Source: an uncultured virus (IMG/VR IMGVR_UViG_3300025849_000011) (lineage: Duplodnaviria; Heunggongvirae; Uroviricota; Caudoviricetes). Taken from it: 64,000 nucleotides of DNA. The position numbers and the translations under genes are program-made. The DNA is taken from the IMG/VR virus record IMGVR_UViG_3300025849_000011; one strand, given 5' to 3'. Below, one piece after another: positions 1 through 64,000 of this stretch; positions within the stretch are counted from its first letter, which is position 1; the number at the start of each line of letters is the position of its first letter. The notes under the pieces are model-generated. The model saw only the letters and a list, made by a program, of their open reading frames with translations, searched no databases and had not been told where the DNA came from.

Positions 1-1713
1 TCCATTAAAGTAAATACTAAAAGCACCACTATTCCTAACCACAGCGATGTGATTAAAACTGCCTTCAAGGATAGTACTGGCATTTACTTCCCAGAGATTG
101 GCCACATTATATGAATTATTCCATCTCAATTTACCATTTTGAAACATCAAACCCCAATATCCCGATCCTGTTGAACTAAGAGGGTTAATTATGTTTGAGG
201 CACCTGATCCTAAAGCGTTTGAATCAGTAGAATTGACCCAAAACTCAATGGTAAAATCCCCAGTTCCGAAATTAGCAATATCACTGCTTCCAACGTCAAG
301 GTAATCACCAGTACCATCAAAATATACAGACGCACCATGATCTGCTTCTGAATATGCACCATTATCAAATAAAGATATTGGAGATTTGCTAGGTAAAGCG
401 GCAGATTGATTAGTGAAAGTTCCAGCGTGAATAGAAAAATTATTAGTAGATTCATCTTTGATATATGGTAAATCACCAACTAATAAGTATGTATTTGTAA
501 TTGCAGTCAAAGGTTCTGTAGGGCGAGTAAACGCAGATTCATACACAGATGATCCTATAACAACTCTAGTATCTCGCATGTCTCCAGTATAACAACTTGT
601 TCCGGTTCCACCATCTCTTTTACCAAGTCTTGTTTCTTCAAATTGAAAAGTGGTTGTATTACTTGCAATAGTAGTAATTAAAGTCCCGTCTATAAACCAC
701 CTTAAATTATTTGAAGAGTCTCTTGTCACGGCGAGATGGTGCCATAGACCGTCATTTATAACTTCTGATGTGGCATTTGCTCGATAAATAAATCCGTCAC
801 TATACACTGTAACTGCTCCTATATAGGAGCCACTATACTCAATAAGAAGTTGAAGGTTATCTGCGGCGTTGCCGCCACTTCCATTAGATGCAAAAATTCG
901 TGCATTTGCAGTACCGGAAGGTACAGTATTTACGGTAAATTTTACCCATGTTTCAACACAAAATTCGCCAGAAGCAGCAACGGCACCCGAACCTGTTGTG
1001 TTGTCAAATTTTATGTTATTATCATCTGATGCCGAGTTTTCAAATTTTAATGAATATCCACCATGACGATATGGGCTAAATGTTGATGTTGTTGTATCAC
1101 CAGCAACAGTAATCGTATGATTTGAAGCAGAGGCATCGTCAAAGGTTTGATTAGAACCAGTTGCAGTCGCCTTGACTGATAAAGAAGTATATCTTGAATT
1201 TGTTATAGAAAATTGCAATGTAAATGAACTAACTGCACTCACAACTCCGTTAATTCCATCAGTTACACTAAAGGTTAAACTAAAAGTTCCAACATTTGCG
1301 GTATCTGTTGAAGGTGTAATTGTGAATACGTTATCTGCTTGAGATACTGTAGCAGTACTACCTAATGATCCAGATGATACTGCATAGGACCACGTTAAAG
1401 AGAATCCTTCTGGGTCAGTTGAAACGGCTGTAATAGTTGTGGCGGTTCCATCTATTGCAAGTACATATGCACCATCAACTCCAGTAATAGCAGTTGGTGA
1501 TGCATTTGTAACAGTAGCGATTAAGTACCATCCTACGCCGCTCCAAATATATAATCTATTTGTTGCTACAACAAAAGCAGTATTTCCAGGTGTAGAGCCA
1601 GAAGAGGGTAGATCAGCAAAAGTTGCATATGAATATGATGCTGGTGCAGAGTTTGCGCTTTTAGGAAAACTAACTGATTCAGTTGCATATCTTTTTCTAG
1701 AGTAACTACCCAT
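1..1713 (-). CDS. Virion structural protein with LamG/ConA-like domains (partial, runs off window start)
   Basis: Not in the ORF track; translated by hand from ATG at 1713 (MGSYSRKRYATES...). Open to base 1 with two LamG signatures (GEFCVETWVK...WHHLAVTRD; GDFTIEFWV...NHIAVVRN). Late promoter directly upstream. Confidence 0.8.
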   Translation of the reverse strand, partial: MGSYSRKRYATESVSFPKSANSAPASYSYATFADLPSSGSTPGNTAFVVATNRLYIWSGVGWYLIATVTNASPTAITGVDGAYVLAIDGTATTITAVSTDPEGFSLTWSYAVSSGSLGSTATVSQADNVFTITPSTDTANVGTFSLTFSVTDGINGVVSAVSSFTLQFSITNSRYTSLSVKATATGSNQTFDDASASNHTITVAGDTTTSTFSPYRHGGYSLKFENSASDDNNIKFDNTTGSGAVAASGEFCVETWVKFTVNTVPSGTANARIFASNGSGGNAADNLQLLIEYSGSYIGAVTVYSDGFIYRANATSEVINDGLWHHLAVTRDSSNNLRWFIDGTLITTIASNTTTFQFEETRLGKRDGGTGTSCYTGDMRDTRVVIGSSVYESAFTRPTEPLTAITNTYLLVGDLPYIKDESTNNFSIHAGTFTNQSAALPSKSPISLFDNGAYSEADHGASVYFDGTGDYLDVGSSDIANFGTGDFTIEFWVNSTDSNALGSGASNIINPLSSTGSGYWGLMFQNGKLRWNNSYNVANLWEVNASTILEGSFNHIAVVRNSGAFSIYFNG

Positions 1714-1742
1714 TTAACTAACCTTATATAAATGCTTTAACA

Positions 1743-1982
1743 CTATTTATATAGATTTATTTTTCTTTCGCTTTCCTTTGCCCAAGCATCTTCAAAACCT
1801 TCAAACTGCGTAGGGCTACAGTTACACCAAACCCTTTTAAAATATCCATTAAGTACTCCATGTACATCTTTTATAGAGTAACCATCTGGAATCAACATAC
1901 CCTTAACTGCCCACATTAGACGATTTGCTTCCTTTATTTCTTCTGGACCCATTTCTTCTATAGTGGCGTTATAATTGATCAT
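1743..1982 (-). CDS. Hypothetical protein
   Basis: 79 aa ORF packed in operon. Confidence 0.6.
   Translation of the reverse strand: MINYNATIEEMGPEEIKEANRLMWAVKGMLIPDGYSIKDVHGVLNGYFKRVWCNCSPTQFEGFEDAWAKESERKINLYK
1744..1751 (-). promoter_or_regulatory. T4-type late promoter TATAAATA
   Basis: Exact gp55 consensus 30 nt upstream of the LamG gene. Confidence 0.75.
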
Positions 1983-1985
1983 ATT

Positions 1986-2516
1986 CTAAATCTCAATATT
2001 ATTTTTATGTAATTTAGATTGAATAATATTATAAACTCGTCTGCAATGAAATCCTAAATTGAATAAATCTGAATTATTATCTATCACATAATCTGCCATA
2101 TCTTTCGTTAGTGTCATACTATCACTGCTTTCTGAAGGTAAATATTCCGATCTATCCACCCATATACAAGCATCAAATACATTTTGTTTTTTCATTTCTG
2201 TAAATTCTCTAACATTTCTAAGACCACAATATATATCATGCTCAGAAAATATATCTTTACCTAGTTGTGAAGGATTGTCTTTACAATATTTTGCGATGGC
2301 TTGATACCATTCAGACCTATGATTATGCCTATCATCATAACATTCTTCAAATGATTTGTATTCATACTTGTCTTTTAATTCATCATAAATGAATTTTTTG
2401 CAAGCAAACATACTGCTGGAAATAAAACTTAGTTTAAAATCATTACATAGGATTTCGGATACAGTGTCTTTGCCATGTCTACCATGACCTATAATTAATA
2501 ACTTAGGTTTTCTCAT
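1986..2516 (-). CDS. Deoxynucleoside monophosphate kinase-like P-loop protein
   Basis: LIIGHGRHGKDT Walker A, GLRNVRE, DYVIDNN; T4 gp1/dNMP kinase-like layout. Confidence 0.7.
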   Translation of the reverse strand: MRKPKLLIIGHGRHGKDTVSEILCNDFKLSFISSSMFACKKFIYDELKDKYEYKSFEECYDDRHNHRSEWYQAIAKYCKDNPSQLGKDIFSEHDIYCGLRNVREFTEMKKQNVFDACIWVDRSEYLPSESSDSMTLTKDMADYVIDNNSDLFNLGFHCRRVYNIIQSKLHKNNIEI

Positions 2517-2739
2517 TTATTTCTTCCAACTTATAATATTCCATTACTTCATTAGTTTGAGATTTTGCGATTGCTTCTGCTTTTTGCCAATCACTTTCTT
2601 CTAAATCAAATTCAATCACCTTATCTATCCTCACATCTTGCACTTCGGGCCAGCCTAATGATTGTAACGCATAAGTTACTGTTTGTCCAGCATTATCCAA
2701 AATACCTCTACGAATACATATCATAGCCTTATACCTCAT
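2503..2739 (-). CDS. purS: PurS-like FGAM synthetase subunit
   Basis: 78 aa; GILDNAG...ALQSLG..EVQDVRIDKVIEF...NEVMEYY matches the PurS pattern with divergent DPQG/NPVIE motifs. Confidence 0.7.
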   Translation of the reverse strand: MRYKAMICIRRGILDNAGQTVTYALQSLGWPEVQDVRIDKVIEFDLEESDWQKAEAIAKSQTNEVMEYYKLEEINEKT

Positions 2740-3158
2740 GGCATTGTAAATAAGGCTCTTACGCCGCTATCTTTATCCGTAGGCTGTCTTGCAAAGACCA
2801 CCCACTTATATGCAAACATGGTTTCCTTTGTGGTACAAAATTCTCTAAAAGACGTTCCAGTTGTATATACATCATCAACTACCAACCATGGATGTTTCTG
2901 TTCCCACTCAGAATATTTTCTGAGAGCATTTTGTAATTTTATCCCACCTCTAGGAATACCAACAACTTTTGAAAAGGGTTCCTTTTGATAATCCATGATC
3001 ATTGCTGCTAGACAATCCCATTCTTTATCAGATACAGCATCCATTTCTATTTTCCATTCCATAGGAATGCCAGCGTGAGAAGTAAATTTCTGCTTTTGAA
3101 ATAAATCTATTTGTTCTGAGGGTTCATCGTTACCTAAAGACATTCCGCTAGTAATCAT
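2736..3158 (-). CDS. Type I phosphoribosyltransferase (PyrE-like)
   Basis: FTSHAG, VVGIPRGG and PRPP loop LVVDDVYTTGTS. Confidence 0.75.
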   Translation of the reverse strand: MITSGMSLGNDEPSEQIDLFQKQKFTSHAGIPMEWKIEMDAVSDKEWDCLAAMIMDYQKEPFSKVVGIPRGGIKLQNALRKYSEWEQKHPWLVVDDVYTTGTSFREFCTTKETMFAYKWVVFARQPTDKDSGVRALFTMP

Positions 3159-3167
3159 TTAATTATC

Positions 3168-3407
3168 CTATCCGCTTATATAAGGTGTATCACCTACTTT
3201 TGCTCTGCGCCATTCTTTTTGGTTAAACATTTTTCCTTGAAGTTCTGTTATATGTCTTATCTCATTATCTATATTATCTTTACTACTCTGTTTTTTTACA
3301 GTAAGTCTTTTCATTGCCAATCTTTGTAGTCTGTAACCAAGTGCATTTTCAATCCAATGAATATCTTCTAAGTTTAATTTCCAATTATCTAAGTTGGGTT
3401 TTACCAT
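3168..3407 (-). CDS. Hypothetical protein
   Basis: 79 aa ORF, translationally coupled. Confidence 0.6.
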   Translation of the reverse strand: MVKPNLDNWKLNLEDIHWIENALGYRLQRLAMKRLTVKKQSSKDNIDNEIRHITELQGKMFNQKEWRRAKVGDTPYISG

Positions 3408-3607
3408 TACTTGCTCATTCCTTGAGGATCATACTGTTCACCATTATATGCTGGATATTGATCATCTTCAACTCCAGAATTACAACCAACTACTACTATT
3501 GCTAAAAATATACAAGAGATAATAGTACCTTTTTTCATCCAATACATAAAGCCATCAAATGCTTGTTCAGCCTGTTGTTGTGCTGCATCTTTTATCTCTT
3601 CACTCAT
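3407..3607 (-). CDS. aa3-type cytochrome c oxidase subunit IV-like membrane peptide
   Basis: EQAFDGFMYWMKKGTIISCIFLAIVVV resembles the alphaproteobacterial subunit IV (E-x-T/A-F-x-G-F then one TM helix). Confidence 0.5.
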   Translation of the reverse strand: MSEEIKDAAQQQAEQAFDGFMYWMKKGTIISCIFLAIVVVGCNSGVEDDQYPAYNGEQYDPQGMSK

Positions 3608-4172
3608 TAATATTTTCCTTAAACCATTCTGGTATTTGTCGTTTTGTCCAAACCATCTTAAAATTTTTCTGTTTTGTGTTGTAGTAGTCTTGATATGATT
3701 TTATTGGGTCACTCTCATTTATACATTGCGGTTCATGTTGCATAGCAAGTGCGAATGGACTCATTAAGTATTTGTAACCTGATTTTATATTTTGAGGTGG
3801 TTTTGCTAATTCTGTTTTTAATAAGGTTTCTGTGGCATGTACTTTATCATACCTATATGTATATTCTTTACAAAGTGCAACAAAATGCCTATAGTGCCAA
3901 TCATAATTATTATCGTTTTTCATGGTCCATACTGTACAAGGATGCCCCATGTGTACCGCTTTATACAAAACTTCTTCACGGTAATCTGGCAATCTCCAAT
4001 ATTTAACCATTCTTTTTCCAGACTTGGAAGGACGTAACTCTTGATCACCATCTAACATGCGATGTGCCGTGGAGAGCATTTGTGCGCTCTCCACGATCAT
4101 CTTTACAACGTGTTTGTCACATTGCAATTTTGCGGCAATGATAGGATCATTATCTAGAATAAATATATTCAT
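3600..4172 (-). CDS. Pyrimidine dimer DNA glycosylase/DenV-like family protein
   Basis: MNIFILD..P..AA....DKHVVKMIVESAQMLSTAH, HPCT.W. Confidence 0.65.
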   Translation of the reverse strand: MNIFILDNDPIIAAKLQCDKHVVKMIVESAQMLSTAHRMLDGDQELRPSKSGKRMVKYWRLPDYREEVLYKAVHMGHPCTVWTMKNDNNYDWHYRHFVALCKEYTYRYDKVHATETLLKTELAKPPQNIKSGYKYLMSPFALAMQHEPQCINESDPIKSYQDYYNTKQKNFKMVWTKRQIPEWFKENINE

Positions 4173-4774
4173 TAGTTTTCCATGCGATAAAAAATATGTG
4201 CGCCAATCTGAACTATTTTAGTGAATTCTTTAGCCCATGATGGTGAAACATATGTTGCATGATAATGTGTTGAACCTTCGGTCAATCCTCGCCACTCTCC
4301 ACCACTATACATTGTTACAGCATGATCAACAGATTTTGTCCAAGAATTTTCATTTTGTGGCTCATCTGCTTTACCATCACAATACCAACTGAATTGACAT
4401 TTATTGAGTAATGGTACACCTTTATCATTTAGATAAGATTGATGAACAACCTCACAAGGTGTGTTTGGATATTTTTCGTGTGCCACTCTATTGAGAACCA
4501 CATCTGTAACTGCCATGGCATCAGCCAAAGAAGATGCCATAGTTTCATAATAAATGTTTGTTGCCAAACATTGTACTTGTTTCACTTGTTCTGCTTGCCG
4601 AGCAAGTTCAATTGCATGTTTTTCTGCAATTTCATTTGCTCTTTCTTCTGCTAGTTGTTCTACTGCCTCAGTGGTATCAGATACTTGCTTTTTTGCTTCA
4701 AAAACAGCATAGCCAATACCAGCGGCAATAGCACAATTAACTGCTAATATTCCGATAGTTGTTATACGCTTCAT
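4172..4774 (-). CDS. SleB/Hydrolase_2 cell wall hydrolase with N-terminal membrane anchor
   Basis: CLATNIYYE, VVLNRV, CQFSWYCDG, THYHATYVSPSWA, IGAHIFYR. Confidence 0.85.
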   Translation of the reverse strand: MKRITTIGILAVNCAIAAGIGYAVFEAKKQVSDTTEAVEQLAEERANEIAEKHAIELARQAEQVKQVQCLATNIYYETMASSLADAMAVTDVVLNRVAHEKYPNTPCEVVHQSYLNDKGVPLLNKCQFSWYCDGKADEPQNENSWTKSVDHAVTMYSGGEWRGLTEGSTHYHATYVSPSWAKEFTKIVQIGAHIFYRMEN

Positions 4775-4806
4775 TTGTTGTCCTGTTCTGATTCGTTTAT
4801 GTCTGT

Positions 4807-4835
4807 ATTATGACATACTACAAATCATTTGTCAA
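4807..4835 (-). promoter_or_regulatory. Sigma70-type early promoter
   Basis: TTGACA-17-CATAAT. Confidence 0.6.
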
Positions 4836-5074
4836 CCAAATTTTAAAGTATATTGTGTGTGATGCTCTGGAGATAAATCTTTATAACCCAATGACCAATT
4901 TTCTGCCGCATCTTCTACATATCTGAGGGAATTATTGGGAAAGGTTTCTTCAAAGTATTTTGTTCCATCTTCTGTAAAATATTTTATATACGCATGTTCT
5001 TCTTTATAATCAAAGTGTATTTCGCAATAATCATTACTATTATCGGACCAATAAGTTGAAAGTTTCTTTCCCAT
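4832..5074 (-). CDS. Hypothetical protein
   Basis: 80 aa with AAGGAG RBS. Confidence 0.7.
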   Translation of the reverse strand: MGKKLSTYWSDNSNDYCEIHFDYKEEHAYIKYFTEDGTKYFEETFPNNSLRYVEDAAENWSLGYKDLSPEHHTQYTLKFG

Positions 5075-5112
5075 TTTATTCTCCTTTTTATGTTGGGTAT
5101 AAATTTATTTCA

Positions 5113-5772
5113 TTAAAAAAAGTCGTTTGCGAGTGGAAATATTAAGGAAATTGCTTTTCCACATTGTATGGCTAATTCTCTATGTTCTTTTTGAGTCCCA
5201 TTTGCACTTCTCAATTCAATGTAATGAATCCACGATCTTAGCGTTCCATTGACATACAGACGCGACATTGTAAGACCTTCTGGTAAAACTTTTCTCGCTT
5301 GTTCCTTTGCAATACCATTCCCAATCGCCCAAAGATATGCTTCTTCAGCCTTATCAATCACCTCTTGTTGCATTATATTCCATGCAGATTGTAAATCAGC
5401 ATCATCTGTTTCTATACTATTCTGTCTATTTTTAGTGTCTTGAAGTCTTGCTTCACAAAGTTCAAACATATTGTCACCAAATTCATCAACATTAGCATAT
5501 CTCTGAGAAAACTCTTGAAATGAGAATGACCTATGCCGCAAGAGTTGTCGGGCAATATCTCTTGTTGCTTCAATTTCCATTGTAGCAGATACCATTTCTA
5601 GCGGTGACCAATGCTTATGCTTGATAAGATATTGTAGAAGTTTTTGGCTAGTAGCACTATTGATTTGATTTGAAGGATTTGATACCCTAGCGCAATATGC
5701 AACAAACTCTTGCAGATCGCCCAAGGCTGGTGATTCATGTGGTTGTGTGTACGCTTTTAAAACTGCTTTCAT
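5113..5772 (-). CDS. thyX: Flavin-dependent thymidylate synthase
   Basis: HWSPLE and RQLLRHRSFSFQEFSQRY ThyX motif. Confidence 0.95.
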   Translation of the reverse strand: MKAVLKAYTQPHESPALGDLQEFVAYCARVSNPSNQINSATSQKLLQYLIKHKHWSPLEMVSATMEIEATRDIARQLLRHRSFSFQEFSQRYANVDEFGDNMFELCEARLQDTKNRQNSIETDDADLQSAWNIMQQEVIDKAEEAYLWAIGNGIAKEQARKVLPEGLTMSRLYVNGTLRSWIHYIELRSANGTQKEHRELAIQCGKAISLIFPLANDFF

Positions 5773-5783
5773 AATGTAGTTCC

Positions 5784-6032
5784 TTAATGTAGTGTTTTTG
5801 ACTCGTTATCTTCCATAATACGATTATGTTGTAAAAATATATAGTTTAGCATCCCACGATACTCATCGTCAGTTAACTCCATTCTATAAAGTTTTAAAGA
5901 ATATGCTTGCATTAGTCCTGCAATTTCAAGATGGCTGTATTCTTCTTCATTTAAATCAGCAACTACTTTATGAAATTTATCCCATAATTGAGAAATCTTA
6001 TCTACACTCTCTTGATCTAAAAAATCATCCAT
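5784..6032 (-). CDS. Hypothetical protein
   Basis: 82 aa ORF with GGAG RBS; TATAAATA at 6066-6073 upstream. Confidence 0.6.
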   Translation of the reverse strand: MDDFLDQESVDKISQLWDKFHKVVADLNEEEYSHLEIAGLMQAYSLKLYRMELTDDEYRGMLNYIFLQHNRIMEDNESKTLH

Positions 6033-6095
6033 TTGTAAGATTACTCCATTTTTCTGAGTTAACTATATTTATATTCATTTGACTTTTTAATTTCA

Positions 6096-6611
6096 TTATT
6101 TTATATACCACCATACATTATCTGGACCTACTTTGTGCTTTGGTGTTGATTGCACAACAGCCATTGCTACTTGAATAAGATTTATATCATGTCCAGACAC
6201 CAATCCACCTTTTCTAATTTTTGGAGTCCATAATTCAATATCCCTTTTTACGGAATCCCCATCATGTGAAGCATCAATAAAAACGTAATCAAGAGAACCA
6301 TCTTCAAACTGATTGTGTGCAAGATGTGTGAAGTCTCTAATTAATTTTGCCCTACCGTCAAAACCTTCACAAAATTTAATAAGTTCACCATACCATTCAA
6401 CAGGTGGTTGCTCACACAATTCCTCTGTAGTTGATATATCTTTTGCTTTCCAAATCTTATCGTTTAAAAATACATCAACGCCAATATGTGTTGTATTAGA
6501 ACAATTTACTGTAATGAACTTAAATGTTGGACCTCTCAACACTCCCAATTCTACACCAATCTTATAATTATTTGATCTGATTTGATCTGCTAACCAATGC
6601 GCTCTATTCAT
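6096..6611 (-). CDS. Class I SAM-dependent methyltransferase (Methyltransf_24-like)
   Basis: GVELGV..G, DYVFIDASH, GGLVSGHD. Confidence 0.8.
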   Translation of the reverse strand: MNRAHWLADQIRSNNYKIGVELGVLRGPTFKFITVNCSNTTHIGVDVFLNDKIWKAKDISTTEELCEQPPVEWYGELIKFCEGFDGRAKLIRDFTHLAHNQFEDGSLDYVFIDASHDGDSVKRDIELWTPKIRKGGLVSGHDINLIQVAMAVVQSTPKHKVGPDNVWWYIK

Positions 6612-7981
6612 AACTTAAAATCCTTAAATTTTTCTAAATCTTCGCCTTGAGGTGTTTTATCAAATACTGGAGTATCATCAATTAAAGTCTGTTGATCTTC
6701 ACTTACATCAAACAACCTCATTTTAGAACGATCAACACCTATGACAAACCTCTTTTTGTATGTTGGATCATTGTATCTATTCTTTAATTGTTTAACTGCA
6801 ATTTGACCCATTCCTTCAAGTTCTTCGTTGGATATGAGTGCAAACATGAGGTCTGCTGTTGCTGGAAGGCCGAATGATTCAGAAGTATCTTCCAACCCAA
6901 TATCGGAATTTGAAAAACCTGATCTTGTGGTTTGTGTTGCTGAGACAATCGGTACGTTAAATTCAACTGCGAGTCCTCGCATTTCTTCTGCGATTGCTTT
7001 GATATAGGTGTACGAATTTATTGATCCCCCCATAGCCTTCATTCTGCTACTAGCACAAATATTTAGATAATCTATAAAAATAATATCTGGTTCAAATGAT
7101 TTTTTTAATTTGAGTTCACTTAGCAAACTTCTAAAATGAGCGACATTTGCTTGACCAGTAGGGTATTCTTTAATAATGAATTTACCATTAGTTCTCTTTG
7201 AAATATTAGCAACTCTCTCAGAAAAGTTTTCTTTGCTCAAAGTATTAATTTGATCAATAGGAATGTTTAAAAGATTTGCGTCAATTCTCTCAGCAATTCT
7301 TTCCTCTGCCATTTCCATCGTGATATATAAAACATTTTTACCGTCTGAAAGTGCTGCTGCTGATTGGTGACACATGAAAAGAGATTTACCTACACCAGTA
7401 CCAGCCAAGATAATATTTAATGTTTTCTTAGGTAAACCGCCCTTGGTTATCATATTAAAATATTCTAAATCAAACGCTAATCGTTCTTCAGTACGATGAT
7501 AAAATTCATAGCGTTCTTCAAAATTTCCAAGATAGTCGTGACCAACATTTGTATCAAATGAAACACCCAATGCAGTGCTTAGAATATCAGGTAAAGCATT
7601 TTTAGAAAGTGTTTCATGCTTTCCATCAATGATACTAATTGATTCCATCACTGCATTGAATAATGCGCGGTCTTGACACCACTTCTCAGTAACCTCTAAA
7701 AGATGTTCTTCATCTGAGGGTGTTCCATCAAAGATTTGTGGAATAATCTCCATAGCATGTCTATATTGCTCATCAGTATAACGATCTGATTCATCAATCT
7801 CAATTCTAAACGCTTCTTGAGTGGGCAATCTATTGTATTTACCAGCATATACGCCAACATTGGTAAACATTTGCCGATACACACCCTCAAAATACTCTGG
7901 TTTGATGAAAGGTAAAACCTTACGCATATACTTTTCATCAGAGATTAAGTTTTTTAGAATTATTTGTTCAATATTAGACAA
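6608..7981 (-). CDS. 41: Replicative DNA helicase gp41
   Basis: AGTGVGKS, YITMEMAEE, IDYLNI, SATQTTRSG, KQLKNRY. Confidence 0.95.
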   Translation of the reverse strand: MSNIEQIILKNLISDEKYMRKVLPFIKPEYFEGVYRQMFTNVGVYAGKYNRLPTQEAFRIEIDESDRYTDEQYRHAMEIIPQIFDGTPSDEEHLLEVTEKWCQDRALFNAVMESISIIDGKHETLSKNALPDILSTALGVSFDTNVGHDYLGNFEERYEFYHRTEERLAFDLEYFNMITKGGLPKKTLNIILAGTGVGKSLFMCHQSAAALSDGKNVLYITMEMAEERIAERIDANLLNIPIDQINTLSKENFSERVANISKRTNGKFIIKEYPTGQANVAHFRSLLSELKLKKSFEPDIIFIDYLNICASSRMKAMGGSINSYTYIKAIAEEMRGLAVEFNVPIVSATQTTRSGFSNSDIGLEDTSESFGLPATADLMFALISNEELEGMGQIAVKQLKNRYNDPTYKKRFVIGVDRSKMRLFDVSEDQQTLIDDTPVFDKTPQGEDLEKFKDFKL

Positions 7982-8284
7982 TTAAAGTTCCTTCATTTCA
8001 CCTGTTTTATTAATTATAGCAGTTTCTATGATAGAAGTCAATAGATTACCAGCAAAGTCTTGGAACTCTAAACTACCCTCATCAAGATCATCTATTGGTG
8101 AACTCTCTAGCGTGAAGTCAAATGTCATTTGACTATCCTCATTATCTTTACCATCAAGTGTGATTGTTCCAAAAGAAATTATTGTTTCAGAGTACACACC
8201 TTCTAAAACTCTAATGGACCATGCTTTATCATCTCTAGGATGTGGAATATGTTCATAGTCTACACCTTCTTTAAATTCTGGCAT
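7982..8284 (-). CDS. Hypothetical protein (syntenic with T4 gene 40)
   Basis: Acidic 100 aa ORF between uvsX and 41. Confidence 0.55.
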   Translation of the reverse strand: MPEFKEGVDYEHIPHPRDDKAWSIRVLEGVYSETIISFGTITLDGKDNEDSQMTFDFTLESSPIDDLDEGSLEFQDFAGNLLTSIIETAIINKTGEMKEL

Positions 8285-9339
8285 TATTCACCCTCATTCA
8301 TTATAACTTCATCCATATCAATTTCTGTCTGATACCCAATAGTATACTGCTTTTTAATAAATTCAGCAAAGTCTGTACTATCAAATATAGGCTTCCAAAA
8401 ACTTTCTTCAAGAGTACCAGCCTCACGAACTTTCTTCTCAGATACTTCACCAGTATTCATATCAACTGAACTATACCAACCGTTACTTGGTTTGACAACA
8501 TACCCACCAGCAAGAGCAACTTCTAGTAATCCAGACCAAGGCGCAACGCCACCTTCCCAAGAAACCGTGATGGGAATTTTGGACTTTTCCTTAACGAACC
8601 TAGATTTTTCAACATTGATAACAAAATCATATCCTTGAATTTCGGTTCCCTTTTTATTCTGTCTGCGACCAAGAATCCAAATGTTGTTTGCACTGTAATA
8701 GATTCCAGTTCCACCAGACACAATATCTTTTGGAAATAACCCAATCTCTTTGTATGTATGATTGACTGCAATCATGGGAATGTTCTTCATTGCCAAATAT
8801 GGCGTACACATTCTGAATAGACCTTTGAGTGCCTTTGCTCTTGACATATCTGCTACAGACTTTTCGTTGATTGCATCTTCCATTTCTTTCTTAGATGCAA
8901 GATTACCAATTGAATCAATAACCACGATAACACGGTCAGACTTATCCATTCCCTCAAGTTGAGCGATAAGATCAAATTTCAATTCTTCTACGTTTGTAAT
9001 TGGTGTGTGTAGAACCCTTGCGGTATCAATATCAAACTGTTCAAAGTATGATGCAGGTGATCCAAATTCTGAGTCATAAAATAACATTACAGCATCTTCA
9101 TACTTCTTCAAGTAGGCCGCTGCAATCAACAACGTAAATGAAGTTTTAAAGTGCTTAGATGGCCCAGCCAATACAGTCAAGCCAGGAGTAAGACCACCAT
9201 CTATTGATCCAGATAATGCTACATTCATCATTGGAACTGGTGTTGAAACCTGTTCTTTATTATTAAAAAATTTAGACTCTGAAAGAACTTCTGTGGTCTT
9301 TAGTTTTGAATTCTTTTTGAGTTTGTCCATTATTGACAT
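8284..9339 (-). CDS. uvsX: RecA-like recombinase UvsX
   Basis: AGPSKHFKT, FYDSEFG, IDSIGNLASKKE. Confidence 0.95.
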   Translation of the reverse strand: MSIMDKLKKNSKLKTTEVLSESKFFNNKEQVSTPVPMMNVALSGSIDGGLTPGLTVLAGPSKHFKTSFTLLIAAAYLKKYEDAVMLFYDSEFGSPASYFEQFDIDTARVLHTPITNVEELKFDLIAQLEGMDKSDRVIVVIDSIGNLASKKEMEDAINEKSVADMSRAKALKGLFRMCTPYLAMKNIPMIAVNHTYKEIGLFPKDIVSGGTGIYYSANNIWILGRRQNKKGTEIQGYDFVINVEKSRFVKEKSKIPITVSWEGGVAPWSGLLEVALAGGYVVKPSNGWYSSVDMNTGEVSEKKVREAGTLEESFWKPIFDSTDFAEFIKKQYTIGYQTEIDMDEVIMNEGE

Positions 9340-9364
9340 ATAATTCTCCTATATTAATTACATC

Positions 9365-9393
9365 ATTATAGCATATTCTATAATGATTGTCTA
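9365..9393 (-). promoter_or_regulatory. Sigma70-type promoter for uvsX-41
   Basis: TAGACA-17-TATAAT with extended TG. Confidence 0.65.
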
Positions 9394-10575
9394 GTCAAAA
9401 AATTCGCTTAGTGGGTTTGTTTCATCAATTCGTTCTTGACAGATTTTGAAATATTCTTCTGATTTCTCAATACCAATAAAGTCAAAACCCAAATCTTTTG
9501 CTGCCATACCAGTAGAGCCAGAACCCATAAATGGATCAAGTACAGTACCACCTTTGGGCGTGACAAGTCTCACTAAGTATTTCATCAACTCTTGTGGTTT
9601 GACTGTTGGATGTTTGTTATTTTCCCCACGTTCTTTTTTTGATACTTTTGGGCAATAGAAGAAACGCGCCCAATCTTGCTGTAGTCCATCGTGCATTATA
9701 TTTGCTGGGAAGCGTCCAGTGGGTTGTTTAAATTCCCCGCACCCATGAGTAAACCCAGAACCCTTGCCAGACTTTCTATCCTCATTTTGCCATTGGCTAG
9801 ACTCGTCCTTCCCTCGCTTCTCTCCGCTATATGTCCCACCATTTAGGTTGTCATTAGTCTCCACCCGACTAGCATCAATATTGATAGCACCAGTTCCATG
9901 TTTCAACACATTCTTAGCAACAGTACTTTCGGATATTGGTTTTCGCCCGACTGCAATCGGTTCGTGCGCTGGTTTTAGGGCTGTTCCCCAACCATCCCAT
10001 TGCTTGGCTGCTTCGGTGGCGGGTGCTGTGATGACCGCTTCAGTTTGCGCTTGCCTTGGTTTGTCATAACTTGGCATCTTGTCGCTGGTTGTGTTTTTAT
10101 TTGCTCTAGCCCTTGCTGCATGGTCTATCCCCACCACCTCACGCTCTGCCCCTGCCGCCTTGTCAATCGCCTTGCTGATATTCATACTCTTTGGAAATCC
10201 AGAACCATACAACCACATCATTTGATCACGAATCTCAAACCCAGCATCTTCTATTGCAACCGCCATTCTATGATAATTGCGTGAAGCCGAAAATGCAAGT
10301 AAGTGTCCACCCGGCTTCAATAATTCCCAAGCAAGTCTCCAAGTCTCAGCACGAAATGCAATATCGCCACCGTCCCACTCTTGACCCATGAAACCAGAAG
10401 ATGCTCTTGCAAATGCACCATCAGTACCTTGTTTTGCTGGTGCAGAACCTTCTTTTCCAAATCTGTCCACGATAGATTGTAGGTGATATGGTGGGTCTGT
10501 AACTACCGCATCAACTTGAACGCCTTGGTCAATTAATTTCTGCATTTCTTCAATACAGTCACCGCTAATAATCAT
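9391..10575 (-). CDS. DNA amino (N6-A/N4-C) methyltransferase, beta class
   Basis: VTDPPY, HPTVKP, VLDPFMGSGSTG. Confidence 0.9.
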   Translation of the reverse strand: MIISGDCIEEMQKLIDQGVQVDAVVTDPPYHLQSIVDRFGKEGSAPAKQGTDGAFARASSGFMGQEWDGGDIAFRAETWRLAWELLKPGGHLLAFSASRNYHRMAVAIEDAGFEIRDQMMWLYGSGFPKSMNISKAIDKAAGAEREVVGIDHAARARANKNTTSDKMPSYDKPRQAQTEAVITAPATEAAKQWDGWGTALKPAHEPIAVGRKPISESTVAKNVLKHGTGAINIDASRVETNDNLNGGTYSGEKRGKDESSQWQNEDRKSGKGSGFTHGCGEFKQPTGRFPANIMHDGLQQDWARFFYCPKVSKKERGENNKHPTVKPQELMKYLVRLVTPKGGTVLDPFMGSGSTGMAAKDLGFDFIGIEKSEEYFKICQERIDETNPLSEFFD

Positions 10576-11000
10576 ATATTTTTCACTCGCTTTCTTAAAT
10601 CACTAGATGAAAATCTGTGGTCTCTTTTGTTATAGTATATCTCTATGCCACGCTTTGAACAAATAGCGCGACCAGTAAACTTACCGTTTTTATATTCCTC
10701 ACCTATAATTCTTATGTTTATAGGAAACATGGATAATATATCCTCTAAGTCTTGCTCTGTTTGATATGGAATAATTTCATCAACATATTTTACGGCTGCA
10801 AGTTGGGTATGTCGCTCAACTAATGTCTGTACTGGTGTATTCTTCTCTGGTCTATCCAAAGATGGATCAACTTGCAATGCACATATTAAATAATCGCATT
10901 GTGATTTTGCTTCACGCAACATAGCGATATGACCAGCATGTAGAAAATCAAAAGTTGATGCAGTTATACCGACTTTAGTAGTTCCCAAGTTTCTCTCCAA
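10572..11000 (-). CDS. TagD-like cytidylyltransferase
   Basis: TFDFLHAGH (HxGH), KYVDEI, RFSSSDLR. Confidence 0.85.
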   Translation of the reverse strand: MERNLGTTKVGITASTFDFLHAGHIAMLREAKSQCDYLICALQVDPSLDRPEKNTPVQTLVERHTQLAAVKYVDEIIPYQTEQDLEDILSMFPINIRIIGEEYKNGKFTGRAICSKRGIEIYYNKRDHRFSSSDLRKRVKNI

Positions 11001-11668
11001 TCTTGCACTTGATATACTGAGTTTGGTTCGCCAAGATCATACACTCCCATTGCTATAGTATGATCATTACCACCGAAATCACATTTATCTCCATAAAAAT
11101 GTATTATATCAGATTTAGTGAAGTCTGTCAATATCTGAGATTTATCATTACCTTTTATTGTAATATCTATTCCAGTTTCACCCGCGACATTAAAATCAAA
11201 TTCTGTAAATTTTTCTGACAATCGTTTCGCGATATTTTTTCTTTCATTTGTATGATTATCCCAAGCCACATATTGAGTTCTAGCACGTTTTCCAGCATTT
11301 CTACCCACGATAGATAAATTTACAAGACCCGTTCTTTCTTCAATATGACCGCCAGTTCTAACAGGAAATTCGCTTTCACATATCTCTTTATTCAGATATC
11401 CCCACATTGTATCAGGTAGTTTTATTGTACCTTTGTGAACATTTTTGCCCCTTTCCCACACATCATTTCCAGAGCAATTATAGACACGTTTACACATACC
11501 GTATATAACATTACCAACTTGTTCAATTGTTTTTTCTTTATCACTACCAGTGACAAGATATACATTATTTAATGTGCAGAAGTCAAAGAAGAATGAACTG
11601 AATTTTTCATCCATCTTGGCCCTACTTGGCGTAAGTGTTCCATCAACATCAAATATATAGTGAATCAT
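10964..11668 (-). CDS. HAD-IIB phosphomannomutase-like phosphotransferase
   Basis: FDVDGTLT, LVTGSD, HIEERTG, FYGDKCDFGGNDH (alpha-PMM type). Confidence 0.8.
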   Translation of the reverse strand: MIHYIFDVDGTLTPSRAKMDEKFSSFFFDFCTLNNVYLVTGSDKEKTIEQVGNVIYGMCKRVYNCSGNDVWERGKNVHKGTIKLPDTMWGYLNKEICESEFPVRTGGHIEERTGLVNLSIVGRNAGKRARTQYVAWDNHTNERKNIAKRLSEKFTEFDFNVAGETGIDITIKGNDKSQILTDFTKSDIIHFYGDKCDFGGNDHTIAMGVYDLGEPNSVYQVQDWRETWELLKSV

Positions 11669-12882
11669 ATTTTATTGCCTATTAAATCCTCAAGAGTTTT
11701 TAATACTTCTTGACTCTTATCTTCCATATTATTTTCTATACACATTTTAACACATTTTCGTGTAAAGTCAAGAGAAAAACGCTTTCCATCCTTATCCATT
11801 CCAGTGTTAATCAAATACACATTACAATTATTTTCATGAATTTTTCGCATTAATAAGTCACTGTATTCTTTCACTGGCCTTGGCATAAAGGGTGATCCAT
11901 AACATGGACTAAAGAGTGGCTTAATCTCAGTTGCGCCCTTCTCAGTTCCTGGCATCTGACTTGTATATCCAGTTTCAAAAAATCTACGAACTGTCTCGCC
12001 ACTAATCTTGCTGTATGGTGGAAATACACCCTTTGCATCCATAGTTAAGAAAAATATATTATCTGGATGATCAAATTTCTGAGGCTTATGATATGCGTTT
12101 TCAACACAAGTGATAGGGTAACTCAATCTTGCATTTGGTACACCTGGATTTTCTACAACTAAGCAATCTTCTGCCTTCGCTTTTTCAACAGCGTCAAAAA
12201 TAGTCTTATGTGTTTCTGGAGATAACCCCTCACTCTTAGCATAACATCCAGTTTCAATCATTTTAATGCCATGCATATCCCAATAAACTTCATCGTCGCT
12301 AATCAACGCATAATTTGGATCACTACTCAATGTAGTTTTACCTGTACCACTCAAACCAAACATTAAATTAGTAGTTGCATCATATGTAAAGGCACTACAA
12401 TGCATAGGAAGATAATCTAGTTTAGGAAGTTCAAATCCAATGATACCAAACACACCTTTCTTAATCTCACCAAGAAAGGTGGTTCCAGCAATAAACATGG
12501 TTTTAGTATCAAGGTTTACATAGATTTTAGGATGCGGCACATCTAATTCAGTGTTGTGCCAAATTGTCCAATCTGGAACATGATCCCCAAATCCATTAGG
12601 TAGTACATCAAACATATTTTTTACAAATTGTTCATGACGTTCATCATTGGTATATACTTGAAATCTAATATTTGCAGATTCAAATCGTAAAGGTTTTTTG
12701 TAAATATATCCTGTTATCATGCTAGGAAGCATTTGATCTGCAAACAAAAGATAGTCATCCATATTACCAATCTTGCAATATTTTGGTCTTTCCTTACATA
12801 ATTCTGAAGTTGCTTCTCCAAAAAAGTATTTGTTCTCTGGACTGCGACCCGTTGGTTCTGTTGTAATGTTGATATTAGTCAT
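11665..12882 (-). CDS. pckA: ATP-dependent phosphoenolpyruvate carboxykinase (shortened)
   Basis: TGRSP, GEIKKG, MHCSA, FGLSGTGKTTLS, SDDE, GCYAK, RLSYP, FSPCYG.PF, YLINTG. Confidence 0.9.
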   Translation of the reverse strand: MTNINITTEPTGRSPENKYFFGEATSELCKERPKYCKIGNMDDYLLFADQMLPSMITGYIYKKPLRFESANIRFQVYTNDERHEQFVKNMFDVLPNGFGDHVPDWTIWHNTELDVPHPKIYVNLDTKTMFIAGTTFLGEIKKGVFGIIGFELPKLDYLPMHCSAFTYDATTNLMFGLSGTGKTTLSSDPNYALISDDEVYWDMHGIKMIETGCYAKSEGLSPETHKTIFDAVEKAKAEDCLVVENPGVPNARLSYPITCVENAYHKPQKFDHPDNIFFLTMDAKGVFPPYSKISGETVRRFFETGYTSQMPGTEKGATEIKPLFSPCYGSPFMPRPVKEYSDLLMRKIHENNCNVYLINTGMDKDGKRFSLDFTRKCVKMCIENNMEDKSQEVLKTLEDLIGNKI

Positions 12883-13087
12883 TTTCTAATCCTTTATTTT
12901 TAATATGTTCTAATTCAACAGGTTCATGTAGTGCATTTTGTCCTTGAGCATATACTAAACCTGTAGCATTACCTAAAGTCCCTCGCCTTTGATATAATAC
13001 AGGTCTTGCTTCTAACTTTTCTATACGTCTTTGTAAATCTGCAATCTGCTTTTCAATATTAACACCAGCATCAGCATATGCGTTCAT
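12875..13087 (-). CDS. Hypothetical protein
   Basis: 70 aa with RBS; N-terminus YADAGVNI. Confidence 0.6.
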   Translation of the reverse strand: MNAYADAGVNIEKQIADLQRRIEKLEARPVLYQRRGTLGNATGLVYAQGQNALHEPVELEHIKNKGLEND

Positions 13088-13098
13088 TTTAATATCCT

Positions 13099-13449
13099 TT
13101 ATAAAGCAGCATAACCAACTGTTTCTCTCACAATATCATTATGGTTAAATTCTGCCCAATATAACTCATATGCAATACCAGATTGAATACACTCAAACTG
13201 ATGAAAAACTCCGGGTTTTACTTTGGTATAATCTCCTGGCCCTAAAATAGTTTCGTCAACTAAATCATAATCCTCAGACCAAACCTTTATTTTCATCATA
13301 CCTTCTTCAACATAAAATCCATTCCATTTAAATTCATGCATATGTTTGGAACAAACACCACCTTCTTTCATTTGAATTCTATGAAATTCTAATGCACCAT
13401 TTGCTTCAATCAATTCTGTTTGACCCCATACCTTACCAGCGATTGTCAT
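13099..13449 (-). CDS. Cupin domain protein
   Basis: KVWGQTE, CSKHMHEFK.NGFYVEEG, PGVFHQF. Confidence 0.8.
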   Translation of the reverse strand: MTIAGKVWGQTELIEANGALEFHRIQMKEGGVCSKHMHEFKWNGFYVEEGMMKIKVWSEDYDLVDETILGPGDYTKVKPGVFHQFECIQSGIAYELYWAEFNHNDIVRETVGYAAL

Positions 13450-14249
13450 ACTTTACTCCATTTGCTTGCTTCATATATCATATCTATGTTTGATTTAATT
13501 CTTTCATTAAACTCTTCATCTGTTTGTGAATGGAATAGACCTTCACTCAAACCTCTACTGAAACTTGCACTCATATGTGGTGAACGAGACAATCTGGCAC
13601 ATGCTTCCTCAGTTGAATACCCCCCACTTAGACCAACAATCTTTTCAACTGAATTGTATTCATACAAATTATTGTACGTTTCTGAAATATCAGGTATGGT
13701 AAGTTTAAGAATAAGTTGTCCAGGAAAATCTCTACAACGATTCATCAATTCATCATTTAGATGTTTTTCAATGATTGATTTATTAAAAGCATCAATAGGA
13801 ACTTCTGGTTCTACTATTGGCGTGAGGCCAGCGTTTGAAATTCTCCATGCTAACTCAAATTGTTGATCAAGAAGTTTTGGAACATCATACATATCCTTAA
13901 CGATACTTCTCATTTTGGTTCCCACACAACCAGACCCTAAAGCAAAACGTATCATTGAATCAATATCAAATACCTTCAAGAAACCATTTGCTTCACATCC
14001 ACTATCAACCTTCAGAATAGCATGGATACCTTTATTTGCAAGAACAGCCACCATATCCTTTTCAACAGAATCTTTGTAAAGAATTGCATGACTAATCTTA
14101 TCACTTGTAAAGTTTTCGTTCAATACCATACGCAACCGCATACGGTGAACTAAATCCATTTTATTATCTTCAGTATATTCTTGACCATATCGCTCTAATA
14201 CGCCGCCAGTGCTACCACCAGAATGATCCATTGCTGCTATAAATGTCAT
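13446..14249 (-). CDS. fda: Class I fructose-bisphosphate aldolase (bacterial type)
   Basis: FIAAMDHSGGST, LKVDSG, GTKMRS, PIVEPEV, ILKLTIP, LSGGYS, ASFSRGL. Confidence 0.9.
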   Translation of the reverse strand: MTFIAAMDHSGGSTGGVLERYGQEYTEDNKMDLVHRMRLRMVLNENFTSDKISHAILYKDSVEKDMVAVLANKGIHAILKVDSGCEANGFLKVFDIDSMIRFALGSGCVGTKMRSIVKDMYDVPKLLDQQFELAWRISNAGLTPIVEPEVPIDAFNKSIIEKHLNDELMNRCRDFPGQLILKLTIPDISETYNNLYEYNSVEKIVGLSGGYSTEEACARLSRSPHMSASFSRGLSEGLFHSQTDEEFNERIKSNIDMIYEASKWSKV

Positions 14250-14305
14250 GCATTTCTCCTATATTATAAATCTTTTTTAAATTATCTTAAACCTATGTAT
14301 TCGTG

Positions 14306-14334
14306 TGAATAGCCTATGATTCGTGTGGTGTCAA
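14306..14334 (-). promoter_or_regulatory. Promoter TTGACA-17-TATTCA with CGAATCA in spacer
   Basis: Heads the fba-pckA operon; same architecture recurs at 17598-17626. Confidence 0.5.
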
Positions 14335-14339
14335 CAGGT

Positions 14340-15302
14340 TTATATAAAAAAATCTTCTAAAGTTGTAGGTTTTTCGTACTGTGGAACTAAAGTACCGGCT
14401 GTTACTTGACGATCAAAATTCATAATATGATCACCAAGCCACTTAACAACAGGAACTGTCATTCCATTCAGCATGTACAATTGCATATTAGATAGATCAC
14501 AACCATCAAAAAAGTCAGTAGGGTAACCCTGTAGGGCTAAACGCTCATTAACAGCCAACTTACGCAGACCACCACTGTCTAGTACCAGATCAGTAAAGTC
14601 TTTGTAATCACGTTTCAAGATAGTAGATGCTACTCCTTTTTCGCCAAACTGGTCACTTCTTTGTCTAGTAAAGAAGGCAAATGGATATCCGCCTTTGCAT
14701 CCCTGTTCAAAATTCCAAGGGCGGCTTTTTTGGATATGTAAAGTTTTGGATTGGATTGCTTTGTCACTGCGCCCGACAAATCCGAATATATCGGCTCCTT
14801 CGGGGATTCCATCACGGACTGCCAGAATGTAAACTCTACGTCTTCGCTGTGGGACTCCAAAGTATTGGCTGTCGCACATCGTCCAAGTCGCATCGTACCC
14901 GATTTCGGCAAGGTCTTGCAGAATGACATTAAGTCCTCTTGAAAGCAATGCGCTGACGTTTTCAATAACTGCATATTTTGGTTTTGTTTCATCAATTAAT
15001 CTCCTAAATTCACGCCAAAGGCCAGAACGTTCGCCTTCAATGATACCTTTGTTTTTACCGCCTATAGATATGTCTTGACACGGAAACCCACCACAGATCA
15101 AATCAAAGTCAACCCCATCACGTTTAAGGTCTTCGCCAGTTACTGTTGTGACGTCACCATATATGGGAACCCCTTGCCAATTCTTTTTCAAAACACGTTT
15201 GGCGTATTCTTCGTATTCACAAAACGCAACAGTCTCCATGCCAGATTGTTCAAACCCTAGACTGTAGCCACCACTTCCACTGAATATATCGAATACCTTC
15301 AT
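14340..15302 (-). CDS. C5 cytosine DNA methyltransferase family protein
   Basis: DIFSGSGG (I), GGFPCQD (IV), IENV (VI), PQRRRRVY (VIII), ERLALQGYP (IX), atypical motif X LNGMTVPVV. Confidence 0.9.
   Translation of the reverse strand: MKVFDIFSGSGGYSLGFEQSGMETVAFCEYEEYAKRVLKKNWQGVPIYGDVTTVTGEDLKRDGVDFDLICGGFPCQDISIGGKNKGIIEGERSGLWREFRRLIDETKPKYAVIENVSALLSRGLNVILQDLAEIGYDATWTMCDSQYFGVPQRRRRVYILAVRDGIPEGADIFGFVGRSDKAIQSKTLHIQKSRPWNFEQGCKGGYPFAFFTRQRSDQFGEKGVASTILKRDYKDFTDLVLDSGGLRKLAVNERLALQGYPTDFFDGCDLSNMQLYMLNGMTVPVVKWLGDHIMNFDRQVTAGTLVPQYEKPTTLEDFFI
14630..14992 (-). CDS. Nested +1-frame protein inside the C5 MTase (M.EcoHK31I beta-like)
   Basis: 120 codons open; AGGAG 8 nt before the ATG; LYISKKAALGILNRDAKADIHLP motif. 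Confidence 0.6.
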   Translation of the reverse strand: MKQNQNMQLLKTSAHCFQEDLMSFCKTLPKSGTMRLGRCATANTLESHSEDVEFTFWQSVMESPKEPIYSDLSGAVTKQSNPKLYISKKAALGILNRDAKADIHLPSLLDKEVTSLAKKE

Positions 15303-16033
15303 GCTTCGTTTCTTTCTATGATATAACCACCAAATTCACCATAGCGAAAAAATTCAGTGTATTTGTATGAACTAAAAAGAGTTTCTGGATTTATCGGACG
15401 CTGTACACCAGACAAAGATAATTCTTTCTTAATAATATCATCTGGTTTTGCGCCACTTTCCATCTTTGCCCTCAAAGTAAGGCGAGAAAGCACAGTAGAT
15501 ACATAACCACCCGTTGGAATGGTTTTCTCTACTATCACCAACGCGCCATCATCTCTTAGGCTATCCATCATGCCATCAAGCAACAAGGTTCGTCTGTGTG
15601 GTGGTATGAACATCATTGTGAGGAACATTACCCCAAAGTCAAATTCTTCAAATGAATGTTGTGTAGCATCTGTAACAATCACAGGATTGTCACCAGTGTA
15701 CATATCAGCCATCTGTTGGCTTTTTTCAATCGGAATAAAGTCTACGTTTCTCTCAGTGAGAATAGACTTCAAGGTACGCTCTACATTACCTGTACTCGCA
15801 CCAACATCATAAACAGTACCCTGTTCTGGTATGTAGTGATTAGCGATTTGAGCAATAGCACTACTTACCATATCGTACCAAGGTAGTTGTTCGCGCACAT
15901 GATCGTCAAAGTTTCTTGCGACCTTGACGTCATTAAATGTCCAGTTTGTGGGTATATCAATCATATTTCCATACTTTCTTTTCATACATATGAATTTAAA
16001 TATTCGGTTTCTCCAAATAAACTCATAATACAT
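15299..16033 (-). CDS. CmoA-like (carboxy-SAM synthase family) protein
   Basis: WTF...VARNFDDHVREQLPWY, VYDVGASTG, GALVIVEK, FFRYGEFGG; true start may be the MIDIP Met. Confidence 0.8.
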   Translation of the reverse strand: MYYEFIWRNRIFKFICMKRKYGNMIDIPTNWTFNDVKVARNFDDHVREQLPWYDMVSSAIAQIANHYIPEQGTVYDVGASTGNVERTLKSILTERNVDFIPIEKSQQMADMYTGDNPVIVTDATQHSFEEFDFGVMFLTMMFIPPHRRTLLLDGMMDSLRDDGALVIVEKTIPTGGYVSTVLSRLTLRAKMESGAKPDDIIKKELSLSGVQRPINPETLFSSYKYTEFFRYGEFGGYIIERNEA

Positions 16034-16958
16034 TCCTATATGCGTATTCTATTGCTCTATCGGCTTCAACAGCCAAAGGTCTTTTTTCATATTTTCTAGA
16101 AGTCTCACTGTCTAGTTCTCTTATCAGTTGCTCCAACTCAAATGATGTGATTGGATACTTTTTACTTATTGCATTCATTGCAGTACTTACCATAATTTTA
16201 TATATCATAGCATATCTGCCAGAATTGTCAACACCAGAAATATCAAACCAATCTTGTATTTGACGTTTATTCACAAATGGACAATCTCTATATCCTGTCC
16301 ACTTAAAATCTAAATTATCTAGTTTATTCTTTTCATATTGAATTGCTCTATCCGCTATGTGTTTTGGCATACGGTCTTTGAAACTACTACCACTTTTCAC
16401 TTCATATGAATGTTTACTCATTAATTTGTTAGGATCAATATCACTACCAACATTATTGAATATAAAGTTGTTAGCATTAGAATAATTAGCAGGGATATAA
16501 TACATCCTGGATAAGTCTTTTGTTTGCCCATCTCCGATTTCACTGAGTTCTTTATTAAGAGCGTACCAAAAGTGGCGAATTTTAGAATTTTCAACCTCTT
16601 TACTGAGCGGAAATACAAGTCTAAACTTTGGGTGGTCAATAGAACTACTAGCGGTACTATAACAAATATAGGTATAATCGCCAAAGCGATTAAATAACTC
16701 ATCTTTTAAGTTTCCTTTAAAGACATGATCATCAACATCAACAGCAGTCCAATTTGCCCAATTAACCACATTCGCGTTTGCCCTAGTCGTATTAGATAAG
16801 TAAGTAGCAGGTGATATAAGTTGGGCATCTTTTTTACTTTCTATTTTTTGTTCTGATAATTTATATAGGAAATCCTTAAAGGCTTCCCACCGCGAGAAAT
16901 TCATTCTACGGTGGGTTTTGTTATCATATATAGATTTGAATATTGTAAGCGAGTACAC
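16023..16958 (-). CDS. Putative AEP-superfamily primase/PrimPol-like protein
   Basis: AVDVDD (DxD), YSTASS....KFRLVFPL, D..TKDLSRMYYIP. Confidence 0.6.
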   Translation of the reverse strand: MYSLTIFKSIYDNKTHRRMNFSRWEAFKDFLYKLSEQKIESKKDAQLISPATYLSNTTRANANVVNWANWTAVDVDDHVFKGNLKDELFNRFGDYTYICYSTASSSIDHPKFRLVFPLSKEVENSKIRHFWYALNKELSEIGDGQTKDLSRMYYIPANYSNANNFIFNNVGSDIDPNKLMSKHSYEVKSGSSFKDRMPKHIADRAIQYEKNKLDNLDFKWTGYRDCPFVNKRQIQDWFDISGVDNSGRYAMIYKIMVSTAMNAISKKYPITSFELEQLIRELDSETSRKYEKRPLAVEADRAIEYAYRNVL

Positions 16959-17299
16959 TACATATCCTTTAAGTCAGATTCCTTGACAAAAATACCGTCA
17001 ACCATGCGCCCTTTACGATCTTTAATATCGTTGTAAGCAACTGTTAAACACTCATTCATAGTAATATTATTACGTTTCATAATATTGATCATTACAACCA
17101 TCATATCACCTAAATCGTCACGAATATCATTACCTTTACAAACGCTGTCCGACAATTCTCCCAACTCTTGCATCAACTTCAAAACTTGGTCTTTGTCACT
17201 TGATCCATCAATCAAATTACGATTTTCGTGCCAATCACCAATTTTATTGATTAGTGCCATCACAGGAAATTCGTGCGTTTTGATTTTTTTAGTTTCCAT
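16958..17299 (-). CDS. MazG-like nucleotide pyrophosphohydrolase
   Basis: KLMQELGEL, DDLGD, AYNDIKDRKG. Confidence 0.85.
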   Translation of the reverse strand: METKKIKTHEFPVMALINKIGDWHENRNLIDGSSDKDQVLKLMQELGELSDSVCKGNDIRDDLGDMMVVMINIMKRNNITMNECLTVAYNDIKDRKGRMVDGIFVKESDLKDM

Positions 17300-17320
17300 A
17301 ATATATCCTTTATTTAAATT

Positions 17321-17355
17321 TGTCCCATACTAACATATATGGGACATTTTGTCAA
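17321..17355 (-). promoter_or_regulatory. Promoter TTGACA-17-TAGTAT overlapped by a 9-bp inverted repeat
   Basis: TGTCCCATA-N8-TATGGGACA brackets the -10. Confidence 0.55.
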
Positions 17356-17361
17356 CATATT

Positions 17362-17565
17362 TTATCTGTAAACTTCTACTCCAACATGCCAGTATGTTTT
17401 AGTATCAGTAACCCATGGCATACTTTTAAATATATCTGCCTCATTTACAAAGAATGGCCCAGTAATGTAAACATCACAACTAGGATCATACGATTGCTTT
17501 TCAGCATCAACAAACTTCAAGGCATCGGCCTCTGAATCAAATTTATACTCTTTTTTACTGTGCAT
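17362..17565 (-). CDS. Hypothetical protein
   Basis: 67 aa with AGGAG RBS. Confidence 0.65.
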   Translation of the reverse strand: MHSKKEYKFDSEADALKFVDAEKQSYDPSCDVYITGPFFVNEADIFKSMPWVTDTKTYWHVGVEVYR

Positions 17566-17597
17566 GATATTCTCCTAATTAATTAACTTCAACTATA

Positions 17598-17626
17598 TGA
17601 ATACATGATTCGTATTAGGGAGTCAA
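17598..17626 (-). promoter_or_regulatory. Promoter TTGACT-17-TATTCA with CGAATCA in spacer
   Basis: Same architecture as 14306-14334. Confidence 0.5.
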
Positions 17627-18351
17627 TAGAGAAATTCATTTAAATTTGTTCCTAATCTTTTTTCTGCTATTTTGAAATACTTTTCTTCTTTTTCTATTCC
17701 TATAAATTCTCTATTTGTATGGACGCAAGCAACTCCTGTAGTTCCAGAACCCATTGTATTATCAAGAACAACATCCCATTCATTAGTGTAAGTTTTTATC
17801 AAATATTCCATCAAACCTACTGGTTTTTGAGTAGGATGATAACCTTTTTCTTGTTTATATCTTATCACTGTTTTTGGGTATCTTGATCCTTCTGGGTTAT
17901 CCCTATGTTTTGATTCAGCATTGCCATACACTTCACCAATTTTTGCCGTATCGCTACTAAATCCAGAATACGGTGTACTATACCACATTTGAGGATTATA
18001 AGTTGGTTTCTCCCTATAAAATACTAAGATATTTTCATGGGATTTTAACGGCATTATCTTCACATTCATGGGGTTTGTGCCTTGAGGTTTTTCCCAAATC
18101 CATTCATATCTTAAATTATTTATATTAGAAGCAGCAAGAATTGTTGTGAATGGTTGCATTGAGGTAAAAACCATGGCTGCATTTTTCTTGCAAACCCTAT
18201 TATATTGTTCCCATAGTTTATCTAATGGAATAATAGAATCCCATTTACATGCAGTAGTGCCATATGGAAGATCAGCGAGAAGCATATCTACTGAATTATC
18301 TTCAATTGTAGGCAATACCTCTAAGCAATCCCCAAGTATAGTTTTTACCAT
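17623..18351 (-). CDS. DNA amino methyltransferase, beta class
   Basis: ADLPYG, WIWEK, HPTQKP, VLDNTMGSGTTG. Confidence 0.9.
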   Translation of the reverse strand: MVKTILGDCLEVLPTIEDNSVDMLLADLPYGTTACKWDSIIPLDKLWEQYNRVCKKNAAMVFTSMQPFTTILAASNINNLRYEWIWEKPQGTNPMNVKIMPLKSHENILVFYREKPTYNPQMWYSTPYSGFSSDTAKIGEVYGNAESKHRDNPEGSRYPKTVIRYKQEKGYHPTQKPVGLMEYLIKTYTNEWDVVLDNTMGSGTTGVACVHTNREFIGIEKEEKYFKIAEKRLGTNLNEFLY

Positions 18352-18905
18352 TCACTCAATTCTTTTACATATTCTGATTGTATTAGTTCTCTAAGTTTTT
18401 TCTCCGTAACCATGTAATCATCATTCTTTGAATTTTTACCACCTTGTTGATGATTAAAATGATTATCTGTTTTCAGACAGTTTTCAAACATTTCTTTTGT
18501 CATATACACAGCCTTAAATTCATTAGGATTTTCATTTACTCCAATAAAAATAAGACGGTCCCAATCTTTACCAACTGCGACATGGTTCATTGTAAAGCAA
18601 TCTTTTTTGATTGATCTTTTTTTAGTGTCTGTATGTGCAACAGAAAACTTAATTTCCGTTTTAATTCCATTTAAAATTCTATCGTATCCAGCAGTTGATG
18701 TATGAGCAAATTCAACATTGTAACCAGCCTTTTCCATTATTAGACTTACTAATCTCTCTCCTAGTTCACCCTTTTGTTTATTACCCATATATCTATATCC
18801 TTCAAAGGGGCTTCCTATCCATGGGTCATAAAGATTGTTTTGTATATAATCTTGTATTTCATCATTTTTTGCTAAATTATACATTTCGGCTGCATTTAGT
18901 TTCAT
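18345..18905 (-). CDS. Putative PD-(D/E)xK (restriction-type) endonuclease
   Basis: KGELGE...GYD....TEIKFS; overlaps the MTase start. Confidence 0.55.
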   Translation of the reverse strand: MKLNAAEMYNLAKNDEIQDYIQNNLYDPWIGSPFEGYRYMGNKQKGELGERLVSLIMEKAGYNVEFAHTSTAGYDRILNGIKTEIKFSVAHTDTKKRSIKKDCFTMNHVAVGKDWDRLIFIGVNENPNEFKAVYMTKEMFENCLKTDNHFNHQQGGKNSKNDDYMVTEKKLRELIQSEYVKELSEW

Positions 18906-18931
18906 AATATAATTATTCCTTTTTTATAAAT

Positions 18932-21433
18932 TTAACAGAAAAAATCTTCTAAAGAAGAACTTTCTTCAACAGACCAACCTATTGCATCTAAAATTGGTGT
19001 AATTGGTTCTACAAAAGTCTTTTCAAATTGAATATCATAATTTACATATTTGTGTAAATTAAATTCATTTGGAATGTAATCTGGAAATGATATAACATTT
19101 TCCTTTAAAGGGTTAGGCATCTTCAGATAACAAAATTTAATTTTTTCACCATTCTGAATAAGTGCGTAAGTTTTTCCTAATGCCTTATCTTTTATTTGAT
19201 GATTATAAAGTAAACTACCTCTAACATGAATTGGTGTACCTTTCTTGTAAATAGTTTTCCTATCACTCCATTTCACGATATCACTAACACCTCTTGGAAA
19301 AGATATATCTTCTGGTGGTAGAGATTTAAACTCTTTCTTAAAATCAGCAATAAACTTTCTAGTTTTTTCTTCTGATCCAGACATAATGATTTTAAACGAC
19401 TGCATAAACTTGTCTCGCACTACTTGAGGTGTGCTTGATTTAATGGCCTCAATACCCATGATCTTTAATTTTGGTTCTGCGTATTGAACACCTTCATTAT
19501 TATGAACATTTAGTAAATATCTTTTTTTGGCTGTCCAGATACCACGATCTGCAATCGCTTCTCTTTCCATAACCATACGATTTGTATATGCATTCATCTG
19601 ATTAAATAGTTTATCATATGCTTGTTCTAAAATCTTTTCAAAGTGATCGGCACAAATTTTATCCAACGCTTTAACAGGGTCTTTAGGTTTCAATTTATCT
19701 ATAAAAGGTCCAAAGTTGATATACAGTGAATCAGTATCAATAGCAATTACATAATCAAACTTATCGGTTTTGAGTACTTTATTCATTTCATCATTTATGG
19801 CGCGTTCTGCCCATTGAATCGCTAACTGTCCAGACAGAGTAATACCTTCTGCAACACGCATATCAAAATACCTAAAGTAAGCATTACCCAAAGCACCATA
19901 AAGAGAATTCAATAGAATTTTAATTGCCATTTGCCGATTTTCAAGTTGATTGATTTCCCTATCAAGTTCAGTAGATGGATTATCTTGATTTTTTTGCATT
20001 GCCTCTAGCATCAACTTCTTAGTCGCTTTACGCTCTAACATATAGTCTGCAATAATTTGAGGCACAATGCCTTGTCTTTGCCTAGTATAAGTTGATCCAT
20101 TCGCTGCAACCGAAAGATCATTTTTTATATCTGGTGCATTATTCATATAATATTCAACACCTGATTGATAAGTGTTTTCAAGGTCAACTACCAAAGTTTC
20201 TGGTGACATATTATATTGAATAATCAAATTAGGATATAGTGAATTCAAATCAAATGAAACTACCCAATCATGTAACCCAACTTGAGGTTCTTTAACGTAA
20301 CCTCCTGGATATGGTGATTTGATTGTATTTTCATTTGGTGGTATAGCAACGTGTTGTTTATTCAGTTCACGATATATGATTGAGTCCCATATAGCAGTTG
20401 TTCCAAGAGTTGCCTCATAGTTCACACCCCCACGATATGCCATAGTAAGTGCAAGAGTAATCAAATCCATTTTTTCATCAATCTTATCTACTAAGTAAAC
20501 ATCCTTGATATTATAATCAATGAATAATTGATGGTCATTTTTATATAGAGTATGAAGTGTTCCATGCTCTTCATATGATAGTTTTTTCTCACCAAGAACA
20601 GTATGAGCAATATGGTCTAACTTGTAAGATGCTTGGGTTCCATATGAATACCCAAACTTTTTAAATAAATCCATATAATCTAATTGGGAAATACCAGTTA
20701 TTTCATAATGTTTATGATTTTGACCAGCAACATTTATATTACGTTCACTAATCAAACCCCATGGAGAAAACTTTTTTGCGACACTATTACCAGCAATTTT
20801 AGTAACGCGATTGATTAGATAAGGCATATCAAACATTTTAATATACCAACCAGTTATAACATCTGGTGGATTCTTAGTCCAAAATTCCATGTACTTTGCT
20901 AATAATTCTAATTCATTTTTACAATGACGATACTGGACAATCAAATCTTGGTTTTCGCGTTTATCAACATCATATTCACCCAGACCCCAAACGTGATAAA
21001 CATTAGAAGTTGATGACTTATGGCAAATTGATATAACAGGATAATCAGCAGCATCTGGATGTGGAAAACCATCATCTGATGCAACTTCAATATCTAAGTT
21101 TGCGACATTGATTGTTTTACGATTAAACTGTATTTCATCTGGAAACGCGCTTGTTATAAACTGTTGAATATAATTAGTCATGCCATAGATTTTGACATTA
21201 TCCATATCCTTGTAAGTATCTAACCATTCTTTTGCCGCCCTCATAGACTCAAATTCTACTGGAGCAACAGAAAGTCCTTCAAGAGTTTTCCATCTCGTAT
21301 TTTGTTCTTTGCTGCGAACAAAGAGTTTTGGTTTAAATTTAACACGTTTCTCAATACGAATACCGTGGTCATTATAACCACGGTACAAGAGTGAATTGCC
21401 ATATCTGGCTACGTTTGTATAAAATGATTTCAA
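18932..21433 (-). CDS. 43: Family B DNA polymerase gp43
   Basis: DIEV exo I, SFDLNSLYP, KILLNSLYG, IDTDS, KKRY. Confidence 0.97.
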   Translation of the reverse strand: MKSFYTNVARYGNSLLYRGYNDHGIRIEKRVKFKPKLFVRSKEQNTRWKTLEGLSVAPVEFESMRAAKEWLDTYKDMDNVKIYGMTNYIQQFITSAFPDEIQFNRKTINVANLDIEVASDDGFPHPDAADYPVISICHKSSTSNVYHVWGLGEYDVDKRENQDLIVQYRHCKNELELLAKYMEFWTKNPPDVITGWYIKMFDMPYLINRVTKIAGNSVAKKFSPWGLISERNINVAGQNHKHYEITGISQLDYMDLFKKFGYSYGTQASYKLDHIAHTVLGEKKLSYEEHGTLHTLYKNDHQLFIDYNIKDVYLVDKIDEKMDLITLALTMAYRGGVNYEATLGTTAIWDSIIYRELNKQHVAIPPNENTIKSPYPGGYVKEPQVGLHDWVVSFDLNSLYPNLIIQYNMSPETLVVDLENTYQSGVEYYMNNAPDIKNDLSVAANGSTYTRQRQGIVPQIIADYMLERKATKKLMLEAMQKNQDNPSTELDREINQLENRQMAIKILLNSLYGALGNAYFRYFDMRVAEGITLSGQLAIQWAERAINDEMNKVLKTDKFDYVIAIDTDSLYINFGPFIDKLKPKDPVKALDKICADHFEKILEQAYDKLFNQMNAYTNRMVMEREAIADRGIWTAKKRYLLNVHNNEGVQYAEPKLKIMGIEAIKSSTPQVVRDKFMQSFKIIMSGSEEKTRKFIADFKKEFKSLPPEDISFPRGVSDIVKWSDRKTIYKKGTPIHVRGSLLYNHQIKDKALGKTYALIQNGEKIKFCYLKMPNPLKENVISFPDYIPNEFNLHKYVNYDIQFEKTFVEPITPILDAIGWSVEESSSLEDFFC

Positions 21434-21454
21434 TATTCTTCTCCGTTTGGAGTC

Positions 21455-21483
21455 ATTATATCATAATATTGGGTTTTAGTCAA
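21455..21483 (-). promoter_or_regulatory. Sigma70-type promoter for gene 43
   Basis: TTGACT-17-TATAAT with extended TG. Confidence 0.7.
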
Positions 21484-21487
21484 CAAA

Positions 21488-22075
21488 TTATTTTATATTT
21501 TTATCGGTAGACATTGTTATTATTTTCTCTATCATTTCATAAAGTTGTTCTAAAACATTCACACTCTGAATATTTTTAAAGTTATCATGATCAAACTCTT
21601 TTGGTTTTACAACCCACTCAAGTGTTGAGTAAGGTAATTTAACACTAAGTCCATCACCACCACTTGTAATGTGTGGCAATAAATTTTCTCGTTTTACTAT
21701 TGCCACTGCATCATTATCAACAATCATCAGATAATCAAATGTGTCAGGTAATATTCTACCATGACTTGAACCTAGTGTATTGTTCAACTTGATAGAACCA
21801 GTTACACATTTCTTTTTTTCTTTACCTTTTGCTGTTGTTAATACATTTGTACCACATTTAGTTTCAATACGATATTTTTTAAATTGATGATCTTGCCCAA
21901 TTAAATCTACATATTGGACTCTACCATCACTCATTTTTTCAATCGCTTTATCTTGTATAATTGATTTTAAAAAACGTAATGTTCTATCATTTAATTGTGA
22001 ACCTACAGAATGTCTCATTTCAAAGAAATTTTTCCAATCAACATTTTCCGCGAGTTCTCGCGCCAAATTATTCAT
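21488..22075 (-). CDS. Hypothetical protein, possible PD-(D/E)xK nuclease
   Basis: GQD.......IETK, FDYLMIVD. Confidence 0.45.
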   Translation of the reverse strand: MNNLARELAENVDWKNFFEMRHSVGSQLNDRTLRFLKSIIQDKAIEKMSDGRVQYVDLIGQDHQFKKYRIETKCGTNVLTTAKGKEKKKCVTGSIKLNNTLGSSHGRILPDTFDYLMIVDNDAVAIVKRENLLPHITSGGDGLSVKLPYSTLEWVVKPKEFDHDNFKNIQSVNVLEQLYEMIEKIITMSTDKNIK

Positions 22076-22148
22076 AAATGTACCTTTGTAAAAAATTAAT
22101 AATAATATGATTTTTAGATCATAAACTTAGAATATGACCTGTGGATCA

Positions 22149-22370
22149 TTAATCTTTCTTTGATACAAAAGAATACATTTCTTTAGCCTTTTCCATTAAA
22201 TCTTCTGTAGAATAGATTTGATATGCTTCTTTAACTTCTTCGGCTGTTTTTTGACCTTGTTCATATAGATCATTAGCAAGTTGAATATTCATGTGATATT
22301 GTTGATCCATATAGTCTTTTGCCATTTGTAACATTTCGGTTCTAATTTCAAAGGGATTTTTGTGTGTCAT
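22149..22370 (-). CDS. Hypothetical protein
   Basis: 73 aa (NPFEIR..ML.MAKD...AKEMYSFV) with AGGA RBS. Confidence 0.65.
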   Translation of the reverse strand: MTHKNPFEIRTEMLQMAKDYMDQQYHMNIQLANDLYEQGQKTAEEVKEAYQIYSTEDLMEKAKEMYSFVSKKD

Positions 22371-22389
22371 TGTGTGTTCCTATCTAAAT

Positions 22390-22695
22390 TTAATTATGTT
22401 CGCCATTGTTTTGGCGTCCGTTGTATCCATCAATTCTGTCAAAAACTTTAGGCTTTCGCTTGGCAGTTTCAAACGTACCAACAGTAATTACAATCGCTGC
22501 AAGTAAGAGGGTGTGTGCGATTGCGTTAATTCCCCAGAACATTATGCTTCCTAAATACATAGAGCATACTGATACCCACATCCATGCAAGAATTTGCATA
22601 ATCAAATGGCGTACTTGTAAATTAGGAATATTTCTTAATGGATTTATATTTGAATCCATTACACTGTTCCAAGTGTCAAAAATATGCTGTCTCAT
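22390..22695 (-). CDS. Membrane protein
   Basis: Two hydrophobic segments; likely start at MRQHIF after GGAG (start approximate). Confidence 0.6.
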   Translation of the reverse strand: MRQHIFDTWNSVMDSNINPLRNIPNLQVRHLIMQILAWMWVSVCSMYLGSIMFWGINAIAHTLLLAAIVITVGTFETAKRKPKVFDRIDGYNGRQNNGEHN

Positions 22696-22720
22696 TTTAA
22701 TCTCCATAATTTGTGTGTGT

Positions 22721-22745
22721 GAAAGAAGGGCAATAATGCCCTTCC
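22721..22745 (-). terminator. Hairpin, possible intrinsic terminator
   Basis: GAAGGGCA-TTAT-TGCCCTTC followed by TTTC. Confidence 0.5.
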
Positions 22746-22827
22746 TAGTTTTAAGGTAAAACTCTAATCCAGATATATTCTGCAATCTGTCTATAGAGTT
22801 TCCATTTCATCATAATATGGTATAAGA

Positions 22828-22992
22828 TCAAACCCATCCGCGAAGGTTTTGGTTCGTTGATGTTTTGTCCCACGCCCTCATTCTACGTTCCAGATCACAT
22901 AAATCCTTTGCTTCAGCAAAATATGCATCTCTGGTTTCTATCTCAGTCATAGGTGTTACAATTTGAAAGAAATTCTTGATCCATTTAATCAT
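22828..22992 (-). CDS. Small protein, DUF3563-like
   Basis: Below ORF-track cutoff; MIKWIKNFF...RDAYFAEAKDLCDLERRMRAW (54 aa); ATGA-coupled to the upstream ORF. Confidence 0.6.
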   Translation of the reverse strand: MIKWIKNFFQIVTPMTEIETRDAYFAEAKDLCDLERRMRAWDKTSTNQNLRGWV

Positions 22993-23201
22993 TTAAATTT
23001 CTCCAAAGTTCTACTATTTAATTCAGCCAGTATTTCATGATCAGACATATTTGGATATTCTATTCTAAAATATTGAACCAAATCTGCATTCGCTGAACAC
23101 TGTCTTGAAAATTGAATAGATTTTCCTACAGAAAGAATAAAATCAAAGAGACCTGTTAGACCTCTCGTTAAGAAGTTGTGCGTTGTTAGTATGTGTTGCA
23201 T
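22989..23201 (-). CDS. Hypothetical protein
   Basis: Start reassigned to MQHILTT after a GAGG RBS inside the hsp20 3' end. Confidence 0.55.
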   Translation of the reverse strand: MQHILTTHNFLTRGLTGLFDFILSVGKSIQFSRQCSANADLVQYFRIEYPNMSDHEILAELNSRTLEKFK

Positions 23202-23625
23202 TTGAGTTTTCCTCGTAATTGCCAATTTTAATTTTACGAGGACGCATTGATTCTGGAATGACGTACTGCAATTCAATTGCCAGAATACCATCTAGAATAT
23301 TTGCTCCGTTTACTTGTACGTGTTCAGACAGCCTAAAGGTTCGTTTAAATTTCTTTGTTGAAATGCCACGATGGATAAATTCTCTACCTTTAGAAACGTG
23401 TTCACCAGTTACTGTCAAAGTTCTATCTTTTACTTCAACATTAATTTCATCTTGTGAAAATCCAGCAATAGCAAGTTCAATCAAATAATCTGATTCTCCT
23501 GCTTTAATAATATTGTGTGGTGGATAGTGATCTTGAGCATGTTTAGCAGTGAACTCTAGTTCATTGAATAAATGGTCAAAACCCACGAAAGATGAACGTG
23601 GAAAAAGTGTTTGTAAGCCTGTCAT
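23143..23625 (-). CDS. Small heat shock protein Hsp20/IbpA
   Basis: VGFD.LF, YPPHNI, IELAIAGF, HRGIS, FKRTFRL, DGILAIEL; start MTGLQ after AAGGAG. Confidence 0.93.
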   Translation of the reverse strand: MTGLQTLFPRSSFVGFDHLFNELEFTAKHAQDHYPPHNIIKAGESDYLIELAIAGFSQDEINVEVKDRTLTVTGEHVSKGREFIHRGISTKKFKRTFRLSEHVQVNGANILDGILAIELQYVIPESMRPRKIKIGNYEENSNATHTNNAQLLNERSNRSL

Positions 23626-23629
23626 TGTT

Positions 23630-23652
23630 ATCTCCTTTTGATCAAGCAAGAT
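23630..23652 (-). promoter_or_regulatory. ROSE-like RNA thermometer hairpin
   Basis: AUCUU[G]CUU pairs with AAGGAGAU, with the bulged G of UUGCU opposite the Shine-Dalgarno. Confidence 0.65.
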
Positions 23653-23716
23653 TGTAATGGGACCGATTATTCGCATCCCCTTGGTTTGATTAGCATCAAG
23701 ATGCTAACTCATTACT

Positions 23717-23744
23717 ATATATGTTTTTATTTCGTGATTTCAAG
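23717..23744 (-). promoter_or_regulatory. RpoH (sigma32)-like promoter
   Basis: CTTG-N17-CATATAT, one mismatch to alphaproteobacterial CTTG-N17-CYTATNT. Confidence 0.5.
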
Positions 23745-23761
23745 AGGTCAAGTAAAAAAAA

Positions 23762-24451
23762 TTAAGAAATTATGCTTTTTATTTTCCAAGGAGTGAAACA
23801 TACTGTTCCTAGACTTACATAGTCTGCACCTTTATCAAAATAAAATTCTGCATCATCCTTATTTGTAACTCCACCACCAGCGATTACAGTAATGCTAGGA
23901 TGTTTTCTCTTTATATATTCTATAATCCTTGTAGTATATGGTTTTAAAATTTTTCCACTTTGACCGCCATTTAAAGAATACAAAGTGTTGCTTGCATGTA
24001 TTTGATTATATCCTAAATCTACTATCTTGTCTATAAGACATTCTGTCGCAGTAGGTGGTATTTTGCATATACACCATTCTCTTTCACTCTTAGGAAATAA
24101 ATCAAAACCAGATAAATTTACCGCACCCACATCTTTATCAAGGTTTGGACAACTTATATTAATCTCAACAGATGAATTTTTATCTACTATACGAGACAGA
24201 TGTAGCCAATCATATTCATTTATTGCGGCAAGGCTCAACACATCTGTAGAGTTTGTTCTTTTTAAACCCTCATATATTCCAGCATTTCGCAATCCAATTT
24301 TATTAATCCATCCACCATTTTTATATCTAAGAGTTTTAAAAATTTGGGGAATAAGTCCTTCTCTTTTTTCAACGGTCCAACTTCCAGTTACGCTAATTGC
24401 GTTAGGAAGTTTTAAATAGTTTCCAAAAGGTGCTGATATAAAGTATTTCAT
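23762..24451 (-). CDS. pyrD: Dihydroorotate dehydrogenase-like FMN enzyme
   Basis: INKIGLRN.G, VEINISCPN, SNT, GGQSG, IAGGGV, GADYVSLGT. Confidence 0.75.
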   Translation of the reverse strand: MKYFISAPFGNYLKLPNAISVTGSWTVEKREGLIPQIFKTLRYKNGGWINKIGLRNAGIYEGLKRTNSTDVLSLAAINEYDWLHLSRIVDKNSSVEINISCPNLDKDVGAVNLSGFDLFPKSEREWCICKIPPTATECLIDKIVDLGYNQIHASNTLYSLNGGQSGKILKPYTTRIIEYIKRKHPSITVIAGGGVTNKDDAEFYFDKGADYVSLGTVCFTPWKIKSIIS

Positions 24452-24454
24452 AAT

Positions 24455-24928
24455 TTAATCCAAAAATGTTCTACGCCATTCCATTTTATATATTTCTTCT
24501 TCATCTATCGTCTTAGTAAAAGACTTAGGGAATTTTTTTATTGCTCTAAGTAATATTTTGATTTTTACATCAGATTGCATAATAGGTATTGATGCACCAC
24601 CATTTCTAGCCGCCAACCAACGGTGATGACCATCAACAATATAGTTATCTGAAGAAACCAGAAGTGGTTTTGCTTGACCAATAGTTTTTATTCGGCCCAT
24701 AGCCTTAACTATTTTATCTTTATTAAAATCAGATTGGGTGGCTCGTAGTCTTTTGGCTTTGACTTCTTTTCTTTCCATTTTTATACCTAAATTTTTCAAA
24801 TACTCTATAAGTTCATCATAATCTGCTGAACGAACTTGGGGCATATCTACTCTTGAGATACCAAGAGTATCTTTAGGTTTTGGTGTAGTAGTCCTTAACT
24901 CTAAGAGAACTTGACTATACTTACGCAT
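24455..24928 (-). CDS. ParB/Srx N-terminal domain protein, putative internal head protein
   Basis: ATQ, PLLVSSDNYIVDGHHRW; leader MRKYSQVLLE. Confidence 0.7.
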   Translation of the reverse strand: MRKYSQVLLELRTTTPKPKDTLGISRVDMPQVRSADYDELIEYLKNLGIKMERKEVKAKRLRATQSDFNKDKIVKAMGRIKTIGQAKPLLVSSDNYIVDGHHRWLAARNGGASIPIMQSDVKIKILLRAIKKFPKSFTKTIDEEEIYKMEWRRTFLD

Positions 24929-25322
24929 ATTTTATAACCTTATCTGGCGTATGAAAGTTTTTCTTACGCATAATTGTTTTCATTACAACATCAAATTCAT
25001 CTTTTCTTTGATCATATTTAACTGCTACTGGAATATTCAAATCAGATTGCATATCTTTAATTACCGCTTCAGCACCAGCCACACCTTTGAGTGACTTACC
25101 TTGTCTTGCGTAAATCTTTTTTATAAATTCTGCTAACTCTTTCATAGAGATACAAGGTGTATTTCTATCATCTCCCATCCTATCACCAAAATGACGAGTG
25201 AATTTGAAATCAATTCCATATTTTTTGAATAATTTATCAACAATAGATTCAAATGCTTTGATTTGTTTCATACCTACTAAATCACATTTATCTTCTATTA
25301 TAAAATTTTTGAATGTTTTCAT
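24921..25322 (-). CDS. Putative internal head protein, possible RelE/RegB-like RNase fold
   Basis: Leader MKTFKNFIIE; FTRHFGDR and C-terminal VVMKTIMRK. Confidence 0.5.
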   Translation of the reverse strand: MKTFKNFIIEDKCDLVGMKQIKAFESIVDKLFKKYGIDFKFTRHFGDRMGDDRNTPCISMKELAEFIKKIYARQGKSLKGVAGAEAVIKDMQSDLNIPVAVKYDQRKDEFDVVMKTIMRKKNFHTPDKVIKYA

Positions 25323-25597
25323 TTTTCTAACCTTTTTATTCTGGTTTCAAGTTCATCTATTTTTTTTGCTATTTTAGGAGATAAACTTCTCCAAGCATCA
25401 TCTGGTTGATCAAACCAAGTCCACCCAAACTTGTCTCTTATAGTATCTAGTAATATATCCCATTTAGAGTATAACCATAATCCAATTTTTGTATCTCTCA
25501 TATATGCTAAAAATAGTGCGCCAAATACCGAACCCATAATACCCGTATAAATCCATAAACGATCTGAAGCCATATTTTCAATCATATCCCAAATCAT
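25319..25597 (-). CDS. Small membrane protein
   Basis: One TM helix, C-terminal coiled coil. Confidence 0.6.
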   Translation of the reverse strand: MIWDMIENMASDRLWIYTGIMGSVFGALFLAYMRDTKIGLWLYSKWDILLDTIRDKFGWTWFDQPDDAWRSLSPKIAKKIDELETRIKRLEK

Positions 25598-26364
25598 TTT
25601 TTAAATTTCTTCAATTTACTTGAATAATGTTCAATACTATGATCATATATTCCATCAAAAATTTGTTTATTTTTCATGGCGCACCACCTACCCCTCAAAG
25701 AATCCTTTATCTTTTGCCAAAAGGACAATCTACGAATATTTCCATAATGATTAATATATCTCTCTGTGCCGTGATGCCTATATCCCATTATCCATAAAGG
25801 AACTGTTGGCACAATATCATTATTATTCCTAAATCTATAATGCTCAACATCCATACCTACACAAAATTCTTTACCACCAACTCTTGGTGAACCATATGTA
25901 AATAATATAGGATTTTTTTCTTCAAGTCTAGATGCACATAGTGTTGCCATAGCACCACCAAGAGAATGACCAGTAATCCAAAGTTGTTTTCTTTTACTTT
26001 TTTGAAGTAGTGCTTCAATATCAGACCAAAGTTTTCTTAATTCTATTTTAAATCCCATATGAACCATACCCTCAGTTTTAGATTTTCTTTTAAATGCAAG
26101 TAAATCTGCTTTAACATCTGAAAACTCTGTTGGTTCTGTACCTCTAAAAGCAACAATAATATTATCTTTATCTGAAAAGATATGACATTGTGCGCCATCA
26201 TTCTCTAAAAATTTATATGATTTGAAACCTAATTTTGATAATTCTCTTTTTGCTTTAGTTCCATCATGATAGGCCAAAGCAGATACTTCAGAAAAAAAAT
26301 AACTGAGAGCAAAAGTATCATTCCAATCTAGACTTTCACAATCCATAAAAAATTTTCTGGTCAT
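25594..26364 (-). CDS. Class 3 lipase
   Basis: VAFRGTE, VHMGF, WITGHSLGGAMA, TYGSPRVG, DIVP.VP, DHSI..Y. Confidence 0.9.
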   Translation of the reverse strand: MTRKFFMDCESLDWNDTFALSYFFSEVSALAYHDGTKAKRELSKLGFKSYKFLENDGAQCHIFSDKDNIIVAFRGTEPTEFSDVKADLLAFKRKSKTEGMVHMGFKIELRKLWSDIEALLQKSKRKQLWITGHSLGGAMATLCASRLEEKNPILFTYGSPRVGGKEFCVGMDVEHYRFRNNNDIVPTVPLWIMGYRHHGTERYINHYGNIRRLSFWQKIKDSLRGRWCAMKNKQIFDGIYDHSIEHYSSKLKKFKK

Positions 26365-26633
26365 TTTTTATCTCGCAACCTTGGCTCTTTGCGATTATAA
26401 TGAACAGTTACACTTGATAAGTTTTTTGGATCATTATTGAGTGGGTCACCATCTTTGTGATGAATATCTCTCCCATCAAAAGGCTCTGCCTTACCCTCTT
26501 TTTCCATCTTTCTTCTAGCGCGTTTTCTAGCGGCGTTTCTCTCCATCTGTTCTGGAGTTCCAAGATAGTTTTTTCTTTCTTTTTTGTAATCTCTCTGATA
26601 CTCATCAGTTATAAATATTTTAAACTTGATCAT
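26361..26633 (-). CDS. Small HNH-motif protein, putative internal head protein
   Basis: DIHHKDGDPLNN...NL......NR; leader MIKFKIFITDE. Confidence 0.7.
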   Translation of the reverse strand: MIKFKIFITDEYQRDYKKERKNYLGTPEQMERNAARKRARRKMEKEGKAEPFDGRDIHHKDGDPLNNDPKNLSSVTVHYNRKEPRLRDKK

Positions 26634-26863
26634 GATACATTATCCCAGAAGGTTTTACTCATTTCACCCATGGAAACTGTAGATGTACCAGATGCTGAAT
26701 TTACTGTTTTGCGAACACTTGTATATACGGCATGACCATTTGTAGTTCTAATACCGTTAGTTTGTTTTAACCATAGAGGTCTTAGTGGGCTATTAGCACC
26801 TGGATCAGGCGGCGAATTGTCATATTGCCAACTCGGATTGTTTGTAATAGTTACCCACGCCAT
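26630..26863 (-). CDS. Hypothetical protein
   Basis: 77 aa, AAGGAG RBS, late promoter upstream. Confidence 0.65.
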   Translation of the reverse strand: MAWVTITNNPSWQYDNSPPDPGANSPLRPLWLKQTNGIRTTNGHAVYTSVRKTVNSASGTSTVSMGEMSKTFWDNVS

Positions 26864-26878
26864 GTTTAAATCTCCTTA

Positions 26879-28087
26879 TCATTTGTTCTTACTATTTATA
26901 TGTTTAAGAAGATCGTTTTTACTTGTTTTATTAGTCTTAATAGAGAAATCTAATGCAGATTGTAAAGCATCACCTATACTCTTACCTTTAAACCCCAATT
27001 GAGAAACATCTTTTCCATTTATAGGTAATTCTTTAACTGAAAGATATTTAACACTTTTTAATTTTGATGATACTGTTGGTTTTCCTATAGCAGTAAGATA
27101 AGCATCAGCAGATTTAATATCGTTATCTTTAGCCCATCCAACTAATTTAACTAAATCCATATCTTTGTATGAAGTTACAGATTGAACTGCTTTTGAATCA
27201 ATATTAGATAGTTTCATTCCAGCCTTGGCGATTTTACCAGCATCTTGTTTATAACTCATCAAAACCATTCCTATAAAAGAACCATAATTTTTAGTTTCTA
27301 GTTTATCTAATGCTTTTAAATTAATGTCTTTAATAGATGCCTTTGGGAATAAATGTTTCATCAATCCACTTTCAAATAAAAGTTTTATACCGATTGATGG
27401 TTTTTTTGATTTGGTGAAAAGTTTTTTAAATTCTTCATTGAATCTATCAGAAGAAACTGATGAAATAGTATGTGCTTGTTTTTTCATTTCCTTGAAAGTA
27501 TTTTTTTCAATTTTAAATTCAAACCTAGCCGCGAATTGAATGGCTCTTAACATTCTTAAAGGATCATCTTCAAATGAAGTAGGACTGATCATACGAATTT
27601 CTTTATTCTTAATATCTTTCATACCCTTGCCATCAGTGTCAATAATCTCTCCAGTATCAACATCTTTAGCCAATTGATTTATCCAAAAATCTCTTCTCAA
27701 CTGATCTTGTTGTAAAGTAATACCTTTTCCTAATTGTACCTCAAAATCTTTATGACCAGCCCCAGTACTCTTAGAGTCAACTCTTGGTACTGAAATATCA
27801 ACATCTTCTTCTTCTGTTGAACCTGTTGGTACAAATTTCAGAATACCAAAAGATTTGCCAACCATATTCACTTTACCGTGAGGCTTTAATATTTCTTCTA
27901 AATCGCTTAGTTCTACACCAACAACGATTAAGTCTAAGTCTTTTGAAACCTTTCCAAGTAGTTCATCACGAACCACACCACCAATTTGATAGATTTTACC
28001 ACCAGCGTTTTTAATAGACTTTCTAACTTTCATAGTTAAAAGTTTTTCTAACATACTTTCATTTAAATGACATATAAAACTTTTCAT
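26879..28087 (-). CDS. cca: Class II tRNA nucleotidyltransferase (CCA-adding type, no HD domain)
   Basis: IGGVVRD.LLG...KDLD, QDQLRRDF.IN, FEDDPLRMLRA..FAARF, ELPINGKDV..LGFKG..IG; leader MKSFICHLNE. Confidence 0.9.
   Translation of the reverse strand: MKSFICHLNESMLEKLLTMKVRKSIKNAGGKIYQIGGVVRDELLGKVSKDLDLIVVGVELSDLEEILKPHGKVNMVGKSFGILKFVPTGSTEEEDVDISVPRVDSKSTGAGHKDFEVQLGKGITLQQDQLRRDFWINQLAKDVDTGEIIDTDGKGMKDIKNKEIRMISPTSFEDDPLRMLRAIQFAARFEFKIEKNTFKEMKKQAHTISSVSSDRFNEEFKKLFTKSKKPSIGIKLLFESGLMKHLFPKASIKDINLKALDKLETKNYGSFIGMVLMSYKQDAGKIAKAGMKLSNIDSKAVQSVTSYKDMDLVKLVGWAKDNDIKSADAYLTAIGKPTVSSKLKSVKYLSVKELPINGKDVSQLGFKGKSIGDALQSALDFSIKTNKTSKNDLLKHINSKNK
26893..26900 (-). promoter_or_regulatory. 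Late promoter TATAAATA
   Basis: Exact consensus at the 3' end of the cca gene. Confidence 0.65.
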
Positions 28088-28097
28088 TTATTATTAC

Positions 28098-28445
28098 CTA
28101 CCAATGCTGGGCGTCTGGATATTTTACAATTGCTCTAACTGCTCTTAATGCTAGTTTTGCAACTTTATCACCTCTATCATATAGTACAACCTCTGTACCA
28201 TTTACAAAATCAGATACATTCACACCTTTACCGATAAGAGTCATCGTTCTGTGTAGATAATCATTTTCATCGTAATTATATTCAAATCCTACTTTACCAC
28301 GTACTTCAACCCACTTGCTGCCTGGTAATGGCCTAATTCTTAGAATACCCATCTTACCTTGCCTAACATATGTCAAAGCATAGGCTTCTTTCTTTTTACG
28401 TTGATTTTTAGTGATTTCTGTTATAAATTTAGAAAAAAGTTTCAT
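28098..28445 (-). CDS. Hypothetical protein, putative internal head protein
   Basis: Leader MKLFSKFITE. Confidence 0.6.
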   Translation of the reverse strand: MKLFSKFITEITKNQRKKKEAYALTYVRQGKMGILRIRPLPGSKWVEVRGKVGFEYNYDENDYLHRTMTLIGKGVNVSDFVNGTEVVLYDRGDKVAKLALRAVRAIVKYPDAQHW

Positions 28446-29002
28446 GATACATAAGGCTTTATTATAGTTTCTATATTCTTAATAATTTTCTTATGCGTAG
28501 GACTCAAATGTTTTCTATCTTTTTTTACAGCGTCTAACGCCAATTTTGTATCGCCAGCATATTTTCTTTGCCATTCTGGTTTCTGCTGCTTAATATCAGA
28601 TACATTAGCAAGTCTATCAGCGAGTTTAATAACTAATGCCCAACTTGTCATGTTAACCATCTTATCTTTTATATACTCACCCTTACCACCTGCTGCTTCA
28701 AGATCATCTTTTTTAGTGGTCAATTGGTCAACAAGATTGGCAACCAACCCACCAAACTGCTTAACTAAGTCGGCGTGTGATAAATCAGTATCTTCTATAG
28801 TATCATGCAAATATGCTGCTTGAACTAATGCAGATAAATTTTTTGATTTTGGTTTAAATTTAGCAACTATTTTGGCAACTTCTTTTGGATGAGCGATATA
28901 TTCACCACCACTTTTTCTAAACTGCCCTTTGTGGGCTTTCGTCGCAGTTCTTAGCGCACTAAGCGCACTTTCATTTATAAGGTGAGATTTGAAACTCTGC
29001 AT
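28442..29002 (-). CDS. SpoT/Mesh1-type HD hydrolase (small alarmone hydrolase)
   Basis: AHKGQFRKSG..YIAHP.EVA, AAYLHDTIEDT, FG..VA.LV..LT, IKLADRLAN; leader MQSFKSHLINE. Confidence 0.9.
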   Translation of the reverse strand: MQSFKSHLINESALSALRTATKAHKGQFRKSGGEYIAHPKEVAKIVAKFKPKSKNLSALVQAAYLHDTIEDTDLSHADLVKQFGGLVANLVDQLTTKKDDLEAAGGKGEYIKDKMVNMTSWALVIKLADRLANVSDIKQQKPEWQRKYAGDTKLALDAVKKDRKHLSPTHKKIIKNIETIIKPYVS

Positions 29003-29422
29003 TTATTTTCTTCCTATATTATACTTGGGACATAGTTCCCAATTATTTTTTTCTTTAAAAGGAATAATCTTAATCTGTCGCAGAGGTGCTAAATTTTTAG
29101 CAACTGATTCATTCTGTATGGAGACTAGACCCCAATCAGACATAAGTGTAGCAATAGTATTTCTACGGCCTATATCGCTTTCTTCTAAGTTTGACTTTTT
29201 TCCATCTAGCAAAAATAATTCTTTAAAATGTACTATAAAGTATCTACCTTGTTTATGAAGGATATGACACGATTGAAATAATTTATTTTCTTTTCTACTT
29301 GATACGCCAATTCTTGTTAATGTTTCTCTTACCTTCAAAAAATCATCAGGTTCATTTAATGTTATCTCTAACATATCATTTGGCGACCAACTTATTATAT
29401 TTGTTTCCTCATTCATTGTCAA
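29003..29422 (-). CDS. regA: Translational repressor RegA
   Basis: DDFLKVRETLTRIG, QSCHILHKQGRYFIVHFKEL. Confidence 0.95.
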   Translation of the reverse strand: MTMNEETNIISWSPNDMLEITLNEPDDFLKVRETLTRIGVSSRKENKLFQSCHILHKQGRYFIVHFKELFLLDGKKSNLEESDIGRRNTIATLMSDWGLVSIQNESVAKNLAPLRQIKIIPFKEKNNWELCPKYNIGRK

Positions 29423-29456
29423 CTCACTTTTTTGTTATATTCATTAATGACAATGG

Positions 29457-29464
29457 TATTTATA
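29457..29464 (-). promoter_or_regulatory. Late promoter TATAAATA
   Basis: Exact consensus upstream of regA and the internal-protein block. Confidence 0.7.
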
Positions 29465-29469
29465 TAATT

Positions 29470-29847
29470 TTAATTTTTACCGCCCTTACGCAACTTAAAT
29501 CTAATATGATCTAAATGCTCTTTAGGAATTAATTTCAAAACTTCTCTCGCCTTTTGATTTGAATATCCATAATACTCCTTAATTGAATCTAAAGCATCCA
29601 TTTTATCAGCCTTAGTCCATTTAGAGAACCGCTTTCTTTTTCTAACAATATTACGCATAAAATCATATTGTAATCTGTTATCAATGTGGTGATGCTTATT
29701 CATCTCATTTGCAGCAAGGATAGTGTCATTAAAATAGGATAATGATCTATTAATGTAGTATGATTTATATGCTTTCTCAGTGATATCATCAACCATAATA
29801 TCGTCTTTGTTATGGTTGATTGAGTTTAAATAATCAAAGTGGTTCAT
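29470..29847 (-). CDS. 62: Clamp loader small subunit gp62
   Basis: Start MNHFDYLNSIN; YYINRSLS, KRKRFSKW, EYYGYS. Confidence 0.9.
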   Translation of the reverse strand: MNHFDYLNSINHNKDDIMVDDITEKAYKSYYINRSLSYFNDTILAANEMNKHHHIDNRLQYDFMRNIVRKRKRFSKWTKADKMDALDSIKEYYGYSNQKAREVLKLIPKEHLDHIRFKLRKGGKN

Positions 29848-30455
29848 AGGTTTTGTATCACTGTTTGCATACGCATTACATCCATTACACAATCATGTCG
29901 CGCATCATGTTTAAAAAACTTTTCTGCACATCCTTCTGGAATATAATCGTTCTTAACATCAGACCCCCAAAGCAAACCATCAAGAAATGATCTTGTATCA
30001 CGAACCATCCAAAATGGATAAGGAACTTTTTTACCAGTATCATTTAAGATACCTTCAAAGAAAGGAATATCAAAAGTATTTCCGCGAGAAAACACTGTTT
30101 TTAGGTTATTGATATTTACATTCTGCACAAAAAAGTTATAGGTTTCGCTAATATCTTTATCATTTTCTGATGGAACCATCACTGCTGCTGTTGTTTCTTT
30201 GGGCTGTTTATTCCACCAATCAAGTGTAGATTTTGAAATCTTACGATCATAAACTTCCACTTGCTTTTTAACATCATATTTAATACTAACACTACTATCT
30301 AAAAGTTCTTCATAACTGTATGGATTATTTGTAAATCTTGCCCTAGAGAAAGTAAGCAGACCTAAAGATAATACAACACCTCTGTTTACATCAACAGAAA
30401 GTGTTTCAAAATCATATATCACACAATCATTTAACCCTTCATAAGCAACACTCAT
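29844..30455 (-). CDS. dexA: DexA-like 3'-5' exonuclease
   Basis: IYDFETL, STLDWW, SRGNTFD, RDTRS, HDARHD. Confidence 0.8.
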   Translation of the reverse strand: MSVAYEGLNDCVIYDFETLSVDVNRGVVLSLGLLTFSRARFTNNPYSYEELLDSSVSIKYDVKKQVEVYDRKISKSTLDWWNKQPKETTAAVMVPSENDKDISETYNFFVQNVNINNLKTVFSRGNTFDIPFFEGILNDTGKKVPYPFWMVRDTRSFLDGLLWGSDVKNDYIPEGCAEKFFKHDARHDCVMDVMRMQTVIQNL

Positions 30456-31417
30456 TCTATGAACTCCACATTTGCCATTATTTCAGTTAGACATGCAACC
30501 GTATTGATTTCTAAATCAGCAACAAAAGCATTCTTATATTGATATTCCGCAAGAATTAGAACAACTTGAGGGATAGCATGAGGTTTGATATGATTTGACA
30601 TTTTATCATAAATTCCTCTAAAGATTGCAGAACTATCAGTATCAATGTTGTTCACCACCCAAGACCGCATTTTCTTAAAATCTTTATCTTTGATGAATTT
30701 TAAGAGAGCATCAATTTCATTGATACCAGTACTATTAGAACCGCTATTACTAAGAACACCACCCACAGATCGTCTTTGTACTTCATTTAAAACCCTTCTC
30801 CAATCAGGAGCATGTTTCATGATAATCTTAACAAGGTCTTGATCTTCAAATTTTACATTCTCTTGTTCAAGAATATTTCTAGCATGTTTAAAAAAATCAC
30901 CACAAAGACTTGCCATTTCTTTTTTGGATGTATTAAATTCATAAACACCACATCTTGAATGAAGTGGTTCAATAATACGATTTTTAAAATTGCATGTCAT
31001 TATGAAACGACAATTATTACTAAATTCCTCTATAAATCCACGTAATGCAGGTTGAGTTGATTGTGGATTGAGATAGTCTGCCTCATCCAAAATTACAACT
31101 TTATAACCACCTTGTAAAGATACAGTAGAAGCAAATTGTTTAATCTTTCCACGTAAAGTGTCAATATTGCCATCCTCAGAACCATTAATAATTATATAAT
31201 CAAGTCCTAAAGTATGACATAACGCTTTGGCTATTGTTGTTTTACCAAGACCAGCAGTTCCAGTAAACAACATGTTTGGAATTTCACTGGTCTTAATAAT
31301 TTGTTTAAATGTTTCTTTTAGATCAGATGGTAGAATAGTCCTCTCAATAGTTTGTGGGCGGTATTTCTCCACCCACAAAAATTCATTATCCAACTTTCGT
31401 TGTAATTCAACATCCAT
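30452..31417 (-). CDS. 44: Clamp loader large subunit gp44
   Basis: LWVEKYRP, GTAGLGKT, ILDEAD, PLHSRC. Confidence 0.95.
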   Translation of the reverse strand: MDVELQRKLDNEFLWVEKYRPQTIERTILPSDLKETFKQIIKTSEIPNMLFTGTAGLGKTTIAKALCHTLGLDYIIINGSEDGNIDTLRGKIKQFASTVSLQGGYKVVILDEADYLNPQSTQPALRGFIEEFSNNCRFIMTCNFKNRIIEPLHSRCGVYEFNTSKKEMASLCGDFFKHARNILEQENVKFEDQDLVKIIMKHAPDWRRVLNEVQRRSVGGVLSNSGSNSTGINEIDALLKFIKDKDFKKMRSWVVNNIDTDSSAIFRGIYDKMSNHIKPHAIPQVVLILAEYQYKNAFVADLEINTVACLTEIMANVEFIE

Positions 31418-31449
31418 AATATAATTGTATCCTTATAGGAATTTACTAA

Positions 31450-31668
31450 CTACTCTTCTGCTTGCTCTTGCTTATAGTTTTCAACAATCTGCACACCTTG
31501 AGTACACTGATCCCTCAACTGTCCAATTGTTGATAGTTCTTCACCACGAAAACCACCACGCTGCGTTACTGTATCAATTACTGCAATCGCACTGCGAGAA
31601 ATTTGATTCATAAGGTCATATGCTTTTTTATGTGGGTCTTCAACTTTTTTATTTTTATCGTCAGCCAT
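31450..31668 (-). CDS. Hypothetical protein
   Basis: 72 aa between genes 45 and 44. Confidence 0.65.
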   Translation of the reverse strand: MADDKNKKVEDPHKKAYDLMNQISRSAIAVIDTVTQRGGFRGEELSTIGQLRDQCTQGVQIVENYKQEQAEE

Positions 31669-31674
31669 TTTTAA

Positions 31675-32361
31675 TTACTCTCCGTAAGTAGATGTTTTTT
31701 CAAGCGCAATCCAATATTGCAATTTAGTTTCAGTATTAGTCAATTTTGAAATCAATTTTGATGAAATCTCCACATCATAATTACCAGTTAAAATTTTCAA
31801 GTTGTTAATGTTATACACAAACTTATAACTACTTGAATTTTCTTCAACAGGAATATCAATAGAAAAAGTATTCGCTGTAGAATTATCAGTTGTCGTTACC
31901 GTCAATTTCGCAAGACCGTCATTTCCACTAGATTCAATGATCAATTCTGAGTGACCTAGTGCCGATGCCGCTCGTTTTAGTTTATTTAATGTATCCATAT
32001 CTAGGCGAAATTTAACGTCACCTTCTGGCATCTTTACATCTTTTGAAGATGTTGTCAGCATGTCTGGATCAGAGAAAAAATACTTGATATTTGATCTACC
32101 AGTAGAATCTCCAATAGTAACATAATCTCCAGAGAAATCTAACACTGGCGTATCAACCAAACCAAGCACTCCAAGGAATTCACTTAGATCATAAATTCCA
32201 AACCTTTGAGGAAAGGTCTGTTCAACTTCTGCTTTTGCCAGAATATTTTTTGCTTCTGAAATAGTTCTGATACTGCTACCATTTTCAATAACAATATTTG
32301 AATTAATAGATGCGAAGTTCTTCAATACTTGAATTGTGGCTTCGCTAATCACTTCTCTCAT
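31675..32361 (-). CDS. 45: Sliding clamp gp45
   Basis: LKNFASIN, FGIYDLSEFL, YWIALE. Confidence 0.95.
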   Translation of the reverse strand: MREVISEATIQVLKNFASINSNIVIENGSSIRTISEAKNILAKAEVEQTFPQRFGIYDLSEFLGVLGLVDTPVLDFSGDYVTIGDSTGRSNIKYFFSDPDMLTTSSKDVKMPEGDVKFRLDMDTLNKLKRAASALGHSELIIESSGNDGLAKLTVTTTDNSTANTFSIDIPVEENSSSYKFVYNINNLKILTGNYDVEISSKLISKLTNTETKLQYWIALEKTSTYGE

Positions 32362-32390
32362 AATTTAATCTCCATTGTTTCATTTCTGCA

Positions 32391-32419
32391 ATTATAACAC
32401 ATAATACTTGAATCGTCAA
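32391..32419 (-). promoter_or_regulatory. Sigma70-type promoter for 45-44-62
   Basis: TTGACG-17-TATAAT. Confidence 0.7.
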
Positions 32420-32423
32420 GCAC

Positions 32424-34139
32424 TTATTTTATTTTACTAAAATTTTTCTTCTTAAAGAATTCTATTTTATTTTCAAATTTTCCATCAAGAATTTCTCCCT
32501 TATGTGAAATTACAAAAACATTAGTATCATCATCAAGAGTATACAGTATTTTCATAAGATTGTCAACACCATCATGATCCAAAGAAGAATCAAAAGTTTC
32601 ATCTAAAATTAGAAGATTGGTTGCTACAGAATTTTTCATCTTGGCGATCATTCTCCAAGTAAACAAAAGTGCTAGATCAATACGTTGTTTTTCACCTTCA
32701 CTGAAAGAGTCGTATGAAAAAGCATCTCTATGCCTTGAACGAATAGTTTCTTGAAAGGATTCATCCAAATCAAAATGAACAAAAAAATCTAATGTCTGTA
32801 AATATTTGTTTACTAAATTATTGATTACAGGCAAGTATTGTTTAATTACTTTAGTCTTTATTCCAGTATCTTTAAGCATTTCTGCCATGGCTGCATTATA
32901 AGTATATGATTCATTTATTTCATACCTTTCATTATTTGAACCATTTTTAACGTCCTCTAATTTTTTTAATTCAGAGGTAGCATTTGACAAATCTCCAGTT
33001 TTTTCAGAAAGTTTATTTAACTCATCTTGGTAAGATTGTACTTGTTTTTGTAGGCGAGTAATTGTATTATTATTGGAAGATATAATTGACAAATTCTGAC
33101 TGACTTTATTTGCCAACTCAGTGTACCGCCCAATAGTATCTTCTACAATAGATGATTCTTTAATTCCATGATCCATTGCTTCTTTAAGTTCTTTTGCTTT
33201 CTTTTGTGCATCATCAAGATTTTGTGATCTAAGTGTTGGATCAATAATCTGAGTACAAGTTGGGCAAGTTTCATTTTTCTCGTAGAATTTTGCCTCTTTG
33301 ACCAATGCTTTTATTTTTGTTTTGAATTGGGCTTGATATTGTAGTAGTGCTTGTTTTTTATCATTAGCACGATTTAATTCCTCTTGCATTGTTTTTTGAT
33401 TTTCATCAATAAACTTCTGACACAATATATTATTGTCTTCCAAAGTATCACACTCAGATATTAAATCAGATATATCAGAATTTCTTTTATCTATAAATTC
33501 CTCATTTAATGTGGTCAAATCTTTGATATATTTCTTCTGAGTTTTTATTTGATTTTCAGTTAAATCAATAGTGTATTTTATATCTTTTAATTTTTCACGT
33601 AACAATGCAGTTTTCTCTTTAAGAATAATATTCATTTTAGAGAAAACATTTATATCTAATAAATCCTCAATAACATCTCTACGATGTTGTGCTGGAAGTT
33701 GCATAAATGGAATAAAAGAACTGCTGCCTAATACTACAATTTGATGAAAAGATTTGTGATTTAGTTTCAAAATATTTTGTTCTAATATTTTTTGATACTC
33801 TTTAGCATGGGATGATTGATCAATCATACTACCATTTGTCCAAATCTCAAAAAGGGTTGGCTTTATCCCACGAACAATTTTAAAGTCTTTACTTCCTATT
33901 GAGAAGGCAACTTCAACCACACAATCTTTATTATTAATTGTATTAACTAATTGAGGTTTGTTTATGCCACGATGAGGTTTGCCAAATAGCCCAAATGATA
34001 TGGCATCCAACATAGTTGATTTACCTGACCCATTTAATCCTACAATGAGAGTAGATTTAGAATTATTTAATTTTATTTCAGTCCAATTATTCCCAGTTGA
34101 TAGGAAATTTTTATACTTCAATGATTTAAATATTATCAT
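32424..34139 (-). CDS. 46: Recombination endonuclease subunit gp46 (Rad50-like)
   Basis: KNFLSTGN, GLNGSGKST, CPTC hook, FSEGEKQRID, LDE. Confidence 0.95.
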   Translation of the reverse strand: MIIFKSLKYKNFLSTGNNWTEIKLNNSKSTLIVGLNGSGKSTMLDAISFGLFGKPHRGINKPQLVNTINNKDCVVEVAFSIGSKDFKIVRGIKPTLFEIWTNGSMIDQSSHAKEYQKILEQNILKLNHKSFHQIVVLGSSSFIPFMQLPAQHRRDVIEDLLDINVFSKMNIILKEKTALLREKLKDIKYTIDLTENQIKTQKKYIKDLTTLNEEFIDKRNSDISDLISECDTLEDNNILCQKFIDENQKTMQEELNRANDKKQALLQYQAQFKTKIKALVKEAKFYEKNETCPTCTQIIDPTLRSQNLDDAQKKAKELKEAMDHGIKESSIVEDTIGRYTELANKVSQNLSIISSNNNTITRLQKQVQSYQDELNKLSEKTGDLSNATSELKKLEDVKNGSNNERYEINESYTYNAAMAEMLKDTGIKTKVIKQYLPVINNLVNKYLQTLDFFVHFDLDESFQETIRSRHRDAFSYDSFSEGEKQRIDLALLFTWRMIAKMKNSVATNLLILDETFDSSLDHDGVDNLMKILYTLDDDTNVFVISHKGEILDGKFENKIEFFKKKNFSKIK

Positions 34140-35197
34140 GCGATTTCAAGTGCCTGTGCTTCAGTCAATAAATTTCTCATTTCAATTTTAATTCTAGACT
34201 TATCTAATTCAGTATCAACATTATCAATGTAACTGTCAAGAAGAGTAGTGGTATCTTCTACAGATACTCCTTCATCACCCACTCTTTCACCTATAAATTC
34301 GTCAAAATTCTCAGCAATTTTTAATTCATGTATTTTTCTATTCGTTATTCTATCACAAAATTGATCAAATGTAAAGGGATTAGATTTATTAATTACGACT
34401 AATTTAACAAACTTATTGTCTAAATAGTCTACATCATAATTACTATAGTCTGTCTTTGTATCGTCATACAATATCTTTTCAAATAATGTGAAAGGATTAA
34501 CTATTGCTTCTAATTCGCGAGTTTCAGTATCTAGTACATGAAAGTGTTTAGGGTCATGAGCGTCTGACCAGAAAAATTCCATTTGAGTACCTAGATAAAA
34601 AATATTATCTTTTTGGGATTTGGTATGATAGTGACCAGATAAAACCATTTCAAATCTTGAAAATTCTTCTTTATCCATACCATGCGTATTCTTAATTCCA
34701 CGCATCATATCAAAACCAGATAATTCTAAGTGACCACCAAGAAATGATGCCTTACAATTTTTCACAAAATTCATAGATTCTTCATAGTTCTCAGAAGTAA
34801 TCCATGGCAATAAACCAATATCTAAACCGCCATAATTCATCACTGTTGGTTTCATAACAATATGAACTTCATTCATATAATGACCCAATAGTTCTTTGAG
34901 CGAATTTAACTCGTTAGTATTTTTAAAATATGTGTCGTGATTACCCGGAATAATATCCATAGTCATGCCACGCTCTCGCATAGGGTTTAGAAAACTCTTG
35001 CGATTGTGTGTCAATGCTCTAAAGTTAATAAACTTGCGATGATCGTAATAATCTCCCAGATGCAAAATTTGCTTGATATTATGATTGTCACAATATGGAA
35101 ATAATATTTCTTTATAAAATTTTGCCGCATTATCTAAAAAAATATCAGAGGCATTTCTTATACCTGTATGCGTATCGTTTAATATTAATAATTTCAT
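34136..35197 (-). CDS. 47: Recombination endonuclease subunit gp47 (Mre11-like)
   Basis: NDTHTG, LGDYYD, GNHD, SGHYH. Confidence 0.95.
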   Translation of the reverse strand: MKLLILNDTHTGIRNASDIFLDNAAKFYKEILFPYCDNHNIKQILHLGDYYDHRKFINFRALTHNRKSFLNPMRERGMTMDIIPGNHDTYFKNTNELNSLKELLGHYMNEVHIVMKPTVMNYGGLDIGLLPWITSENYEESMNFVKNCKASFLGGHLELSGFDMMRGIKNTHGMDKEEFSRFEMVLSGHYHTKSQKDNIFYLGTQMEFFWSDAHDPKHFHVLDTETRELEAIVNPFTLFEKILYDDTKTDYSNYDVDYLDNKFVKLVVINKSNPFTFDQFCDRITNRKIHELKIAENFDEFIGERVGDEGVSVEDTTTLLDSYIDNVDTELDKSRIKIEMRNLLTEAQALEIA

Positions 35198-35790
35198 TCT
35201 AAAAAGTCTTTCAAATCGGAATCAACATTAACTGTTCTTTTTTTCCTTTGTTGTTTCTCAGCCTTACCAAATTCTTTTATTTCTGTGTCGTATTCTTTTA
35301 CTTTGTCAATTCGGTCTTTGAGAACATCAATGAAATGTGTCGCGACACCAGTTGAAGCATCGCCATTTTCAGTAACAAGGAACGCTTCTATACCAGATTG
35401 AGACATATATTTTTCTTTAATATCTTGTTGTTTCTTCTCTTTGGCAATTCTTCTTAGGAATGCATACCAAATGATTTGAGTGAAATAAGCAAAGGCGTTT
35501 GGTTTACCACTTCTAGTAGCAGCATTAATATTATAATTTTCTACTGCCTTTAAACAATTCTCTACTGCGTCCATAACCATTTCTTCACGATAGGTATACC
35601 TAATAAAATTAGATTTATGAGAAAGATTTTCAGCAATTCTTAAAAAACATAATGCCAAATAATTTGGAACTACAGGCAATTCTTCATTATTATCTCTTGC
35701 TTCATTTATAGTTTTAACATATTCTACAATTTTTTCTGAAAATTCGGCATTATTTACATAATGGGTATTTTTTGTTTTGGCCTTTGGCAT
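35194..35790 (-). CDS. 55: Late sigma factor gp55
   Basis: HYVNNAEF, NF..YTYREEM..D, NAFAYFTQI. Confidence 0.95.
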   Translation of the reverse strand: MPKAKTKNTHYVNNAEFSEKIVEYVKTINEARDNNEELPVVPNYLALCFLRIAENLSHKSNFIRYTYREEMVMDAVENCLKAVENYNINAATRSGKPNAFAYFTQIIWYAFLRRIAKEKKQQDIKEKYMSQSGIEAFLVTENGDASTGVATHFIDVLKDRIDKVKEYDTEIKEFGKAEKQQRKKRTVNVDSDLKDFLE

Positions 35791-35815
35791 TCAATTCACT
35801 CCTTGTATTCCTACT

Positions 35816-35844
35816 ATTATACCACAAATAGACGGTAATGTAAA
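35816..35844 (-). promoter_or_regulatory. Sigma70-type promoter for 55-47-46
   Basis: TTTACA-17-TATAAT with extended TG. Confidence 0.7.
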
Positions 35845-35872
35845 GCATAATTATTTTATTTTATTTTAGGGG

Positions 35873-35901
35873 TTGACAGAATCATAAGTTAAGTGTATAA
35901 T
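35873..35901 (+). promoter_or_regulatory. Consensus sigma70 promoter facing antisense
   Basis: TTGACA-17-TATAAT with AT-rich upstream tract; no plus-strand gene downstream. Confidence 0.65.
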
Positions 35902-35926
35902 AAGGAGAATCCTTTATAGGGGGGAA

Positions 35927-36349
35927 TCAATGTTTATAACCTGATGGAAATTTTATAATATTTTCATCGCTGTCAAGCATTTCGTGAAATTTAACTTCTA
36001 AATCTTCCTTTTTATTATATAACCTTTCCATCCAAGTTTCAACATCTAAATCCTCATCCACTTTATTAGTAATGGCTTTGTCAAATTGACTTATTAAATC
36101 CTCGCTAGGTACTGCTATGGCTAATATATGCATATCATTTAATGAAATAAGTTCTTGTGTTTTTTCTTGGAATGAAATCCAAGGCCGAAGCATACCATAA
36201 CTTCTATTCGCATCAATTTCAATTTTACAAATCTGAAGTGCGTGACGAACTATAAGTTCATCATCAGTGATATCTACTATTTCACAAAGTATTTCATCTC
36301 CTGATGACATTTTTATTTGTTTTACTCTTTCAATATCTTTAGCACTCAT
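35927..36349 (-). CDS. Conserved hypothetical protein downstream of uvsW (possible Sm-like fold)
   Basis: IKMSSGDEILC, L.PWI. Confidence 0.6.
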   Translation of the reverse strand: MSAKDIERVKQIKMSSGDEILCEIVDITDDELIVRHALQICKIEIDANRSYGMLRPWISFQEKTQELISLNDMHILAIAVPSEDLISQFDKAITNKVDEDLDVETWMERLYNKKEDLEVKFHEMLDSDENIIKFPSGYKH

Positions 36350-37851
36350 AATTTCACCTCGTATTTTTTAAAGTTGAACTGTTCTTTTTTGTATATTTTT
36401 AATCGTTCTTCTCCATGAAGTAAAGCATAATTCATTTTCTTTTTATGCCGTAAATCGTCTATCACATCATATAATTTAGTAATTCTTCCATCGTCACTTT
36501 TTCGCAATCCTCTACCAACACTTTGCAGCACTCTAATTTGAGATTTACTTGGTGAAGCAAATATTATATTGTGTAGGTTTCTAATATTTATACCAGTACT
36601 AAAGGTTCCTAGAGATGCAACAATGATTGCGTCCTTTTGACTTTCTACAATTTTTCTAATGGCTTCTCTATCTGCCGCTTCTGTTGCTCCAGAAACAAAA
36701 AATACTTTTCTCTTATCTTCTTTTTTATCGCATATTAAATCATAAAGAACCTTACCATGCTTTTCCACAAATTGAAATAGTACTAGCGTATTGCCATCCA
36801 TACCTAATGATAAATTGCGAATAAATTTATTTCTTTTTTCATTTAAAACAATCCAATTAATTTCTTGTGCATAGGTGTTTCCTACGTTTTGAAAACAATC
36901 ATCCTCATCATATTTCAACTTTAACATATATATTTCAAGAGGCGCAAGTGTTGAATCGTCTTGTAGTTTTTTAGTAGTAGTTACCTTTATTACCTTTCCA
37001 AATAATCCTTCTAAAACCAATTTGTGAGTTTCAGTACCATCTAAAGTTCCAGTAGTTCCAAATCTATATGCAGTGTTTCTACTTTTATTCATAATAGATG
37101 TTAAGGATTTTGATTTAAACCCATGACATTCATCACCAAAAATTACACCGAAATTTGAAAACCATGGTGCAGGTAGTTTGTAAATAGATTGCCAAGTTGA
37201 TATAATTATTCTTTCTTTTATTCCTTTTTTTGCTTGACCAGAGTAAATAAAATGGCAATCCTTTTCTATATTAACACTATTATCGTGTGAAGAATAATCA
37301 CTAAAATCTGCAAACATCTGTTGAACAAGAGAAGTAGTTGGAACAATAACCAAAACATTATCGTGATGATTTTCCATATACCATCTCATTAAAACATATA
37401 TTATCAATGATTTACCTGATCCAGTTGGTGATAATAAAAGAGACCTTCTTTCTCTTATGGCAGAACACACAGCATCAAATTGATAACTTCGTATAGATAT
37501 TGGTTCTCCACGACTCCTCAAATTTAAACTTTCAATAAAATCCATAATTTCTCTTGGATTTATTTTATTAAAAACTTCTGGTGGGCCGTACTCCCCATCT
37601 TCATATTCTAATTCATATCCTCTTTCTTTAGAAAATATTTTTAGTTGATGTAATAATCCTGATGGCAATTCATGAGATAGAGCATTAAATATCTTTATCT
37701 TACCATCCCACATCTTTGATTTATATTTTGGCATGTACTTATATCCTGGAACAAAAAACGAAAAATATTCATTTAGTTCTTGAATAATACCATTATCACA
37801 ACCTAACAGAAGAGAACATTCATTCTTCTTCTGTACTACTATCTTATCCAC
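36346..37851 (-). CDS. uvsW: SF2 helicase UvsW
   Basis: SPTGSGKS, GDECH, TTGT, QSVGRGLR. Confidence 0.95.
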   Translation of the reverse strand: MDKIVVQKKNECSLLLGCDNGIIQELNEYFSFFVPGYKYMPKYKSKMWDGKIKIFNALSHELPSGLLHQLKIFSKERGYELEYEDGEYGPPEVFNKINPREIMDFIESLNLRSRGEPISIRSYQFDAVCSAIRERRSLLLSPTGSGKSLIIYVLMRWYMENHHDNVLVIVPTTSLVQQMFADFSDYSSHDNSVNIEKDCHFIYSGQAKKGIKERIIISTWQSIYKLPAPWFSNFGVIFGDECHGFKSKSLTSIMNKSRNTAYRFGTTGTLDGTETHKLVLEGLFGKVIKVTTTKKLQDDSTLAPLEIYMLKLKYDEDDCFQNVGNTYAQEINWIVLNEKRNKFIRNLSLGMDGNTLVLFQFVEKHGKVLYDLICDKKEDKRKVFFVSGATEAADREAIRKIVESQKDAIIVASLGTFSTGINIRNLHNIIFASPSKSQIRVLQSVGRGLRKSDDGRITKLYDVIDDLRHKKKMNYALLHGEERLKIYKKEQFNFKKYEVKL

Positions 37852-38290
37852 CGCTTTGATATACCTTCCACTTTATTATATTGCTTATTGTTTGATGCCG
37901 CCAGCGTAATGTCTCTACAATTTCTTGGAGCGTTTCAATCAATGTCTTATAATAGATTATTTTTTCTTCACTTTTCTGAATATCTGGATCAGAATCGTAA
38001 TAATAGTTCATATCACCCTTCATAATTTTCATACCATCAAATGGGTCAAACTCCCAATTCTTTTCAATAATTTGGTTTTCAGTCATCTTACCATTATAAT
38101 ATAGCCACTTATCTTTGAGAAGAATTTTTTGATTCATCTCAGCCCGTTTCTTTTGAAGTTTATATACTGAAAGTAATTGCAAATATTTTGCATGTAATTT
38201 CGCAATGTCCACACTAGATTTATCTAGATTATGCTCATCAATATTACAGTCGTTTGACCAATGTTCAAGTATTTCTTCAAGGTTAAGCAA
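37844..38290 (-). CDS. uvsY: Recombination mediator UvsY
   Basis: LHAKYL, YYNGK, I.N.I.W..YQSG; synteny. Confidence 0.9.
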   Translation of the reverse strand: MLNLEEILEHWSNDCNIDEHNLDKSSVDIAKLHAKYLQLLSVYKLQKKRAEMNQKILLKDKWLYYNGKMTENQIIEKNWEFDPFDGMKIMKGDMNYYYDSDPDIQKSEEKIIYYKTLIETLQEIVETLRWRHQTISNIIKWKVYQSGG

Positions 38291-38325
38291 TCATATTCTC
38301 CATAATGTATTAGTAATATATAGGT

Positions 38326-38829
38326 CTATTTTATCTCGTAATATCCAATCTTAAAGTTTACTGGAAAGGTAATTACAGGTGATGTTTCGGAAGTTGCTTC
38401 CATTAACACTGTACCAATGCTAGTGGGAACACAATCAATATATCTAATCGTCCTCACAACATTATTGTGACTACTAGTTATGGTTAAAGTTATGTCTAAT
38501 TCTTGTGTTGAAGAAACAGATGCTGCTTTATCCATAGGAGATTTATATTTTGTCTCAACCAAAGAACTCAACAAGTTAAAAACTTCAATATAAGTTTGCA
38601 TATTTTCATCAACTAAAATATCCATCGCCAAGTCTTCAAAAGTTAGTGTATCACCTGGAATTGAAATGCTTGAAATTCTCTTGAATGGTACACTTGGTGC
38701 TTGAACGCTTACACCGGGATGCACAATTCTTTGAGCGAAGAACTCAAGGTTTCCAAATGTGCTATGGTTTATAACTACCTTAAAATTGGTAGGTTGAAGA
38801 TAGTTCATATTTGTGGTAACTGTTGCCAT
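38326..38829 (-). CDS. 3: Tail tube terminator gp3
   Basis: NYLQPTNF, PGDTLTFEDL..DILVDENM..Y. Confidence 0.85.
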   Translation of the reverse strand: MATVTTNMNYLQPTNFKVVINHSTFGNLEFFAQRIVHPGVSVQAPSVPFKRISSISIPGDTLTFEDLAMDILVDENMQTYIEVFNLLSSLVETKYKSPMDKAASVSSTQELDITLTITSSHNNVVRTIRYIDCVPTSIGTVLMEATSETSPVITFPVNFKIGYYEIK

Positions 38830-38840
38830 CTGATTTTATC

Positions 38841-38870
38841 CAATTATATCCAATTATATCCGATTATATC
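38841..38870. repeat. Three tandem 10-bp repeats C(A/G)ATTATATC
   Basis: Between the late promoter at 38873-38880 and the gene 3 start. Confidence 0.8.
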
Positions 38871-38872
38871 TA

Positions 38873-38880
38873 TATTTATA
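38873..38880 (-). promoter_or_regulatory. Late promoter TATAAATA
   Basis: Exact consensus upstream of gene 3. Confidence 0.7.
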
Positions 38881-38941
38881 CTTGACATACCTATAAAATT
38901 ATAGTAATTATAATTGTAACAAAAGAGAAAGAGAGAATCAT

Positions 38942-39280
38942 ATGACTTTTGTAGTTCACACTCAAGTTCTGGAAAATTATGGCGCACATGCAGAGGATGG
39001 AAAATTCTCAAGTGGTAATGCTTACTGGAAGTTCAAAGGTGGAAACACTTATATTGTTTCTGACGTTGAACGTGAGCAAGATGCAGTTGCTTTCGTAATG
39101 GCTGCTTTCTGCGAAAACAATGTGGCATGGAAAGAATATCCTTCTTCAAATACGACTGTTGATGAGTGGTTGCAAACACTTGAAGAAGATGATAAATCCT
39201 ATCGCGATTTTCAAAAGGAAATGGCTTTGAATGTTTCTCCCCATAATGGAAAAACTGTCAAGGTAGGATTTTCTTCCTAA
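38942..39280 (+). CDS. Hypothetical protein (only convincing plus-strand gene)
   Basis: 112 aa filling an otherwise empty gap; TTGACA at 38882 and purine-rich leader; YWKFKGG.TY motif. Confidence 0.75.
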   Translation: MTFVVHTQVLENYGAHAEDGKFSSGNAYWKFKGGNTYIVSDVEREQDAVAFVMAAFCENNVAWKEYPSSNTTVDEWLQTLEEDDKSYRDFQKEMALNVSPHNGKTVKVGFSS

Positions 39281-39287
39281 TTACCAT

Positions 39288-39319
39288 AAAAAAAGCAGTG
39301 CCGTAGCACTGCTTTAAAA
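39288..39319. terminator. Intrinsic terminator after gene 23 (probably bidirectional)
   Basis: Minus strand AAAGCAGTGC-TACG-GCACTGC-TTTTTTT; second hairpin GGGCGAAA...TTTCGCCC at about 39330-39355. Confidence 0.8.
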
Positions 39320-39368
39320 GTTTTATAGAGGGCGAAATCGTTAATTGTTTCGCCCTTCTTGTGCAATA

Positions 39369-40721
39369 CTATGCACCCAGAATGTTGTCCACTCTGAAGA
39401 TTCTGTAGTATTGGTTTGTTTGCTTTGTTGCAAGACCGTTTGCTGGCGAAGAACCAACAAATGGGTTTGATACCATGCCGTAACGAGTTTTGAAACCAAT
39501 TTTTGGCTGGAAATCATTCTCACCAACGGCGCGAACCATTGTGAGAGGTACATATGGGCAATAGAAGATACCAGCATCATATGCATTTGTACCTTTATAA
39601 CCTACAGTGATGTAGTCAACAGTGGCATATGGGTCAACATATACTTTTGTGCGTCCGTTAAGAACACCAGCAAATGTGTTACCAGTGTCATCAACATTCA
39701 AGTTGGTTGACATTGCTGGAGCATAATCCAACATACCAGTTGCTGCCAAGCACGATGCAACATCACTAGATGTGATGATGAAGTTACCGCGACCTCTACG
39801 AGTTTCTTTGGCAATGTTATTGGCTTCACGCTCAATTTGAACCATGAGACCTTTAAACTTCTCAACGCTCCAACGACCATCAGCATCTGTTTGAAGATCA
39901 AAAACACCATTCAACAAAGTGTTACCAGTGGATGCACCAGTTTTTGCTTGTGAGTTGATGGTACGAATAACTTCGCGGTTGATTTCCGCGAGGATTTCAG
40001 TTGAAAGAATGTTGGCGAGTTCGCTTTCAGCGTCCAGACCATGAATTGCTTTCAAATCCTGTGCGAGTTCAAGCGAATATTCTGCTTTCAATGCGCGTGT
40101 TTTGGCAGATACAGTTGCTTTTTCAATGGTGAAACCCATTTCAGCAAATGCACTTGCACCAGATGTTCCAAGTGCTTCGCCATTTGCAAGCGACATTCCT
40201 GGAGTACCAACAGCAGGATCATTACGGTTATTGTCAATGCTTGAGTCAGGTGTTCCTGAATCTGCTACACCAGAAAGACCAGAACCATCGGCTACCATGT
40301 TTGCAGCAGAATCTCCAGAGAAAGCAGTTACTGCTTCATTAAAGAGTGCTTCATCATTTGCACTTGCCCCACCGCGAGAAGTTTCATAGGTTGATTTCAT
40401 TGCGAAAATCAGACCAGTTGGACCTGTCATTGGCTGAACACCACATACATCATATGCCATCATGTTTGGCATTGCGCGGCGAACCAACGAAATAAGTACA
40501 GGGTTCCAGTTAGCAACATTTGCTGTGTTGTTTGCTGGTGCTGCTTCTGTCAGTTGACCGAAACCACCTTGTTGTGTTGCTTGCTCACGCAAAGCAATTT
40601 CTTGGTTTTCAAGCACAACAGCAGTAACTGCTTTGCGGTGCTTGTCTTGGATGGAACCAGCAGATTCTTCATTGAGAACCGGACCCCATTTTTCAATCAG
40701 TTGATTGTAATTCATTTCCAT
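39369..40721 (-). CDS. 23: Major capsid protein gp23
   Basis: LVRRAMP, GVQPMTGPTGLIFA, RALKAEYSLELAQDLKAIHGLDAE, GFKTRYG. Confidence 0.98.
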   Translation of the reverse strand: MEMNYNQLIEKWGPVLNEESAGSIQDKHRKAVTAVVLENQEIALREQATQQGGFGQLTEAAPANNTANVANWNPVLISLVRRAMPNMMAYDVCGVQPMTGPTGLIFAMKSTYETSRGGASANDEALFNEAVTAFSGDSAANMVADGSGLSGVADSGTPDSSIDNNRNDPAVGTPGMSLANGEALGTSGASAFAEMGFTIEKATVSAKTRALKAEYSLELAQDLKAIHGLDAESELANILSTEILAEINREVIRTINSQAKTGASTGNTLLNGVFDLQTDADGRWSVEKFKGLMVQIEREANNIAKETRRGRGNFIITSSDVASCLAATGMLDYAPAMSTNLNVDDTGNTFAGVLNGRTKVYVDPYATVDYITVGYKGTNAYDAGIFYCPYVPLTMVRAVGENDFQPKIGFKTRYGMVSNPFVGSSPANGLATKQTNQYYRIFRVDNILGA

Positions 40722-40733
40722 AATGGATACTCC

Positions 40734-41816
40734 TTAGTTACTTGCTTTAATAGCAGCGACATACTTAGCCATGCTATCTGATACGTTTACATCTACATCC
40801 GTATCTTCTTGGGTTTCTTCTGTAAGTGTTTCTTCTACGATAGCAGCAGGTGCGACTGCTGGTGTACCATTGAAGTAAGACTCTTTGATGGTGTCAACTT
40901 TAAATTTGAAATTATCTTCATTTTCAAATTCTACGCCTTCAACCAGTTTTTCCAATTTTGATGCTTCAGTACTAGCAAGATCATATGATGCTTCTGCAAT
41001 AATAGCAGAACGCTTCAAATTAGAAATTGTTTCGTTCATATCAACATTGGTTTGGGTTTGCTTATTCAAAAGTTCTTCTAATTCTAGAACTTCTTCAGCG
41101 AGTTGGTCTACTAAGTCAACTTTGGTTTCTGGAACTTCAATGTAAGATTCCGTGAACAAGTCTTTCAACTTACCCATGAAGCCTTCAGCGATTTCAGTGC
41201 GAATACCTTGCTCTACAGCAATACGGTTTTCTTCCATCCATTGTTCAACAACGTAGTTTAAGTAAGAATCAATCTTGTCTACAAGGTCACCCTTTGCTTC
41301 ATTGATCGCTTCTTCAGTCTCTGTAGCGTATTGCTCTTCCAGAGATGTGACTTTTTCTGCGAATGCTTCATCCAATTCTTGAACTTTAGTTGCAACTCTT
41401 GTAGTAAGTGCTGCCTCAAAAATTGTACTTGCTTTTGCTTTAAAGTCTTCTGATAGAGATTCATCAGCAGAAATAAGGACTTCCAAATCAGCAGTAGAAG
41501 TATCTTCTACCATTGTTTCTTCTTCCATATCTACTTCAATTTCTTCACCCATCATTTTTTCATATGCTGCTTTGATTTCAGTCTTGGTTTTCATACCATT
41601 CATTTTATCAGTCATAGCATTAACCATACCCGCCTTAGTTTTAGGGGGGGATGCTTTTTTAGTAACTTGAGCCGCTTTCTGAACAGATTGTATGGAATCA
41701 TCTTCCGCACCTTCTGGATCATCTGAAAGTGATGCTTCAGTTACTTCTTCGTGAGATTCCACAATTTCGTTGTCATCATGGACCTCAAGTTCCTGGTCTT
41801 GTGTTTGATCAGTCAT
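40734..41816 (-). CDS. 22: Prohead core scaffold gp22
   Basis: LSEDFKAKASTIFEAA, YLNYVVEQW, very acidic. Confidence 0.92.
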   Translation of the reverse strand: MTDQTQDQELEVHDDNEIVESHEEVTEASLSDDPEGAEDDSIQSVQKAAQVTKKASPPKTKAGMVNAMTDKMNGMKTKTEIKAAYEKMMGEEIEVDMEEETMVEDTSTADLEVLISADESLSEDFKAKASTIFEAALTTRVATKVQELDEAFAEKVTSLEEQYATETEEAINEAKGDLVDKIDSYLNYVVEQWMEENRIAVEQGIRTEIAEGFMGKLKDLFTESYIEVPETKVDLVDQLAEEVLELEELLNKQTQTNVDMNETISNLKRSAIIAEASYDLASTEASKLEKLVEGVEFENEDNFKFKVDTIKESYFNGTPAVAPAAIVEETLTEETQEDTDVDVNVSDSMAKYVAAIKASN

Positions 41817-41829
41817 ACTTGACTCCTTT

Positions 41830-42480
41830 TTATTTCAGCAACGAGAGGAAATTTTCAAACCCACGAATTTGCGCTTCTTGCAAACCTTTTGATGGAGTTC
41901 TTTTTATTTCAGTCTCTATTTTTTCAATTTCTTGAGGTTTAATCATTCCATTATCCCATACCCAGTCTACACCTTCCATTATTCCATTAACGAAAGCATT
42001 AGGTGCGCTTGGGTCTTGAACAATGTCAACGGTGTTAAGAATAAAATCATCCTTAACTTCCATTATTCCATTACGTTTCTCAAGACTTCCCATACCACGA
42101 GTCGAAACACCTAGTTGACAACCACCATCAAGTAAACCCTTAACAACTTTACCCATAGGAGTGTCTAATATAAGTGCTTTACCCATCACATCATTTCCCT
42201 CAAACTTGAGGTCCGTAATACGATGGGATACCTTATCCAAGTTAACAGTTGGACCGTCTGGATGATTTAACTCACCTACAGCGCGTCCAGTTTTAACTTG
42301 TTCTTTTACATATTTGTTGATCGCATTTTCCATAATAGGCTTTGGATACATACGACCATTTCTATTCTTTGCTTCTGCTTGTGCAAAAACGCCTTCTATT
42401 TGATAAGACTTTTCACCATTTTCTTTTGCTTCAGTGATTAAATCTAACGCACCGTCACAGTACTCAGCAATTAGTTTCAT
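41830..42480 (-). CDS. 21: Prohead protease gp21
   Basis: NRNGRMY, GELNHP, GVSTRGMGSL, DPSAPNA. Confidence 0.96.
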   Translation of the reverse strand: MKLIAEYCDGALDLITEAKENGEKSYQIEGVFAQAEAKNRNGRMYPKPIMENAINKYVKEQVKTGRAVGELNHPDGPTVNLDKVSHRITDLKFEGNDVMGKALILDTPMGKVVKGLLDGGCQLGVSTRGMGSLEKRNGIMEVKDDFILNTVDIVQDPSAPNAFVNGIMEGVDWVWDNGMIKPQEIEKIETEIKRTPSKGLQEAQIRGFENFLSLLK

Positions 42481-42483
42481 GTC

Positions 42484-42678
42484 TTATCCTTTATATTGCT
42501 TAATGAATTCTTTTGCCATGGTCATCGCTTCTTTTTCTGAACTATAATTGTCCAAATGCTCACCATCAATATCAACTTTAAATTCTTTTCCTACTTTTTT
42601 AATATCAACTTTAGCACCATCTACTTTCATAGATTTTTCAATTAGTAGGTTTTCTTTTAATTCTTTAAAAGTTTTCAT
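42484..42678 (-). CDS. Prohead core protein (gp68 position)
   Basis: Leader MKTFKELKE; late promoter at 42709-42716. Confidence 0.55.
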   Translation of the reverse strand: MKTFKELKENLLIEKSMKVDGAKVDIKKVGKEFKVDIDGEHLDNYSSEKEAMTMAKEFIKQYKG

Positions 42679-42721
42679 TAAATTAACTCTTTTTATTAGC
42701 CTATAGTTTATTTATATAAAT

Positions 42722-42988
42722 TTATTCTTCAGATGTTGCATTCGCAAACATTTTTTGGCCCATAGATATTCTTTCCATATCTAGTGCGCTTTTGATTTTA
42801 TCACCAAGCATATCACTAAAAACTTCACCAGCAACTCTAAGATTGCCATCATGGATAGCATCAATCATATCAAGTGTAGGAGTTTCTTCCACTTCTATAT
42901 CTTCTTCTGCACTAGTATCAATAGTTTCGTTTTCACTGCTTTCTACATCATTAGTCTCATACTCTACTTCAAAATCTTCATCTTCCAT
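42722..42988 (-). CDS. Prohead core protein (gp67-like)
   Basis: Acidic 88 aa; late promoter at 43013-43020. Confidence 0.55.
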   Translation of the reverse strand: MEDEDFEVEYETNDVESSENETIDTSAEEDIEVEETPTLDMIDAIHDGNLRVAGEVFSDMLGDKIKSALDMERISMGQKMFANATSEE

Positions 42989-43038
42989 TTCAATATCTCC
43001 TTATTATATTGTTATTTATACAAAATAGTTTTTTCAAA

Positions 43039-44607
43039 TTAATGCCATCCATCACTATCAAAATACCCATCTGCTGTGGGAAATATATGTGGTATAATTA
43101 ATTCTGTTCCTTCTGCCGTTAAAAACGCACTATCTACTGAAGGTGTTGAACCGAATATCATAGCAATTCCAGGACCACCACAAACTCCCCATGCTCCTGT
43201 ACTTCCATCAAATGCAGCAGCACCACCGCCGCCACCGCCCCAATTTTTTGGATTATAGATTCTACCATGTGTACCAGAACCACCATCACTAGTAGTTCCT
43301 GTTTCTCTTGCATTTCCATCTTTTCCACCATAAATCCCATGACCACCTGCTTTTGAGTGAGAGCCTTCACCACCATCTTTAGCACCATCAGTTTTATTAG
43401 TGTTTGTGAGTTTGAAGTAAGAATTTCGTGTATTTTTTGTATTTGAATTACCGACAAAAACATTCTTTTTCATTGATATGTTTCCAGTTGTTACAGTGCT
43501 AGATGTTCCAAAAGGAATACCTTGGGCGTCTTGAAACCCAGTTTCTGCGACACCTGTAATCATACCTCTATCCATTGTATACTTTGTTGCCATATCGTAG
43601 GAAGAATCAAAAATACCTCCACCAGAATTTCTTTGAAAATTAGTACTACTTGCGCTTGATGGTGATACTACTGGACCTCTTGCCCCACCACCAGAAGCAA
43701 GAACTCCAGTACCACCATTTCCATTAGAAGGAGTTTGACCACTTGCCCCAAAACCTTTTCCACCAACAGGGTCTAAAACTGTTCCACTTGACCATGGACC
43801 AAATGTATAATTAAATGCACCTACTCCACCACCGCCACCGCCGTAATCGCCGCCAGTAAACGCGACTATAATACCACCATCACCGCCTGTTGAAGTTTGA
43901 ATATCATCATTATCTGGATAATCATTGAATATACTATTTTGACTTCTCTTATGTGTCGTATTAAACAATTCAACAGTGCCGCCATCACTAGCGATACCAG
44001 AATTATTTATTAGACCATCACCACCCCTACCGCCATTGGCTTGCACAAAAACCTCATAAGAACTTCCACCACTTGGTTTTACCTTTAGTTTTGTTGAACC
44101 ACCACTTGCACCATCACCTGTTGATCCTCCTGCACCCCCTGCACCAACATCAAATACCCATTTATCTCCAGCATTAAATGGAATTCCTTTTGGTATATAA
44201 ACCACTGATCCACCGCCACCACCGCCTCCTGGTGCAATTCCAGCACCCCCACCGCCAGCAACAATAATACATCCAAAATGTTTTCCAGCGAAATGTGCTG
44301 GTGGAGTTACATCATATGAGACAGTTGCACTAATATTTTCCCCAGATTGTCCAGTGACTATTGCACCCCAATGTGTTCTAAATGGTTCTGCTATTCCATC
44401 ACCAGCACCTTGAAAATCTAGTATTGATATTTCACCGCTTGTTGGAATTAAAATTGATTCATTTGCTGAGACATAACTTCCACCTCTATAATAATCAGTT
44501 AAAGTGTGGTTTACTGAACTACCAGAAGGAAAAACTTCGTCTATAGAATCTAAACTGAGACCTGGATCATTTGCATCAAATAAATTAACCATCCTCAACT
44601 TTACCAT
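43039..44607 (-). CDS. Glycine-rich tail fibre-associated protein/adhesin
   Basis: N-terminal DYYRGG...IPTSGEIS..DF.G and many polyglycine motifs; TAATG-coupled to the fibre gene. Confidence 0.7.
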   Translation of the reverse strand: MVKLRMVNLFDANDPGLSLDSIDEVFPSGSSVNHTLTDYYRGGSYVSANESILIPTSGEISILDFQGAGDGIAEPFRTHWGAIVTGQSGENISATVSYDVTPPAHFAGKHFGCIIVAGGGGAGIAPGGGGGGGSVVYIPKGIPFNAGDKWVFDVGAGGAGGSTGDGASGGSTKLKVKPSGGSSYEVFVQANGGRGGDGLINNSGIASDGGTVELFNTTHKRSQNSIFNDYPDNDDIQTSTGGDGGIIVAFTGGDYGGGGGGVGAFNYTFGPWSSGTVLDPVGGKGFGASGQTPSNGNGGTGVLASGGGARGPVVSPSSASSTNFQRNSGGGIFDSSYDMATKYTMDRGMITGVAETGFQDAQGIPFGTSSTVTTGNISMKKNVFVGNSNTKNTRNSYFKLTNTNKTDGAKDGGEGSHSKAGGHGIYGGKDGNARETGTTSDGGSGTHGRIYNPKNWGGGGGGAAAFDGSTGAWGVCGGPGIAMIFGSTPSVDSAFLTAEGTELIIPHIFPTADGYFDSDGWH

Positions 44608-47600
44608 TATCTTTTCTCCAGTTCCTCAATTCTTTCCTTTAACTCTTTAATTGATTCAATCAATAAAGGAACAAGTTTTTCATAATAAACGGCCTTATAC
44701 CCATCTACTCTATCTATAACAATCTCTGGTAGAACTTCTTCAACTTCTTGTGCTACAACACCTACATCATTTTTAGATGAGAAAATTTTATCCGCTTTTT
44801 CATTCCAAGTAAATGTATATCCATTTAATCTGCTAACTTTTTCAAGAGCATTATCAATTTTTTGTAAATTTTCTTTAAGTCTTAAATCTGATGATGCAGC
44901 AGCAATAACATTCCCTTCTGCACTAATATTTCCGGTTGCTGTAATAGCACCAGTAATTGCTAATGTTGAACCATCAAAAGTAGCATTCGCTTCAGCGTTA
45001 CCACCAGTACCAGTTGCAGTTACGATTCTATTATTTGCGTTATTGTCAACAGAAAATCCACCTACGCTTGAAGCATCAATTGTTACTGTTTGTCCACTTG
45101 CCGATACAGTCAAACCACTTGTGGCATCAGCAGTAAAAGTCACAATTCCATTGTTTGCATCTGGTGTGGTGGTTCCACCATTACCACCTGTAATTCTACC
45201 AATAAAAAATGGTGGTTTAAAAGAAAATTCGCCATTAGTATTGTCGTAAACAATATTTCCATTAACATCATCTGCACTAGTAAGGCCAGTAACACTTAAA
45301 TCTGTTAATCCTATTGAAGAAGGTAATGGTTTCATTTGAAATTCTGAAGGTGTTGTCCCAGAAATTTGTGTTGTTTTTGTTAATACCCAACCAACAGAAG
45401 CATTAGCACTATCGTCAAAATTAATAAAATCATTTAAATTCATTCTTCTGTTTATAAATTTTGTTGCGGAATTACTATCCAACATCATTACAGAAGGTTT
45501 ATTTTCATCACCAGAAGGTGCGGAGTGTGGTATGGTTAAAAAAGTATCCAGACATGAATCTACTGTAGTTGCAAAATATCCAGGAGTTAATTTAAAAGTA
45601 CCAATTCCATAATTAGAATCAGAACTAAAACTAATTGTACCTACTTTTCCAAACTCAGCATTATCAGAATCTGTAGTTCCTCTAAAATTTAAAAGACTTA
45701 CTGTCGCCGCTCTAAGATGCGTTAAAACCCCAGTTTCGGAATCATATGCCAAACTTCCTTCACCATGAGATGGTATAGATGGTGTATCTATGATTGATAT
45801 TGGTGGAAATAGTTCCGCTGGTCTAAATGTAAATGTTCCATTTGAATGTGATAATGCCGCTGGTTGTCTAGATTGTGCTGAACTTGTCGTTACAGTTAAC
45901 CCTTCACCAGCAGCAGGTGGTGTGAAAGTAAAAATACCAGTTCCATTATAAGCAAGACTTCCTGTACCAGATGGTGTTACATTAGTGACTGATAACTGAT
46001 AATCCTTTTTAAATGTTATTACACCAGTACCTTCAACATAACTTATTTCTCCACCTGCTTCTCTATTACTTGCATCATTAGTTACAGAAACAGCCGATTT
46101 TGCAGTTGTTGGAATATCCGCTGGTGTTAAAGTAATAAGTCCAGTACCACTATTATATGCAAGAGAACTTGCATTTCCACTCGGAGTCGCATTTGCCACA
46201 CCGATATTTTCAAGTGTTGAATCTACAATATCTGATATTTTTGCAGATTTAAATGTAAATACCCCAGTAGAAGTATTGTATGCTAAAGTAGATGTGGTTC
46301 CATCAGGAGTATCAGTAGTGACACTATGAGAAAGTGCTGGTGTAAATCCAAGAACACCATCTTGAACAGCATCAGTAGAAGGTGTCCAAGACAATGCTCC
46401 CCCACCAGCCGCTGATGCAGTAGTTACAGATATTTTATTTTGTACAGCAATAATTGCTCTACTATCTCTGTGGTAAAGGTTTGTTGACCCTTCCGTAAGT
46501 CCATCTGTAGTTACTGTATTAAATACTCCAGTTACATTAACATCGCCATTCTCATCTACTCTAAAGATTGAGTTTCCAGAATTTATTGTATCACTATATG
46601 GATTTTTATTATTCCAAATTCCAAAATATTTTCCAGTTGAGTTATTAGTAATATCTAAAAAGTTATACATTGAATTATAACTAGATAATAAAGTACTATT
46701 TGTCTCATCTGCTGCTGCATCGTAATCAAACTCAAATGTTGGTTTATCTCCTTCCCACTCATCATTTGAAGGCTTACTAAATATTTTATACTCTTTGATA
46801 TTTAAATTTCCACCCAAACTGGGACTGTCATCGTATGAAATATCCAAATATCCCTCAGAGAATATTGATTTCATATTATGACGTAACCCTTTCATACTCT
46901 TTCCATTACCATCAGACTCTGGAGTACTAAGGTTGATTAAATCGGTATTGTCATTTTTTACTTCTATTGTTAAAATTTGATTTCCAGATGCGTTTGGACT
47001 ATCAATTAAATATATTCTTGCTTGGTCATCAGCATCAGAAGCAAATGCTTCGTCTGGAAAATGAATACCGTTTGTAGCACCAGCAGAAACATTTACTGTA
47101 CTGTTAAATGTAGATGGTGTAGATGCAATAACACCACCACTCAATTTTAAATCATTATTTCCAGTAGTTTCTGCAATAATATTTCCTCTAAAATTAGTCA
47201 GTGCGCTATTACTATTAGTTTCTCCACCAATCAAGAAAAATGTTTTGTTTAGTATGAAAACTCTTATTTTTGGTTGATTTATTGAATTAGAATACTCAGC
47301 GACTTCATAAACTTTACTTTTTGATCCAAGTTGAAAAATAGAAGCATATTGATAATTTCCTATTGCTGCTGTACCAGACGCTGATAATTTTACTAAACCA
47401 TGTTCTTTTAATTCTGCTATTAAAAATGAATCAGTATATTTCCAATTCCCAAAAGATGTAATGATACAAATATTATCCGTTCCACCGTTTCTCAAAGCAG
47501 TTAAATCAGTTGCCATTTGTTGAGCAACAACTCCACTAGTATCAACCGTTGCATCTATATTATAATTTGTGGTTGAAACTAGATCACCAATATTTGTAAA

Positions 47601-50048
47601 AACAGTGAGGGTTAAACCCTTTTCATTTTTTATAAAAGTAGCGTCAATACTTTCTAATCCAAGATCATCCTTTTCTATTGTTCTAAGTTTATCTCCATCA
47701 TAACCACCTGCTATGAATAATTTAACTCCATCTAAGAGTTTCTGCTGGGCCTTACTTTGTACTTGCCCTATTTGAAATGTTGAATATGGGTCTTGATACC
47801 AAGTAGCACCTAATTCTGGATTGTGATAAAGTCTACCAGTAATTATATCGCCGCCAACAATAGGCCCACCAAAACCATCACTATCAGTCTGATGATATCC
47901 TTTGGAAACCCCAAAATCTAATGCCTTATCGCTATCAAAATATAAGTATGCTATTTTATTTTGTAAGTCTACAACAGTGTTTGCATCAGTCTGATGAAAA
48001 CCTTCAGTACCTTCAGAGAATAATATATCTTTCACTGTTGCATTTGAAATTTTATCAAACGCAAATCCGTAATGAACAGGATTTCCAAATTCTCTTAAAT
48101 CAAGATAATCTACTTCTGAGGGAATTCCTGTGTTATCATAAAGATCAATTCTTTTCGTTGTCAAAGGATCAATTGAAGAGTCTCCAAATTGACTTGTTTC
48201 TATTACTAAACTATAGTCTCTTTTTTGAACCTTAATTACAACATGACCACTAGAATCCCATGATGCATTAGCATTAATTGGTGGTGCTTCAATCATTCTA
48301 CCCATATCAATTACAGTTTCATCTGCTTGACCAGCATTATATACTAATTCAAAATTAAATGGATAGTCATTGCGAGTTTGCACCCAATCTATATCAGAAT
48401 CAAACATACCGTCTTGTCTAGTGCTTCTTAATACAGTTAATGTTTTTTCATCTAAACCAGATTTTATTAATCCAACTAATATACCCATAGCACCAGTTTG
48501 TTTTTCACTATCAACAGCACTAAATGTTGCTTGTAATGTATAGGATTGTGAAGGACTATTTGAATAAACTCCATTAATAGATTTATTAATTTTTTGCATT
48601 TTAGGTGTTATATTGAGTCTATCAGAGTCCAAATTAGTAGTATTAAATGTATGATTAGTGGAATCTAAATACACGTATGTATTTTGGTTATCCAGCCTCG
48701 CAGATTTGATTTTGTCGTGGTTGTTAAATGAATTAAGGTTATTAATATCAGACTGTACTAATATTAAATTTCCACCACTTTCAATAAATTTCTCATCACC
48801 ATGACTATAAAACTTATAATCAAAATATTGTTTTAAACTTTCTGCTTTATCCGAATCTGATCCAAGATCAGCAGGAATATTTTTTAGAGCATTTGATAAC
48901 TGATCACTATCAAATACAAATTTACCACTTGTTACAATATAATCCCAATCGTACTTTTTTTGAAGTTTATCATAGAAAAGAAATTGTCCATTCTCACCTT
49001 CCCCAAAAGGCATATTAGATGCATCATCATCATTACCAATAGTGCCAGAACTATCCAAATCAGAGATATTTAAATTAGGAAAAAATTGCCATTTTTTGTC
49101 TATCTGATCATACTTTACGTGTGCAAATTTTTCTCTCACACCACTTATAGAATCTGGTTGAGTATAATAAATGCCTCCAAAATCATCTTGAGCAAGTGCA
49201 TTAACGTCTGTTAAGAAATCATTACTATCCCATTCACCAGCGTCAAAAACATACCTGCCAACTTTAAGTTCTGATTGAATACTTGCGCTATCACCACTCA
49301 ATTTGGGAACATTTAAGAATGATATTTTAGCACTATCTGATCTAAATTGAGAAATATATCCACTATCTGCCCTGAGATATTTAAAATATCCACTATCTGA
49401 GGTTAATTGTTTTATATATCCACTATCAGCCCTAAGAGAAATAATATCAACACTATCAGCCCTTAACCATTTTATATCGGCACTGTCTGCCCTGAGATAT
49501 TTAAAATATGCACTGTCAGCATAAAGATCATTAAATCTACCGCTATCTGCAACAAGACCACTAAACACAGTATTTGGATTAGATAAATCCACTAATGGAG
49601 TTGATGAATCCTCTGATCCAGATGATATGACCACACCAGAATTTGATCCTAAAATAATATCAGACGGTGCTATTTTTAATTTTAATTTTATTCCTTGATA
49701 TGTTGGTTGATTGATATCAGACCACATATCATTTTTAGCAGTATTTTCATTTGAGGAAGAATATGTTTGTATTACAAAAGTAGTGGATAATGGGTCTGTG
49801 GGCAGTGTTGAAGTGTATTCCCAAACGTAATTATTAGGTCTAAAATATGGGTAATCAGAACTAACATCAACTTCATCAATAGTGACAGGTTTCCAAGCCC
49901 TATGCTGCTCAAAAGTTTGATCTAAATCAATTCCTATAGTAACACTTATTGTGTTAAAAGGAAACTCTATCTCAGCATTATCTCTTAAATCTAATGTTCC
50001 GGTAATTCCTTGTGGATGTAGTATATACTTTAGAATATCATTTTTCAT
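44607..50048 (-). CDS. Long tail fibre/spike with C-terminal intramolecular chaperone (peptidase S74)
   Basis: SSDLRLKEN...GVVAQEVEEVLPE...LVPLLIESIKEL; LAY..TGVFTF repeats; TTDGLTEGSTNLY. Confidence 0.85.
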   Translation of the reverse strand: MKNDILKYILHPQGITGTLDLRDNAEIEFPFNTISVTIGIDLDQTFEQHRAWKPVTIDEVDVSSDYPYFRPNNYVWEYTSTLPTDPLSTTFVIQTYSSSNENTAKNDMWSDINQPTYQGIKLKLKIAPSDIILGSNSGVVISSGSEDSSTPLVDLSNPNTVFSGLVADSGRFNDLYADSAYFKYLRADSADIKWLRADSVDIISLRADSGYIKQLTSDSGYFKYLRADSGYISQFRSDSAKISFLNVPKLSGDSASIQSELKVGRYVFDAGEWDSNDFLTDVNALAQDDFGGIYYTQPDSISGVREKFAHVKYDQIDKKWQFFPNLNISDLDSSGTIGNDDDASNMPFGEGENGQFLFYDKLQKKYDWDYIVTSGKFVFDSDQLSNALKNIPADLGSDSDKAESLKQYFDYKFYSHGDEKFIESGGNLILVQSDINNLNSFNNHDKIKSARLDNQNTYVYLDSTNHTFNTTNLDSDRLNITPKMQKINKSINGVYSNSPSQSYTLQATFSAVDSEKQTGAMGILVGLIKSGLDEKTLTVLRSTRQDGMFDSDIDWVQTRNDYPFNFELVYNAGQADETVIDMGRMIEAPPINANASWDSSGHVVIKVQKRDYSLVIETSQFGDSSIDPLTTKRIDLYDNTGIPSEVDYLDLREFGNPVHYGFAFDKISNATVKDILFSEGTEGFHQTDANTVVDLQNKIAYLYFDSDKALDFGVSKGYHQTDSDGFGGPIVGGDIITGRLYHNPELGATWYQDPYSTFQIGQVQSKAQQKLLDGVKLFIAGGYDGDKLRTIEKDDLGLESIDATFIKNEKGLTLTVFTNIGDLVSTTNYNIDATVDTSGVVAQQMATDLTALRNGGTDNICIITSFGNWKYTDSFLIAELKEHGLVKLSASGTAAIGNYQYASIFQLGSKSKVYEVAEYSNSINQPKIRVFILNKTFFLIGGETNSNSALTNFRGNIIAETTGNNDLKLSGGVIASTPSTFNSTVNVSAGATNGIHFPDEAFASDADDQARIYLIDSPNASGNQILTIEVKNDNTDLINLSTPESDGNGKSMKGLRHNMKSIFSEGYLDISYDDSPSLGGNLNIKEYKIFSKPSNDEWEGDKPTFEFDYDAAADETNSTLLSSYNSMYNFLDITNNSTGKYFGIWNNKNPYSDTINSGNSIFRVDENGDVNVTGVFNTVTTDGLTEGSTNLYHRDSRAIIAVQNKISVTTASAAGGGALSWTPSTDAVQDGVLGFTPALSHSVTTDTPDGTTSTLAYNTSTGVFTFKSAKISDIVDSTLENIGVANATPSGNASSLAYNSGTGLITLTPADIPTTAKSAVSVTNDASNREAGGEISYVEGTGVITFKKDYQLSVTNVTPSGTGSLAYNGTGIFTFTPPAAGEGLTVTTSSAQSRQPAALSHSNGTFTFRPAELFPPISIIDTPSIPSHGEGSLAYDSETGVLTHLRAATVSLLNFRGTTDSDNAEFGKVGTISFSSDSNYGIGTFKLTPGYFATTVDSCLDTFLTIPHSAPSGDENKPSVMMLDSNSATKFINRRMNLNDFINFDDSANASVGWVLTKTTQISGTTPSEFQMKPLPSSIGLTDLSVTGLTSADDVNGNIVYDNTNGEFSFKPPFFIGRITGGNGGTTTPDANNGIVTFTADATSGLTVSASGQTVTIDASSVGGFSVDNNANNRIVTATGTGGNAEANATFDGSTLAITGAITATGNISAEGNVIAAASSDLRLKENLQKIDNALEKVSRLNGYTFTWNEKADKIFSSKNDVGVVAQEVEEVLPEIVIDRVDGYKAVYYEKLVPLLIESIKELKERIEELEKR
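49331..49550 (-). repeat. About eight tandem 30-bp (10 aa) repeats, consensus IxxLRADSGY
   Basis: CACTATC/CACTGTC recurs every 30 nt. Confidence 0.85.
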
Positions 50049-50051
50049 ACT

Positions 50052-51584
50052 TTATTCTTCTTCAGCATCAGCGGGATTTGCTACTTCTCCGCTTTTTATT
50101 TCATCCTCTACTTGAGACTTCAGTTCTTTAATATCTTCTTCACTATATTTCAAAACATTTTTAAATACCCATTCTTTAGAGAAATAGTCTCCAACATACT
50201 GAGTCATAATATCAAGTGTCTGTAGTCTTTCTCTTAAAACTTCTGCGTCTTTCATTTCAGAGAAATAATTATCTCTTGCATAGTCAACTCTTATACTGGT
50301 TTTCCAAGCATCCCAATCTGCTTCAGTTATAACCTTTTTAAGCACTAATTGTTTTTTAAGTACTTGTAAAAAAATCATACTAAATTTTTTGCGAAGGCGG
50401 TCTATAAATTTACTAAATTTGACTTCTTCTCTTGTAATTTCATTGTTCCTACCAAGAGAAAATTGTGATTCTTGTTCTAGTCTATTGAGTGGAACATTTA
50501 ATGAACGATATAACCGTTTTTGAAAATATATGATATCATCAATTTGACCTAAGTTATCACCACCCGGAAGTGTTGTTACTTCAGTTCCTCTACCGCCTTC
50601 TCTGCGTGGCAACCAAAAATCTTCAAGCATTGACATATGTTTACGATCATCACGCAATTCACCAGTACCAGCATCGTAAACGAGTTTGTTACGATATTTG
50701 GTCATAATATTTTTCATATATTCTTCTGCTTTACCTTTTGGTAAGTTACCAACATCAACATAAAAAATTCTACGTTCTGGCGCACGACTCAATCTGTAAA
50801 TAACCAGAGAGTCTTCCATCATTCTTAATTGATTGACAGGCTTAATGCACTTATGTAAATGAGAAACAACTTTTTTTCTGGATTCATCTAAAAGACCACT
50901 TGTTACATAATTGATTGAATCTAGTGTAAATTTTACACCTTTATTTTGAATTTGCCCTGCTGATGTTTTTCCTGGTTTTTCAGTGTATATGAAATATTCA
51001 TTAATTGATTCAATAATGTCTGCATTTGTGGCAGGGTCTTTTTTAGTTTTAACTTCTTTAACTTTTCTTATTTTTGTGGCATCAATGAAACGAACTTCTT
51101 GAATACCTGCTTTTTCATTTTTTTCATCAACTAAAATATGGTGATAAATTCTACCATCAATGTACCATCTTTTGAACAGATCATGAGCATGTTCAGATGC
51201 GTCAAACATTGAGAGAACATTATCAAATTCTTCTTGAACTATTTTTTTAATGTTATCTGGTGCGTCTATTTCGTCGGTATTTAAGGATAATGTACTTTCA
51301 TCTGCATTATTTACAATCGCTTCATTTACAATATCTTCTATCGCCATATCAACTTCTGGATGAATAGAAATTCCACGATATTTGTTAATCATCGCGATAT
51401 TATCTTTGGTATTATCACCATCAATATCTATGTATTGACCAAAATGACTTCCAGATGCAGTAATATATCCAGCACCATCATCACTTTGTGGCGCAACTAC
51501 ACTTTTAATTCTTTCTGCTTCTTTATCACCTTGCTTCTTTCGTTTTATCTCAAAACCAAAGAGAGAAACTGTATTTTCTGCCAT
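50052..51584 (-). CDS. 20: Portal protein gp20
   Basis: NQLRMMEDSLVIYR..RAPERRIFY, EDFWLPRREGGRGTE. Confidence 0.97.
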   Translation of the reverse strand: MAENTVSLFGFEIKRKKQGDKEAERIKSVVAPQSDDGAGYITASGSHFGQYIDIDGDNTKDNIAMINKYRGISIHPEVDMAIEDIVNEAIVNNADESTLSLNTDEIDAPDNIKKIVQEEFDNVLSMFDASEHAHDLFKRWYIDGRIYHHILVDEKNEKAGIQEVRFIDATKIRKVKEVKTKKDPATNADIIESINEYFIYTEKPGKTSAGQIQNKGVKFTLDSINYVTSGLLDESRKKVVSHLHKCIKPVNQLRMMEDSLVIYRLSRAPERRIFYVDVGNLPKGKAEEYMKNIMTKYRNKLVYDAGTGELRDDRKHMSMLEDFWLPRREGGRGTEVTTLPGGDNLGQIDDIIYFQKRLYRSLNVPLNRLEQESQFSLGRNNEITREEVKFSKFIDRLRKKFSMIFLQVLKKQLVLKKVITEADWDAWKTSIRVDYARDNYFSEMKDAEVLRERLQTLDIMTQYVGDYFSKEWVFKNVLKYSEEDIKELKSQVEDEIKSGEVANPADAEEE

Positions 51585-51609
51585 GAAACATTCCTATGAT
51601 TTATATTGA

Positions 51610-51649
51610 GTGGGGGAACGAATCCCCCCACTTTTCACAAGTATTTATA
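51610..51649 (-). promoter_or_regulatory. Late promoter (51642-51649) followed by a GC-rich hairpin before gene 20
   Basis: TATAAATA then GTGGGGG...CCCCCAC stem. Confidence 0.6.
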
Positions 51650-51651
51650 CG

Positions 51652-52179
51652 TTAACTTGTGCTATTACTTTCCCAATATTGTACTTGGAACTCACAAGTA
51701 AATTCTTCAATAGCATCTTGAGTATCATAAGATAATTCAATTGAAGAAATATTAGTTGGAAAACAACCTCTGAAAATATATCTTTTCAAAATACTTTCAT
51801 CTTTATCAAGTTGATCAACCAAAAGGTCTGCTTGATAAGTTTGAGGATTGGTAAATCCAATGTTGGTGGAATGAGAATTAATACCATTCATCCAACGCTC
51901 CAATGCATTTCTTGTACCAAAATCAGTATCATTAATGATTGTTGCGGTCCAAGTTTCAAATGTTCTATCTCCAGCAATTTTCAACTGCCTACCTCTGAAG
52001 GGAACTTCAATTGCATTCAGTGTTGATGCTGGAAGTTGTGCTGCCCTACACATAAAAGATGTAAGTTCAACATTACCTGCTGCATATCCTGGAAAGTTAA
52101 TGGTTGCTTTAAAAAGGTTTGCTCTTGCGCCACCCCCTCTTAATTTTGCTTTAAAATCGTCTACGCCTAAAATCGCCAT
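51652..52179 (-). CDS. 19: Tail tube protein gp19
   Basis: GGARANLF, PFRGR..KIAGDRTFETW. Confidence 0.95.
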   Translation of the reverse strand: MAILGVDDFKAKLRGGGARANLFKATINFPGYAAGNVELTSFMCRAAQLPASTLNAIEVPFRGRQLKIAGDRTFETWTATIINDTDFGTRNALERWMNGINSHSTNIGFTNPQTYQADLLVDQLDKDESILKRYIFRGCFPTNISSIELSYDTQDAIEEFTCEFQVQYWESNSTS

Positions 52180-52199
52180 TTTTTATCTCCTATGCTATC

Positions 52200-54284
52200 T
52201 TATACGCCAGAAGTGCCAACAACTTCTTCAAACGTAACTCCAGTGCGTACAGCAACAAAGTTAAGGGTGATGAAGTTAATAGACCTTGCAGGTTTGATGA
52301 ATAGGGAAGCGATAAATTGATTTGAATCTATAATTAACGGTGTGTTATTAGTTTCATCACAAACCAATTTGAAATCGGTAATTCCCCTTCTACCTTTCAC
52401 ATCTCTGAGTAGAGGTTCAACGATATTTACAAATTCAGCCCTTGTAAATTCATCGTTAAATTCAAACAGAATGTTTTGTGCCGCTGCTGCAATTGCTCTC
52501 TCAAGAACAAGAAACAATCTACGAACATTAATCCGATCAAATGCTGATGGTCTTGCTAAGTGAGTTTTATCACCATAAAGCAATATACCTTCGCCCGGAA
52601 TATTAGCGATTGGGTTGATACCTGCTTTATACAGCGTATCTCTCTCTGATTTAGTTGGCGAATATGCCAAACTAGTTACACCAAAATATTGACCTCTACG
52701 AGTACCTGCTGGTGAGAACCATGGAGCAAAATTATTGTCTGTTGCTGCCATAATACCTGCTGTAGAAGATGCTGCTGGAATAAAAATGTATTGATCATTA
52801 TATTTGTCGTAAACTTTTAGATAGTTGTTATCAACAGCAAGGTAAGAACTTCTTGTAAATGAATTAGAAGTCATTGCGCTTGAAATTGCCGTGACCGCCG
52901 CCGCTGAAGTTGTTTTTCCAACAATTGCATCACGATTTGGTGATGTTAATACCATACAATCTTTACGTGTGTTTTGTGCTATAGATACCATATTATTTAC
53001 AACAGTTTGATGATTTTGAGCAGTCGCTAGGCCAGGAGCAATCATGAAATCAATCGCTAAAGCATTTGGATCATTAAATTTGGCAAAGCCAGTTCCAAAA
53101 TCTGCTGCCACAAGTGCCGTTGAATTTACACCTCCACCAAGAGATATTGTAAGTTCTTTTTTACTACCAGTTCCAAACACATTGGAGTAATCTTTAGTTC
53201 CTGTTGGTGCTGTACCTGCATTTGTACCAAATCTAGAATCATTGACAGAAGGTAACCAAACATATTGTGAATTTCTGTTTATTACTTCTTGAATATAATT
53301 TGTTGATCCTTGATTAGTTTTCGCTCCCAGTATCAAAGAAACAAATGGGAATGTTTCCAAAACTGTACCAGCAATTCCTGAAACATCACCTTCTTCATCA
53401 ATAATGGCAACATGAACTTCATCGTTAGTGACACTTGTACCCGCACCCGCACTAGCGGTGTTTGCGAAGTCTGAAGTTGCTGGCGCAGCATCAAAAAATC
53501 CTCTATACGCCCAATTAGTGAAATCTGAATCACCAGTGCTGTTTGCAATTATAGAAACTTTTAAACTATTTCCAAGAACTCCAGGATACTTTGCCACAAA
53601 GGTGTGTCCATCTGTACCAAGTTGGGCTTTTTGTCCATCAAAGTTGTCAGTATTTGTTACTAATGGAACTGATCCACTTCCTGCTACTGGCGTACCAGAA
53701 GTTGTGAATGTACCGATATCAACTACACCAGTTGCACCAGCAGAATCTTCGCCAGTGATTATAATCTTCAGATCGTTTGCAGGTGATGCGCCACCTAAAC
53801 TGGTTCCAAGAATAACTGCTGAATCTCCAACATTATAGTCGCCGCCAGTTCCTTCATTTGTTAGTGTTGCTGAATAAGCACCACCACTTCTTACTACTGT
53901 CCATTCCGCGCCAGTGCCAGTTGCGCTTGCGCCAGCCGCACCAGAGATTGATGAATGAGTCAATCCGGTATAAGTTGTTGCCCCAACCGTTGTTTCGTAT
54001 GAGTTTTTTGCTGTATCTGTATACTCTCTAACGATAAATAAATCATCAGAATATCGCAAAAATTGATTTGCTGCATGAAAGTCTACAGTATTAACTGTAT
54101 CAGGACTTCCAAAAGTTCCTACTAAGGTTGCTTCATTGCTAACGAGTGTGGGTACATCACATGGACCCCAAGAAAAGTTTCCTACAAACGCACCTGTTGA
54201 CGTAGGTATGTTGGGAACTCCACTAGTTAGATCAACTTCTTTTACAACGATTGCAGGAGATTCAGAGGGTGCTGTTAATGCCAT
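52200..54284 (-). CDS. 18: Tail sheath protein gp18
   Basis: SP.IVVKEVDLT, WFSPAG..RG, FDRINVRRLF, KPARSINFI; late promoter at 54349-54356. Confidence 0.97.
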   Translation of the reverse strand: MALTAPSESPAIVVKEVDLTSGVPNIPTSTGAFVGNFSWGPCDVPTLVSNEATLVGTFGSPDTVNTVDFHAANQFLRYSDDLFIVREYTDTAKNSYETTVGATTYTGLTHSSISGAAGASATGTGAEWTVVRSGGAYSATLTNEGTGGDYNVGDSAVILGTSLGGASPANDLKIIITGEDSAGATGVVDIGTFTTSGTPVAGSGSVPLVTNTDNFDGQKAQLGTDGHTFVAKYPGVLGNSLKVSIIANSTGDSDFTNWAYRGFFDAAPATSDFANTASAGAGTSVTNDEVHVAIIDEEGDVSGIAGTVLETFPFVSLILGAKTNQGSTNYIQEVINRNSQYVWLPSVNDSRFGTNAGTAPTGTKDYSNVFGTGSKKELTISLGGGVNSTALVAADFGTGFAKFNDPNALAIDFMIAPGLATAQNHQTVVNNMVSIAQNTRKDCMVLTSPNRDAIVGKTTSAAAVTAISSAMTSNSFTRSSYLAVDNNYLKVYDKYNDQYIFIPAASSTAGIMAATDNNFAPWFSPAGTRRGQYFGVTSLAYSPTKSERDTLYKAGINPIANIPGEGILLYGDKTHLARPSAFDRINVRRLFLVLERAIAAAAQNILFEFNDEFTRAEFVNIVEPLLRDVKGRRGITDFKLVCDETNNTPLIIDSNQFIASLFIKPARSINFITLNFVAVRTGVTFEEVVGTSGV

Positions 54285-54367
54285 TTCTCTTTTCCTTTTC
54301 CAAGTAAATTAATAAGTTCTTCATAATACGGTTATGTTCAATTACTTGTATTTATATAAAGTGTATT

Positions 54368-55975
54368 TTAGAACCTTTCATATTCTGTTTGTATATGCCA
54401 TCTCTCTGCTTCGTGATCTACAACTATTTCATGTCTACCATCATCTATAAATCCAAAAGGTAGCACATCATTTTCAATTTCTTGCATTTTCTGAGAAAAT
54501 AACAAATCTTTAATTTCAATATCTGTAAGTTCATTAAAATGAAGTGTACCTACAAAATACCCAAAAAGAACAAAATTCATCACTAGATCATCATGATTAC
54601 CATCACTTGCTTCCCACGAATTTCCTTTTGCCGAAAACGTAGATATTTCTAGTATAGTATTTTCATCATGTATGATTAATTTTTTATTTTCAAGTAAGTC
54701 TTTGAATGATGAACAGCCCATTCTTTTTACTTTTCTATTCATTTTAATACCAATAGAATCTGCTTTCACTAAAGATTCAACATACATATTTTCATATTCT
54801 AAATCGTGATACAATCCGTTAGCCACAACCATTCCAGCATCATTTGATTCAACTACAACAGTTGCCATATTATATGCAGAAGCATACTTATAAATTATAT
54901 TTGGAAATAATAATGGAGATATAAGATTATTTCTATATACAGCAACTTGTTCAAACACATCATTTGAAATATCAATTATATTGAATGTTGAATAATCTCG
55001 GCCTCTACCTTGAGCAATATCAACCATACAAGCATAAGTATGACCTTCTATTGGTTCTTTATATACCAAAACACTGTCTTTGTCAATTCTTTTTTTAGGT
55101 TGTGTTGCTGATAATGAAAGTAATGTTTCAACCTCTATAAGCGTGTTTCCAGTTCCTATAAATGTGTTTCCGAATTCTTGATCAAACTGAAGTTGGGACG
55201 TATTATTGATTGTTTGTTCTTTCCATGCAACATCACGGCCCGGCACATCCCACCAATCAACTCTAAAAGGTTTATATTCATTTACTTCTTGAACAGCACC
55301 TTCCCAAATTTTATGAAAGACATTACCTATGCCGTTTGCAGTAGAAGTGATAATAACCTTAGTATTTTCACCAGCAGAAACAACAGGATATGTTGAAGTA
55401 TAAAATTCGTTTGCTCTTTCAACAAATGCAAACTCATCAAGGTAAAGTAAATTTACCGACATGCCGCGAATAGATGAACCTGAAGTTGCTGCCGCAACTA
55501 TTCTAGAGTTATTACTAAATTCAATTGAACCCTTATTTAGTGCTTTACATCCTGGTTGCAAAAAGAAAGGTAAATTCTCTAACATAAGAGTGACTCTTCC
55601 CAGCATTTCTCTTGCTGTCGCACCTTTATTTGCCATAACTGCAATAACTTGTTCTGGATTGAACAAAGCAAACCAAAGTAAATATGCTACTGATGATATG
55701 GATTTACCCGATTGCCGACACGCTAGAACGATAGAGAATCTGTTGTTAGTAAATTGATCAAACATTTTTTCTTGGTATGGATATAGATCAAAATTGACAA
55801 GACCTCTATCAAGTGATATTATCTTGCAATATGTCTTTGCAAAATATGCTGGATCATTCATACATTTTTGATATTCTAAAACACTTTCTTGTGTCCATTC
55901 TTGAATCACACCATCACGTTTTACATTCATATTTCCAAGATAAGAGTTTGTTACTTGACGATCAGTCATCTTCAC
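54368..55975 (-). CDS. 17: Terminase large subunit gp17
   Basis: RQSGKS, YLDEFAF, ITSTANG, HDDLVM. Confidence 0.97.
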   Translation of the reverse strand: MKMTDRQVTNSYLGNMNVKRDGVIQEWTQESVLEYQKCMNDPAYFAKTYCKIISLDRGLVNFDLYPYQEKMFDQFTNNRFSIVLACRQSGKSISSVAYLLWFALFNPEQVIAVMANKGATAREMLGRVTLMLENLPFFLQPGCKALNKGSIEFSNNSRIVAAATSGSSIRGMSVNLLYLDEFAFVERANEFYTSTYPVVSAGENTKVIITSTANGIGNVFHKIWEGAVQEVNEYKPFRVDWWDVPGRDVAWKEQTINNTSQLQFDQEFGNTFIGTGNTLIEVETLLSLSATQPKKRIDKDSVLVYKEPIEGHTYACMVDIAQGRGRDYSTFNIIDISNDVFEQVAVYRNNLISPLLFPNIIYKYASAYNMATVVVESNDAGMVVANGLYHDLEYENMYVESLVKADSIGIKMNRKVKRMGCSSFKDLLENKKLIIHDENTILEISTFSAKGNSWEASDGNHDDLVMNFVLFGYFVGTLHFNELTDIEIKDLLFSQKMQEIENDVLPFGFIDDGRHEIVVDHEAERWHIQTEYERF

Positions 55976-56342
55976 TCTTTGGATTAAATTCTACTACATT
56001 TTCATTATCTTTAATATGGATAGCCTCTGGTTCTTTTATATCTTGAAGCATTCTTTGTAATTCTACAGTTGAACCTACAAACAAATTATTTGTAGTTCCA
56101 CCCTCTAATGCTTGAGTATTTCTATTTAACTCATTTTTCTTTTTATGTAAATCAATGAGTTTGTCATTTACTTCAGATACATTTTTAATTAAACCAGCAA
56201 CAACTTCAAACGCCCTTGGATGTTCTAAAGCAGAAGCAATATTCATCATTTCATCTAAAGACTCCTGACCTTTTTGAATTAAGTCGTAATAAGTCTGCCG
56301 TGTAAATTCTAAATCATTTTTTTCATTATTTGAATCACTCAT
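55962..56342 (-). CDS. 16: Terminase small subunit gp16
   Basis: HPRAFEV, NNLFVGST.EL. Confidence 0.92.
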   Translation of the reverse strand: MSDSNNEKNDLEFTRQTYYDLIQKGQESLDEMMNIASALEHPRAFEVVAGLIKNVSEVNDKLIDLHKKKNELNRNTQALEGGTTNNLFVGSTVELQRMLQDIKEPEAIHIKDNENVVEFNPKSEDD

Positions 56343-56353
56343 TATATTTTTTC

Positions 56354-57148
56354 CTACGCACTATCAAAATTTTCTTTTATTGTTTCAGTAAATCCAAAAT
56401 CACTATCTCCTGATGGCGGTGCTAAATTTAAAGGATTAGGTTCAATAGTATATTGAGATAATTGTGGATCACTAGAATCTCCTAAAATTTGGTTATAAAC
56501 ATCAGTAGTTGTTTTTCTAATAATACTATGATCATTAATAGGCCCATAAAAGTTCGCCAGCATCGTAAAATCTAAAGTATAAATTATAGTTCTTCTTTGT
56601 TCTAATGATCCTTCAAAATCATCTGCAAAATTTACACTCGTTAATGTGATAGGAACATCTTCCTTTATGTCAGAGGCTAATGTTGCAAAAGGTTTCATTG
56701 TTATAGTATAATGCGGATTAAAGTATGGAATTATCTGTTCCACCATTTGTAGAGCATCATCTTGCGTCTTTGCATAGATATTTAATTGAAATGCAATGTC
56801 ATATGGTGCAGGACTGAAAAATTTATTTCTTTTAGTATTAGATGTGACGGATAAATTTTTATCATATGCATTCATCTTAGGGAGTTTACGTTCTGCATTA
56901 TATGTAAAAGACGTTATTTCAAAAGACATTCTAGGAAGTTTAATAGCAACCCTTGTATCCTTTTCAAGATCAGGATTTTCTCTGATCCTTTCTAAGTATT
57001 TTGCTTTAGGTGCATATGAAAGTGGTACTTTTACTTGACTTATGATTTTTCCAGAAGAATCTTTTCTTAACACATAAATGTTGTTGAACATAGTTCCAAA
57101 AATTGCAACTGATTTTCTAATTCTTTCGTGATAGAAATACTGTAACAT
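56354..57148 (-). CDS. 15: Tail terminator/sheath stabiliser gp15
   Basis: FGTMFNNI, VPLSYAPK, LPRMSFE, EQIIPYF.P. Confidence 0.93.
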   Translation of the reverse strand: MLQYFYHERIRKSVAIFGTMFNNIYVLRKDSSGKIISQVKVPLSYAPKAKYLERIRENPDLEKDTRVAIKLPRMSFEITSFTYNAERKLPKMNAYDKNLSVTSNTKRNKFFSPAPYDIAFQLNIYAKTQDDALQMVEQIIPYFNPHYTITMKPFATLASDIKEDVPITLTSVNFADDFEGSLEQRRTIIYTLDFTMLANFYGPINDHSIIRKTTTDVYNQILGDSSDPQLSQYTIEPNPLNLAPPSGDSDFGFTETIKENFDSA

Positions 57149-58767
57149 TATTCGTCTCCCGGATCACCAAATGGATTAGTTTCAGAAAAATCCAAGAAAT
57201 CTAATGTAGTACCACTTACATTAGCGGCAAATTCTTCATTCTGTTCATTTGAAGAAATTTTATTAACTTCTTTTACTGTCAAAATTTTTGTTCTAAATCC
57301 ATGATCGCCCCCAACAATATCTGAGTCTGATCCCGGTGCAAATGTATGATACTTTCCATCATCAGCACCTACATGAACTAAAGACATTACTCCAGTTTCT
57401 GAATTAAAATTAGTTATTTCACCTCTAAGTTTAGTGGTTGCTAATTGATGAGATATTTTTTCACCAACAGAATATTTCGCAAGGATTGGTGGAGCAATAT
57501 AAATTGAAGGTGCGCCCTTACTTGGTTCATAATATTTTCCCCTCGCAGTTATTACTATTCCTGTTATGGTTCTATTTGTTGGATGCACAACAGAGTGACC
57601 CGCCGCTCTGAAATGATTACTGTCTCCAGTTGCACTATCAAAAATTACTGTTGGTAATTCTGTATAAAATCTTCCAGCATTAGTCATCGTAACAGATAAA
57701 ATACTATTATCGCTATCATCTGGATTCATATTTGCAACTCCGGTTGCTGTAAAATCAGTTGCAACTTTTGTTGGGGCTGAAACAATTACGCTTGGCGCAT
57801 CTGTATAAAAATTTCCAGAATCTGTTATAGTTAAAGATGATAAAACCGCATTGGTTATAACTGGTAATGCACTAGCGGTAAAGTCGCTTGCTATCTTTTC
57901 TGGTGCTGAAATTGTAACAGTTGGTGGGCTAGAATAAAAATCCCCAGAATCTGTAATAGTCACAGTAGATACCACATGATCAACTATTGTTAAACTTGCT
58001 GTTGCAGTAAAATTACTTGACGGTAATGTTGGTGCTGAAATTGTAACAGTTGGTGATGTTGTATATCCACTACCAGAATCTGTAATTAAAACACTTGAAA
58101 GTCTATTATTAACTATTGTTGCTGTGGCGGTAGCAGTTGAACCACCAACAGAATCAAACGGTGAAATTGTTATTGTGGGTGGTGTAGAATTATCATAAAA
58201 TTTACCAGCATTGGTTATTGTTAATCCAGATAGTTTATTGGATGCTATTGAAGATGATACTAATGCTTGTTTATCATTATCAGTCGGGGCTGATATCGTT
58301 ATATTTGCAGTTCCAGCACTATCGCTATCATAAAATTTGCCAGCATTGGTTATTGTTAATCCAGATACTTTATTGGATACTATTGAAGATGATACTAATG
58401 CTTGTTTATTACTTGAATCTGTAGGTGGTGATATTGTTAGGGTAACCGTACTAGAACTATCATAAAATTTTCCAGCATTAGTAACTGTAAAAGAACTTAC
58501 TTTATTACCTGACAATATTGCCGATACTAATGCTTGTTTATTACTTGAATCTGTAGGTGGTGATATTGTAATATTCGGCACACTCAGATAATGTGATCCA
58601 GAAGTGGTAACTCCAATTGATATTGTTGTGGTGGCACTATCTAAGTTTGGTATCATAACCGCTTTGAGTATAGGAGTAGTCGGTGCTTCAATTACTATTG
58701 CAGGTGCAGAATCATATCCAAAACCAGCGTCAGTAATTAAACCACTTTGAATATAGTTAGTAGGCAT
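57148..58767 (-). CDS. Repeat-rich neck-associated protein carrying the gp14-type C-terminus
   Basis: About eight ITxxGxxY..P.VTISAP repeats; ends LDFSETNPFG; own GGAG RBS. Confidence 0.7.
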   Translation of the reverse strand: MPTNYIQSGLITDAGFGYDSAPAIVIEAPTTPILKAVMIPNLDSATTTISIGVTTSGSHYLSVPNITISPPTDSSNKQALVSAILSGNKVSSFTVTNAGKFYDSSSTVTLTISPPTDSSNKQALVSSSIVSNKVSGLTITNAGKFYDSDSAGTANITISAPTDNDKQALVSSSIASNKLSGLTITNAGKFYDNSTPPTITISPFDSVGGSTATATATIVNNRLSSVLITDSGSGYTTSPTVTISAPTLPSSNFTATASLTIVDHVVSTVTITDSGDFYSSPPTVTISAPEKIASDFTASALPVITNAVLSSLTITDSGNFYTDAPSVIVSAPTKVATDFTATGVANMNPDDSDNSILSVTMTNAGRFYTELPTVIFDSATGDSNHFRAAGHSVVHPTNRTITGIVITARGKYYEPSKGAPSIYIAPPILAKYSVGEKISHQLATTKLRGEITNFNSETGVMSLVHVGADDGKYHTFAPGSDSDIVGGDHGFRTKILTVKEVNKISSNEQNEEFAANVSGTTLDFLDFSETNPFGDPGDE

Positions 58768-59372
58768 TATAATACTCCTATATTAGCAGTCGCTATTGCT
58801 TGTCTAGGAATTTTTAAGGTAAGTTCATAAGTATAAGCACTTGTCGCTTCAAGTTCATCAAGAACTGCCAAAGATGTATCAAAAGATTCATCATTATATA
58901 CAAACAATTCACATCGCATTTTATATGTAGGTAGATTACTTAAAGCATAGAAAGGCTGTTCGTTTTCAACATGCATAATTTCAAACATGGAGTTTGAAAG
59001 AGGAAGATATATTAAATCTCCTTCCGCTGGCCTTTCTATTTGTTCTATATCATTAGTTGTTTGACCAACAAGACCTTTCCACCTTCTACGAGAAACTATA
59101 AATGTAGCAGCATCTCGTATTTCAACGCCAAACTTTGTAAACAGATCACCTTCACCATCAAACCCTTCAGTATTTTCAATATACATTTCTATTTTGTATG
59201 AAGAATTGAATGCTGATGGTACGTCATCACCGAATACTTTGTTTTCATTTACTATAGTTCTAGGAAGATAATAAACGTCTTGCCCATAAGTTTTGAGAGA
59301 CTCTATAACAATATCTTCATAAAGATTTTGTTCACTTCTTACTGTTTGAGAAATATAATGATTAGTTGTCAT
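58767..59372 (-). CDS. 14: Neck protein gp14 (N-terminal core)
   Basis: YGQDVYYLPR, IEMY, KFG.EIRD, P.EGDLIY.P, PFYAL. Confidence 0.88.
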   Translation of the reverse strand: MTTNHYISQTVRSEQNLYEDIVIESLKTYGQDVYYLPRTIVNENKVFGDDVPSAFNSSYKIEMYIENTEGFDGEGDLFTKFGVEIRDAATFIVSRRRWKGLVGQTTNDIEQIERPAEGDLIYLPLSNSMFEIMHVENEQPFYALSNLPTYKMRCELFVYNDESFDTSLAVLDELEATSAYTYELTLKIPRQAIATANIGVL

Positions 59373-59375
59373 AAT

Positions 59376-60134
59376 TTACCCCACCATAAAATCAGGTGGC
59401 ATTTCTTGTTCCAGCCTCATTCGTTCTTCAAGTCTATCTCTATCTTGTATGGCATCATCATATATTTGTCTACCATTTAATGTGACCCCACCTGGCATTT
59501 GCATATTTTCAAATTTAATAAGATTTGCCCCCCATTGAATTTTTATTAAACAAGTTGCATAATCTTTTAGAAACCTATCATTATAAACAGAAACATTTGT
59601 ATCTGGATCAATAATTTGCAACACTTCTACAACCAAATAATCACCTGCTTTTATATCACCGTTTTGCCACTCACCGTGAATATGAAGTCTATTCTCTCTT
59701 CGTGAATAGCCTACTTGTGGAATACCATTTAATTTGGTATCAATCAATGCCAAGTGTTGTTGCATTTGTTCATAGTACATTAAATCCCCAATAAAACTAC
59801 CCATATCAGCAACATCGTTTAACATCATTTGATATTTAATATCAAAGAAATTTGAAGTATTACCAGCAGTGATAATTGGAAATAATTTTGTTACATAAAT
59901 TACGCTTGAGGGTATTGGAATATATTTGTTTGTAACATCGTCAGAAGTAACGAGATGTTTTAAATATGTCCTATGTGTAGCATCTGAGTGAAATTCTTGA
60001 TAAAAATCAATTGCGTCATCAATACGATCCTCTACTTGGTCTGTCGCAACATTGATTTCAATTACTGGTGAGCCTAATCTTCTCAAACAATAATCTATCA
60101 ATTCATCTCTGGTGTCGGGTCTATTTGATGACAT
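59376..60134 (-). CDS. 13: Neck protein gp13
   Basis: LRRLG.PVIEINV, QWG.NL.KF, PGGVTLNG; late promoter at 60167-60174. Confidence 0.93.
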   Translation of the reverse strand: MSSNRPDTRDELIDYCLRRLGSPVIEINVATDQVEDRIDDAIDFYQEFHSDATHRTYLKHLVTSDDVTNKYIPIPSSVIYVTKLFPIITAGNTSNFFDIKYQMMLNDVADMGSFIGDLMYYEQMQQHLALIDTKLNGIPQVGYSRRENRLHIHGEWQNGDIKAGDYLVVEVLQIIDPDTNVSVYNDRFLKDYATCLIKIQWGANLIKFENMQMPGGVTLNGRQIYDDAIQDRDRLEERMRLEQEMPPDFMVG

Positions 60135-60203
60135 AGTGTTTCCTAATTAAATAGTTTGTTCACTTCTATTTATATAGATTTTAATCTCAACATATTATTA
60201 AAA

Positions 60204-60587
60204 TCATCCATAAGACCAAGATTGTGCGTCTGGGCCAGTGGGCGTACCACCGCCACCTTCACTAATTTCTGACGCAGGAAATACAGAACTCACTTTAATT
60301 ATATTATGTCCTATCACATCAGGAGTATATTTTCCAACAGAGTCTGAGAAAAAATCAGAATCGCGAGAAACAAATGTTGTATTAAGACTAGCATTATTTA
60401 CATTACTACCGCCAGAACTATTAATTGTATGACTATCACCGTTTATTTGTAATATCGTATTATTCGCAGAATATGCCCAACTAGAATTTGTATCATTAAC
60501 TTTAATATTAAACCTATCATTAAATACTTTAACATCTGGTTTTTGACTTACGCTTATTCTAGTGAGTTGATTAACAATAGATGACAT
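60204..60587 (-). CDS. Hypothetical virion protein
   Basis: Late region ORF. Confidence 0.55.
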   Translation of the reverse strand: MSSIVNQLTRISVSQKPDVKVFNDRFNIKVNDTNSSWAYSANNTILQINGDSHTINSSGGSNVNNASLNTTFVSRDSDFFSDSVGKYTPDVIGHNIIKVSSVFPASEISEGGGGTPTGPDAQSWSYG

Positions 60588-60596
60588 TACGATTAC

Positions 60597-62459
60597 CTAT
60601 GACAGTTGCACGTTTGTTAATATATCACTTGTACCTGATCCAGTTATAATAATTGCTTCGTTTACATCAGCAGAAGTACTAGTAGTTACAGTTGCGGTTG
60701 TTGCCCCACCACTGAAAGTCATTGTACTTCCTTGAATAGTTAAATTAACACTTACTGCCATTCTAGCACCATCCATACCATATGCACTAATTCCAACAGT
60801 AGAATTTATATTTGAACCAGAGTAGTTATAAGTGCTTGCAGCAGGTGTTACTGTCACTCTCACTGGAGTTGCATTAGATAGTAAATGAATATTAACTGGC
60901 ACATCATCTTGATCTGCACCAACCGCCCAAATTCTATCTGTTGAATCTCTTCCCACCGCATTAAATGATTCATTAATTGTGGCAGTTAACACCCATCCAT
61001 TAGTATTATCCCAATTATAAATTTTAAATGCATTTTCACTAAAAGTTCCTAATTTAGTTCTAGTATCATTTAACCATATAATTTGGTATATTTGAGTAGA
61101 TGATATTACGTTACTATGATATGTTAATAATGTAGCGTTAACATCACTTACGGCATAAGTTACGAATGTTCTTTTCGTCGCATCACTAGTAGTTACGTCT
61201 TTTTGGCCTTGTAAAGGAAATACCGTTAAATACCTATTTCCGCTATTAACAAAGGTTTCATTTATTGCAATTCCTTTAAGCCTGGCTCTATAAGCCGCAG
61301 TGCCATCCATATTATTTAACATTCCACTACTTAAAGTTCCAGTAATAGTTGAACATTGATCTCTGGTAAAAGTATCAGATGAAGTATTCCATTTAAAACA
61401 AAAAGGATGATAATTCATACTAGTATCAAAATATGGTACATAAAATGCTTTATTTCCCGAACTTGCTGGATCATCAAATACATGACTTGCCATTTTTGAA
61501 ATTGTCTCAAATGCAGTTGTTGCTCTTGTTCCACCCGCACTTGTTCCTGTTGCACCAGGTGCAGCAGTAAAAGTATGCAAGTCAGTTATAGTATTTGAAG
61601 CAACATTATGTTTTGTAATATATTGTTGATGATCATCTGTGCTTAAATTATATAAGTATAGCGGATTTCCATCACTTGCATTACCTATATATTGTAAAGT
61701 ATAATAATTCCTACGTGATGCTGTAATCATTTCTTGATTAGCGTAATGATGATCAGAAAACAAGGTTCTTCCAATCTGGACATATTGATATGCATAATTG
61801 TAGCGATAATAACCGTATATTCCAGAAACATAATTTCCGACTTTTACAGTTGACATATAAGGAATCGGAATATAACTACTGCTGTGATTGACATAGTAAT
61901 AATCGTTTGAAGGTGGTGAATCATTTAAATTGTAATTAGAACCTTTATTATACCAACTAACATTACAATGATAGTTTGAACTCCAGCCCTCATTTCCTAA
62001 CATTACCACTAATTCATCATTACCATCAACTATTCTACGCATTCTAGCATTTTCAACAGTTTCATCCATACTCATAAATGGGCAAGGGTCCACATTTGAC
62101 CAATAAGAGTCATTATGCCCACCTACGACTGCGCCATAACTAGTTCCTGCTGTCATTTTTGGAAGGAATATTGTAAAACCTCCACCAGCCCTGTAAGTAG
62201 AAATACTTATTGAAGTTTCATTATTGTTTACTACATTTAAACCAGCATAGCCATAAGCATCCACATGCCAACCTGTTACACCAAACGCCATTTGTGGAAA
62301 ACTGTGGGTCTGTTGTAATACTGCTTCTTCAGCCATTATAGGAGCAAGCGTGTTTTTATCATGGGGTTGTTGATACAGATAGATCATAGTACTTCCTGCA
62401 TGTGGACTCTCCACTACAGCAAATTTATGTGCTTGGTATCCCTTTTTAATTAGTGCCAT
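60597..62459 (-). CDS. Putative virion structural protein (beta-rich, C-terminal Ig-like)
   Basis: 620 aa, rich in S/T/N/Y. Confidence 0.55.
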   Translation of the reverse strand: MALIKKGYQAHKFAVVESPHAGSTMIYLYQQPHDKNTLAPIMAEEAVLQQTHSFPQMAFGVTGWHVDAYGYAGLNVVNNNETSISISTYRAGGGFTIFLPKMTAGTSYGAVVGGHNDSYWSNVDPCPFMSMDETVENARMRRIVDGNDELVVMLGNEGWSSNYHCNVSWYNKGSNYNLNDSPPSNDYYYVNHSSSYIPIPYMSTVKVGNYVSGIYGYYRYNYAYQYVQIGRTLFSDHHYANQEMITASRRNYYTLQYIGNASDGNPLYLYNLSTDDHQQYITKHNVASNTITDLHTFTAAPGATGTSAGGTRATTAFETISKMASHVFDDPASSGNKAFYVPYFDTSMNYHPFCFKWNTSSDTFTRDQCSTITGTLSSGMLNNMDGTAAYRARLKGIAINETFVNSGNRYLTVFPLQGQKDVTTSDATKRTFVTYAVSDVNATLLTYHSNVISSTQIYQIIWLNDTRTKLGTFSENAFKIYNWDNTNGWVLTATINESFNAVGRDSTDRIWAVGADQDDVPVNIHLLSNATPVRVTVTPAASTYNYSGSNINSTVGISAYGMDGARMAVSVNLTIQGSTMTFSGGATTATVTTSTSADVNEAIIITGSGTSDILTNVQLS

Positions 62460-62473
62460 ATCTTTATCCTACT

Positions 62474-62701
62474 TTATGCTTGAAGTTTATACCATTCAAT
62501 TGCTTCATTTATATCTACCCAATCACTTCTACTTCCATCTGGATTTGTTTTCCAAGGTTGAGTTAGACAAGGTTTTTTTGTACCATCCACAGTTTCTGAA
62601 ATTTCCAATGTTGTTCCATTAAGAACCGCATCAAATGTGCGAGTTATTGTTATTGCATTGTCACTATCATCAAAATCTTCATGTGTTTTTGTAAATTGCA
62701 T
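62474..62701 (-). CDS. Hypothetical protein
   Basis: 75 aa; late promoter at 62720-62727. Confidence 0.6.
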   Translation of the reverse strand: MQFTKTHEDFDDSDNAITITRTFDAVLNGTTLEISETVDGTKKPCLTQPWKTNPDGSRSDWVDINEAIEWYKLQA

Positions 62702-62733
62702 TTCAACTCCGTTTTATTTTATTTATATACAAA

Positions 62734-63420
62734 TTATACATATGTAAACATAACAGTAAGATCAGAACCCGCTGTAGTGCTTCCAATTTGTGTTATATCT
62801 ACCGTTAAATAATCATCTTCTACTAATGATATGCTAGGAGAACTATTAACAACTTTTGTTCCACCATCAGCAATTACCAATGTAGCAGCAGAAGAACCGT
62901 TCTTATTCACTGTTACATTTATTCCAGCACCAACTGGTGCTGTGTTAACTCTCGCAACAATTTTGCTTATTGTGTTTGATGTGCTAGGTGAGTACCATCT
63001 TTTTGTACCAGTAGTAACGATCAATGCGCCAGTTTGAACCATACTCACTATGCTTGAAGCAGTATCTTGAACTACTCCAGACGTATTAGTTGTTTCTAAA
63101 GTTCCTGTCGCGGATGCTTTAAGAACTACTGCTGTTGAACCAGAGCCAATCTTCATAGCAGGAATTACCATTTCACCGCTATCACTAGCCGTTAAAGAAA
63201 CTGTATTTGCACCAGTGCCAATTTCTATTGAAGGCAACCCAATTGCACCACCTACGTTTGATGAAATTGATCCACTATCCCCTAGATATAATGTATTACC
63301 GCTTAAATGTAAATCTTTCCACTTTTTAGTGGATGAACCTAAATCATATGCAGAGTCGTTACTAGGATTAAAATTTCCAAACATCTCTCCATTTGCTAAT
63401 GATCTTCCTTTGGTGGGCAT
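62734..63420 (-). CDS. Short fibre-like virion protein
   Basis: P..D..YDLGS..KKWKDLHLSGNTLYLG fibre motif; late promoter at 63448-63455. Confidence 0.65.
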   Translation of the reverse strand: MPTKGRSLANGEMFGNFNPSNDSAYDLGSSTKKWKDLHLSGNTLYLGDSGSISSNVGGAIGLPSIEIGTGANTVSLTASDSGEMVIPAMKIGSGSTAVVLKASATGTLETTNTSGVVQDTASSIVSMVQTGALIVTTGTKRWYSPSTSNTISKIVARVNTAPVGAGINVTVNKNGSSAATLVIADGGTKVVNSSPSISLVEDDYLTVDITQIGSTTAGSDLTVMFTYV

Positions 63421-63466
63421 ATTAGGTTATCCTTAGTTATTATCTACTATTTATATGATTATCAAT

Positions 63467-64000
63467 TTATATTGGTTTAATAACAAATTTATTTCTTGTG
63501 GTATATACGTCCATCATTCCATTATTACCCAATGTTATAAATTTATCCCCTTCTGGAGTGAAATGAACATCTGCCATATTTTTATTATTTGGACCAGTTA
63601 ATAAATATTCATGGGTATTGAATGTACTACTAGAGAATGGATTTGTAATTGTATATTCTCGCACAAAACCTTTGGTGCTTGGACCACCAACAATTATCAT
63701 TTTATTCTCAGAATCGTTTAATGCCATACCAGTAATCAGACTATAATCAGGTAGTGTTGAAAAAGCAGAATCATATACCGCACTGTAAATTTCATTTGAA
63801 TCTGATAGATTATACCTATGAACTTTCTGAGCGGTAGTGCTTCTATTTTCAATAACATACATCTGTTTTCCATCAGAGGTTAATGTTACATCATGCAGCC
63901 GATTTGATGGAATGTAAGCATCTAAATTTAAATATTTTTGTGTTTGTACCGTAACTGCTGAATTTAAATCCGCACTGTCATTATTTGCTGCACTGCTATT
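63467..64000 (-). CDS. Virion protein, beta-propeller-like (partial, starts beyond window)
   Basis: Frame stays open to 64000; SDGKQMYV and FTPEGDKFI blade-like motifs. Confidence 0.6.
   Translation of the reverse strand, partial: NSSAANNDSADLNSAVTVQTQKYLNLDAYIPSNRLHDVTLTSDGKQMYVIENRSTTAQKVHRYNLSDSNEIYSAVYDSAFSTLPDYSLITGMALNDSENKMIIVGGPSTKGFVREYTITNPFSSSTFNTHEYLLTGPNNKNMADVHFTPEGDKFITLGNNGMMDVYTTRNKFVIKPI

What the first reader, a model, noticed from the sequence alone, without database searches (positions are those of the whole stretch)
14340..16033. CmoA-like enzyme coupled to an atypical C5 cytosine transferase: possible non-methyl cytosine modification
Seen: the two genes overlap by ATGA and look more GC-rich than their flanks. 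Known: CmoA converts SAM to carboxy-SAM, and C5 MTases altered at motif X can transfer carboxymethyl to give 5cxmC; CmoA/MTase pairs have been linked to this in phages. By-eye alignment to E. coli CmoA from memory puts Glu (IKKE) at Arg199 (SQKR) and Phe at Asn132, while the MTase motif X reads LNGMTV rather than GNAV and has no basic residue there. Inference: the pair may make 5cxmC by a different arrangement or use another SAM analogue, giving an undescribed base.
Basis: partly seen in the sequence, partly recalled or inferred. Interest (0 to 1): 0.8.

Follow-up and report, generated by a model that had tools for sequence, protein, structure and literature searches.

The report
Phage CmoA with Met-type cytosine transferase
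A marine T4-like phage carries a carboxy-SAM synthase gene coupled to a DNA cytosine-modifying enzyme from a lineage that lacks the published carboxymethyl-binding arginine yet almost always sits next to such a synthase, so it probably makes carboxymethylcytosine in a way not yet described.

Summary
Two minus-strand genes overlap by ATGA. Their GC is 0.40 against 0.34 for the window.

The upstream gene is a phage-type CmoA. It has Glu and Phe where E. coli CmoA has Arg199 and Asn132. The experimentally validated SpCmoA of phage S-B43 also has Glu (and Leu) there, and none of 76 phage CmoA-likes has Arg. So these changes do not point to a new SAM analogue.

The downstream gene is a complete C5-cytosine transferase, but not a CmoX as published in December 2025 (SPPC motif plus Arg350). 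It reads FPCQ and N-G-M, with an invariant Met where profile alignment puts Arg350 (HhaI Asn304).

This "Met-type" lineage is tightly linked to CmoA:
- 18 of 19 sequence clusters in viral contigs have a CmoA beside them; 0 of 36 control clusters do.
- The partners come from deeply diverged CmoA lineages and occur in both gene orders.

Best reading (about 0.55): a second, unpublished class of carboxy-SAM-dependent DNA carboxymethyltransferase that makes 5cxmC.

Against this: no cationic residue, PCQ retained, and no phage CmoA in three cultured Vibrionaceae phages.

This scan flagged the same lineage before on other DNA. Verdict: a new variant of a known kind.

The parts
15299..15964 (-). Phage-type CmoA (carboxy-SAM synthase homologue), 221 aa from the likely start; the ORF stays open up to 16033.
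   Evidence: TIGR00740 CmoA is the best NCBIfam hit (2e-20, 73.5 bits, below the 193.3 cut-off, as is validated SpCmoA at 115.6). The AF2 model has pLDDT 87; the six best Foldseek chains are all CmoA structures (1im8, 4gek, 4iwn; TM 0.80-0.83). Start inferred from homologue N-termini.
14340..15302 (-). Met-type C5-cytosine DNA transferase, 320 aa.
   Evidence: PF00145 1.1e-54, matched over residues 1-165 only. TIGR00675 1.6e-49. AF2 pLDDT 73; Foldseek top hit M.HhaI 4e-18, with CmoX 8yf3 at rank 12. hhalign to the CmoX family gives probability 99.8.
15299..15302 (-). ATGA stop/start overlap (translational coupling).
   Evidence: Read directly from the sequence.
15078..15080 (-). Codon of the catalytic Cys75 in motif IV, GGFPCQDIS.
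   Evidence: Translation. Aligns with SpCmoX Cys98.
14460..14468 (-). Motif X N279-G280-M281. Met281 is invariant in the family and aligns with SpCmoX Arg350.
   Evidence: Translation, family invariants, hhalign.
15422..15424 (-). Glu codon at the E. coli CmoA Arg199 column.
   Evidence: Validated SpCmoA has the same residue.
15623..15625 (-). Phe codon at the E. coli CmoA Asn132 column.

Best explanation
This is a two-gene DNA-modification cassette of a marine T4-like phage. Step 1 (inferred from family membership): the CmoA homologue converts SAM plus prephenate into carboxy-SAM, as shown for phage S-B43 SpCmoA. Step 2 (inferred from gene linkage): the translationally coupled C5 transferase flips out its target cytosine and attacks C6 with Cys75. 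It then transfers the carboxymethyl group of carboxy-SAM to C5, giving 5-carboxymethylcytosine in a sequence context set by its own target-recognition domain. The transferase belongs to a lineage separate from the published CmoX. It keeps FPCQ and has an invariant Met (N-G-M) instead of the carboxylate-binding Arg, so it must recognise the cofactor's carboxymethyl group differently. Step 3 (inferred): the modified DNA resists host restriction. No CmoY-like ligase was found in the window, so 5cxmC would be the end product unless a ligase lies elsewhere in the genome.
For: CmoA side:
- CmoA is the best family and fold match.
- The SAM-contacting residues Tyr39, Asp62, Gly64, Ser66 and Phe137 of E. 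coli CmoA are conserved.
- In the quick tree our protein branches next to a clade (SH-aLRT 100) whose 15 members with a detected transferase all pair with SPPC-type CmoX (5 more have none in the fetched flank).
- Moraxella phage Mcat8 carries ParB, CmoX (SPPC, GR) and a CmoA 45% identical to ours.
- No alignment column separates Met-partnered from Arg-partnered CmoAs apart from a conservative E/D.

Transferase side:
- Motifs I, IV, VI, VIII and IX are intact.
- Linkage, sample 1: all 9 of 80 loci with a full-length relative have an adjacent CmoA. None of the 71 loci that share only the N-terminal domain (53-59% identical, canonical LGNAVVPQIPE) has one.
- Linkage, sample 2: 48 of 50 loci found through TRD motifs have an adjacent CmoA. 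The exceptions are a contig end and a 431-aa outlier.
- Linkage, sample 3: 17 of 18 Met-type loci found through a motif-X DNA pattern have one.
- Dereplicated: 18 of 19 clusters against 0 of 36 control clusters, Fisher p = 1.3e-13. A further 80 loci of other phage C5 methylases have none.
- The partner CmoAs are only 20-40% identical to ours, and the gene order is CmoA-then-transferase in 2 clusters and the reverse in 13.
- The Gln of PCQ is relaxed to T/S/A in many members. Gln and Asn are the two positions mutated to open C5-methylase pockets for larger cofactors (Q82A/N304A in HhaI, Q136A/N374A in M.MpeI; PMC6009647 passages).
Against: - There is no cationic residue in motif X. In CmoX, Arg350 contacts the carboxymethyl group and R350N is inactive (PMC12783734). 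Saturation mutagenesis of M.MpeI N374 found that cationic side chains work best, and wild-type M.MedI is only weakly active with carboxy-SAM.
- Our copy keeps PCQ.
- An Asn (N279) lies two residues upstream and could be the true Asn304 equivalent. That is the reading of the gapless HMMER alignment (score -0.5 bits). Canonical methylases with 'GNGM' exist and are not CmoA-linked.
- A natural 5mC methylase, M.CviPI, has Tyr at the N374-equivalent site, so a non-Asn residue does not prove non-methyl chemistry.
- Met-type genes in Vibrio phages S4-7, 1.052.A and 1.233.A, and in locus L222, have no phage CmoA.
- A sister subfamily (GTPC..., ANGMS) seen in locus L204 also lacks one.
- In the tree, Met-partnered CmoAs fall in only 2-3 groups that parallel the transferase groups. 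Ancient co-inheritance of a cassette explains part of the linkage.
- There is no biochemical evidence.
Confidence: 0.55

Rival explanations
1. The transferase is an ordinary SAM-dependent 5mC methylase with an odd motif X. The CmoA homologue does something else, such as draining SAM to blunt host SAM-dependent defences, or supplying carboxy-SAM to another enzyme.
For: PCQ and every catalytic motif are canonical, and N279 may be the real Asn304 equivalent. Met-type genes occur without a phage CmoA in three cultured Vibrionaceae phages and in L222. M.CviPI methylates with Tyr at this site. Yang et al. themselves raise SAM depletion by CmoA as a possibility (Discussion). The window also holds two N6/N4 methylases and a Methyltransf_24 protein.
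Against: It does not explain why this one lineage has a CmoA beside it in 18 of 19 clusters while 0 of 36 clusters with a near-identical N-terminal domain do. It also does not explain linkage across CmoA partners only 20-40% identical and in both gene orders. Coupling a SAM consumer by translation to an enzyme that needs SAM would work against itself. Vibrionaceae hosts probably supply carboxy-SAM themselves: CmoB of Vibrio vulnificus is cited in PMC12783734, and host CmoA sufficed for CmoX in E. coli. Yang et al. report finding no N6- or N4-carboxymethyltransferase candidates near CmoA.
Confidence: 0.25
2. The pair installs something other than 5cxmC or 5mC. The CmoA homologue might make a different SAM derivative, or the Met-type enzyme might process the carboxymethyl group differently or act on another acceptor. 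The result would be an undescribed base.
For: The cofactor pocket is remodelled in a way not seen in CmoX or the engineered enzymes: an invariant hydrophobic Met and a variable residue in place of the conserved Gly or Asn. Phage CmoAs lack Arg199.
Against: The Arg199 and Asn132 substitutions are shared with SpCmoA, which was shown to make carboxy-SAM. No residue column distinguishes Met-partnered from Arg-partnered CmoAs. The closest CmoA relatives serve genuine CmoX enzymes. No conserved extra enzyme accompanies the pair in 14 representative loci (129 ORFs scanned).
Confidence: 0.12
3. A decaying or inactive remnant of a horizontally acquired cassette.
For: GC is higher than the flanks.
Against: Both ORFs are intact with all motifs. 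Copies 95-100% identical occur on several independent viral contigs. The MTase cluster P0125 (98% identical) stands for 112 contigs.
Confidence: 0.03

Closest known systems
CmoA-CmoX(-CmoY) system of Synechococcus phage S-B43 (Yang et al., Nat Commun 2025, PMC12783734; CmoX structure 8YF3)
   Same: A phage CmoA homologue sits next to a C5-methylase-fold enzyme within the replication gene module, and a MazG-like gene lies nearby in both phages. The CmoA has the same Glu at the Arg199 column. The catalytic Cys, Glu (ribose contact) and Asp (adenine contact) of CmoX align with ours.
   Different: The transferase comes from another lineage: FPCQ rather than SPPC, Met281 (or Asn279) rather than Arg350, and a different target-recognition domain. 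Foldseek ranks HhaI above 8YF3. No CmoY/asparagine-synthetase-like ligase and no ParB were found among the 64 window ORFs scanned.
Engineered carboxymethyltransferases M.MpeI N374K and M.MedI N377K (passages of PMC12015181 and PMC13288465)
   Same: A C5 methylase scaffold that keeps PCQ and is altered at motif X so that it can use carboxy-SAM.
   Different: The engineered enzymes gain a Lys or Arg that forms a salt bridge. The natural Met-type lineage has no cationic residue there.
E. coli CmoA / H. influenzae YecO (PDB 4GEK, 4IWN, 1IM8)
   Same: The fold matches (TM 0.80-0.83) and the SAM-binding residues are conserved.
   Different: 24-28% identity. Arg199 is Glu and Asn132 is Phe. No CmoB partner was found among the 64 window ORFs scanned. 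The partner is a DNA enzyme rather than a tRNA enzyme.
M.HhaI and other canonical C5 DNA methyltransferases (PF00145)
   Same: The fold matches and motifs I-VIII are present.
   Different: Pfam aligns only residues 1-165. The motif X GN dipeptide is replaced by x-N-G-M. The gene is obligately linked to CmoA.

Membership tests
CmoA (carboxy-SAM synthase) | CmoA-type class I methyltransferase fold | tested here: met
   AF2 pLDDT 87, pTM 0.82. The six best Foldseek chains are 1im8, 4gek and 4iwn, with TM 0.80-0.83.
CmoA (carboxy-SAM synthase) | Score above the curated cut-off of TIGR00740 / NF011995 | tested here: not met
   73.5 bits against 193.3. The validated SpCmoA also fails (115.6 bits), as do all five other phage CmoAs scanned. 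The cut-off is tuned to bacterial tRNA-pathway CmoA.
CmoA (carboxy-SAM synthase) | Arg199 salt bridge to the cofactor carboxylate (PMC3663124 passages) | tested here: not met
   Glu by HMMER and by MAFFT. Validated SpCmoA also has Glu, and 76 of 76 phage CmoA-likes have E, D or Q. So the feature does not define the phage enzymes.
CmoA (carboxy-SAM synthase) | SAM-contacting residues Tyr39, Asp62, Gly64, Ser66, Phe137 | tested here: met
   All are conserved in our protein and in SpCmoA.
CmoA (carboxy-SAM synthase) | Makes carboxy-SAM from SAM and prephenate | not testable with these tools
   This needs an enzyme assay.
CmoX (DNA cytosine C5-carboxymethyltransferase as defined by Yang et al.) | SPPC motif at the catalytic Cys | tested here: not met
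   GGFPCQDIS.
CmoX (DNA cytosine C5-carboxymethyltransferase as defined by Yang et al.) | Arg350 in motif X binding the carboxymethyl group | tested here: not met
   hhalign puts G280-M281 on G349-R350. Met281 is invariant in 21 of 21 aligned members. No Lys or Arg is conserved in the motif.
CmoX (DNA cytosine C5-carboxymethyltransferase as defined by Yang et al.) | Genomic association with CmoA | tested here: met
   ATGA-coupled here. 18 of 19 family clusters have a CmoA beside them.
Canonical C5 DNA methyltransferase (PF00145) | Motifs I (FxGxGG), IV (PCQ), VI (ENV), VIII (QxRxR) | tested here: met
   DIFSGSGG, GGFPCQDIS, IENV and PQRRRRV are present and invariant in the family.
Canonical C5 DNA methyltransferase (PF00145) | Motif X Gly-Asn dipeptide (HhaI Asn304) | tested here: inconclusive
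   The sequence reads L-N-G-M. For G-M = G-N: the profile alignment, the conservation pattern (G at least 90%, M 100%, N replaced by C, A or S in some members), and the predicted loop just before the last helix, which starts at residue 283. For N279 = Asn304: a gapless HMMER alignment scoring -0.5 bits and the 'GNGM' methylases. I put it at about 70:30 for Met.

The most novel reading that the evidence does not exclude
The Met-type enzymes are a widespread, independent class of carboxy-SAM-using DNA enzymes. Their hydrophobic Met pocket handles the cofactor so differently from CmoX that the product is neither plain 5cxmC nor 5mC, but a cytosine derivative not yet described.
Probability: 0.12. 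Interest if true: 0.9.

Novelty: new variant of a known kind. Interest (0 to 1): 0.6.

Why it matters
The only natural DNA carboxymethyltransferases described so far were found by requiring SPPC plus Arg350. The engineering literature likewise treats a cationic motif-X residue as the key to carboxy-SAM use.

A second lineage that depends on CmoA just as strictly but has an invariant Met instead would have three consequences:
- Natural 5cxmC, or a relative of it, would be more widespread than the published census suggests.
- Carboxy-SAM could be recognised in a second structural way, which is useful for designing sequencing enzymes with new target specificities.
- Cultured Vibrio phages with this enzyme could be tested directly by nucleoside mass spectrometry.

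Separately, the finding that every phage CmoA examined, including the validated one, lacks Arg199 revises what counts as a defining residue of the family.

Tried and rejected
- Arg199 and Asn132 as markers of a different cofactor: rejected, because validated SpCmoA shares the changes.
- Close cultured relatives: megablast found only about 200-nt patches in Vibrio phage methylase genes. The window's own assembly is not held, and the nearest record, G001, lacks the region.
- CmoA-transferase fusion proteins as Rosetta-stone evidence: the two long hits, P0245 and P0248, turned out to carry inteins, not fusions.
- A conserved third gene (ligase, ParB) beside Met-type pairs: none recurred among 129 ORFs of 14 representative loci.
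- CmoX, CmoY or CmoB elsewhere in the window: none among the 64 ORFs scanned. Small ORFs and the rest of the genome were not covered.
- Fetching the sister subfamily (GTPC..., ANGMS; alignment A8): the scan returned unrelated C5 methylases, which I used only as a further control.
- The careful maximum-likelihood tree did not finish. The tree I cite is the quick one with SH-aLRT only, and SpCmoA's placement has weak support (82).
- Residue-level structural superposition on HhaI or 8YF3 was not possible because model coordinates are not exposed. The choice of motif-X equivalence therefore rests on sequence profiles and predicted secondary structure.
- The search of earlier findings by place and by sequence gave nothing.
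- Complex prediction was not run, because no protein-protein binding is claimed.
Full report
**What is there.** The window is part of a marine T4-like myophage. It encodes gp23, gp20, gp18, gp15, UvsW, UvsY, clamp and clamp loader, RegA and a gp43 polymerase. That polymerase is 57% identical to Phage C48C1 and about 49% to cyanomyophages. Nearly all genes lie on the minus strand.

Inside the replication module, the order of transcription is:
- MazG-like gene (16958-17299).
- A primase-like gene (16023-16958; phrog_9765).
- The CmoA-like gene.
- A C5-cytosine methylase-like gene.

The last two overlap by ATGA. Their GC is 0.404 against 0.342 for the window. Only two other regions of the 64 kb reach that value. 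The one correction concerns the start of the CmoA-like gene, which is probably the ATG at 15964 (221 aa), judged from the N-termini of homologues.

**The known background.** In December 2025 Yang et al. (PMC12783734) described this kind of system in Synechococcus phage S-B43. I read the abstract, outline, the whole Results and the Discussion, but not the supplements. Their findings:
- SpCmoA makes carboxy-SAM from SAM and prephenate, with a kcat ten times that of E. coli CmoA.
- CmoX, a C5-methylase homologue, transfers the carboxymethyl group to cytosine in GC sites.
- CmoY then ligates glycine.
- In the CmoX crystal structure (8YF3), Arg350 replaces HhaI Asn304 and contacts the carboxymethyl group, and R350N is dead.
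- Their census of 5,615 CmoX candidates required both the SPPC motif and Arg350.

**The CmoA-like gene.**
- *Family and fold.* Its best family match is CmoA (TIGR00740, 2e-20). The score is below the curated cut-off, but so is the score of validated SpCmoA. Pfam finds nothing. An AlphaFold2 model (pLDDT 87) matches the CmoA structures 1im8, 4gek and 4iwn best, with TM 0.80-0.83.
Glu sits at the Arg199 column and Phe at the Asn132 column. Arg199 is the residue that Byrne et al. (PMC3663124, passages) called the key to binding the carboxylate. The inference drawn from this fails, however. SpCmoA, which demonstrably makes carboxy-SAM, has Glu and Leu at these columns, by MAFFT and by a high-confidence HMMER alignment to 4gek.
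- *Wider sample.* Among 76 distinct phage CmoA-likes collected here, the Arg199 column holds E, D or Q and never Arg. No column separates those partnered with Arg-type transferases from those partnered with Met-type ones, apart from a conservative E/D.
- *Nearest relatives.* About 50% identical proteins pair overwhelmingly with SPPC-type CmoX. Of the 80 best viral loci:
  - 55 have an SPPC enzyme nearby.
  - 7 have the FPCQ/NGM enzyme; these are the copies at least 67% identical to ours.
  - 4 have CmoX-like ORFs that were partial or whose motif my pattern missed.
  - 14 have no methylase in the fetched flank, several of them at contig ends.
- *Further support.* Moraxella phage Mcat8 has ParB, CmoX (SPPC, GR) and a CmoA 45% identical to ours. 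In a quick tree our protein branches next to the clade that serves Arg-type CmoX.

I conclude that this is a phage-type carboxy-SAM synthase.

**The transferase.**
- *Intact core.* It has intact motifs I, IV (GGFPCQDIS), VI, VIII and IX. The model has a C5-methylase fold, with HhaI on top at 4e-18 and 8YF3 at rank 12. The catalytic loop and target-recognition domain are of low confidence.
- *Not a CmoX.* It fails both published criteria.
- *Motif X.* The sequence reads M-L-N-G-M-T-V-P-V-V. In 21 aligned family members Met281 is invariant and Gly280 is at least 90% conserved. Asn279 is not conserved and is C, A or S in some members.
- *Evidence that Gly-Met stands for Gly-Asn/Gly-Arg.* Profile-profile alignment with the CmoX family (probability 99.8) puts Gly280-Met281 on Gly349-Arg350. 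The model places these residues in the loop just before the last helix, which starts at residue 283 with Thr/Ser282 as a likely N-cap. The upstream Q-x-Y also fits HhaI's Q-A-Y as printed.
- *Evidence the other way.* A gapless HMMER alignment to HhaI pairs Asn279 with Asn304, but it scores only -0.5 bits. Ordinary methylases with 'GNGM' exist.
- *Weighing.* I put this at about 70:30 for Met. On either reading the canonical Gly-Asn is not kept and there is no conserved cationic residue.
- *PCQ.* The Gln of PCQ is relaxed to T, S or A in many members.

**Linkage, the main new evidence.** The N-terminal catalytic half is 53-59% identical to a large group of phage methylases with a canonical LGNAVVPQIPE motif X. 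hhalign aligns only residues 1-174 between the two groups. What correlates with CmoA is the C-terminal half.

| Sample | Met-type loci or clusters with adjacent CmoA |
|---|---|
| 80 loci found with the whole protein | 9 of 9 with a full-length match; 0 of 71 with only the N-terminal match |
| 50 loci found through two TRD motifs | 48 of 50; L200 ends 10 nt after the gene, and L204 is a 431-aa member of a sister subfamily |
| 21 loci found through a motif-X DNA pattern | 17 of 18 Met-type loci; L222 is the exception, and 3 loci were chance matches |
| Dereplicated at 80% identity | 18 of 19 clusters; controls 0 of 36; Fisher p = 1.3e-13 (L204 excluded; 18 of 20 with it) |
| 80 loci of other phage C5 methylases | 0 of 80 |

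- The partner CmoAs are only 20-40% identical to ours, yet all have CmoA as best family hit.
- The order is transferase-then-CmoA in 13 clusters and CmoA-then-transferase in 2, ours included. In one cluster a second methylase lies between them.
- Some jumbo contigs carry two such pairs.
- In the quick tree, Met- and Arg-partnered CmoAs occur in both deep CmoA groups. The Met-partnered ones fall into only 2-3 groups that parallel the transferase groups. Part of the signal is therefore long co-inheritance rather than repeated re-association.
- At 50% clustering the C-terminal module is rare: 17 representatives at E up to 1e-30 among 1.84 billion.

**Counter-evidence.**
- Four records of cultured Vibrionaceae phages (S4-7, 1.052.A, 1.233.A/B) have Met-type genes. 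The three genomes searched with the CmoA profile (S4-7, 1.052.A, 1.233.A) hold no CmoA anywhere. This fits use of host carboxy-SAM: host CmoA sufficed for CmoX in E. coli, and the paper cites a Vibrio vulnificus CmoB. It fits plain methylation equally well.
- Cationic residues were the best solution in saturation mutagenesis of M.MpeI N374, and wild-type M.MedI is only weakly active with carboxy-SAM (passages).
- M.CviPI is a natural 5mC methylase with Tyr at the equivalent site.
- On the other hand, Gln82 and Asn304 are exactly the positions opened to admit larger cofactors in engineered HhaI and M.MpeI.

**Verdict.**
- Most likely (0.55): the pair makes carboxy-SAM and uses it to put a carboxymethyl group on C5 of cytosine, through a transferase lineage that recognises the cofactor without the published arginine.
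- Rivals: an ordinary 5mC methylase with an independently acting CmoA (0.25), a different product (0.12), or a relic (0.03).
- Shown: gene structure, motifs, fold and linkage.
- Inferred: cofactor use, product, and protection from restriction.

**Prior art.** Searches for CmoA/5-carboxymethylcytosine, for 5cxmC/CmoX/carboxymethylcytosine, and for carboxy-S-adenosyl + bacteriophage + cytosine found only the Yang et al. paper for natural systems. Nothing in the sections I read describes a non-SPPC, non-Arg partner. Earlier notes of this scan flagged the same kind of lineage on other DNA (e1-6460808, e1-2903149, e1-5496829). I formed my reading before seeing them and tested it on my own data. I have borrowed the label "Met-type" from the first of those notes.

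Noticed in passing
window 10572-14249 (-): Directly downstream of the transferase lies a run of metabolic genes. They are a class I fructose-bisphosphate-aldolase-like gene (13446-14249; PRK05377 1.2e-67), a cupin (13099-13449), a 70-aa ORF, a PEP carboxykinase-like gene (11665-12882; PF01293 2.4e-89), a phosphomannomutase-like HAD (10964-11668) and a small nucleotidyltransferase (10572-11000). tblastn found PEPCK and aldolase relatives only in records that look bacterial or unannotated, so these are unusual phage genes. They may feed an NDP-sugar pathway or the PEP supply (PEP feeds the shikimate route to prephenate, CmoA's co-substrate). This is speculation and was not tested. The cluster is absent next to the pair in the 67-76% relative L167.
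   Followed up: partly
window 9391-10575 (-), 17623-18351 (-), 6096-6611 (-): There are three more methyltransferase genes. One is an N6/N4 DNA methylase with a long internal insertion and the highest GC of the region (0.45; windows up to 0.50). The second is another N6/N4 methylase. The third is a Methyltransf_24 protein.
   Followed up: no
proteins P0245 (654 aa) and P0248 (593 aa): Some alleles of the Met-type transferase carry an intein inserted exactly at the catalytic Cys of GGFP-C-QDIS. P0245 is a close relative of the window's gene. The intein C-terminal splicing motif was detected. An earlier scan note (e1-5688257) reports the same insertion site in a CmoX.
   Followed up: partly
L170:5012-6028, L171:4371-5417: A third kind of C5 methylase lies beside CmoA and the Met-type gene in two loci. 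Motif IV reads PC[LK]PFS and motif X reads Y-E-R-C-S-G-I-P, which has neither Asn nor Arg at the GN place but keeps the E-R of CmoX.
   Followed up: no
L184+L211 (221-kb contig) and L186+L207 (206-kb contig): Two different Met-type transferase plus CmoA pairs occur on one jumbo-phage contig, each with its own CmoA.
   Followed up: no
alignment of 76 phage CmoA-likes; L002:3962-4657: No phage CmoA examined, including the validated SpCmoA, keeps E. coli Arg199; all have E, D or Q. They share His at the E. coli Met31 column and mostly Asp at Pro29. Looser product binding might go with the ten-fold higher kcat reported for SpCmoA. That link is my speculation.
   Followed up: partly
window 5113-5772, 23762-24451, 25594-26364, 26879-28087 (-): Other accessory genes include ThyX, a dihydroorotate-dehydrogenase-like protein, a class 3 lipase and a poly(A) polymerase/CCA-adding-type nucleotidyltransferase next to an HD-domain protein.
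   Followed up: no
L173:5783-6118: A lambdoid-type contig with a Met-type pair also encodes a Mom-family protein a little downstream. It is a second DNA-modification gene in the same module.
   Followed up: no

Follow-up and report, generated by a model that had tools for sequence, protein, structure and literature searches.

A gene for a C5 cytosine DNA methyltransferase in the genome of an uncultured virus of the Caudoviricetes very probably contains a second gene, which lies wholly within the methyltransferase coding sequence, is read in the +1 frame of the same strand, and has been conserved as an overlapping gene across homologous loci. Comparison of these loci shows purifying selection that is specific to the +1 frame. 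The product of the nested frame, which has a mass of about 13 kDa, is proposed to be an accessory chain of the enzyme, and it is likely, although less firmly established than the coding status of the frame, that this chain docks on the hinge and the variable region of the methyltransferase chain, referred to here as alpha. The features on which the analysis is based are as follows, where positions are those of the “window”, the whole stretch of 64,000 nucleotides of viral DNA that was analysed.

14340 to 15302, minus strand: C5 cytosine DNA methyltransferase (alpha, the host frame), complete, 320 aa, from the list of open reading frames and its translation
14630 to 14992, minus strand: nested +1-frame open reading frame of 120 codons plus stop, wholly within the methyltransferase coding sequence
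14993 to 14995, minus strand: alternative start codon TTG, one codon before the nested ATG, with a +1-frame stop codon (TAA) immediately upstream
15001 to 15005, minus strand: Shine-Dalgarno-like AGGAG that arises from the host codons AGG-AGA and lies 8 nt before the nested ATG
14885 to 14917, minus strand: nested residues 26-36 (KTLPKSGTMRL), an invariant segment, modelled as a strand paired with alpha 137-141
14633 to 14812, minus strand: nested residues 61-120, a predicted small helical domain, overlapping the variable region of alpha, where conservation is poor

The nested frame begins with ATG at position 14992 and ends with the stop codon TAG at 14630-14632, so that its product has 120 residues, or 121 if translation begins at the TTG. 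Its register relative to the host gene is +1, as given by the distance between the two starts (15302-14992 = 310 = 3x103+1). A sequence-only reading of the window had described a 120-codon frame enclosed by the methyltransferase gene, with an AGGAG created by host AGG-AGA codons 8 nt before its ATG; the exact coordinates and the +1 register agree with the first part of this description, and the AGGAG can be read at 15005..15001.

The host gene is a well-supported member of its family, and matches both PF00145 (E 1.1e-54; score 186.5 bits, cut-off 22) and TIGR00675 (E 1.6e-49; score 169.3 bits, cut-off 100.65). Motifs I, IV, VI, VIII, IX and X are held in frame 0, with the signatures FxGxG, PCQ, ENV and QRRR all visible. 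The claim of the same reading that the main chain retains motifs IX and X is borne out by two blocks near the alpha C-terminus, one like motif IX (residues about 247-265) and one like motif X, both of which are kept in the alignment of 15 homologues. Alpha has all ten motifs and approximately the length of a normal monomeric C5 methyltransferase, and it is therefore perhaps active by itself. Upstream of the gene lies an open reading frame of 244 aa (15299-16033, minus strand), which overlaps the methyltransferase start by 4 nt (ATGA) and which has no match in Pfam at E <= 0.001. Downstream of the gene are a frame at 13446-14249 that is weakly similar to class-I aldolases (E 1.9e-4, under the cut-off) and a cupin at 13099-13449.

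An open frame inside a conserved gene need not encode anything, since it can arise as a by-product of the conservation of the host amino acids, of codon bias or of RNA structure, in which case no second protein would exist. The window gene taken alone leaves some room for this explanation. A +1 open run of at least 121 codons occurs in 2.4% of synonymous-codon shuffles of the gene (n=5000) and an ATG-initiated frame of at least 120 codons in 1.3% of such shuffles (n=5000), while shuffling of the order of whole codons gives 0.6%. The length of the nested frame in this single gene is accordingly only mildly unusual (P about 0.01-0.02), and is unremarkable for 64 kb of sequence. In addition, the N-terminal half of the nested frame overlaps motifs VI-VIII, the most conserved motifs of the host, which force part of the +1 sequence.

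The comparison of homologous genes gives a different picture. The closest relatives found by tblastn among phage records were those of Vibrio phages, with 54% identity at best, and scans of viral contigs recovered further relatives together with near-identical copies. The sequence-only reading had named the depletion of +1-frame stop codons across homologues as a check on the nested gene, and the depletion is pronounced: in 16 of the 17 homologous lineages (about 47-76% protein identity) the same stretch of 117 codons contains no stop in the +1 frame, where between 2.55 and 6.09 stops per gene are expected and the probability of finding none lies between 0 and 0.034 for each lineage. These expectations were computed from shuffles that preserve each host protein and its codon usage. 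For the first nine genes, which are related by 47-66% protein and 55-66% DNA identity, there are no stops in any gene against 3.3-5.05 expected (probability of none 0-0.0145 each). Seven of the eight further lineages are also without a stop, and the eighth, L093, has a single one.

The depletion is confined both to the frame and to the overlap, and this confinement counts toward a genuine overlapping gene. Summed over the nine genes, the observed and expected numbers of stops are 0 and 38.2 in the +1 frame and 110 and 106.6 in the +2 frame, and beyond the overlap the +1 frame of these genes contains 14-19 stops against 10.6-16.2 expected, which represents no depletion. The three antisense frames of the nine genes have 16, 21 and 78 stops against 31.4, 35.3 and 68.4 expected; the partial depletion in two of them (window 14640-14990) is probably a by-product of dual coding on the sense strand.

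A gene that is translated in two frames should also carry the imprint of the second frame on its synonymous sites. Among pairs of codons that encode the same host residue, the identical codon is used in 1712 of 2434 cases (70.3%) inside the overlap, compared with 789 of 1856 (42.5%) and 493 of 1334 (37.0%) in the two flanks, and host third-position identity is 62-63% inside the overlap against 39-40% outside it. The identity of the +1 peptide between homologues shows a corresponding rise, from 24-26% outside the overlap to 51% inside it. From the window sequence, the host frame had been described as degenerate alongside the C-terminal half of the nested one. The comparison supports that description: in alignment columns 180-209 the host frame is 28-31% identical while the +1 peptide is 43-44% identical. 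Conservation of the host codons in these columns is lowest at position 1 (0.39-0.48) and highest at position 3 (0.62-0.67). This pattern of a high position 3 and a low position 1 is the phase expected from coding in the +1 frame, and it indicates that the +1 frame is under selection.

These results bear directly on the explanation that there is no second protein. Shuffles that preserve the host protein and its codon usage still expect 2.6 to 6.1 stops per gene, and the conservation follows the +1 codon phase precisely where the host is least conserved. Two further observations, described below, also stand against this explanation, namely that domains homologous to the nested peptide are read in frame as parts of other proteins and that genes which have the same host motifs and carry the domain as a fusion lack the stop depletion. 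Taken with the comparative evidence, they leave an open frame without a product barely credible.

The nested peptide of the window belongs to no Pfam, NCBIfam or PHROG family (hmmscan against PHROG at E <= 0.01 returned 0 families), and a search for proteins of similar length found no match. The nested frames are mostly not called as genes, as is illustrated by the Vibrio phage relatives, in which the nested frame is annotated in none of three records. Gene callers discard long same-strand overlapping genes. Relatives can nevertheless be detected with a profile (A1) built from six nested peptides, which was scored against 1.84 billion cluster representatives and matches 818 protein clusters at E <= 1e-3, 18 of them at E <= 1e-10. 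The window peptide has both traits of this family, the conserved TLPKSG.MR segment and the helical domain. The nearest clusters in the ESM Atlas are viral “hypothetical proteins” of 143-160 aa with scores of 0.93-0.94, which should be regarded as leads only.

Many of the matches to the profile fall in the C-terminal half of the peptide and occur in larger methyltransferase-like proteins, where the domain lies in frame and N-terminal to the target-recognition domain (TRD), motif IX and motif X, and where PF00145 spans just the C-terminal part of the protein. Four library proteins of 401-571 aa (P0039, P0064, P0076 and P0088) show this order, with the nested-like domain at the N-terminus followed by the TRD, motif IX and motif X; in their protein sequences a motif I/II-like segment is also found, in frame, at the extreme C-terminus.

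A different arrangement is found in the library protein P0136, which consists of a complete methyltransferase of the window type with a nested-like domain in frame at its C-terminus (residues 353-446). Scans with P0136 recovered the DNA of six distinct genes of this fused type (L130, L203, L204, L205, which is identical to L206 and L207, L208 and L209), and in all six the domain sits in frame at the C-terminus of the same type of methyltransferase. The +1 frame of these genes, over the region homologous to the nested frame, contains 2-9 stops, in line with the 3.6-10.3 that shuffles predict (P 0.14-0.88), and the conserved nested peptide is missing from the +1 translation of all six. Stops thus occur at chance level in the fusions, and the +1 frame stays open only in genes that do not carry the domain in cis. 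This loss of the nested frame in the fused genes ties the nested product functionally to the enzyme.

The signals that would allow the nested frame to be translated are less uniform than the frame itself. Most lineages have a +1-frame stop immediately before an ATG or GTG at the start site used in the window. Five lineages (L095, L101, L102, L107 and L112) have no start at this site, and in these the frame remains open for 13-27 codons upstream, as far as another ATG. An AGGAG with 8 nt spacing is also present in L090 and L111, and a GAGG with 7 nt spacing in L003, while no Shine-Dalgarno-like site was found in L001, L108, L110 or L092. The nested start is thus not strictly conserved, and only about half of the lineages have a Shine-Dalgarno-like site. 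In L093 the single stop noted above falls at nested codon 4, behind an ATG and one codon (L093:1498-1509), with the other 116 codons open; this gene has no ATG ahead of the invariant methionine of the SGTMR segment, so that a start would need a downstream TTG. No promoter-like site was found within the methyltransferase gene upstream of the nested start, and no terminator was found. The simplest assumption is therefore that the nested frame is translated from the methyltransferase mRNA.

If the start codon and the Shine-Dalgarno-like site are not uniformly conserved, then the +1 frame might be entered not from a start of its own but by ribosomal frameshifting, which would fuse the N-terminus of alpha to the nested chain. 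A library protein of 213 aa, P0001, reads in just this way, its first approximately 94 residues being those of a window-type methyltransferase which run straight into the nested frame. P0001 is a single metagenomic sequence known only as a protein, and it fits a frameshifting deletion or a metagenome assembly error. The window also contains a slippery-site-like sequence right before the nested stop, where a lysine-rich AAAAAG run is followed by GGAG (14633-14650, minus strand). This run was considered as a frameshift site and dropped, because it is not kept in the homologues, and no conserved slippery site was found. Frameshifting is also at odds with the many lineages in which a +1 stop immediately precedes the first start, with the extension of the frame to an upstream ATG in those lineages that lack the usual start, and with the natural fusions, which join the domain to a complete enzyme and not to a truncated one. 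Entry by frameshifting is therefore considered improbable, and initiation at a start within the nested frame is the preferred reading.

The structure of the nested chain alone was predicted by AlphaFold2 from an alignment of 106 rows (A2), with a mean pLDDT of 73.9 that conceals a division of the chain into two halves: residues 1-60 have values of 52-64, while residues 61-120 have values of 80-97. The C-terminal half had been thought, from its sequence, to resemble a real folded unit, and the prediction agrees. It is a basic, helical domain with helices at 72-75, 88-101 and 107-119 and the conserved pattern LSxKAxxGI..R...LP..L, and the residues that are nearly invariant among the 106 sequences are E62, L72, L86, S87, A90, G93, I94, R97, L105, P106 and L109. 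A search of PDB sequences with the nested chain returned nothing below E 0.05. At the level of the fold, a Foldseek comparison with the PDB gave a best E of 4.7, which is no match, and a wide search with VIA-align gave a best Z of 4.4, to helical hairpins only.

The association of the two chains was modelled using the alignment of alpha (A3, 15 rows) and that of the nested chain, both of which were our own. The model of the complex scored 0.89 in all three runs, whereas the best of three controls scored 0.01. Among solved complexes, 116 of 157 reach the mark applied to this score, as do 2 of 215 mismatched pairs; these counts are a rough guide only for the present case, where our own alignments were used. 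Since the nested chain has no sequence relative in the PDB, it is unlikely that the complex passes because the prediction method recalls a known structure. The runs share at least 87% of their contacts, the pLDDT of the partner is at least 76, and the pLDDT of alpha is 85-86 when it is modelled with the nested chain, compared with 70-74 when it is modelled with unrelated partners.

Two regions of the nested chain make contact with alpha in the model. The invariant N-terminal segment pairs as a strand with alpha 137-141, and the contacts between nested residues 31-35 and alpha 137-141 are those with the lowest predicted error; the two strands are encoded by nearly the same nucleotides. Nested residues 59-116 pack against alpha 143-151, 165-225 and 236-257, and 8 of the 11 nearly invariant nested residues fall in the predicted interface. 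Binding of the nested chain to alpha is thus supported by the modelling. The suggestion made from the window sequence, that the nested chain would supply part of the variable or target-recognition region, is compatible with a predicted interface that covers alpha 165-225 and 236-257.

If alpha, with its full set of motifs, can work alone, then the nested product might be translated without being a structural subunit, acting instead as a regulator of the expression, timing or specificity of the enzyme, or as a DNA-binding or anti-defence factor that acts independently and only shares the locus. A small, helical, basic C-terminal domain with no assigned fold would suit such a role. The six in-frame C-terminal fusions with decay of the nested frame argue instead for action in the same complex, as do the score of the complex model relative to its controls and the mapping of the conserved residues onto the predicted interface. 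A role outside the enzyme is accordingly judged unlikely, and the nested product is more naturally regarded as a chain of the methyltransferase itself.

The mechanism that is proposed on this basis is as follows. Internal initiation on the methyltransferase mRNA, in the window at the ATG behind the AGGAG, would most likely give rise to the nested chain. Its first approximately 60 residues would be extended, with the strand TLPKSGTMR joining the sheet of the catalytic domain beside alpha 137-141, and its last approximately 60 residues would form the small helical domain, seated on the variable and motif IX regions of alpha. The two chains would then constitute a heterodimer, in which the nested chain may complete or stabilize the small, DNA-recognition side of the enzyme. 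From the comparative and modelling results we infer independent translation of the nested chain, its binding to alpha, and a need for it in the activity or specificity of the enzyme.

The best precedent for such an arrangement is M.EcoHK31I, an alpha/beta C5 methyltransferase (YGGCCR), which PMC3404938 cites together with M.AquI as an exception among the monomeric C5 methyltransferases. According to PMC2836561 and PMC3404938, the alpha chain of M.EcoHK31I contains motifs I-VIII and X together with the TRD, the beta chain contains motif IX and is encoded entirely in another frame of the alpha gene, and both chains are needed for activity. The sequence-only reading had invoked this enzyme in proposing a second, +1-frame protein that acts with the methyltransferase, and all of the computational tests that were run support a partner of this kind. 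The second frame of the window likewise lies wholly inside the methyltransferase gene in another frame, and the chains of M.EcoHK31I are described as associating. The division of the motifs is nevertheless different: the alpha chain of M.EcoHK31I lacks motif IX, which is found in beta, while the alpha chain of the window keeps both IX and X, and the nested chain of the window has no motif IX block and ends in a helical domain that differs from the M.EcoHK31I-type chain. With motif IX in the main chain, the window locus is, as judged from its sequence, a variant of the M.EcoHK31I idea and not a strict member of it.

Loci that are closer to M.EcoHK31I in this respect are found elsewhere in IMG/VR. 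Another 71 loci (L012-L083) are related to the window methyltransferase over residues 1 to approximately 165, and hold motifs I-VIII and X in frame 0. A motif IX-like pattern is found in frame 0 in none of the 71, while a motif IX-like W[LMV][MLQ]G occurs in the +1 frame of 61. The longest +1 run exceeds the +2 run in every one of these loci (106-360 against 26-104 codons), and the G+C content is <=0.50 in 15 of them. These loci look like the M.EcoHK31I arrangement in their sequence organization. Their “beta-type” +1 frames match phrog_1008 (L057, L115) and 2861 database clusters, and the name EcoHK31I does not appear among the 120 listed matches. The comparison of the C-terminus of the beta-type frames with motif IX of alpha gives a probability of 3% (E 0.014), and the assignment of motif IX to these frames rests on the pattern and on the published descriptions.

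The profile of the nested peptides can be aligned with that of the beta-type frames (A4, which serves as a proxy for M.EcoHK31I) over 57 N-terminal columns (hhalign 97.8%). This alignment raises the question of whether the nested frame descends from an M.EcoHK31I-like beta gene and is now in decay, having remained open without function after the TRD and motif IX moved into the main frame; the nested stop does lie just ahead of the main-frame TRD and motif IX. The 57 columns are forced by the motifs VI-VIII of alpha that are common to both types of locus. A relic at 55-66% nucleotide identity would be expected to have acquired stops, yet there are none in 16 of the 17 lineages; its synonymous sites are still constrained, and the frame did decay in those genes where the domain is supplied in cis. 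It is highly improbable, on these grounds, that the nested frame is a relic.

Nested frames are also present in other branches of the superfamily. Complete C5 methyltransferases of a prophage type (366-545 aa), which belong to another subfamily, contain +1 nested frames of 152-175 aa (L160:1655-2155, L165:669-1124, L125:1111-1635 and the relatives L167-L179) that have the same helical domain at the end. The window-type peptide aligns over its full length with these frames (hhalign 97.7%, E 1.4e-12), which match phrog_16143 (L160 at 2.9e-17); L165 is also PHROG-positive. A single 206-kb viral contig, IMGVR_UViG_3300024358_000009, contains two diverged copies of the window-type methyltransferase, L098 and L102. 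The nested frame of L102 is intact, and that of L098 is presumed from a row which is identical to the examined L095.

Annotated examples exist in GenBank records of Streptococcus thermophilus phages. In phage P0095 (KY705255.1), the gene of a complete C5 methyltransferase of 287 aa (P0095_50) encloses P0095_51, a +1-frame coding sequence of 139 aa at L202:752-1171 (phrog_16143) that bears the label “DNA methyltransferase”. In contrast to the window chain, P0095_51 stops within the helical domain, and it is known from annotation only; it may be a truncated form. M.AquI, as described in PMC3404938, is similarly a C5 methyltransferase of two polypeptides, split about the variable region, but its subunits are consecutive pieces of the enzyme (motifs I-VIII, then IX-X) and not a whole enzyme with an extra chain from an overlapping frame. 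The mammalian GNAS products XLalphas and ALEX, which are described as two proteins that are encoded in overlapping frames of one transcript and that bind each other, are unrelated and eukaryotic, and offer a conceptual parallel only. The literature that was searched, which included few subscription journals, contained no account of the present variant, of a wide distribution of nested methyltransferase partners, or of the S. thermophilus nested coding sequence.

To our knowledge, few long same-strand overlapping genes with a proven function are known from bacteria and phages. The locus described here shows the M.EcoHK31I idea in a second architecture, which a clade of marine phage enzymes has conserved, and the C5 methyltransferase superfamily, as the searches indicate, commonly contains +1-frame partners. 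A broader reading, to which we give slightly less than even credence, is that many of the “monomeric” C5 methyltransferases of phages, prophages and mobile elements may in fact be two-chain enzymes. Their second chain would come from a deeply conserved +1 frame of the methyltransferase gene itself and would take three or more interchangeable forms: short and nested, as in the window; nested with motif IX, as in M.EcoHK31I; and fused in frame. The domain would perhaps have been overprinted on motifs VI-VIII and later copied into cis. If the activity or specificity of the enzyme depends on the nested chain, this chain would need to be included in predictions of phage methylation, in the heterologous expression of such enzymes and in the engineering of split methyltransferases. 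The locus also provides a clean natural system in which to study the evolution of two interacting proteins on the same nucleotides.

Follow-up and report, generated by a model that had tools for sequence, protein, structure and literature searches.

A gene array with leaders resembling the T4 capsid targeting sequence in an uncultured marine T4-like phage, including a predicted alarmone hydrolase and a CCA-type nucleotidyltransferase

In the route described for phage T4, an N-terminal decapeptide, the capsid targeting sequence (CTS), directs a protein into the prohead's scaffolding core, the gp22 core being the target of this cargo; the leader is then cut off by the gp21 protease, and the mature protein is ejected together with the DNA. 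According to PMC9026906, the first 10 residues of IPIII are enough for packaging, residues 4 and 7 of the CTS matter for targeting and residues 8 and 10 for processing, gp21 cleaves after L/I-x-E, and fusions of the CTS to GFP or beta-galactosidase are packaged and delivered. The N-terminus reads MKTYQEFIAE in T4 ipII and ipIII, and MKTFKEFTST in ipI. A separate idea, that of polyvalent proteins, holds that multidomain proteins are packaged and injected with the DNA, as set out in Iyer et al. 2017 (PMC5512222); in that paper, the term "CCA-adding" occurs 0 times, and in the 12 examined of the 57 matching passages, the RelA/SpoT domain is described as a synthetase, not as a hydrolase.

Single-domain HD hydrolases of the RelA/SpoT type are encoded by phages too, as PaSpo of Salmonella phage SSU5 and PbcSpo of PVP-SE1. 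Small alarmone hydrolases (SAHs) of this type neutralised all toxSAS tested in E. coli (CapRel, FaRel2, PhRel, PhRel2, and FaRel), which led to the proposal that phages use SAHs against toxSAS-type defences (PMC7229694). CapRel pyrophosphorylates tRNA, and it is triggered late, by newly made capsid protein (PMC9712102). The CCA enzymes of jumbo phages have already been interpreted as tRNA repair (PMC7824862). In bacteria, E. coli Cca has a C-terminal HD domain, whereas Bacillus-type Cca is without one. Phage T4 also repairs tRNA, through Pnkp and Rnl1, which act on molecules cut by the anticodon nuclease PrrC.

Here, we describe a locus of an uncultured marine T4-like myovirus in which an HD protein of the small alarmone hydrolase type, a protein of 115 aa (unk115), and a class II nucleotidyltransferase each begin with a CTS-like leader. 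With moderate confidence, we regard this tagged trio as members of a variable array of packaged and injected cargo, which, on entering the host cell, would act by resetting its alarmone signalling and repairing the 3' ends of tRNAs.

Gene content and head machinery

The window, that is, the whole 64,000-nt stretch of viral DNA that was analysed, carries the features listed in Table 1. The span 26879-29002 is filled exactly by three co-directional ORFs, encoding the HD protein, unk115, and the nucleotidyltransferase. The preliminary description, which had a hydrolase and a transferase separated by one gene of 115 aa, was confirmed for all three ORFs, and each of them has the leader. Headed by regA, the genes form a run (regA, HD, unk115, CCA) without gaps, and gene maps of relatives present regA as the conserved left anchor of a variable array. 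In the window, this array sits in the replication-gene region, directly after regA.

Table 1. Coordinates of the array genes, head genes and promoter-like box in the window.
Feature	Position	Strand	Length	Remarks
HD protein (small alarmone hydrolase-type)	28442..29002	-	186 aa	
unk115	28098..28445	-	115 aa	4-nt overlap with the HD gene
Class II tRNA nucleotidyltransferase (CCA-adding type)	26879..28087	-	402 aa	Starts 10 nt past unk115
Small HNH protein	26361..26633	-	90 aa	Near-leader MIKFKIFITDE; HNH_3 1.5e-7
unk133	24921..25322	-	133 aa	Leader MKTFKNFIIE; member of the same putative cargo array
ParB-like domain protein	24455..24928	-	157 aa	Variant leader MRKYSQVLLE
regA translational repressor	29003..29422	-		Pfam Translat_reg 1.3e-42
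TATAAATA box (T4 late-promoter-like)	29457..29464	-		35 nt upstream of the regA start
gp23-type major capsid protein	39369..40721	-		phrog_138 4e-160
gp22-type scaffold	40734..41816	-		phrog_237 7.7e-73; 14 L/I-x-E sites
gp21-type prohead protease	41830..42480	-		phrog_207 head maturation protease 1e-78; expected remover of leaders
ORF beside the protease gene	42484..42678	-	64 aa	Begins MKTFKELKENLLIE; TATAAATA box 31 nt upstream

Three further proteins of the array were examined. phrog_23027 matches unk133 in its C-terminal part only; the ParB-like protein is matched by phrog_2859 together with ParB-like PHROGs, and by NCBIfam parB_part (1.6e-4); and the small HNH protein, with its near-leader, has relatives that carry the strict form (MKTFKAYLCE). 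The predicted mature forms of five tagged proteins were all basic (pI 9.5-10.0), although A-T-rich genomes yield basic proteins anyway.

The head machinery that such cargo would require is encoded in the same window, including a portal homologue in addition to the protease, scaffold, and capsid genes. In the gp23-type capsid protein, the sequence L-T-E followed by A at residues 57-60 constitutes a candidate maturation site. The ORF beside the protease gene, beginning with MKTFKELKENLLIE, places a leader-like N-terminus inside the head module too.

With respect to timing of expression, 11 of the 14 gene-strand TATAAATA boxes precede the start of an ORF, in most cases a structural gene, by 19-65 nt. 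Counted over both strands, the number of boxes (15) is not above that of shuffled sequences (10.9, with 13 of 100 shuffles reaching 15), and because of this, late expression of the regA-headed run is only suggested. Contigs from four RNA libraries (three studies) span the region, albeit without strand, level, or ends, and with DNA carry-over possible. A joint (27293>28474) present in two RNA libraries was set aside, as only 21 letters supported it on one side.

The N-terminal leader

The N-termini of the trio (MQSFKSHLINE in the HD protein, MKLFSKFITE in unk115, and MKSFICHLNE in the nucleotidyltransferase) follow the common pattern M-K/Q-x-F-x-x-F/H-L/I-x-E, with an aromatic residue at position 4 and F/H at 7, followed by L/I and E at positions 8 and 10; the processing site of the HD leader is shifted by one residue (I9-N-E11), which puts L/I at 9 and E at 11. 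Compared with the T4 CTS, the window leader agrees at each of the positions 1, 4, 7, 8, and 10. Position 7 is His, not Phe/Tyr, in the HD and CCA leaders, a point against the packaging reading.

A strict version of the pattern, M..[FY]..[FYHW][LIMVT].E at an ATG that opens a frame of 50 or more codons, was searched for. It gave three matches in the window, all within 24921-28445 and all on the gene strand, with 0 on the complement. Across 819,089 bases from 94 distinct related loci, 219 matches were found on the gene strand versus 0 on the opposite one, so the distribution of the leader is not due to chance. Over 16 kb of T4, the same search returned exactly ipII and ipIII, and it found no match in the 147-kb genome of Pelagibacter phage HTVC008M. 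The leader heads 22 protein families in a small sample of related contigs, most of them of unknown function, with an ADP-ribosyltransferase, a SAM lyase, an HNH protein, and a HAD-like phosphatase among the rest. T4 Alt, an enzyme known to be packaged, belongs to the ADP-ribosyltransferase class as well. Among the nearest relatives of the transferase, 91 of 120 have the strict leader. The leader is retained among homologues while its own sequence and the linker behind it vary, and at the DNA level, the leader regions show only 56% mean column identity; we make no claim that they serve as recombination sites.

The likeness to IPI, IPII, IPIII, and Alt of T4 thus comprises the same N-terminal decapeptide pattern ending in L/I-x-E, homologues of the protease, scaffold, and capsid proteins in the same genome, and small, basic, highly variable cargo in a plastic gene array, with an ADP-ribosyltransferase among the tagged families of relatives. 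In contrast to the T4 internal proteins, the array is located after regA, two leaders have His-7, the cargo status is a prediction, and the predicted payload is of a new kind, comprising an alarmone hydrolase, a CCA-adding enzyme of 44 kDa, and ParB-like and HNH domains. The earlier reading of the common leader as a packaging-like signal therefore appears sound, given the match to the T4 CTS and the gp21, gp22, and gp23 homologues, and the tagged proteins would be packaged, cleaved, and ejected.

Alternatively, the leader could be a shared translation-initiation or regulatory sequence, and the enzymes could work in the cytoplasm after infection, the HD protein tuning the stringent response and the transferase maturing tRNAs of the phage or the host. 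We find this unlikely. It would suit the location of the genes in the replication region right after regA, whose product is a repressor that binds mRNA start regions, and cultured phages do encode untagged SAH and CCA genes, which must act post-infection. However, conservation at positions 1, 4, 7, 8, and 10 is found at the peptide level while the DNA varies, the pattern equals the experimentally defined T4 CTS including the protease site, and the leader is also present on the small ORF of the head module and on the Alt-class ADP-ribosyltransferase. In fused proteins, moreover, the leader or an L/I-x-E remnant of it was found at the domain joints. Nor were tRNA genes found in the 64-kb window or in the contigs of five relatives, themselves only 17-28% complete, with about 70% of the genome unseen. 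Hence, packaging into the head is the reading that we retain for the leader.

Linkage in relatives and the unk115 domain

The preliminary description had taken the three genes for one dedicated system, a view that the comparison with relatives did not support. The HD and CCA genes were linked in 18 of 81 HD loci, all of the near clade and all with the order HD-unk115-CCA, whereas the HD gene was found without the CCA gene in the other 63 loci, and the CCA gene without the HD gene in two loci; conserved linkage, on which that description depended, is thus largely missing and is kept in the near clade only. A cultured relative carrying these genes was not found: phage C48C1, with a capsid protein 66% identical, showed neither HD_4 nor PolyA_pol. 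The nearest cultured relatives infect OM43 and SAR11, and the host here is probably a marine bacterium of oligotrophic type. In an uncultured phage of 484 kb, an HD_4-like gene and a CCA gene are located 2 kb apart. Elsewhere, the same parts appear as single proteins, including ParB-like-unk115-CCA (960 aa) and unk133-unk115-CCA (761 aa) fusions, and the HD domain is fused with unk133/DUF5824 in two loci (L066 and L096). Another tagged protein, DUF6267, adjoins the HD gene in 20 of the 81 loci; searches for it gave no match in the PDB or the Atlas, and its PHROG is one without an assigned function. A K-W-D-G stretch in DUF6267, noticed by eye, hinted at a ligase. The trio is accordingly not a fixed or closed system; its genes are probably members of a variable "internal protein" gene array after regA.

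The protein between both enzymes belongs to no family in Pfam, PHROG, or NCBIfam, and a tblastn search against 50,697 phage records gave no match. It consists of the leader, a basic stretch, and a conserved domain of about 90 aa, with a predicted pI of 9.9 for the mature form. Its AF2 model (pLDDT 71.9) found no convincing match of fold (Foldseek best E 0.06; VIA-align best Z 3.8). A profile search recovered 224 representatives, mostly inside multidomain proteins. The domain was fused to ParB-like in 21 of 149 representatives and to unk133 in 11 of 149, and overall, 31 of these 149 proteins fuse domains that are separate genes in the window. The domain is also found joined to a range of unrelated enzymes (NT5C, GNAT, P-loop kinase, SOD) and stands alone as well (L022-L028). 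It is thus a promiscuous domain, more in keeping with a general module than with a dedicated partner of the HD or CCA proteins. In a feature search of the Atlas, the only leads were weak ones (0.81-0.85), to clusters that in part bear the labels Acb1, LigT, or tRNA_lig_CPD. The possibility that unk115 is half of a 2H phosphoesterase was discarded, since profile-profile comparison with the two-HxT/S domain of the CCA fusions (see below) yielded a probability of only 3.6%. The prediction of a complex between unk115 and the HD protein scored 0.00, which gives no verdict either way.

These data bear on a further alternative, namely that HD, unk115, and CCA form a dedicated counter-defence against toxSAS such as CapRel and FaRel2, in which the HD protein would strip the 3'-pyrophosphate from tRNA, the CCA enzyme would rebuild the end, and unk115 would be their partner. 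The neutralisation of toxSAS by phage SAHs (PMC7229694) and the action of CapRel on tRNA by pyrophosphorylation (PMC9712102) speak in its favour, as do the gene order kept in the 18 contigs and the pair in the 484-kb phage. We nevertheless consider it unlikely, because the linkage is restricted to the near clade, the fusions and stand-alone forms of unk115 are unlike those of a specific partner, and a CapRel trigger that acts late needs no delivery at injection. In addition, no toxSAS gene and no RelA/SpoT synthetase was named among the 14 ORFs of 23762-31417 scanned with Pfam or the 58 further ORFs scanned with PHROGs. A variable cargo array remains our preferred reading of the locus.

The two enzymes and the proposed role of the array

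The assignment of the HD protein as a standalone hydrolase of the SpoT/Mesh1 type, made earlier from the sequence, was supported by profile matches. It matched Pfam HD_4 at residues 16-152 (57.9 bits, cut-off 27.2; 1.3e-15) and NCBIfam spoT_relA (1.6e-27) in the hydrolase part only (profile positions 1-138 of 687), and its PDB matches included Rel hydrolase domains (4.9e-17), MESH1 (4.7e-12), and SAH (1.5e-6). It is a single-domain protein without the synthetase part, with the leader at residues 1-11 and a predicted mature form of 175 aa (pI 9.7). Residues H24, R29, H38-P39, H66-D67, E70-D71, and K126-LAD-RL-x-N133 did not vary among the 21 homologues that were aligned from the 81 HD loci, so that all the motifs of RelA/SpoT hydrolases (HxxQxR, HP, HD, ED, and KLADRLxN) are present and align with Rel hydrolase domains. 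We take these residues to have the metal-binding and catalytic roles given in the RelSeq and Mesh1 literature. By family, the protein is of the small alarmone hydrolase type, with (p)ppGpp, (p)ppApp, or tRNA 3'-pyrophosphate as predicted substrates. It could instead act on other 3'-phosphorylated nucleotides. PaSpo and PbcSpo, which are the same kind of single-domain protein, are without a capsid tag, whereas the HD domain of the window is preceded by the CTS-like leader and a variable linker. SAHs of cultured non-T4 phages (Vibrio phage pv27 being the example read) likewise begin directly at the domain, without a leader, which marks the leader of the window protein as an appended part and speaks for the cargo reading.

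The nucleotidyltransferase showed both the Pfam PolyA_pol head (65.6 bits; 7e-18) and PolyA_pol_RNAbd (59 bits; 3.8e-16), above their cut-offs, and no HD domain was detected by Pfam along its 402 aa, in agreement with the previous proposal of a class II enzyme lacking an HD domain of its own. Its best PHROG was phrog_2244, tRNA nucleotidyltransferase (4.9e-58), and motifs A, B, and D are intact (GGVVRD36, D50-L-D, RRD131, DDPLR174), being conserved in 20 long-form relatives. The best NCBIfam CCA models gave 124-127 bits against cut-offs of 290-451, and the pcnB model 115 bits, all cut-offs being missed. The tail domain PF13735 (tRNA_NucTran2_2) is absent from the window protein at E<0.01 but present in close relatives. 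The window protein is therefore best described as a divergent class II member with predicted CCA-adding activity, in a family in which sequence cannot separate CCA-adding from A-adding enzymes or poly(A) polymerases. With bacterial and jumbo-phage CCA enzymes, it shares the head and neck of class II enzymes, including motifs A, B, and D, and like Bacillus-type Cca it has that length and no HD domain; it differs from them in the N-terminal capsid tag-like leader, in missing the NCBIfam equivalog cut-offs, and in having relatives with HD joined to the N-terminus or a domain bearing two HxT/S motifs joined to the C-terminus.

These fusions are of two kinds. In 2 of the 14 long forms scanned (P0064 and P0071), a generic HD phosphohydrolase (PF01966) lies between the leader and the CCA part, and about 20 long CCA forms end in the two-HxT/S domain, which resembles 2H phosphoesterases below threshold (Pfam E 0.006-0.022). 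The latter was not accepted as a proven 2H enzyme, the lead resting on the two HxT/S motifs; a stand-alone two-HxT/S protein of 143 aa gave an AF2 model with pLDDT 38 and no match in a PDB profile search. A role of the transferase in tRNA-end repair gains support from these phosphoesterase-type fusions.

The HD domain of E. coli Cca reportedly removes 2',3'-cyclic phosphates, 3'-phosphates, or 3'-pyrophosphates from tRNA ends, and the HD protein of the window could likewise be an end-healing partner of the transferase, removing such groups from cleaved tRNA, and not an alarmone hydrolase in vivo. The in-chain phosphoesterases of the relatives are in line with this, and in the window, this in-cis role is vacant, with the HD gene two genes upstream. 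Yet the HD protein is specifically of the RelA/SpoT/Mesh1 type with every hydrolase motif kept, it is unlike the HD of the fusions (no BLAST match at 1e-3), and it mostly occurs without CCA (63 of the 81 loci), all of which makes this option quite improbable. Least probable of all is a transferase that works as a poly(A) polymerase or A-adding enzyme, tailing RNA (for instance to destabilise host mRNA) rather than repairing CCA ends, since, despite a pcnB score near those of the CCA models (125-127 bits) and Aquifex chains deposited as "poly A polymerase" among its best PDB matches, its sole full-length match (residues 20-378, below cut-off) is the Bacillus-type CCA tRNA nucleotidyltransferase model NF009814, and the tail domain of close relatives, the best PHROG, and motif D agree with it.

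We thus return to the cargo array as the favoured reading. The CTS leaders would bring the HD protein, unk115, and the CCA enzyme into the prohead core, the gp21-type protease would trim them, and ejection would take place together with the DNA. Once injected, the hydrolase would strip (p)ppGpp or (p)ppApp of the 3'-pyrophosphate and might do the same to pyrophosphorylated tRNA, the CCA-adding enzyme would rebuild tRNA 3' ends, and unk115 would be a small basic protein made of a domain that recurs as a shared module in the multidomain injected proteins of other phages. The enzymes, whose task would be to restore transcription and translation, would have to arrive as protein because a starved, dormant, or defence-arrested cell cannot make them. 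We infer both the substrates and the timing of this action. As with Pnkp and Rnl1 of T4, a phage would restore host tRNA damaged by defence, although at the acceptor end instead of the anticodon loop, and through enzymes proposed to be delivered, not made after infection.

A broader and more tentative possibility, which we consider rather doubtful at present, is that the heads of marine T4-like phages carry a "resuscitation kit" of alarmone hydrolase, CCA enzyme, end-healing phosphoesterases, and further tagged enzymes, which would be injected with the DNA and return a starved, dormant, or defence-arrested cell to transcription and translation before phage gene expression, the same domains being separate (CTS cassettes) in T4-like phages and bundled (polyvalent) in others. 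Indeed, unk115, ParB-like, unk133, CCA, and HD domains are joined in proteins of 300-1900 aa of other phages, much as in the polyvalent proteins presented in PMC5512222, whereas in the window they are separate genes, each with its own tag, and the several-domain feature is seen only in relatives.

The neutralisation of toxSAS by phage SAHs has already been published, and the tagged alarmone hydrolase/CCA payload would be the new part; in the literature outside subscription-only journals, no account of an alarmone hydrolase or CCA enzyme as a packaged protein was found. Slow growth or starvation is the state of most bacteria in the ocean, and the way in which lytic phages begin an infection in such cells is an open question. 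If our reading is true, a phage that brings in its alarmone hydrolase and tRNA-end repair enzyme as protein would get past both the stringent response and the defences that block translation from the very start of infection, and the known payload of the T4-type head, a few small inhibitors plus Alt, would grow into a large and exchangeable enzyme set. The leader provides a simple sequence rule for spotting putative injected proteins in uncultured phages, as the number of families headed by it in a small sample illustrates, and the finding links two so far separate descriptions, those of T4 internal proteins and of polyvalent proteins.

Gene arrangement and the capsid-type leader

The window belongs to the genome of an uncultured marine myovirus of the T4-like type, and nearly all of its genes are on the minus strand. 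Among them are genes for replication and regulation (DNA polymerase, clamp, clamp loader, regA, gp55, UvsX/Y) and for morphogenesis (prohead protease, scaffold, capsid, portal, tube, sheath, terminase). By capsid protein identity, its closest cultured relatives were phage C48C1 (66%), the Methylophilales phages Melnitz (60%), and Pelagibacter phage HTVC008M (58%). Near-identical DNA was found in marine metagenomes from 13 studies, and contigs of four RNA libraries (three studies) covered the region, a coverage that is no proof of transcription. Contigs of two RNA libraries (X15, X16) join position 27293 to 28474, skipping 1180 bases from the middle of the CCA enzyme gene to the end of the HD gene; with only 21 letters on its shorter side, this joint may stem from a chimeric contig or from a variant of the cassette.

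Positions 26879–29002 were exactly occupied by three ORFs in the same direction, so that, as in the preliminary description, a single uncharacterised gene for a 115-aa protein (unk115) separates a RelA/SpoT-type HD protein from a nucleotidyltransferase, with regA stopping one base before the HD start. Three untagged genes lie within the array of tagged genes, and the lipase and the 92-aa ORF among them are absent from several close relatives. In relatives, the dihydroorotate-dehydrogenase-like gene is the conserved right-hand boundary of the array. Elsewhere, the untagged MazG-like gene is a second gene of this phage from a family linked to alarmone or nucleotide-pool control, the ORF matching phrog_4752 may provide another tRNA-directed function, and matches to DNA methyltransferase PHROGs were unusually dense.

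Features of the window and of related loci (L-numbers), with protein starts where a leader is present
Feature	Position	Strand	Remarks
HD protein, 186 aa	28442-29002	-	MQSFKSHLINE
unk115, 115 aa	28098-28445	-	MKLFSKFITE; 4-nt overlap with HD stop
Nucleotidyltransferase, 402 aa	26879-28087	-	MKSFICHLNE; 10 nt beyond unk115
ORF, 77 aa	26630-26863	-	untagged
HNH protein	26361-26633	-	MIKFKIFITDE
Class-3 lipase	25594-26364	-	untagged; Lipase_3 1.8e-24
ORF, 92 aa	25319-25597	-	untagged
unk133, 133 aa	24921-25322	-	MKTFKNFIIE
ParB-like protein	24455-24928	-	MRKYSQVLLE
Short dihydroorotate-dehydrogenase-like TIM-barrel protein	23762-24451	-	DHO_dh 1.8e-13
Hsp20 homologue	23143-23676	-	adjoins the preceding
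DNA methyltransferase PHROG matches	6096-6611, 9391-10575, 14340-15302, 17623-18351	-	four ORFs
MazG-like pyrophosphatase	16958-17299	-	phrog_1992 6e-39, phrog_715
phrog_4752 match	15299-16033	-	label tRNA methyltransferase (1.9e-48)
ADP-ribosyltransferase-like protein	L069:1047-1985; also L076, L083, L093		tagged; PF03496 2.6e-5, PF01129 3.3e-4
S-adenosylmethionine lyase	L066:3167-3751		tagged; PF23780 1.9e-12
DUF6267 protein, 377-418 aa	after HD in L047-L059, L069, L071, L076, L081, L085, L093, L098		tagged; PF19782 5e-98
Long ORFs with HD_4	L066:3808-7398, L096:5218-6942, L076:5635-6747		1197, 575 and 371 aa
Separate two-HxT/S ORF, 143 aa	L134-L141, around 4953-5381		tagged; 8 contigs

The leaders agree position by position with the capsid targeting sequence (CTS) of T4 IPIII. 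A review of T4 head assembly (PMC9026906) assigns this sequence to residues 1–10, with residues 4 and 7 serving targeting and 8 and 10 processing, places gp21 cleavage after L/I-x-E, and describes GFP or beta-galactosidase carrying the CTS as packaged and then delivered into cells. In the T4 GenBank record, ipII and ipIII begin with MKTYQEFIAE and ipI with MKTFKEFTST. The resemblance is not due to chance. A strict pattern (M..[FY]..[FYHW][LIMVT].E at an ATG heading at least 50 codons) matched 219 times on the gene strand versus 0 on the other across 94 distinct related IMG/VR loci (819 kb), in line with the packaging-like leader noted earlier for all three proteins; in 16 kb of T4, it found exactly ipII and ipIII, and in HTVC008M it had no match. 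Among HD homologues, the leader letters vary and the pattern stays, a linker of 0–7 residues precedes the conserved domain start L-N-E-S-A-L (which includes an L-x-E site), and the SAH of the cultured Vibrio phage pv27 begins directly with the domain; the leader is hence an added module. The head machinery in the window includes the protease, a scaffold containing 14 L/I-x-E sites, and a capsid protein in which L-T-E|A occupies residues 57–60; a 64-aa ORF adjoining the protease gene begins MKTFKELKENLLIE.

Families of the three proteins

The HD protein belongs to the RelA/SpoT hydrolase family and consists of a single domain. It scored 57.9 bits against Pfam HD_4 (cut-off 27.2), its match to NCBIfam spoT_relA was confined to profile positions 1–138 of 687, and searches of the PDB returned Rel hydrolase domains (4.9e-17), human and fly MESH1 (4.7e-12 and 1.4e-9) and, more weakly, bacterial SAHs and a (p)ppApp hydrolase (about 1e-6). 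The motifs HxxQxR, HP, HD, ED, and KLADRLxN were all present and invariant across 21 aligned homologues from 81 HD loci.

The 402-aa transferase consists of class II head and neck domains without an HD domain, and carries the motifs GGVVRD, DLD, RRD, and DDPLR. Its top PHROG was tRNA nucleotidyltransferase (4.9e-58), and the Bacillus-type CCA model NF009814 aligned along its full length. None of the NCBIfam cut-offs was reached, however, and pcnB scored almost as well as the CCA models. The protein is thus a divergent class II tRNA nucleotidyltransferase; CCA specificity is likely, though beyond proof by sequence. These matches and motifs agreed with the earlier assignment of a standalone RelA/SpoT-type HD protein and a class II transferase lacking this domain.

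The strict leader was present at the start of 91 of the 120 nearest CCA-enzyme cluster representatives (49–96% identity; best 120 of 2197 at E ≤ 1e-10), the rest mostly having a variant leader or a truncated N-terminus. Two representatives, P0064 and P0071, were leader-HD-CCA fusions whose HD domain (PF01966) is dissimilar to that of the window. In addition, about 20 representatives of 541–570 aa (including P0031, P0032, and P0083) showed an extra C-terminal domain of ~130 aa that has two HxT/S motifs, both nearly invariant; I-N/T-E-E joins it to the CCA part, and it was also found as a separate tagged ORF. This domain is possibly a 2H phosphoesterase: its match to that family is sub-threshold, and a profile search of the PDB returned nothing. 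Such recurrent joining to phosphoesterases points to a role of the transferase in healing and rebuilding damaged tRNA 3' ends, an interpretation that Iyer et al. also give for jumbo-phage CCA enzymes (PMC7824862).

For unk115, no family was assigned in Pfam, PHROGs, or NCBIfam, and its AF2 model (pLDDT 71.9) matched no known fold. A profile search of 1.84 billion representatives recovered 224 relatives (E ≤ 0.001). Of the 149 examined, only 20 were of 160 aa or less, 70 exceeded 400 aa, and 31 contained segments resembling other genes of the window's array (ParB-like in 21, unk133 in 11, CCA in 4), as in a ParB-like-unk115-CCA protein of 960 aa and an unk133-unk115-CCA protein of 761 aa. Pfam families were found in 28 of 62 longer relatives: NT5C nucleotidase (8), DUF5661 (6), GNAT (5), P-loop kinase (AAA_33/zeta-like; 4), PolyA_pol (2), and, once each, Cu/Zn SOD, GH19, ParB_N, DUF6934, and DNA polymerase I. 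Since it occurs mostly within long chains with such varied partners, unk115 is a promiscuous domain. The multidomain phage proteins that contain it are of the "polyvalent" kind, for which Iyer et al. predicted injection (PMC5512222). Its invariant polar residues (E47, R49, K51, E55, H65, K73, S78, N82) make an enzymatic or nucleic-acid-binding role conceivable. Many of these multidomain proteins (P0132–P0199) start with a second short leader type, M-K/R-I/L-x-D/E-I/L-x-x-E, in many cases followed by a conserved ~50-aa module (GRIVKGVNTT...); it may serve a different phage lineage as its packaging tag.

A cassette array of tagged proteins

We mapped the genes at 91 distinct loci retrieved in searches with HD and unk115, so that the shares are biased towards these two; all three genes were present in 18, HD and unk115 in 15, HD alone in 48, unk115 and the CCA enzyme without HD in 2, and unk115 alone in 8. 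Of the 33 loci with both HD and unk115, 29 had at most 40 nt between the HD stop and the unk115 start, and unk115 was found also without HD. The region behind regA is, then, a cassette array and not an operon of fixed content. The preliminary description had proposed the hydrolase and the CCA enzyme as a candidate tRNA 3'-end rescue system against toxSAS/CapRel. In its Table 1 and discussion, PMC7229694 reports neutralisation of CapRel, FaRel2, and further toxSAS by phage SAHs, and suggests such a use by phages. No feature of the window connects these genes specifically with toxSAS, and their loose linkage speaks against a dedicated machine of HD, unk115, and the CCA enzyme; we consider that reading improbable. 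A 484-kb uncultured phage (LR756508.1, 82000–90000) carries an HD_4-like gene, a CCA enzyme, and a second nucleotidyltransferase-like ORF within 6 kb and, as judged by eye only, a peptidyl-tRNA-hydrolase-like ORF and a Ro/vWA-like pair, none of them with a T4-type leader.

The 94 loci contained 156 distinct tagged proteins of 22 families, one family probably reflecting a spurious start inside gp15. They include HD_4, the CCA enzyme, unk115, unk133, DUF6267, DUF5824, DUF6321, HNH, HAD-like phosphatase, SAM lyase, and ADP-ribosyltransferase, the last being the enzyme class of T4 Alt, which PMC5512222 mentions as packaged. The ADP-ribosyltransferase-like and SAM lyase genes adjoin HD genes. DUF6267 directly follows HD in 20 of 81 HD loci; searches of PDB, PHROG, and Atlas with it gave no functional clue, and a K-W-D-G stretch resembles ligase motif I by eye. 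HD_4 was also embedded in three long ORFs, two of them (L066, L096) with an unk133-like segment and the former with DUF5824; with L/I-x-E sites immediately before the HD domain, these ORFs may encode polyproteins that the prohead protease cleaves.

Proposed delivery of reset and repair enzymes

We favour, with reasonable though not high confidence, a more general reading in which the tagged proteins are delivered reset and repair enzymes. Documented above are the structure of the genes, their families and motifs, the tag with its distribution, and the head machinery; for packaging, cleavage, ejection, substrates, and timing, we infer the following course. The genes of the regA run would be transcribed late, perhaps, on weak evidence, from the TATAAATA box 35 nt before regA; the tag would bring the proteins into the prohead core, where a gp21-type protease would remove it, and the mature proteins would exit together with the phage DNA. 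Once inside the cell, the hydrolase would reduce (p)ppGpp/(p)ppApp levels or remove the pyrophosphate from pyrophosphorylated tRNA, and CCA ends would be rebuilt by the transferase. Delivery as protein is appealing because these enzymes would be needed exactly when the cell is unable to make them.

The literature search returned no report of packaged alarmone hydrolases or CCA enzymes, and among the "capsid targeting sequence" literature no listed title dealt with marine phages or with these enzymes. The delivery route itself is known from T4; what would be new is the payload and its breadth, with tagged cassettes as the equivalent of polyvalent fusions.
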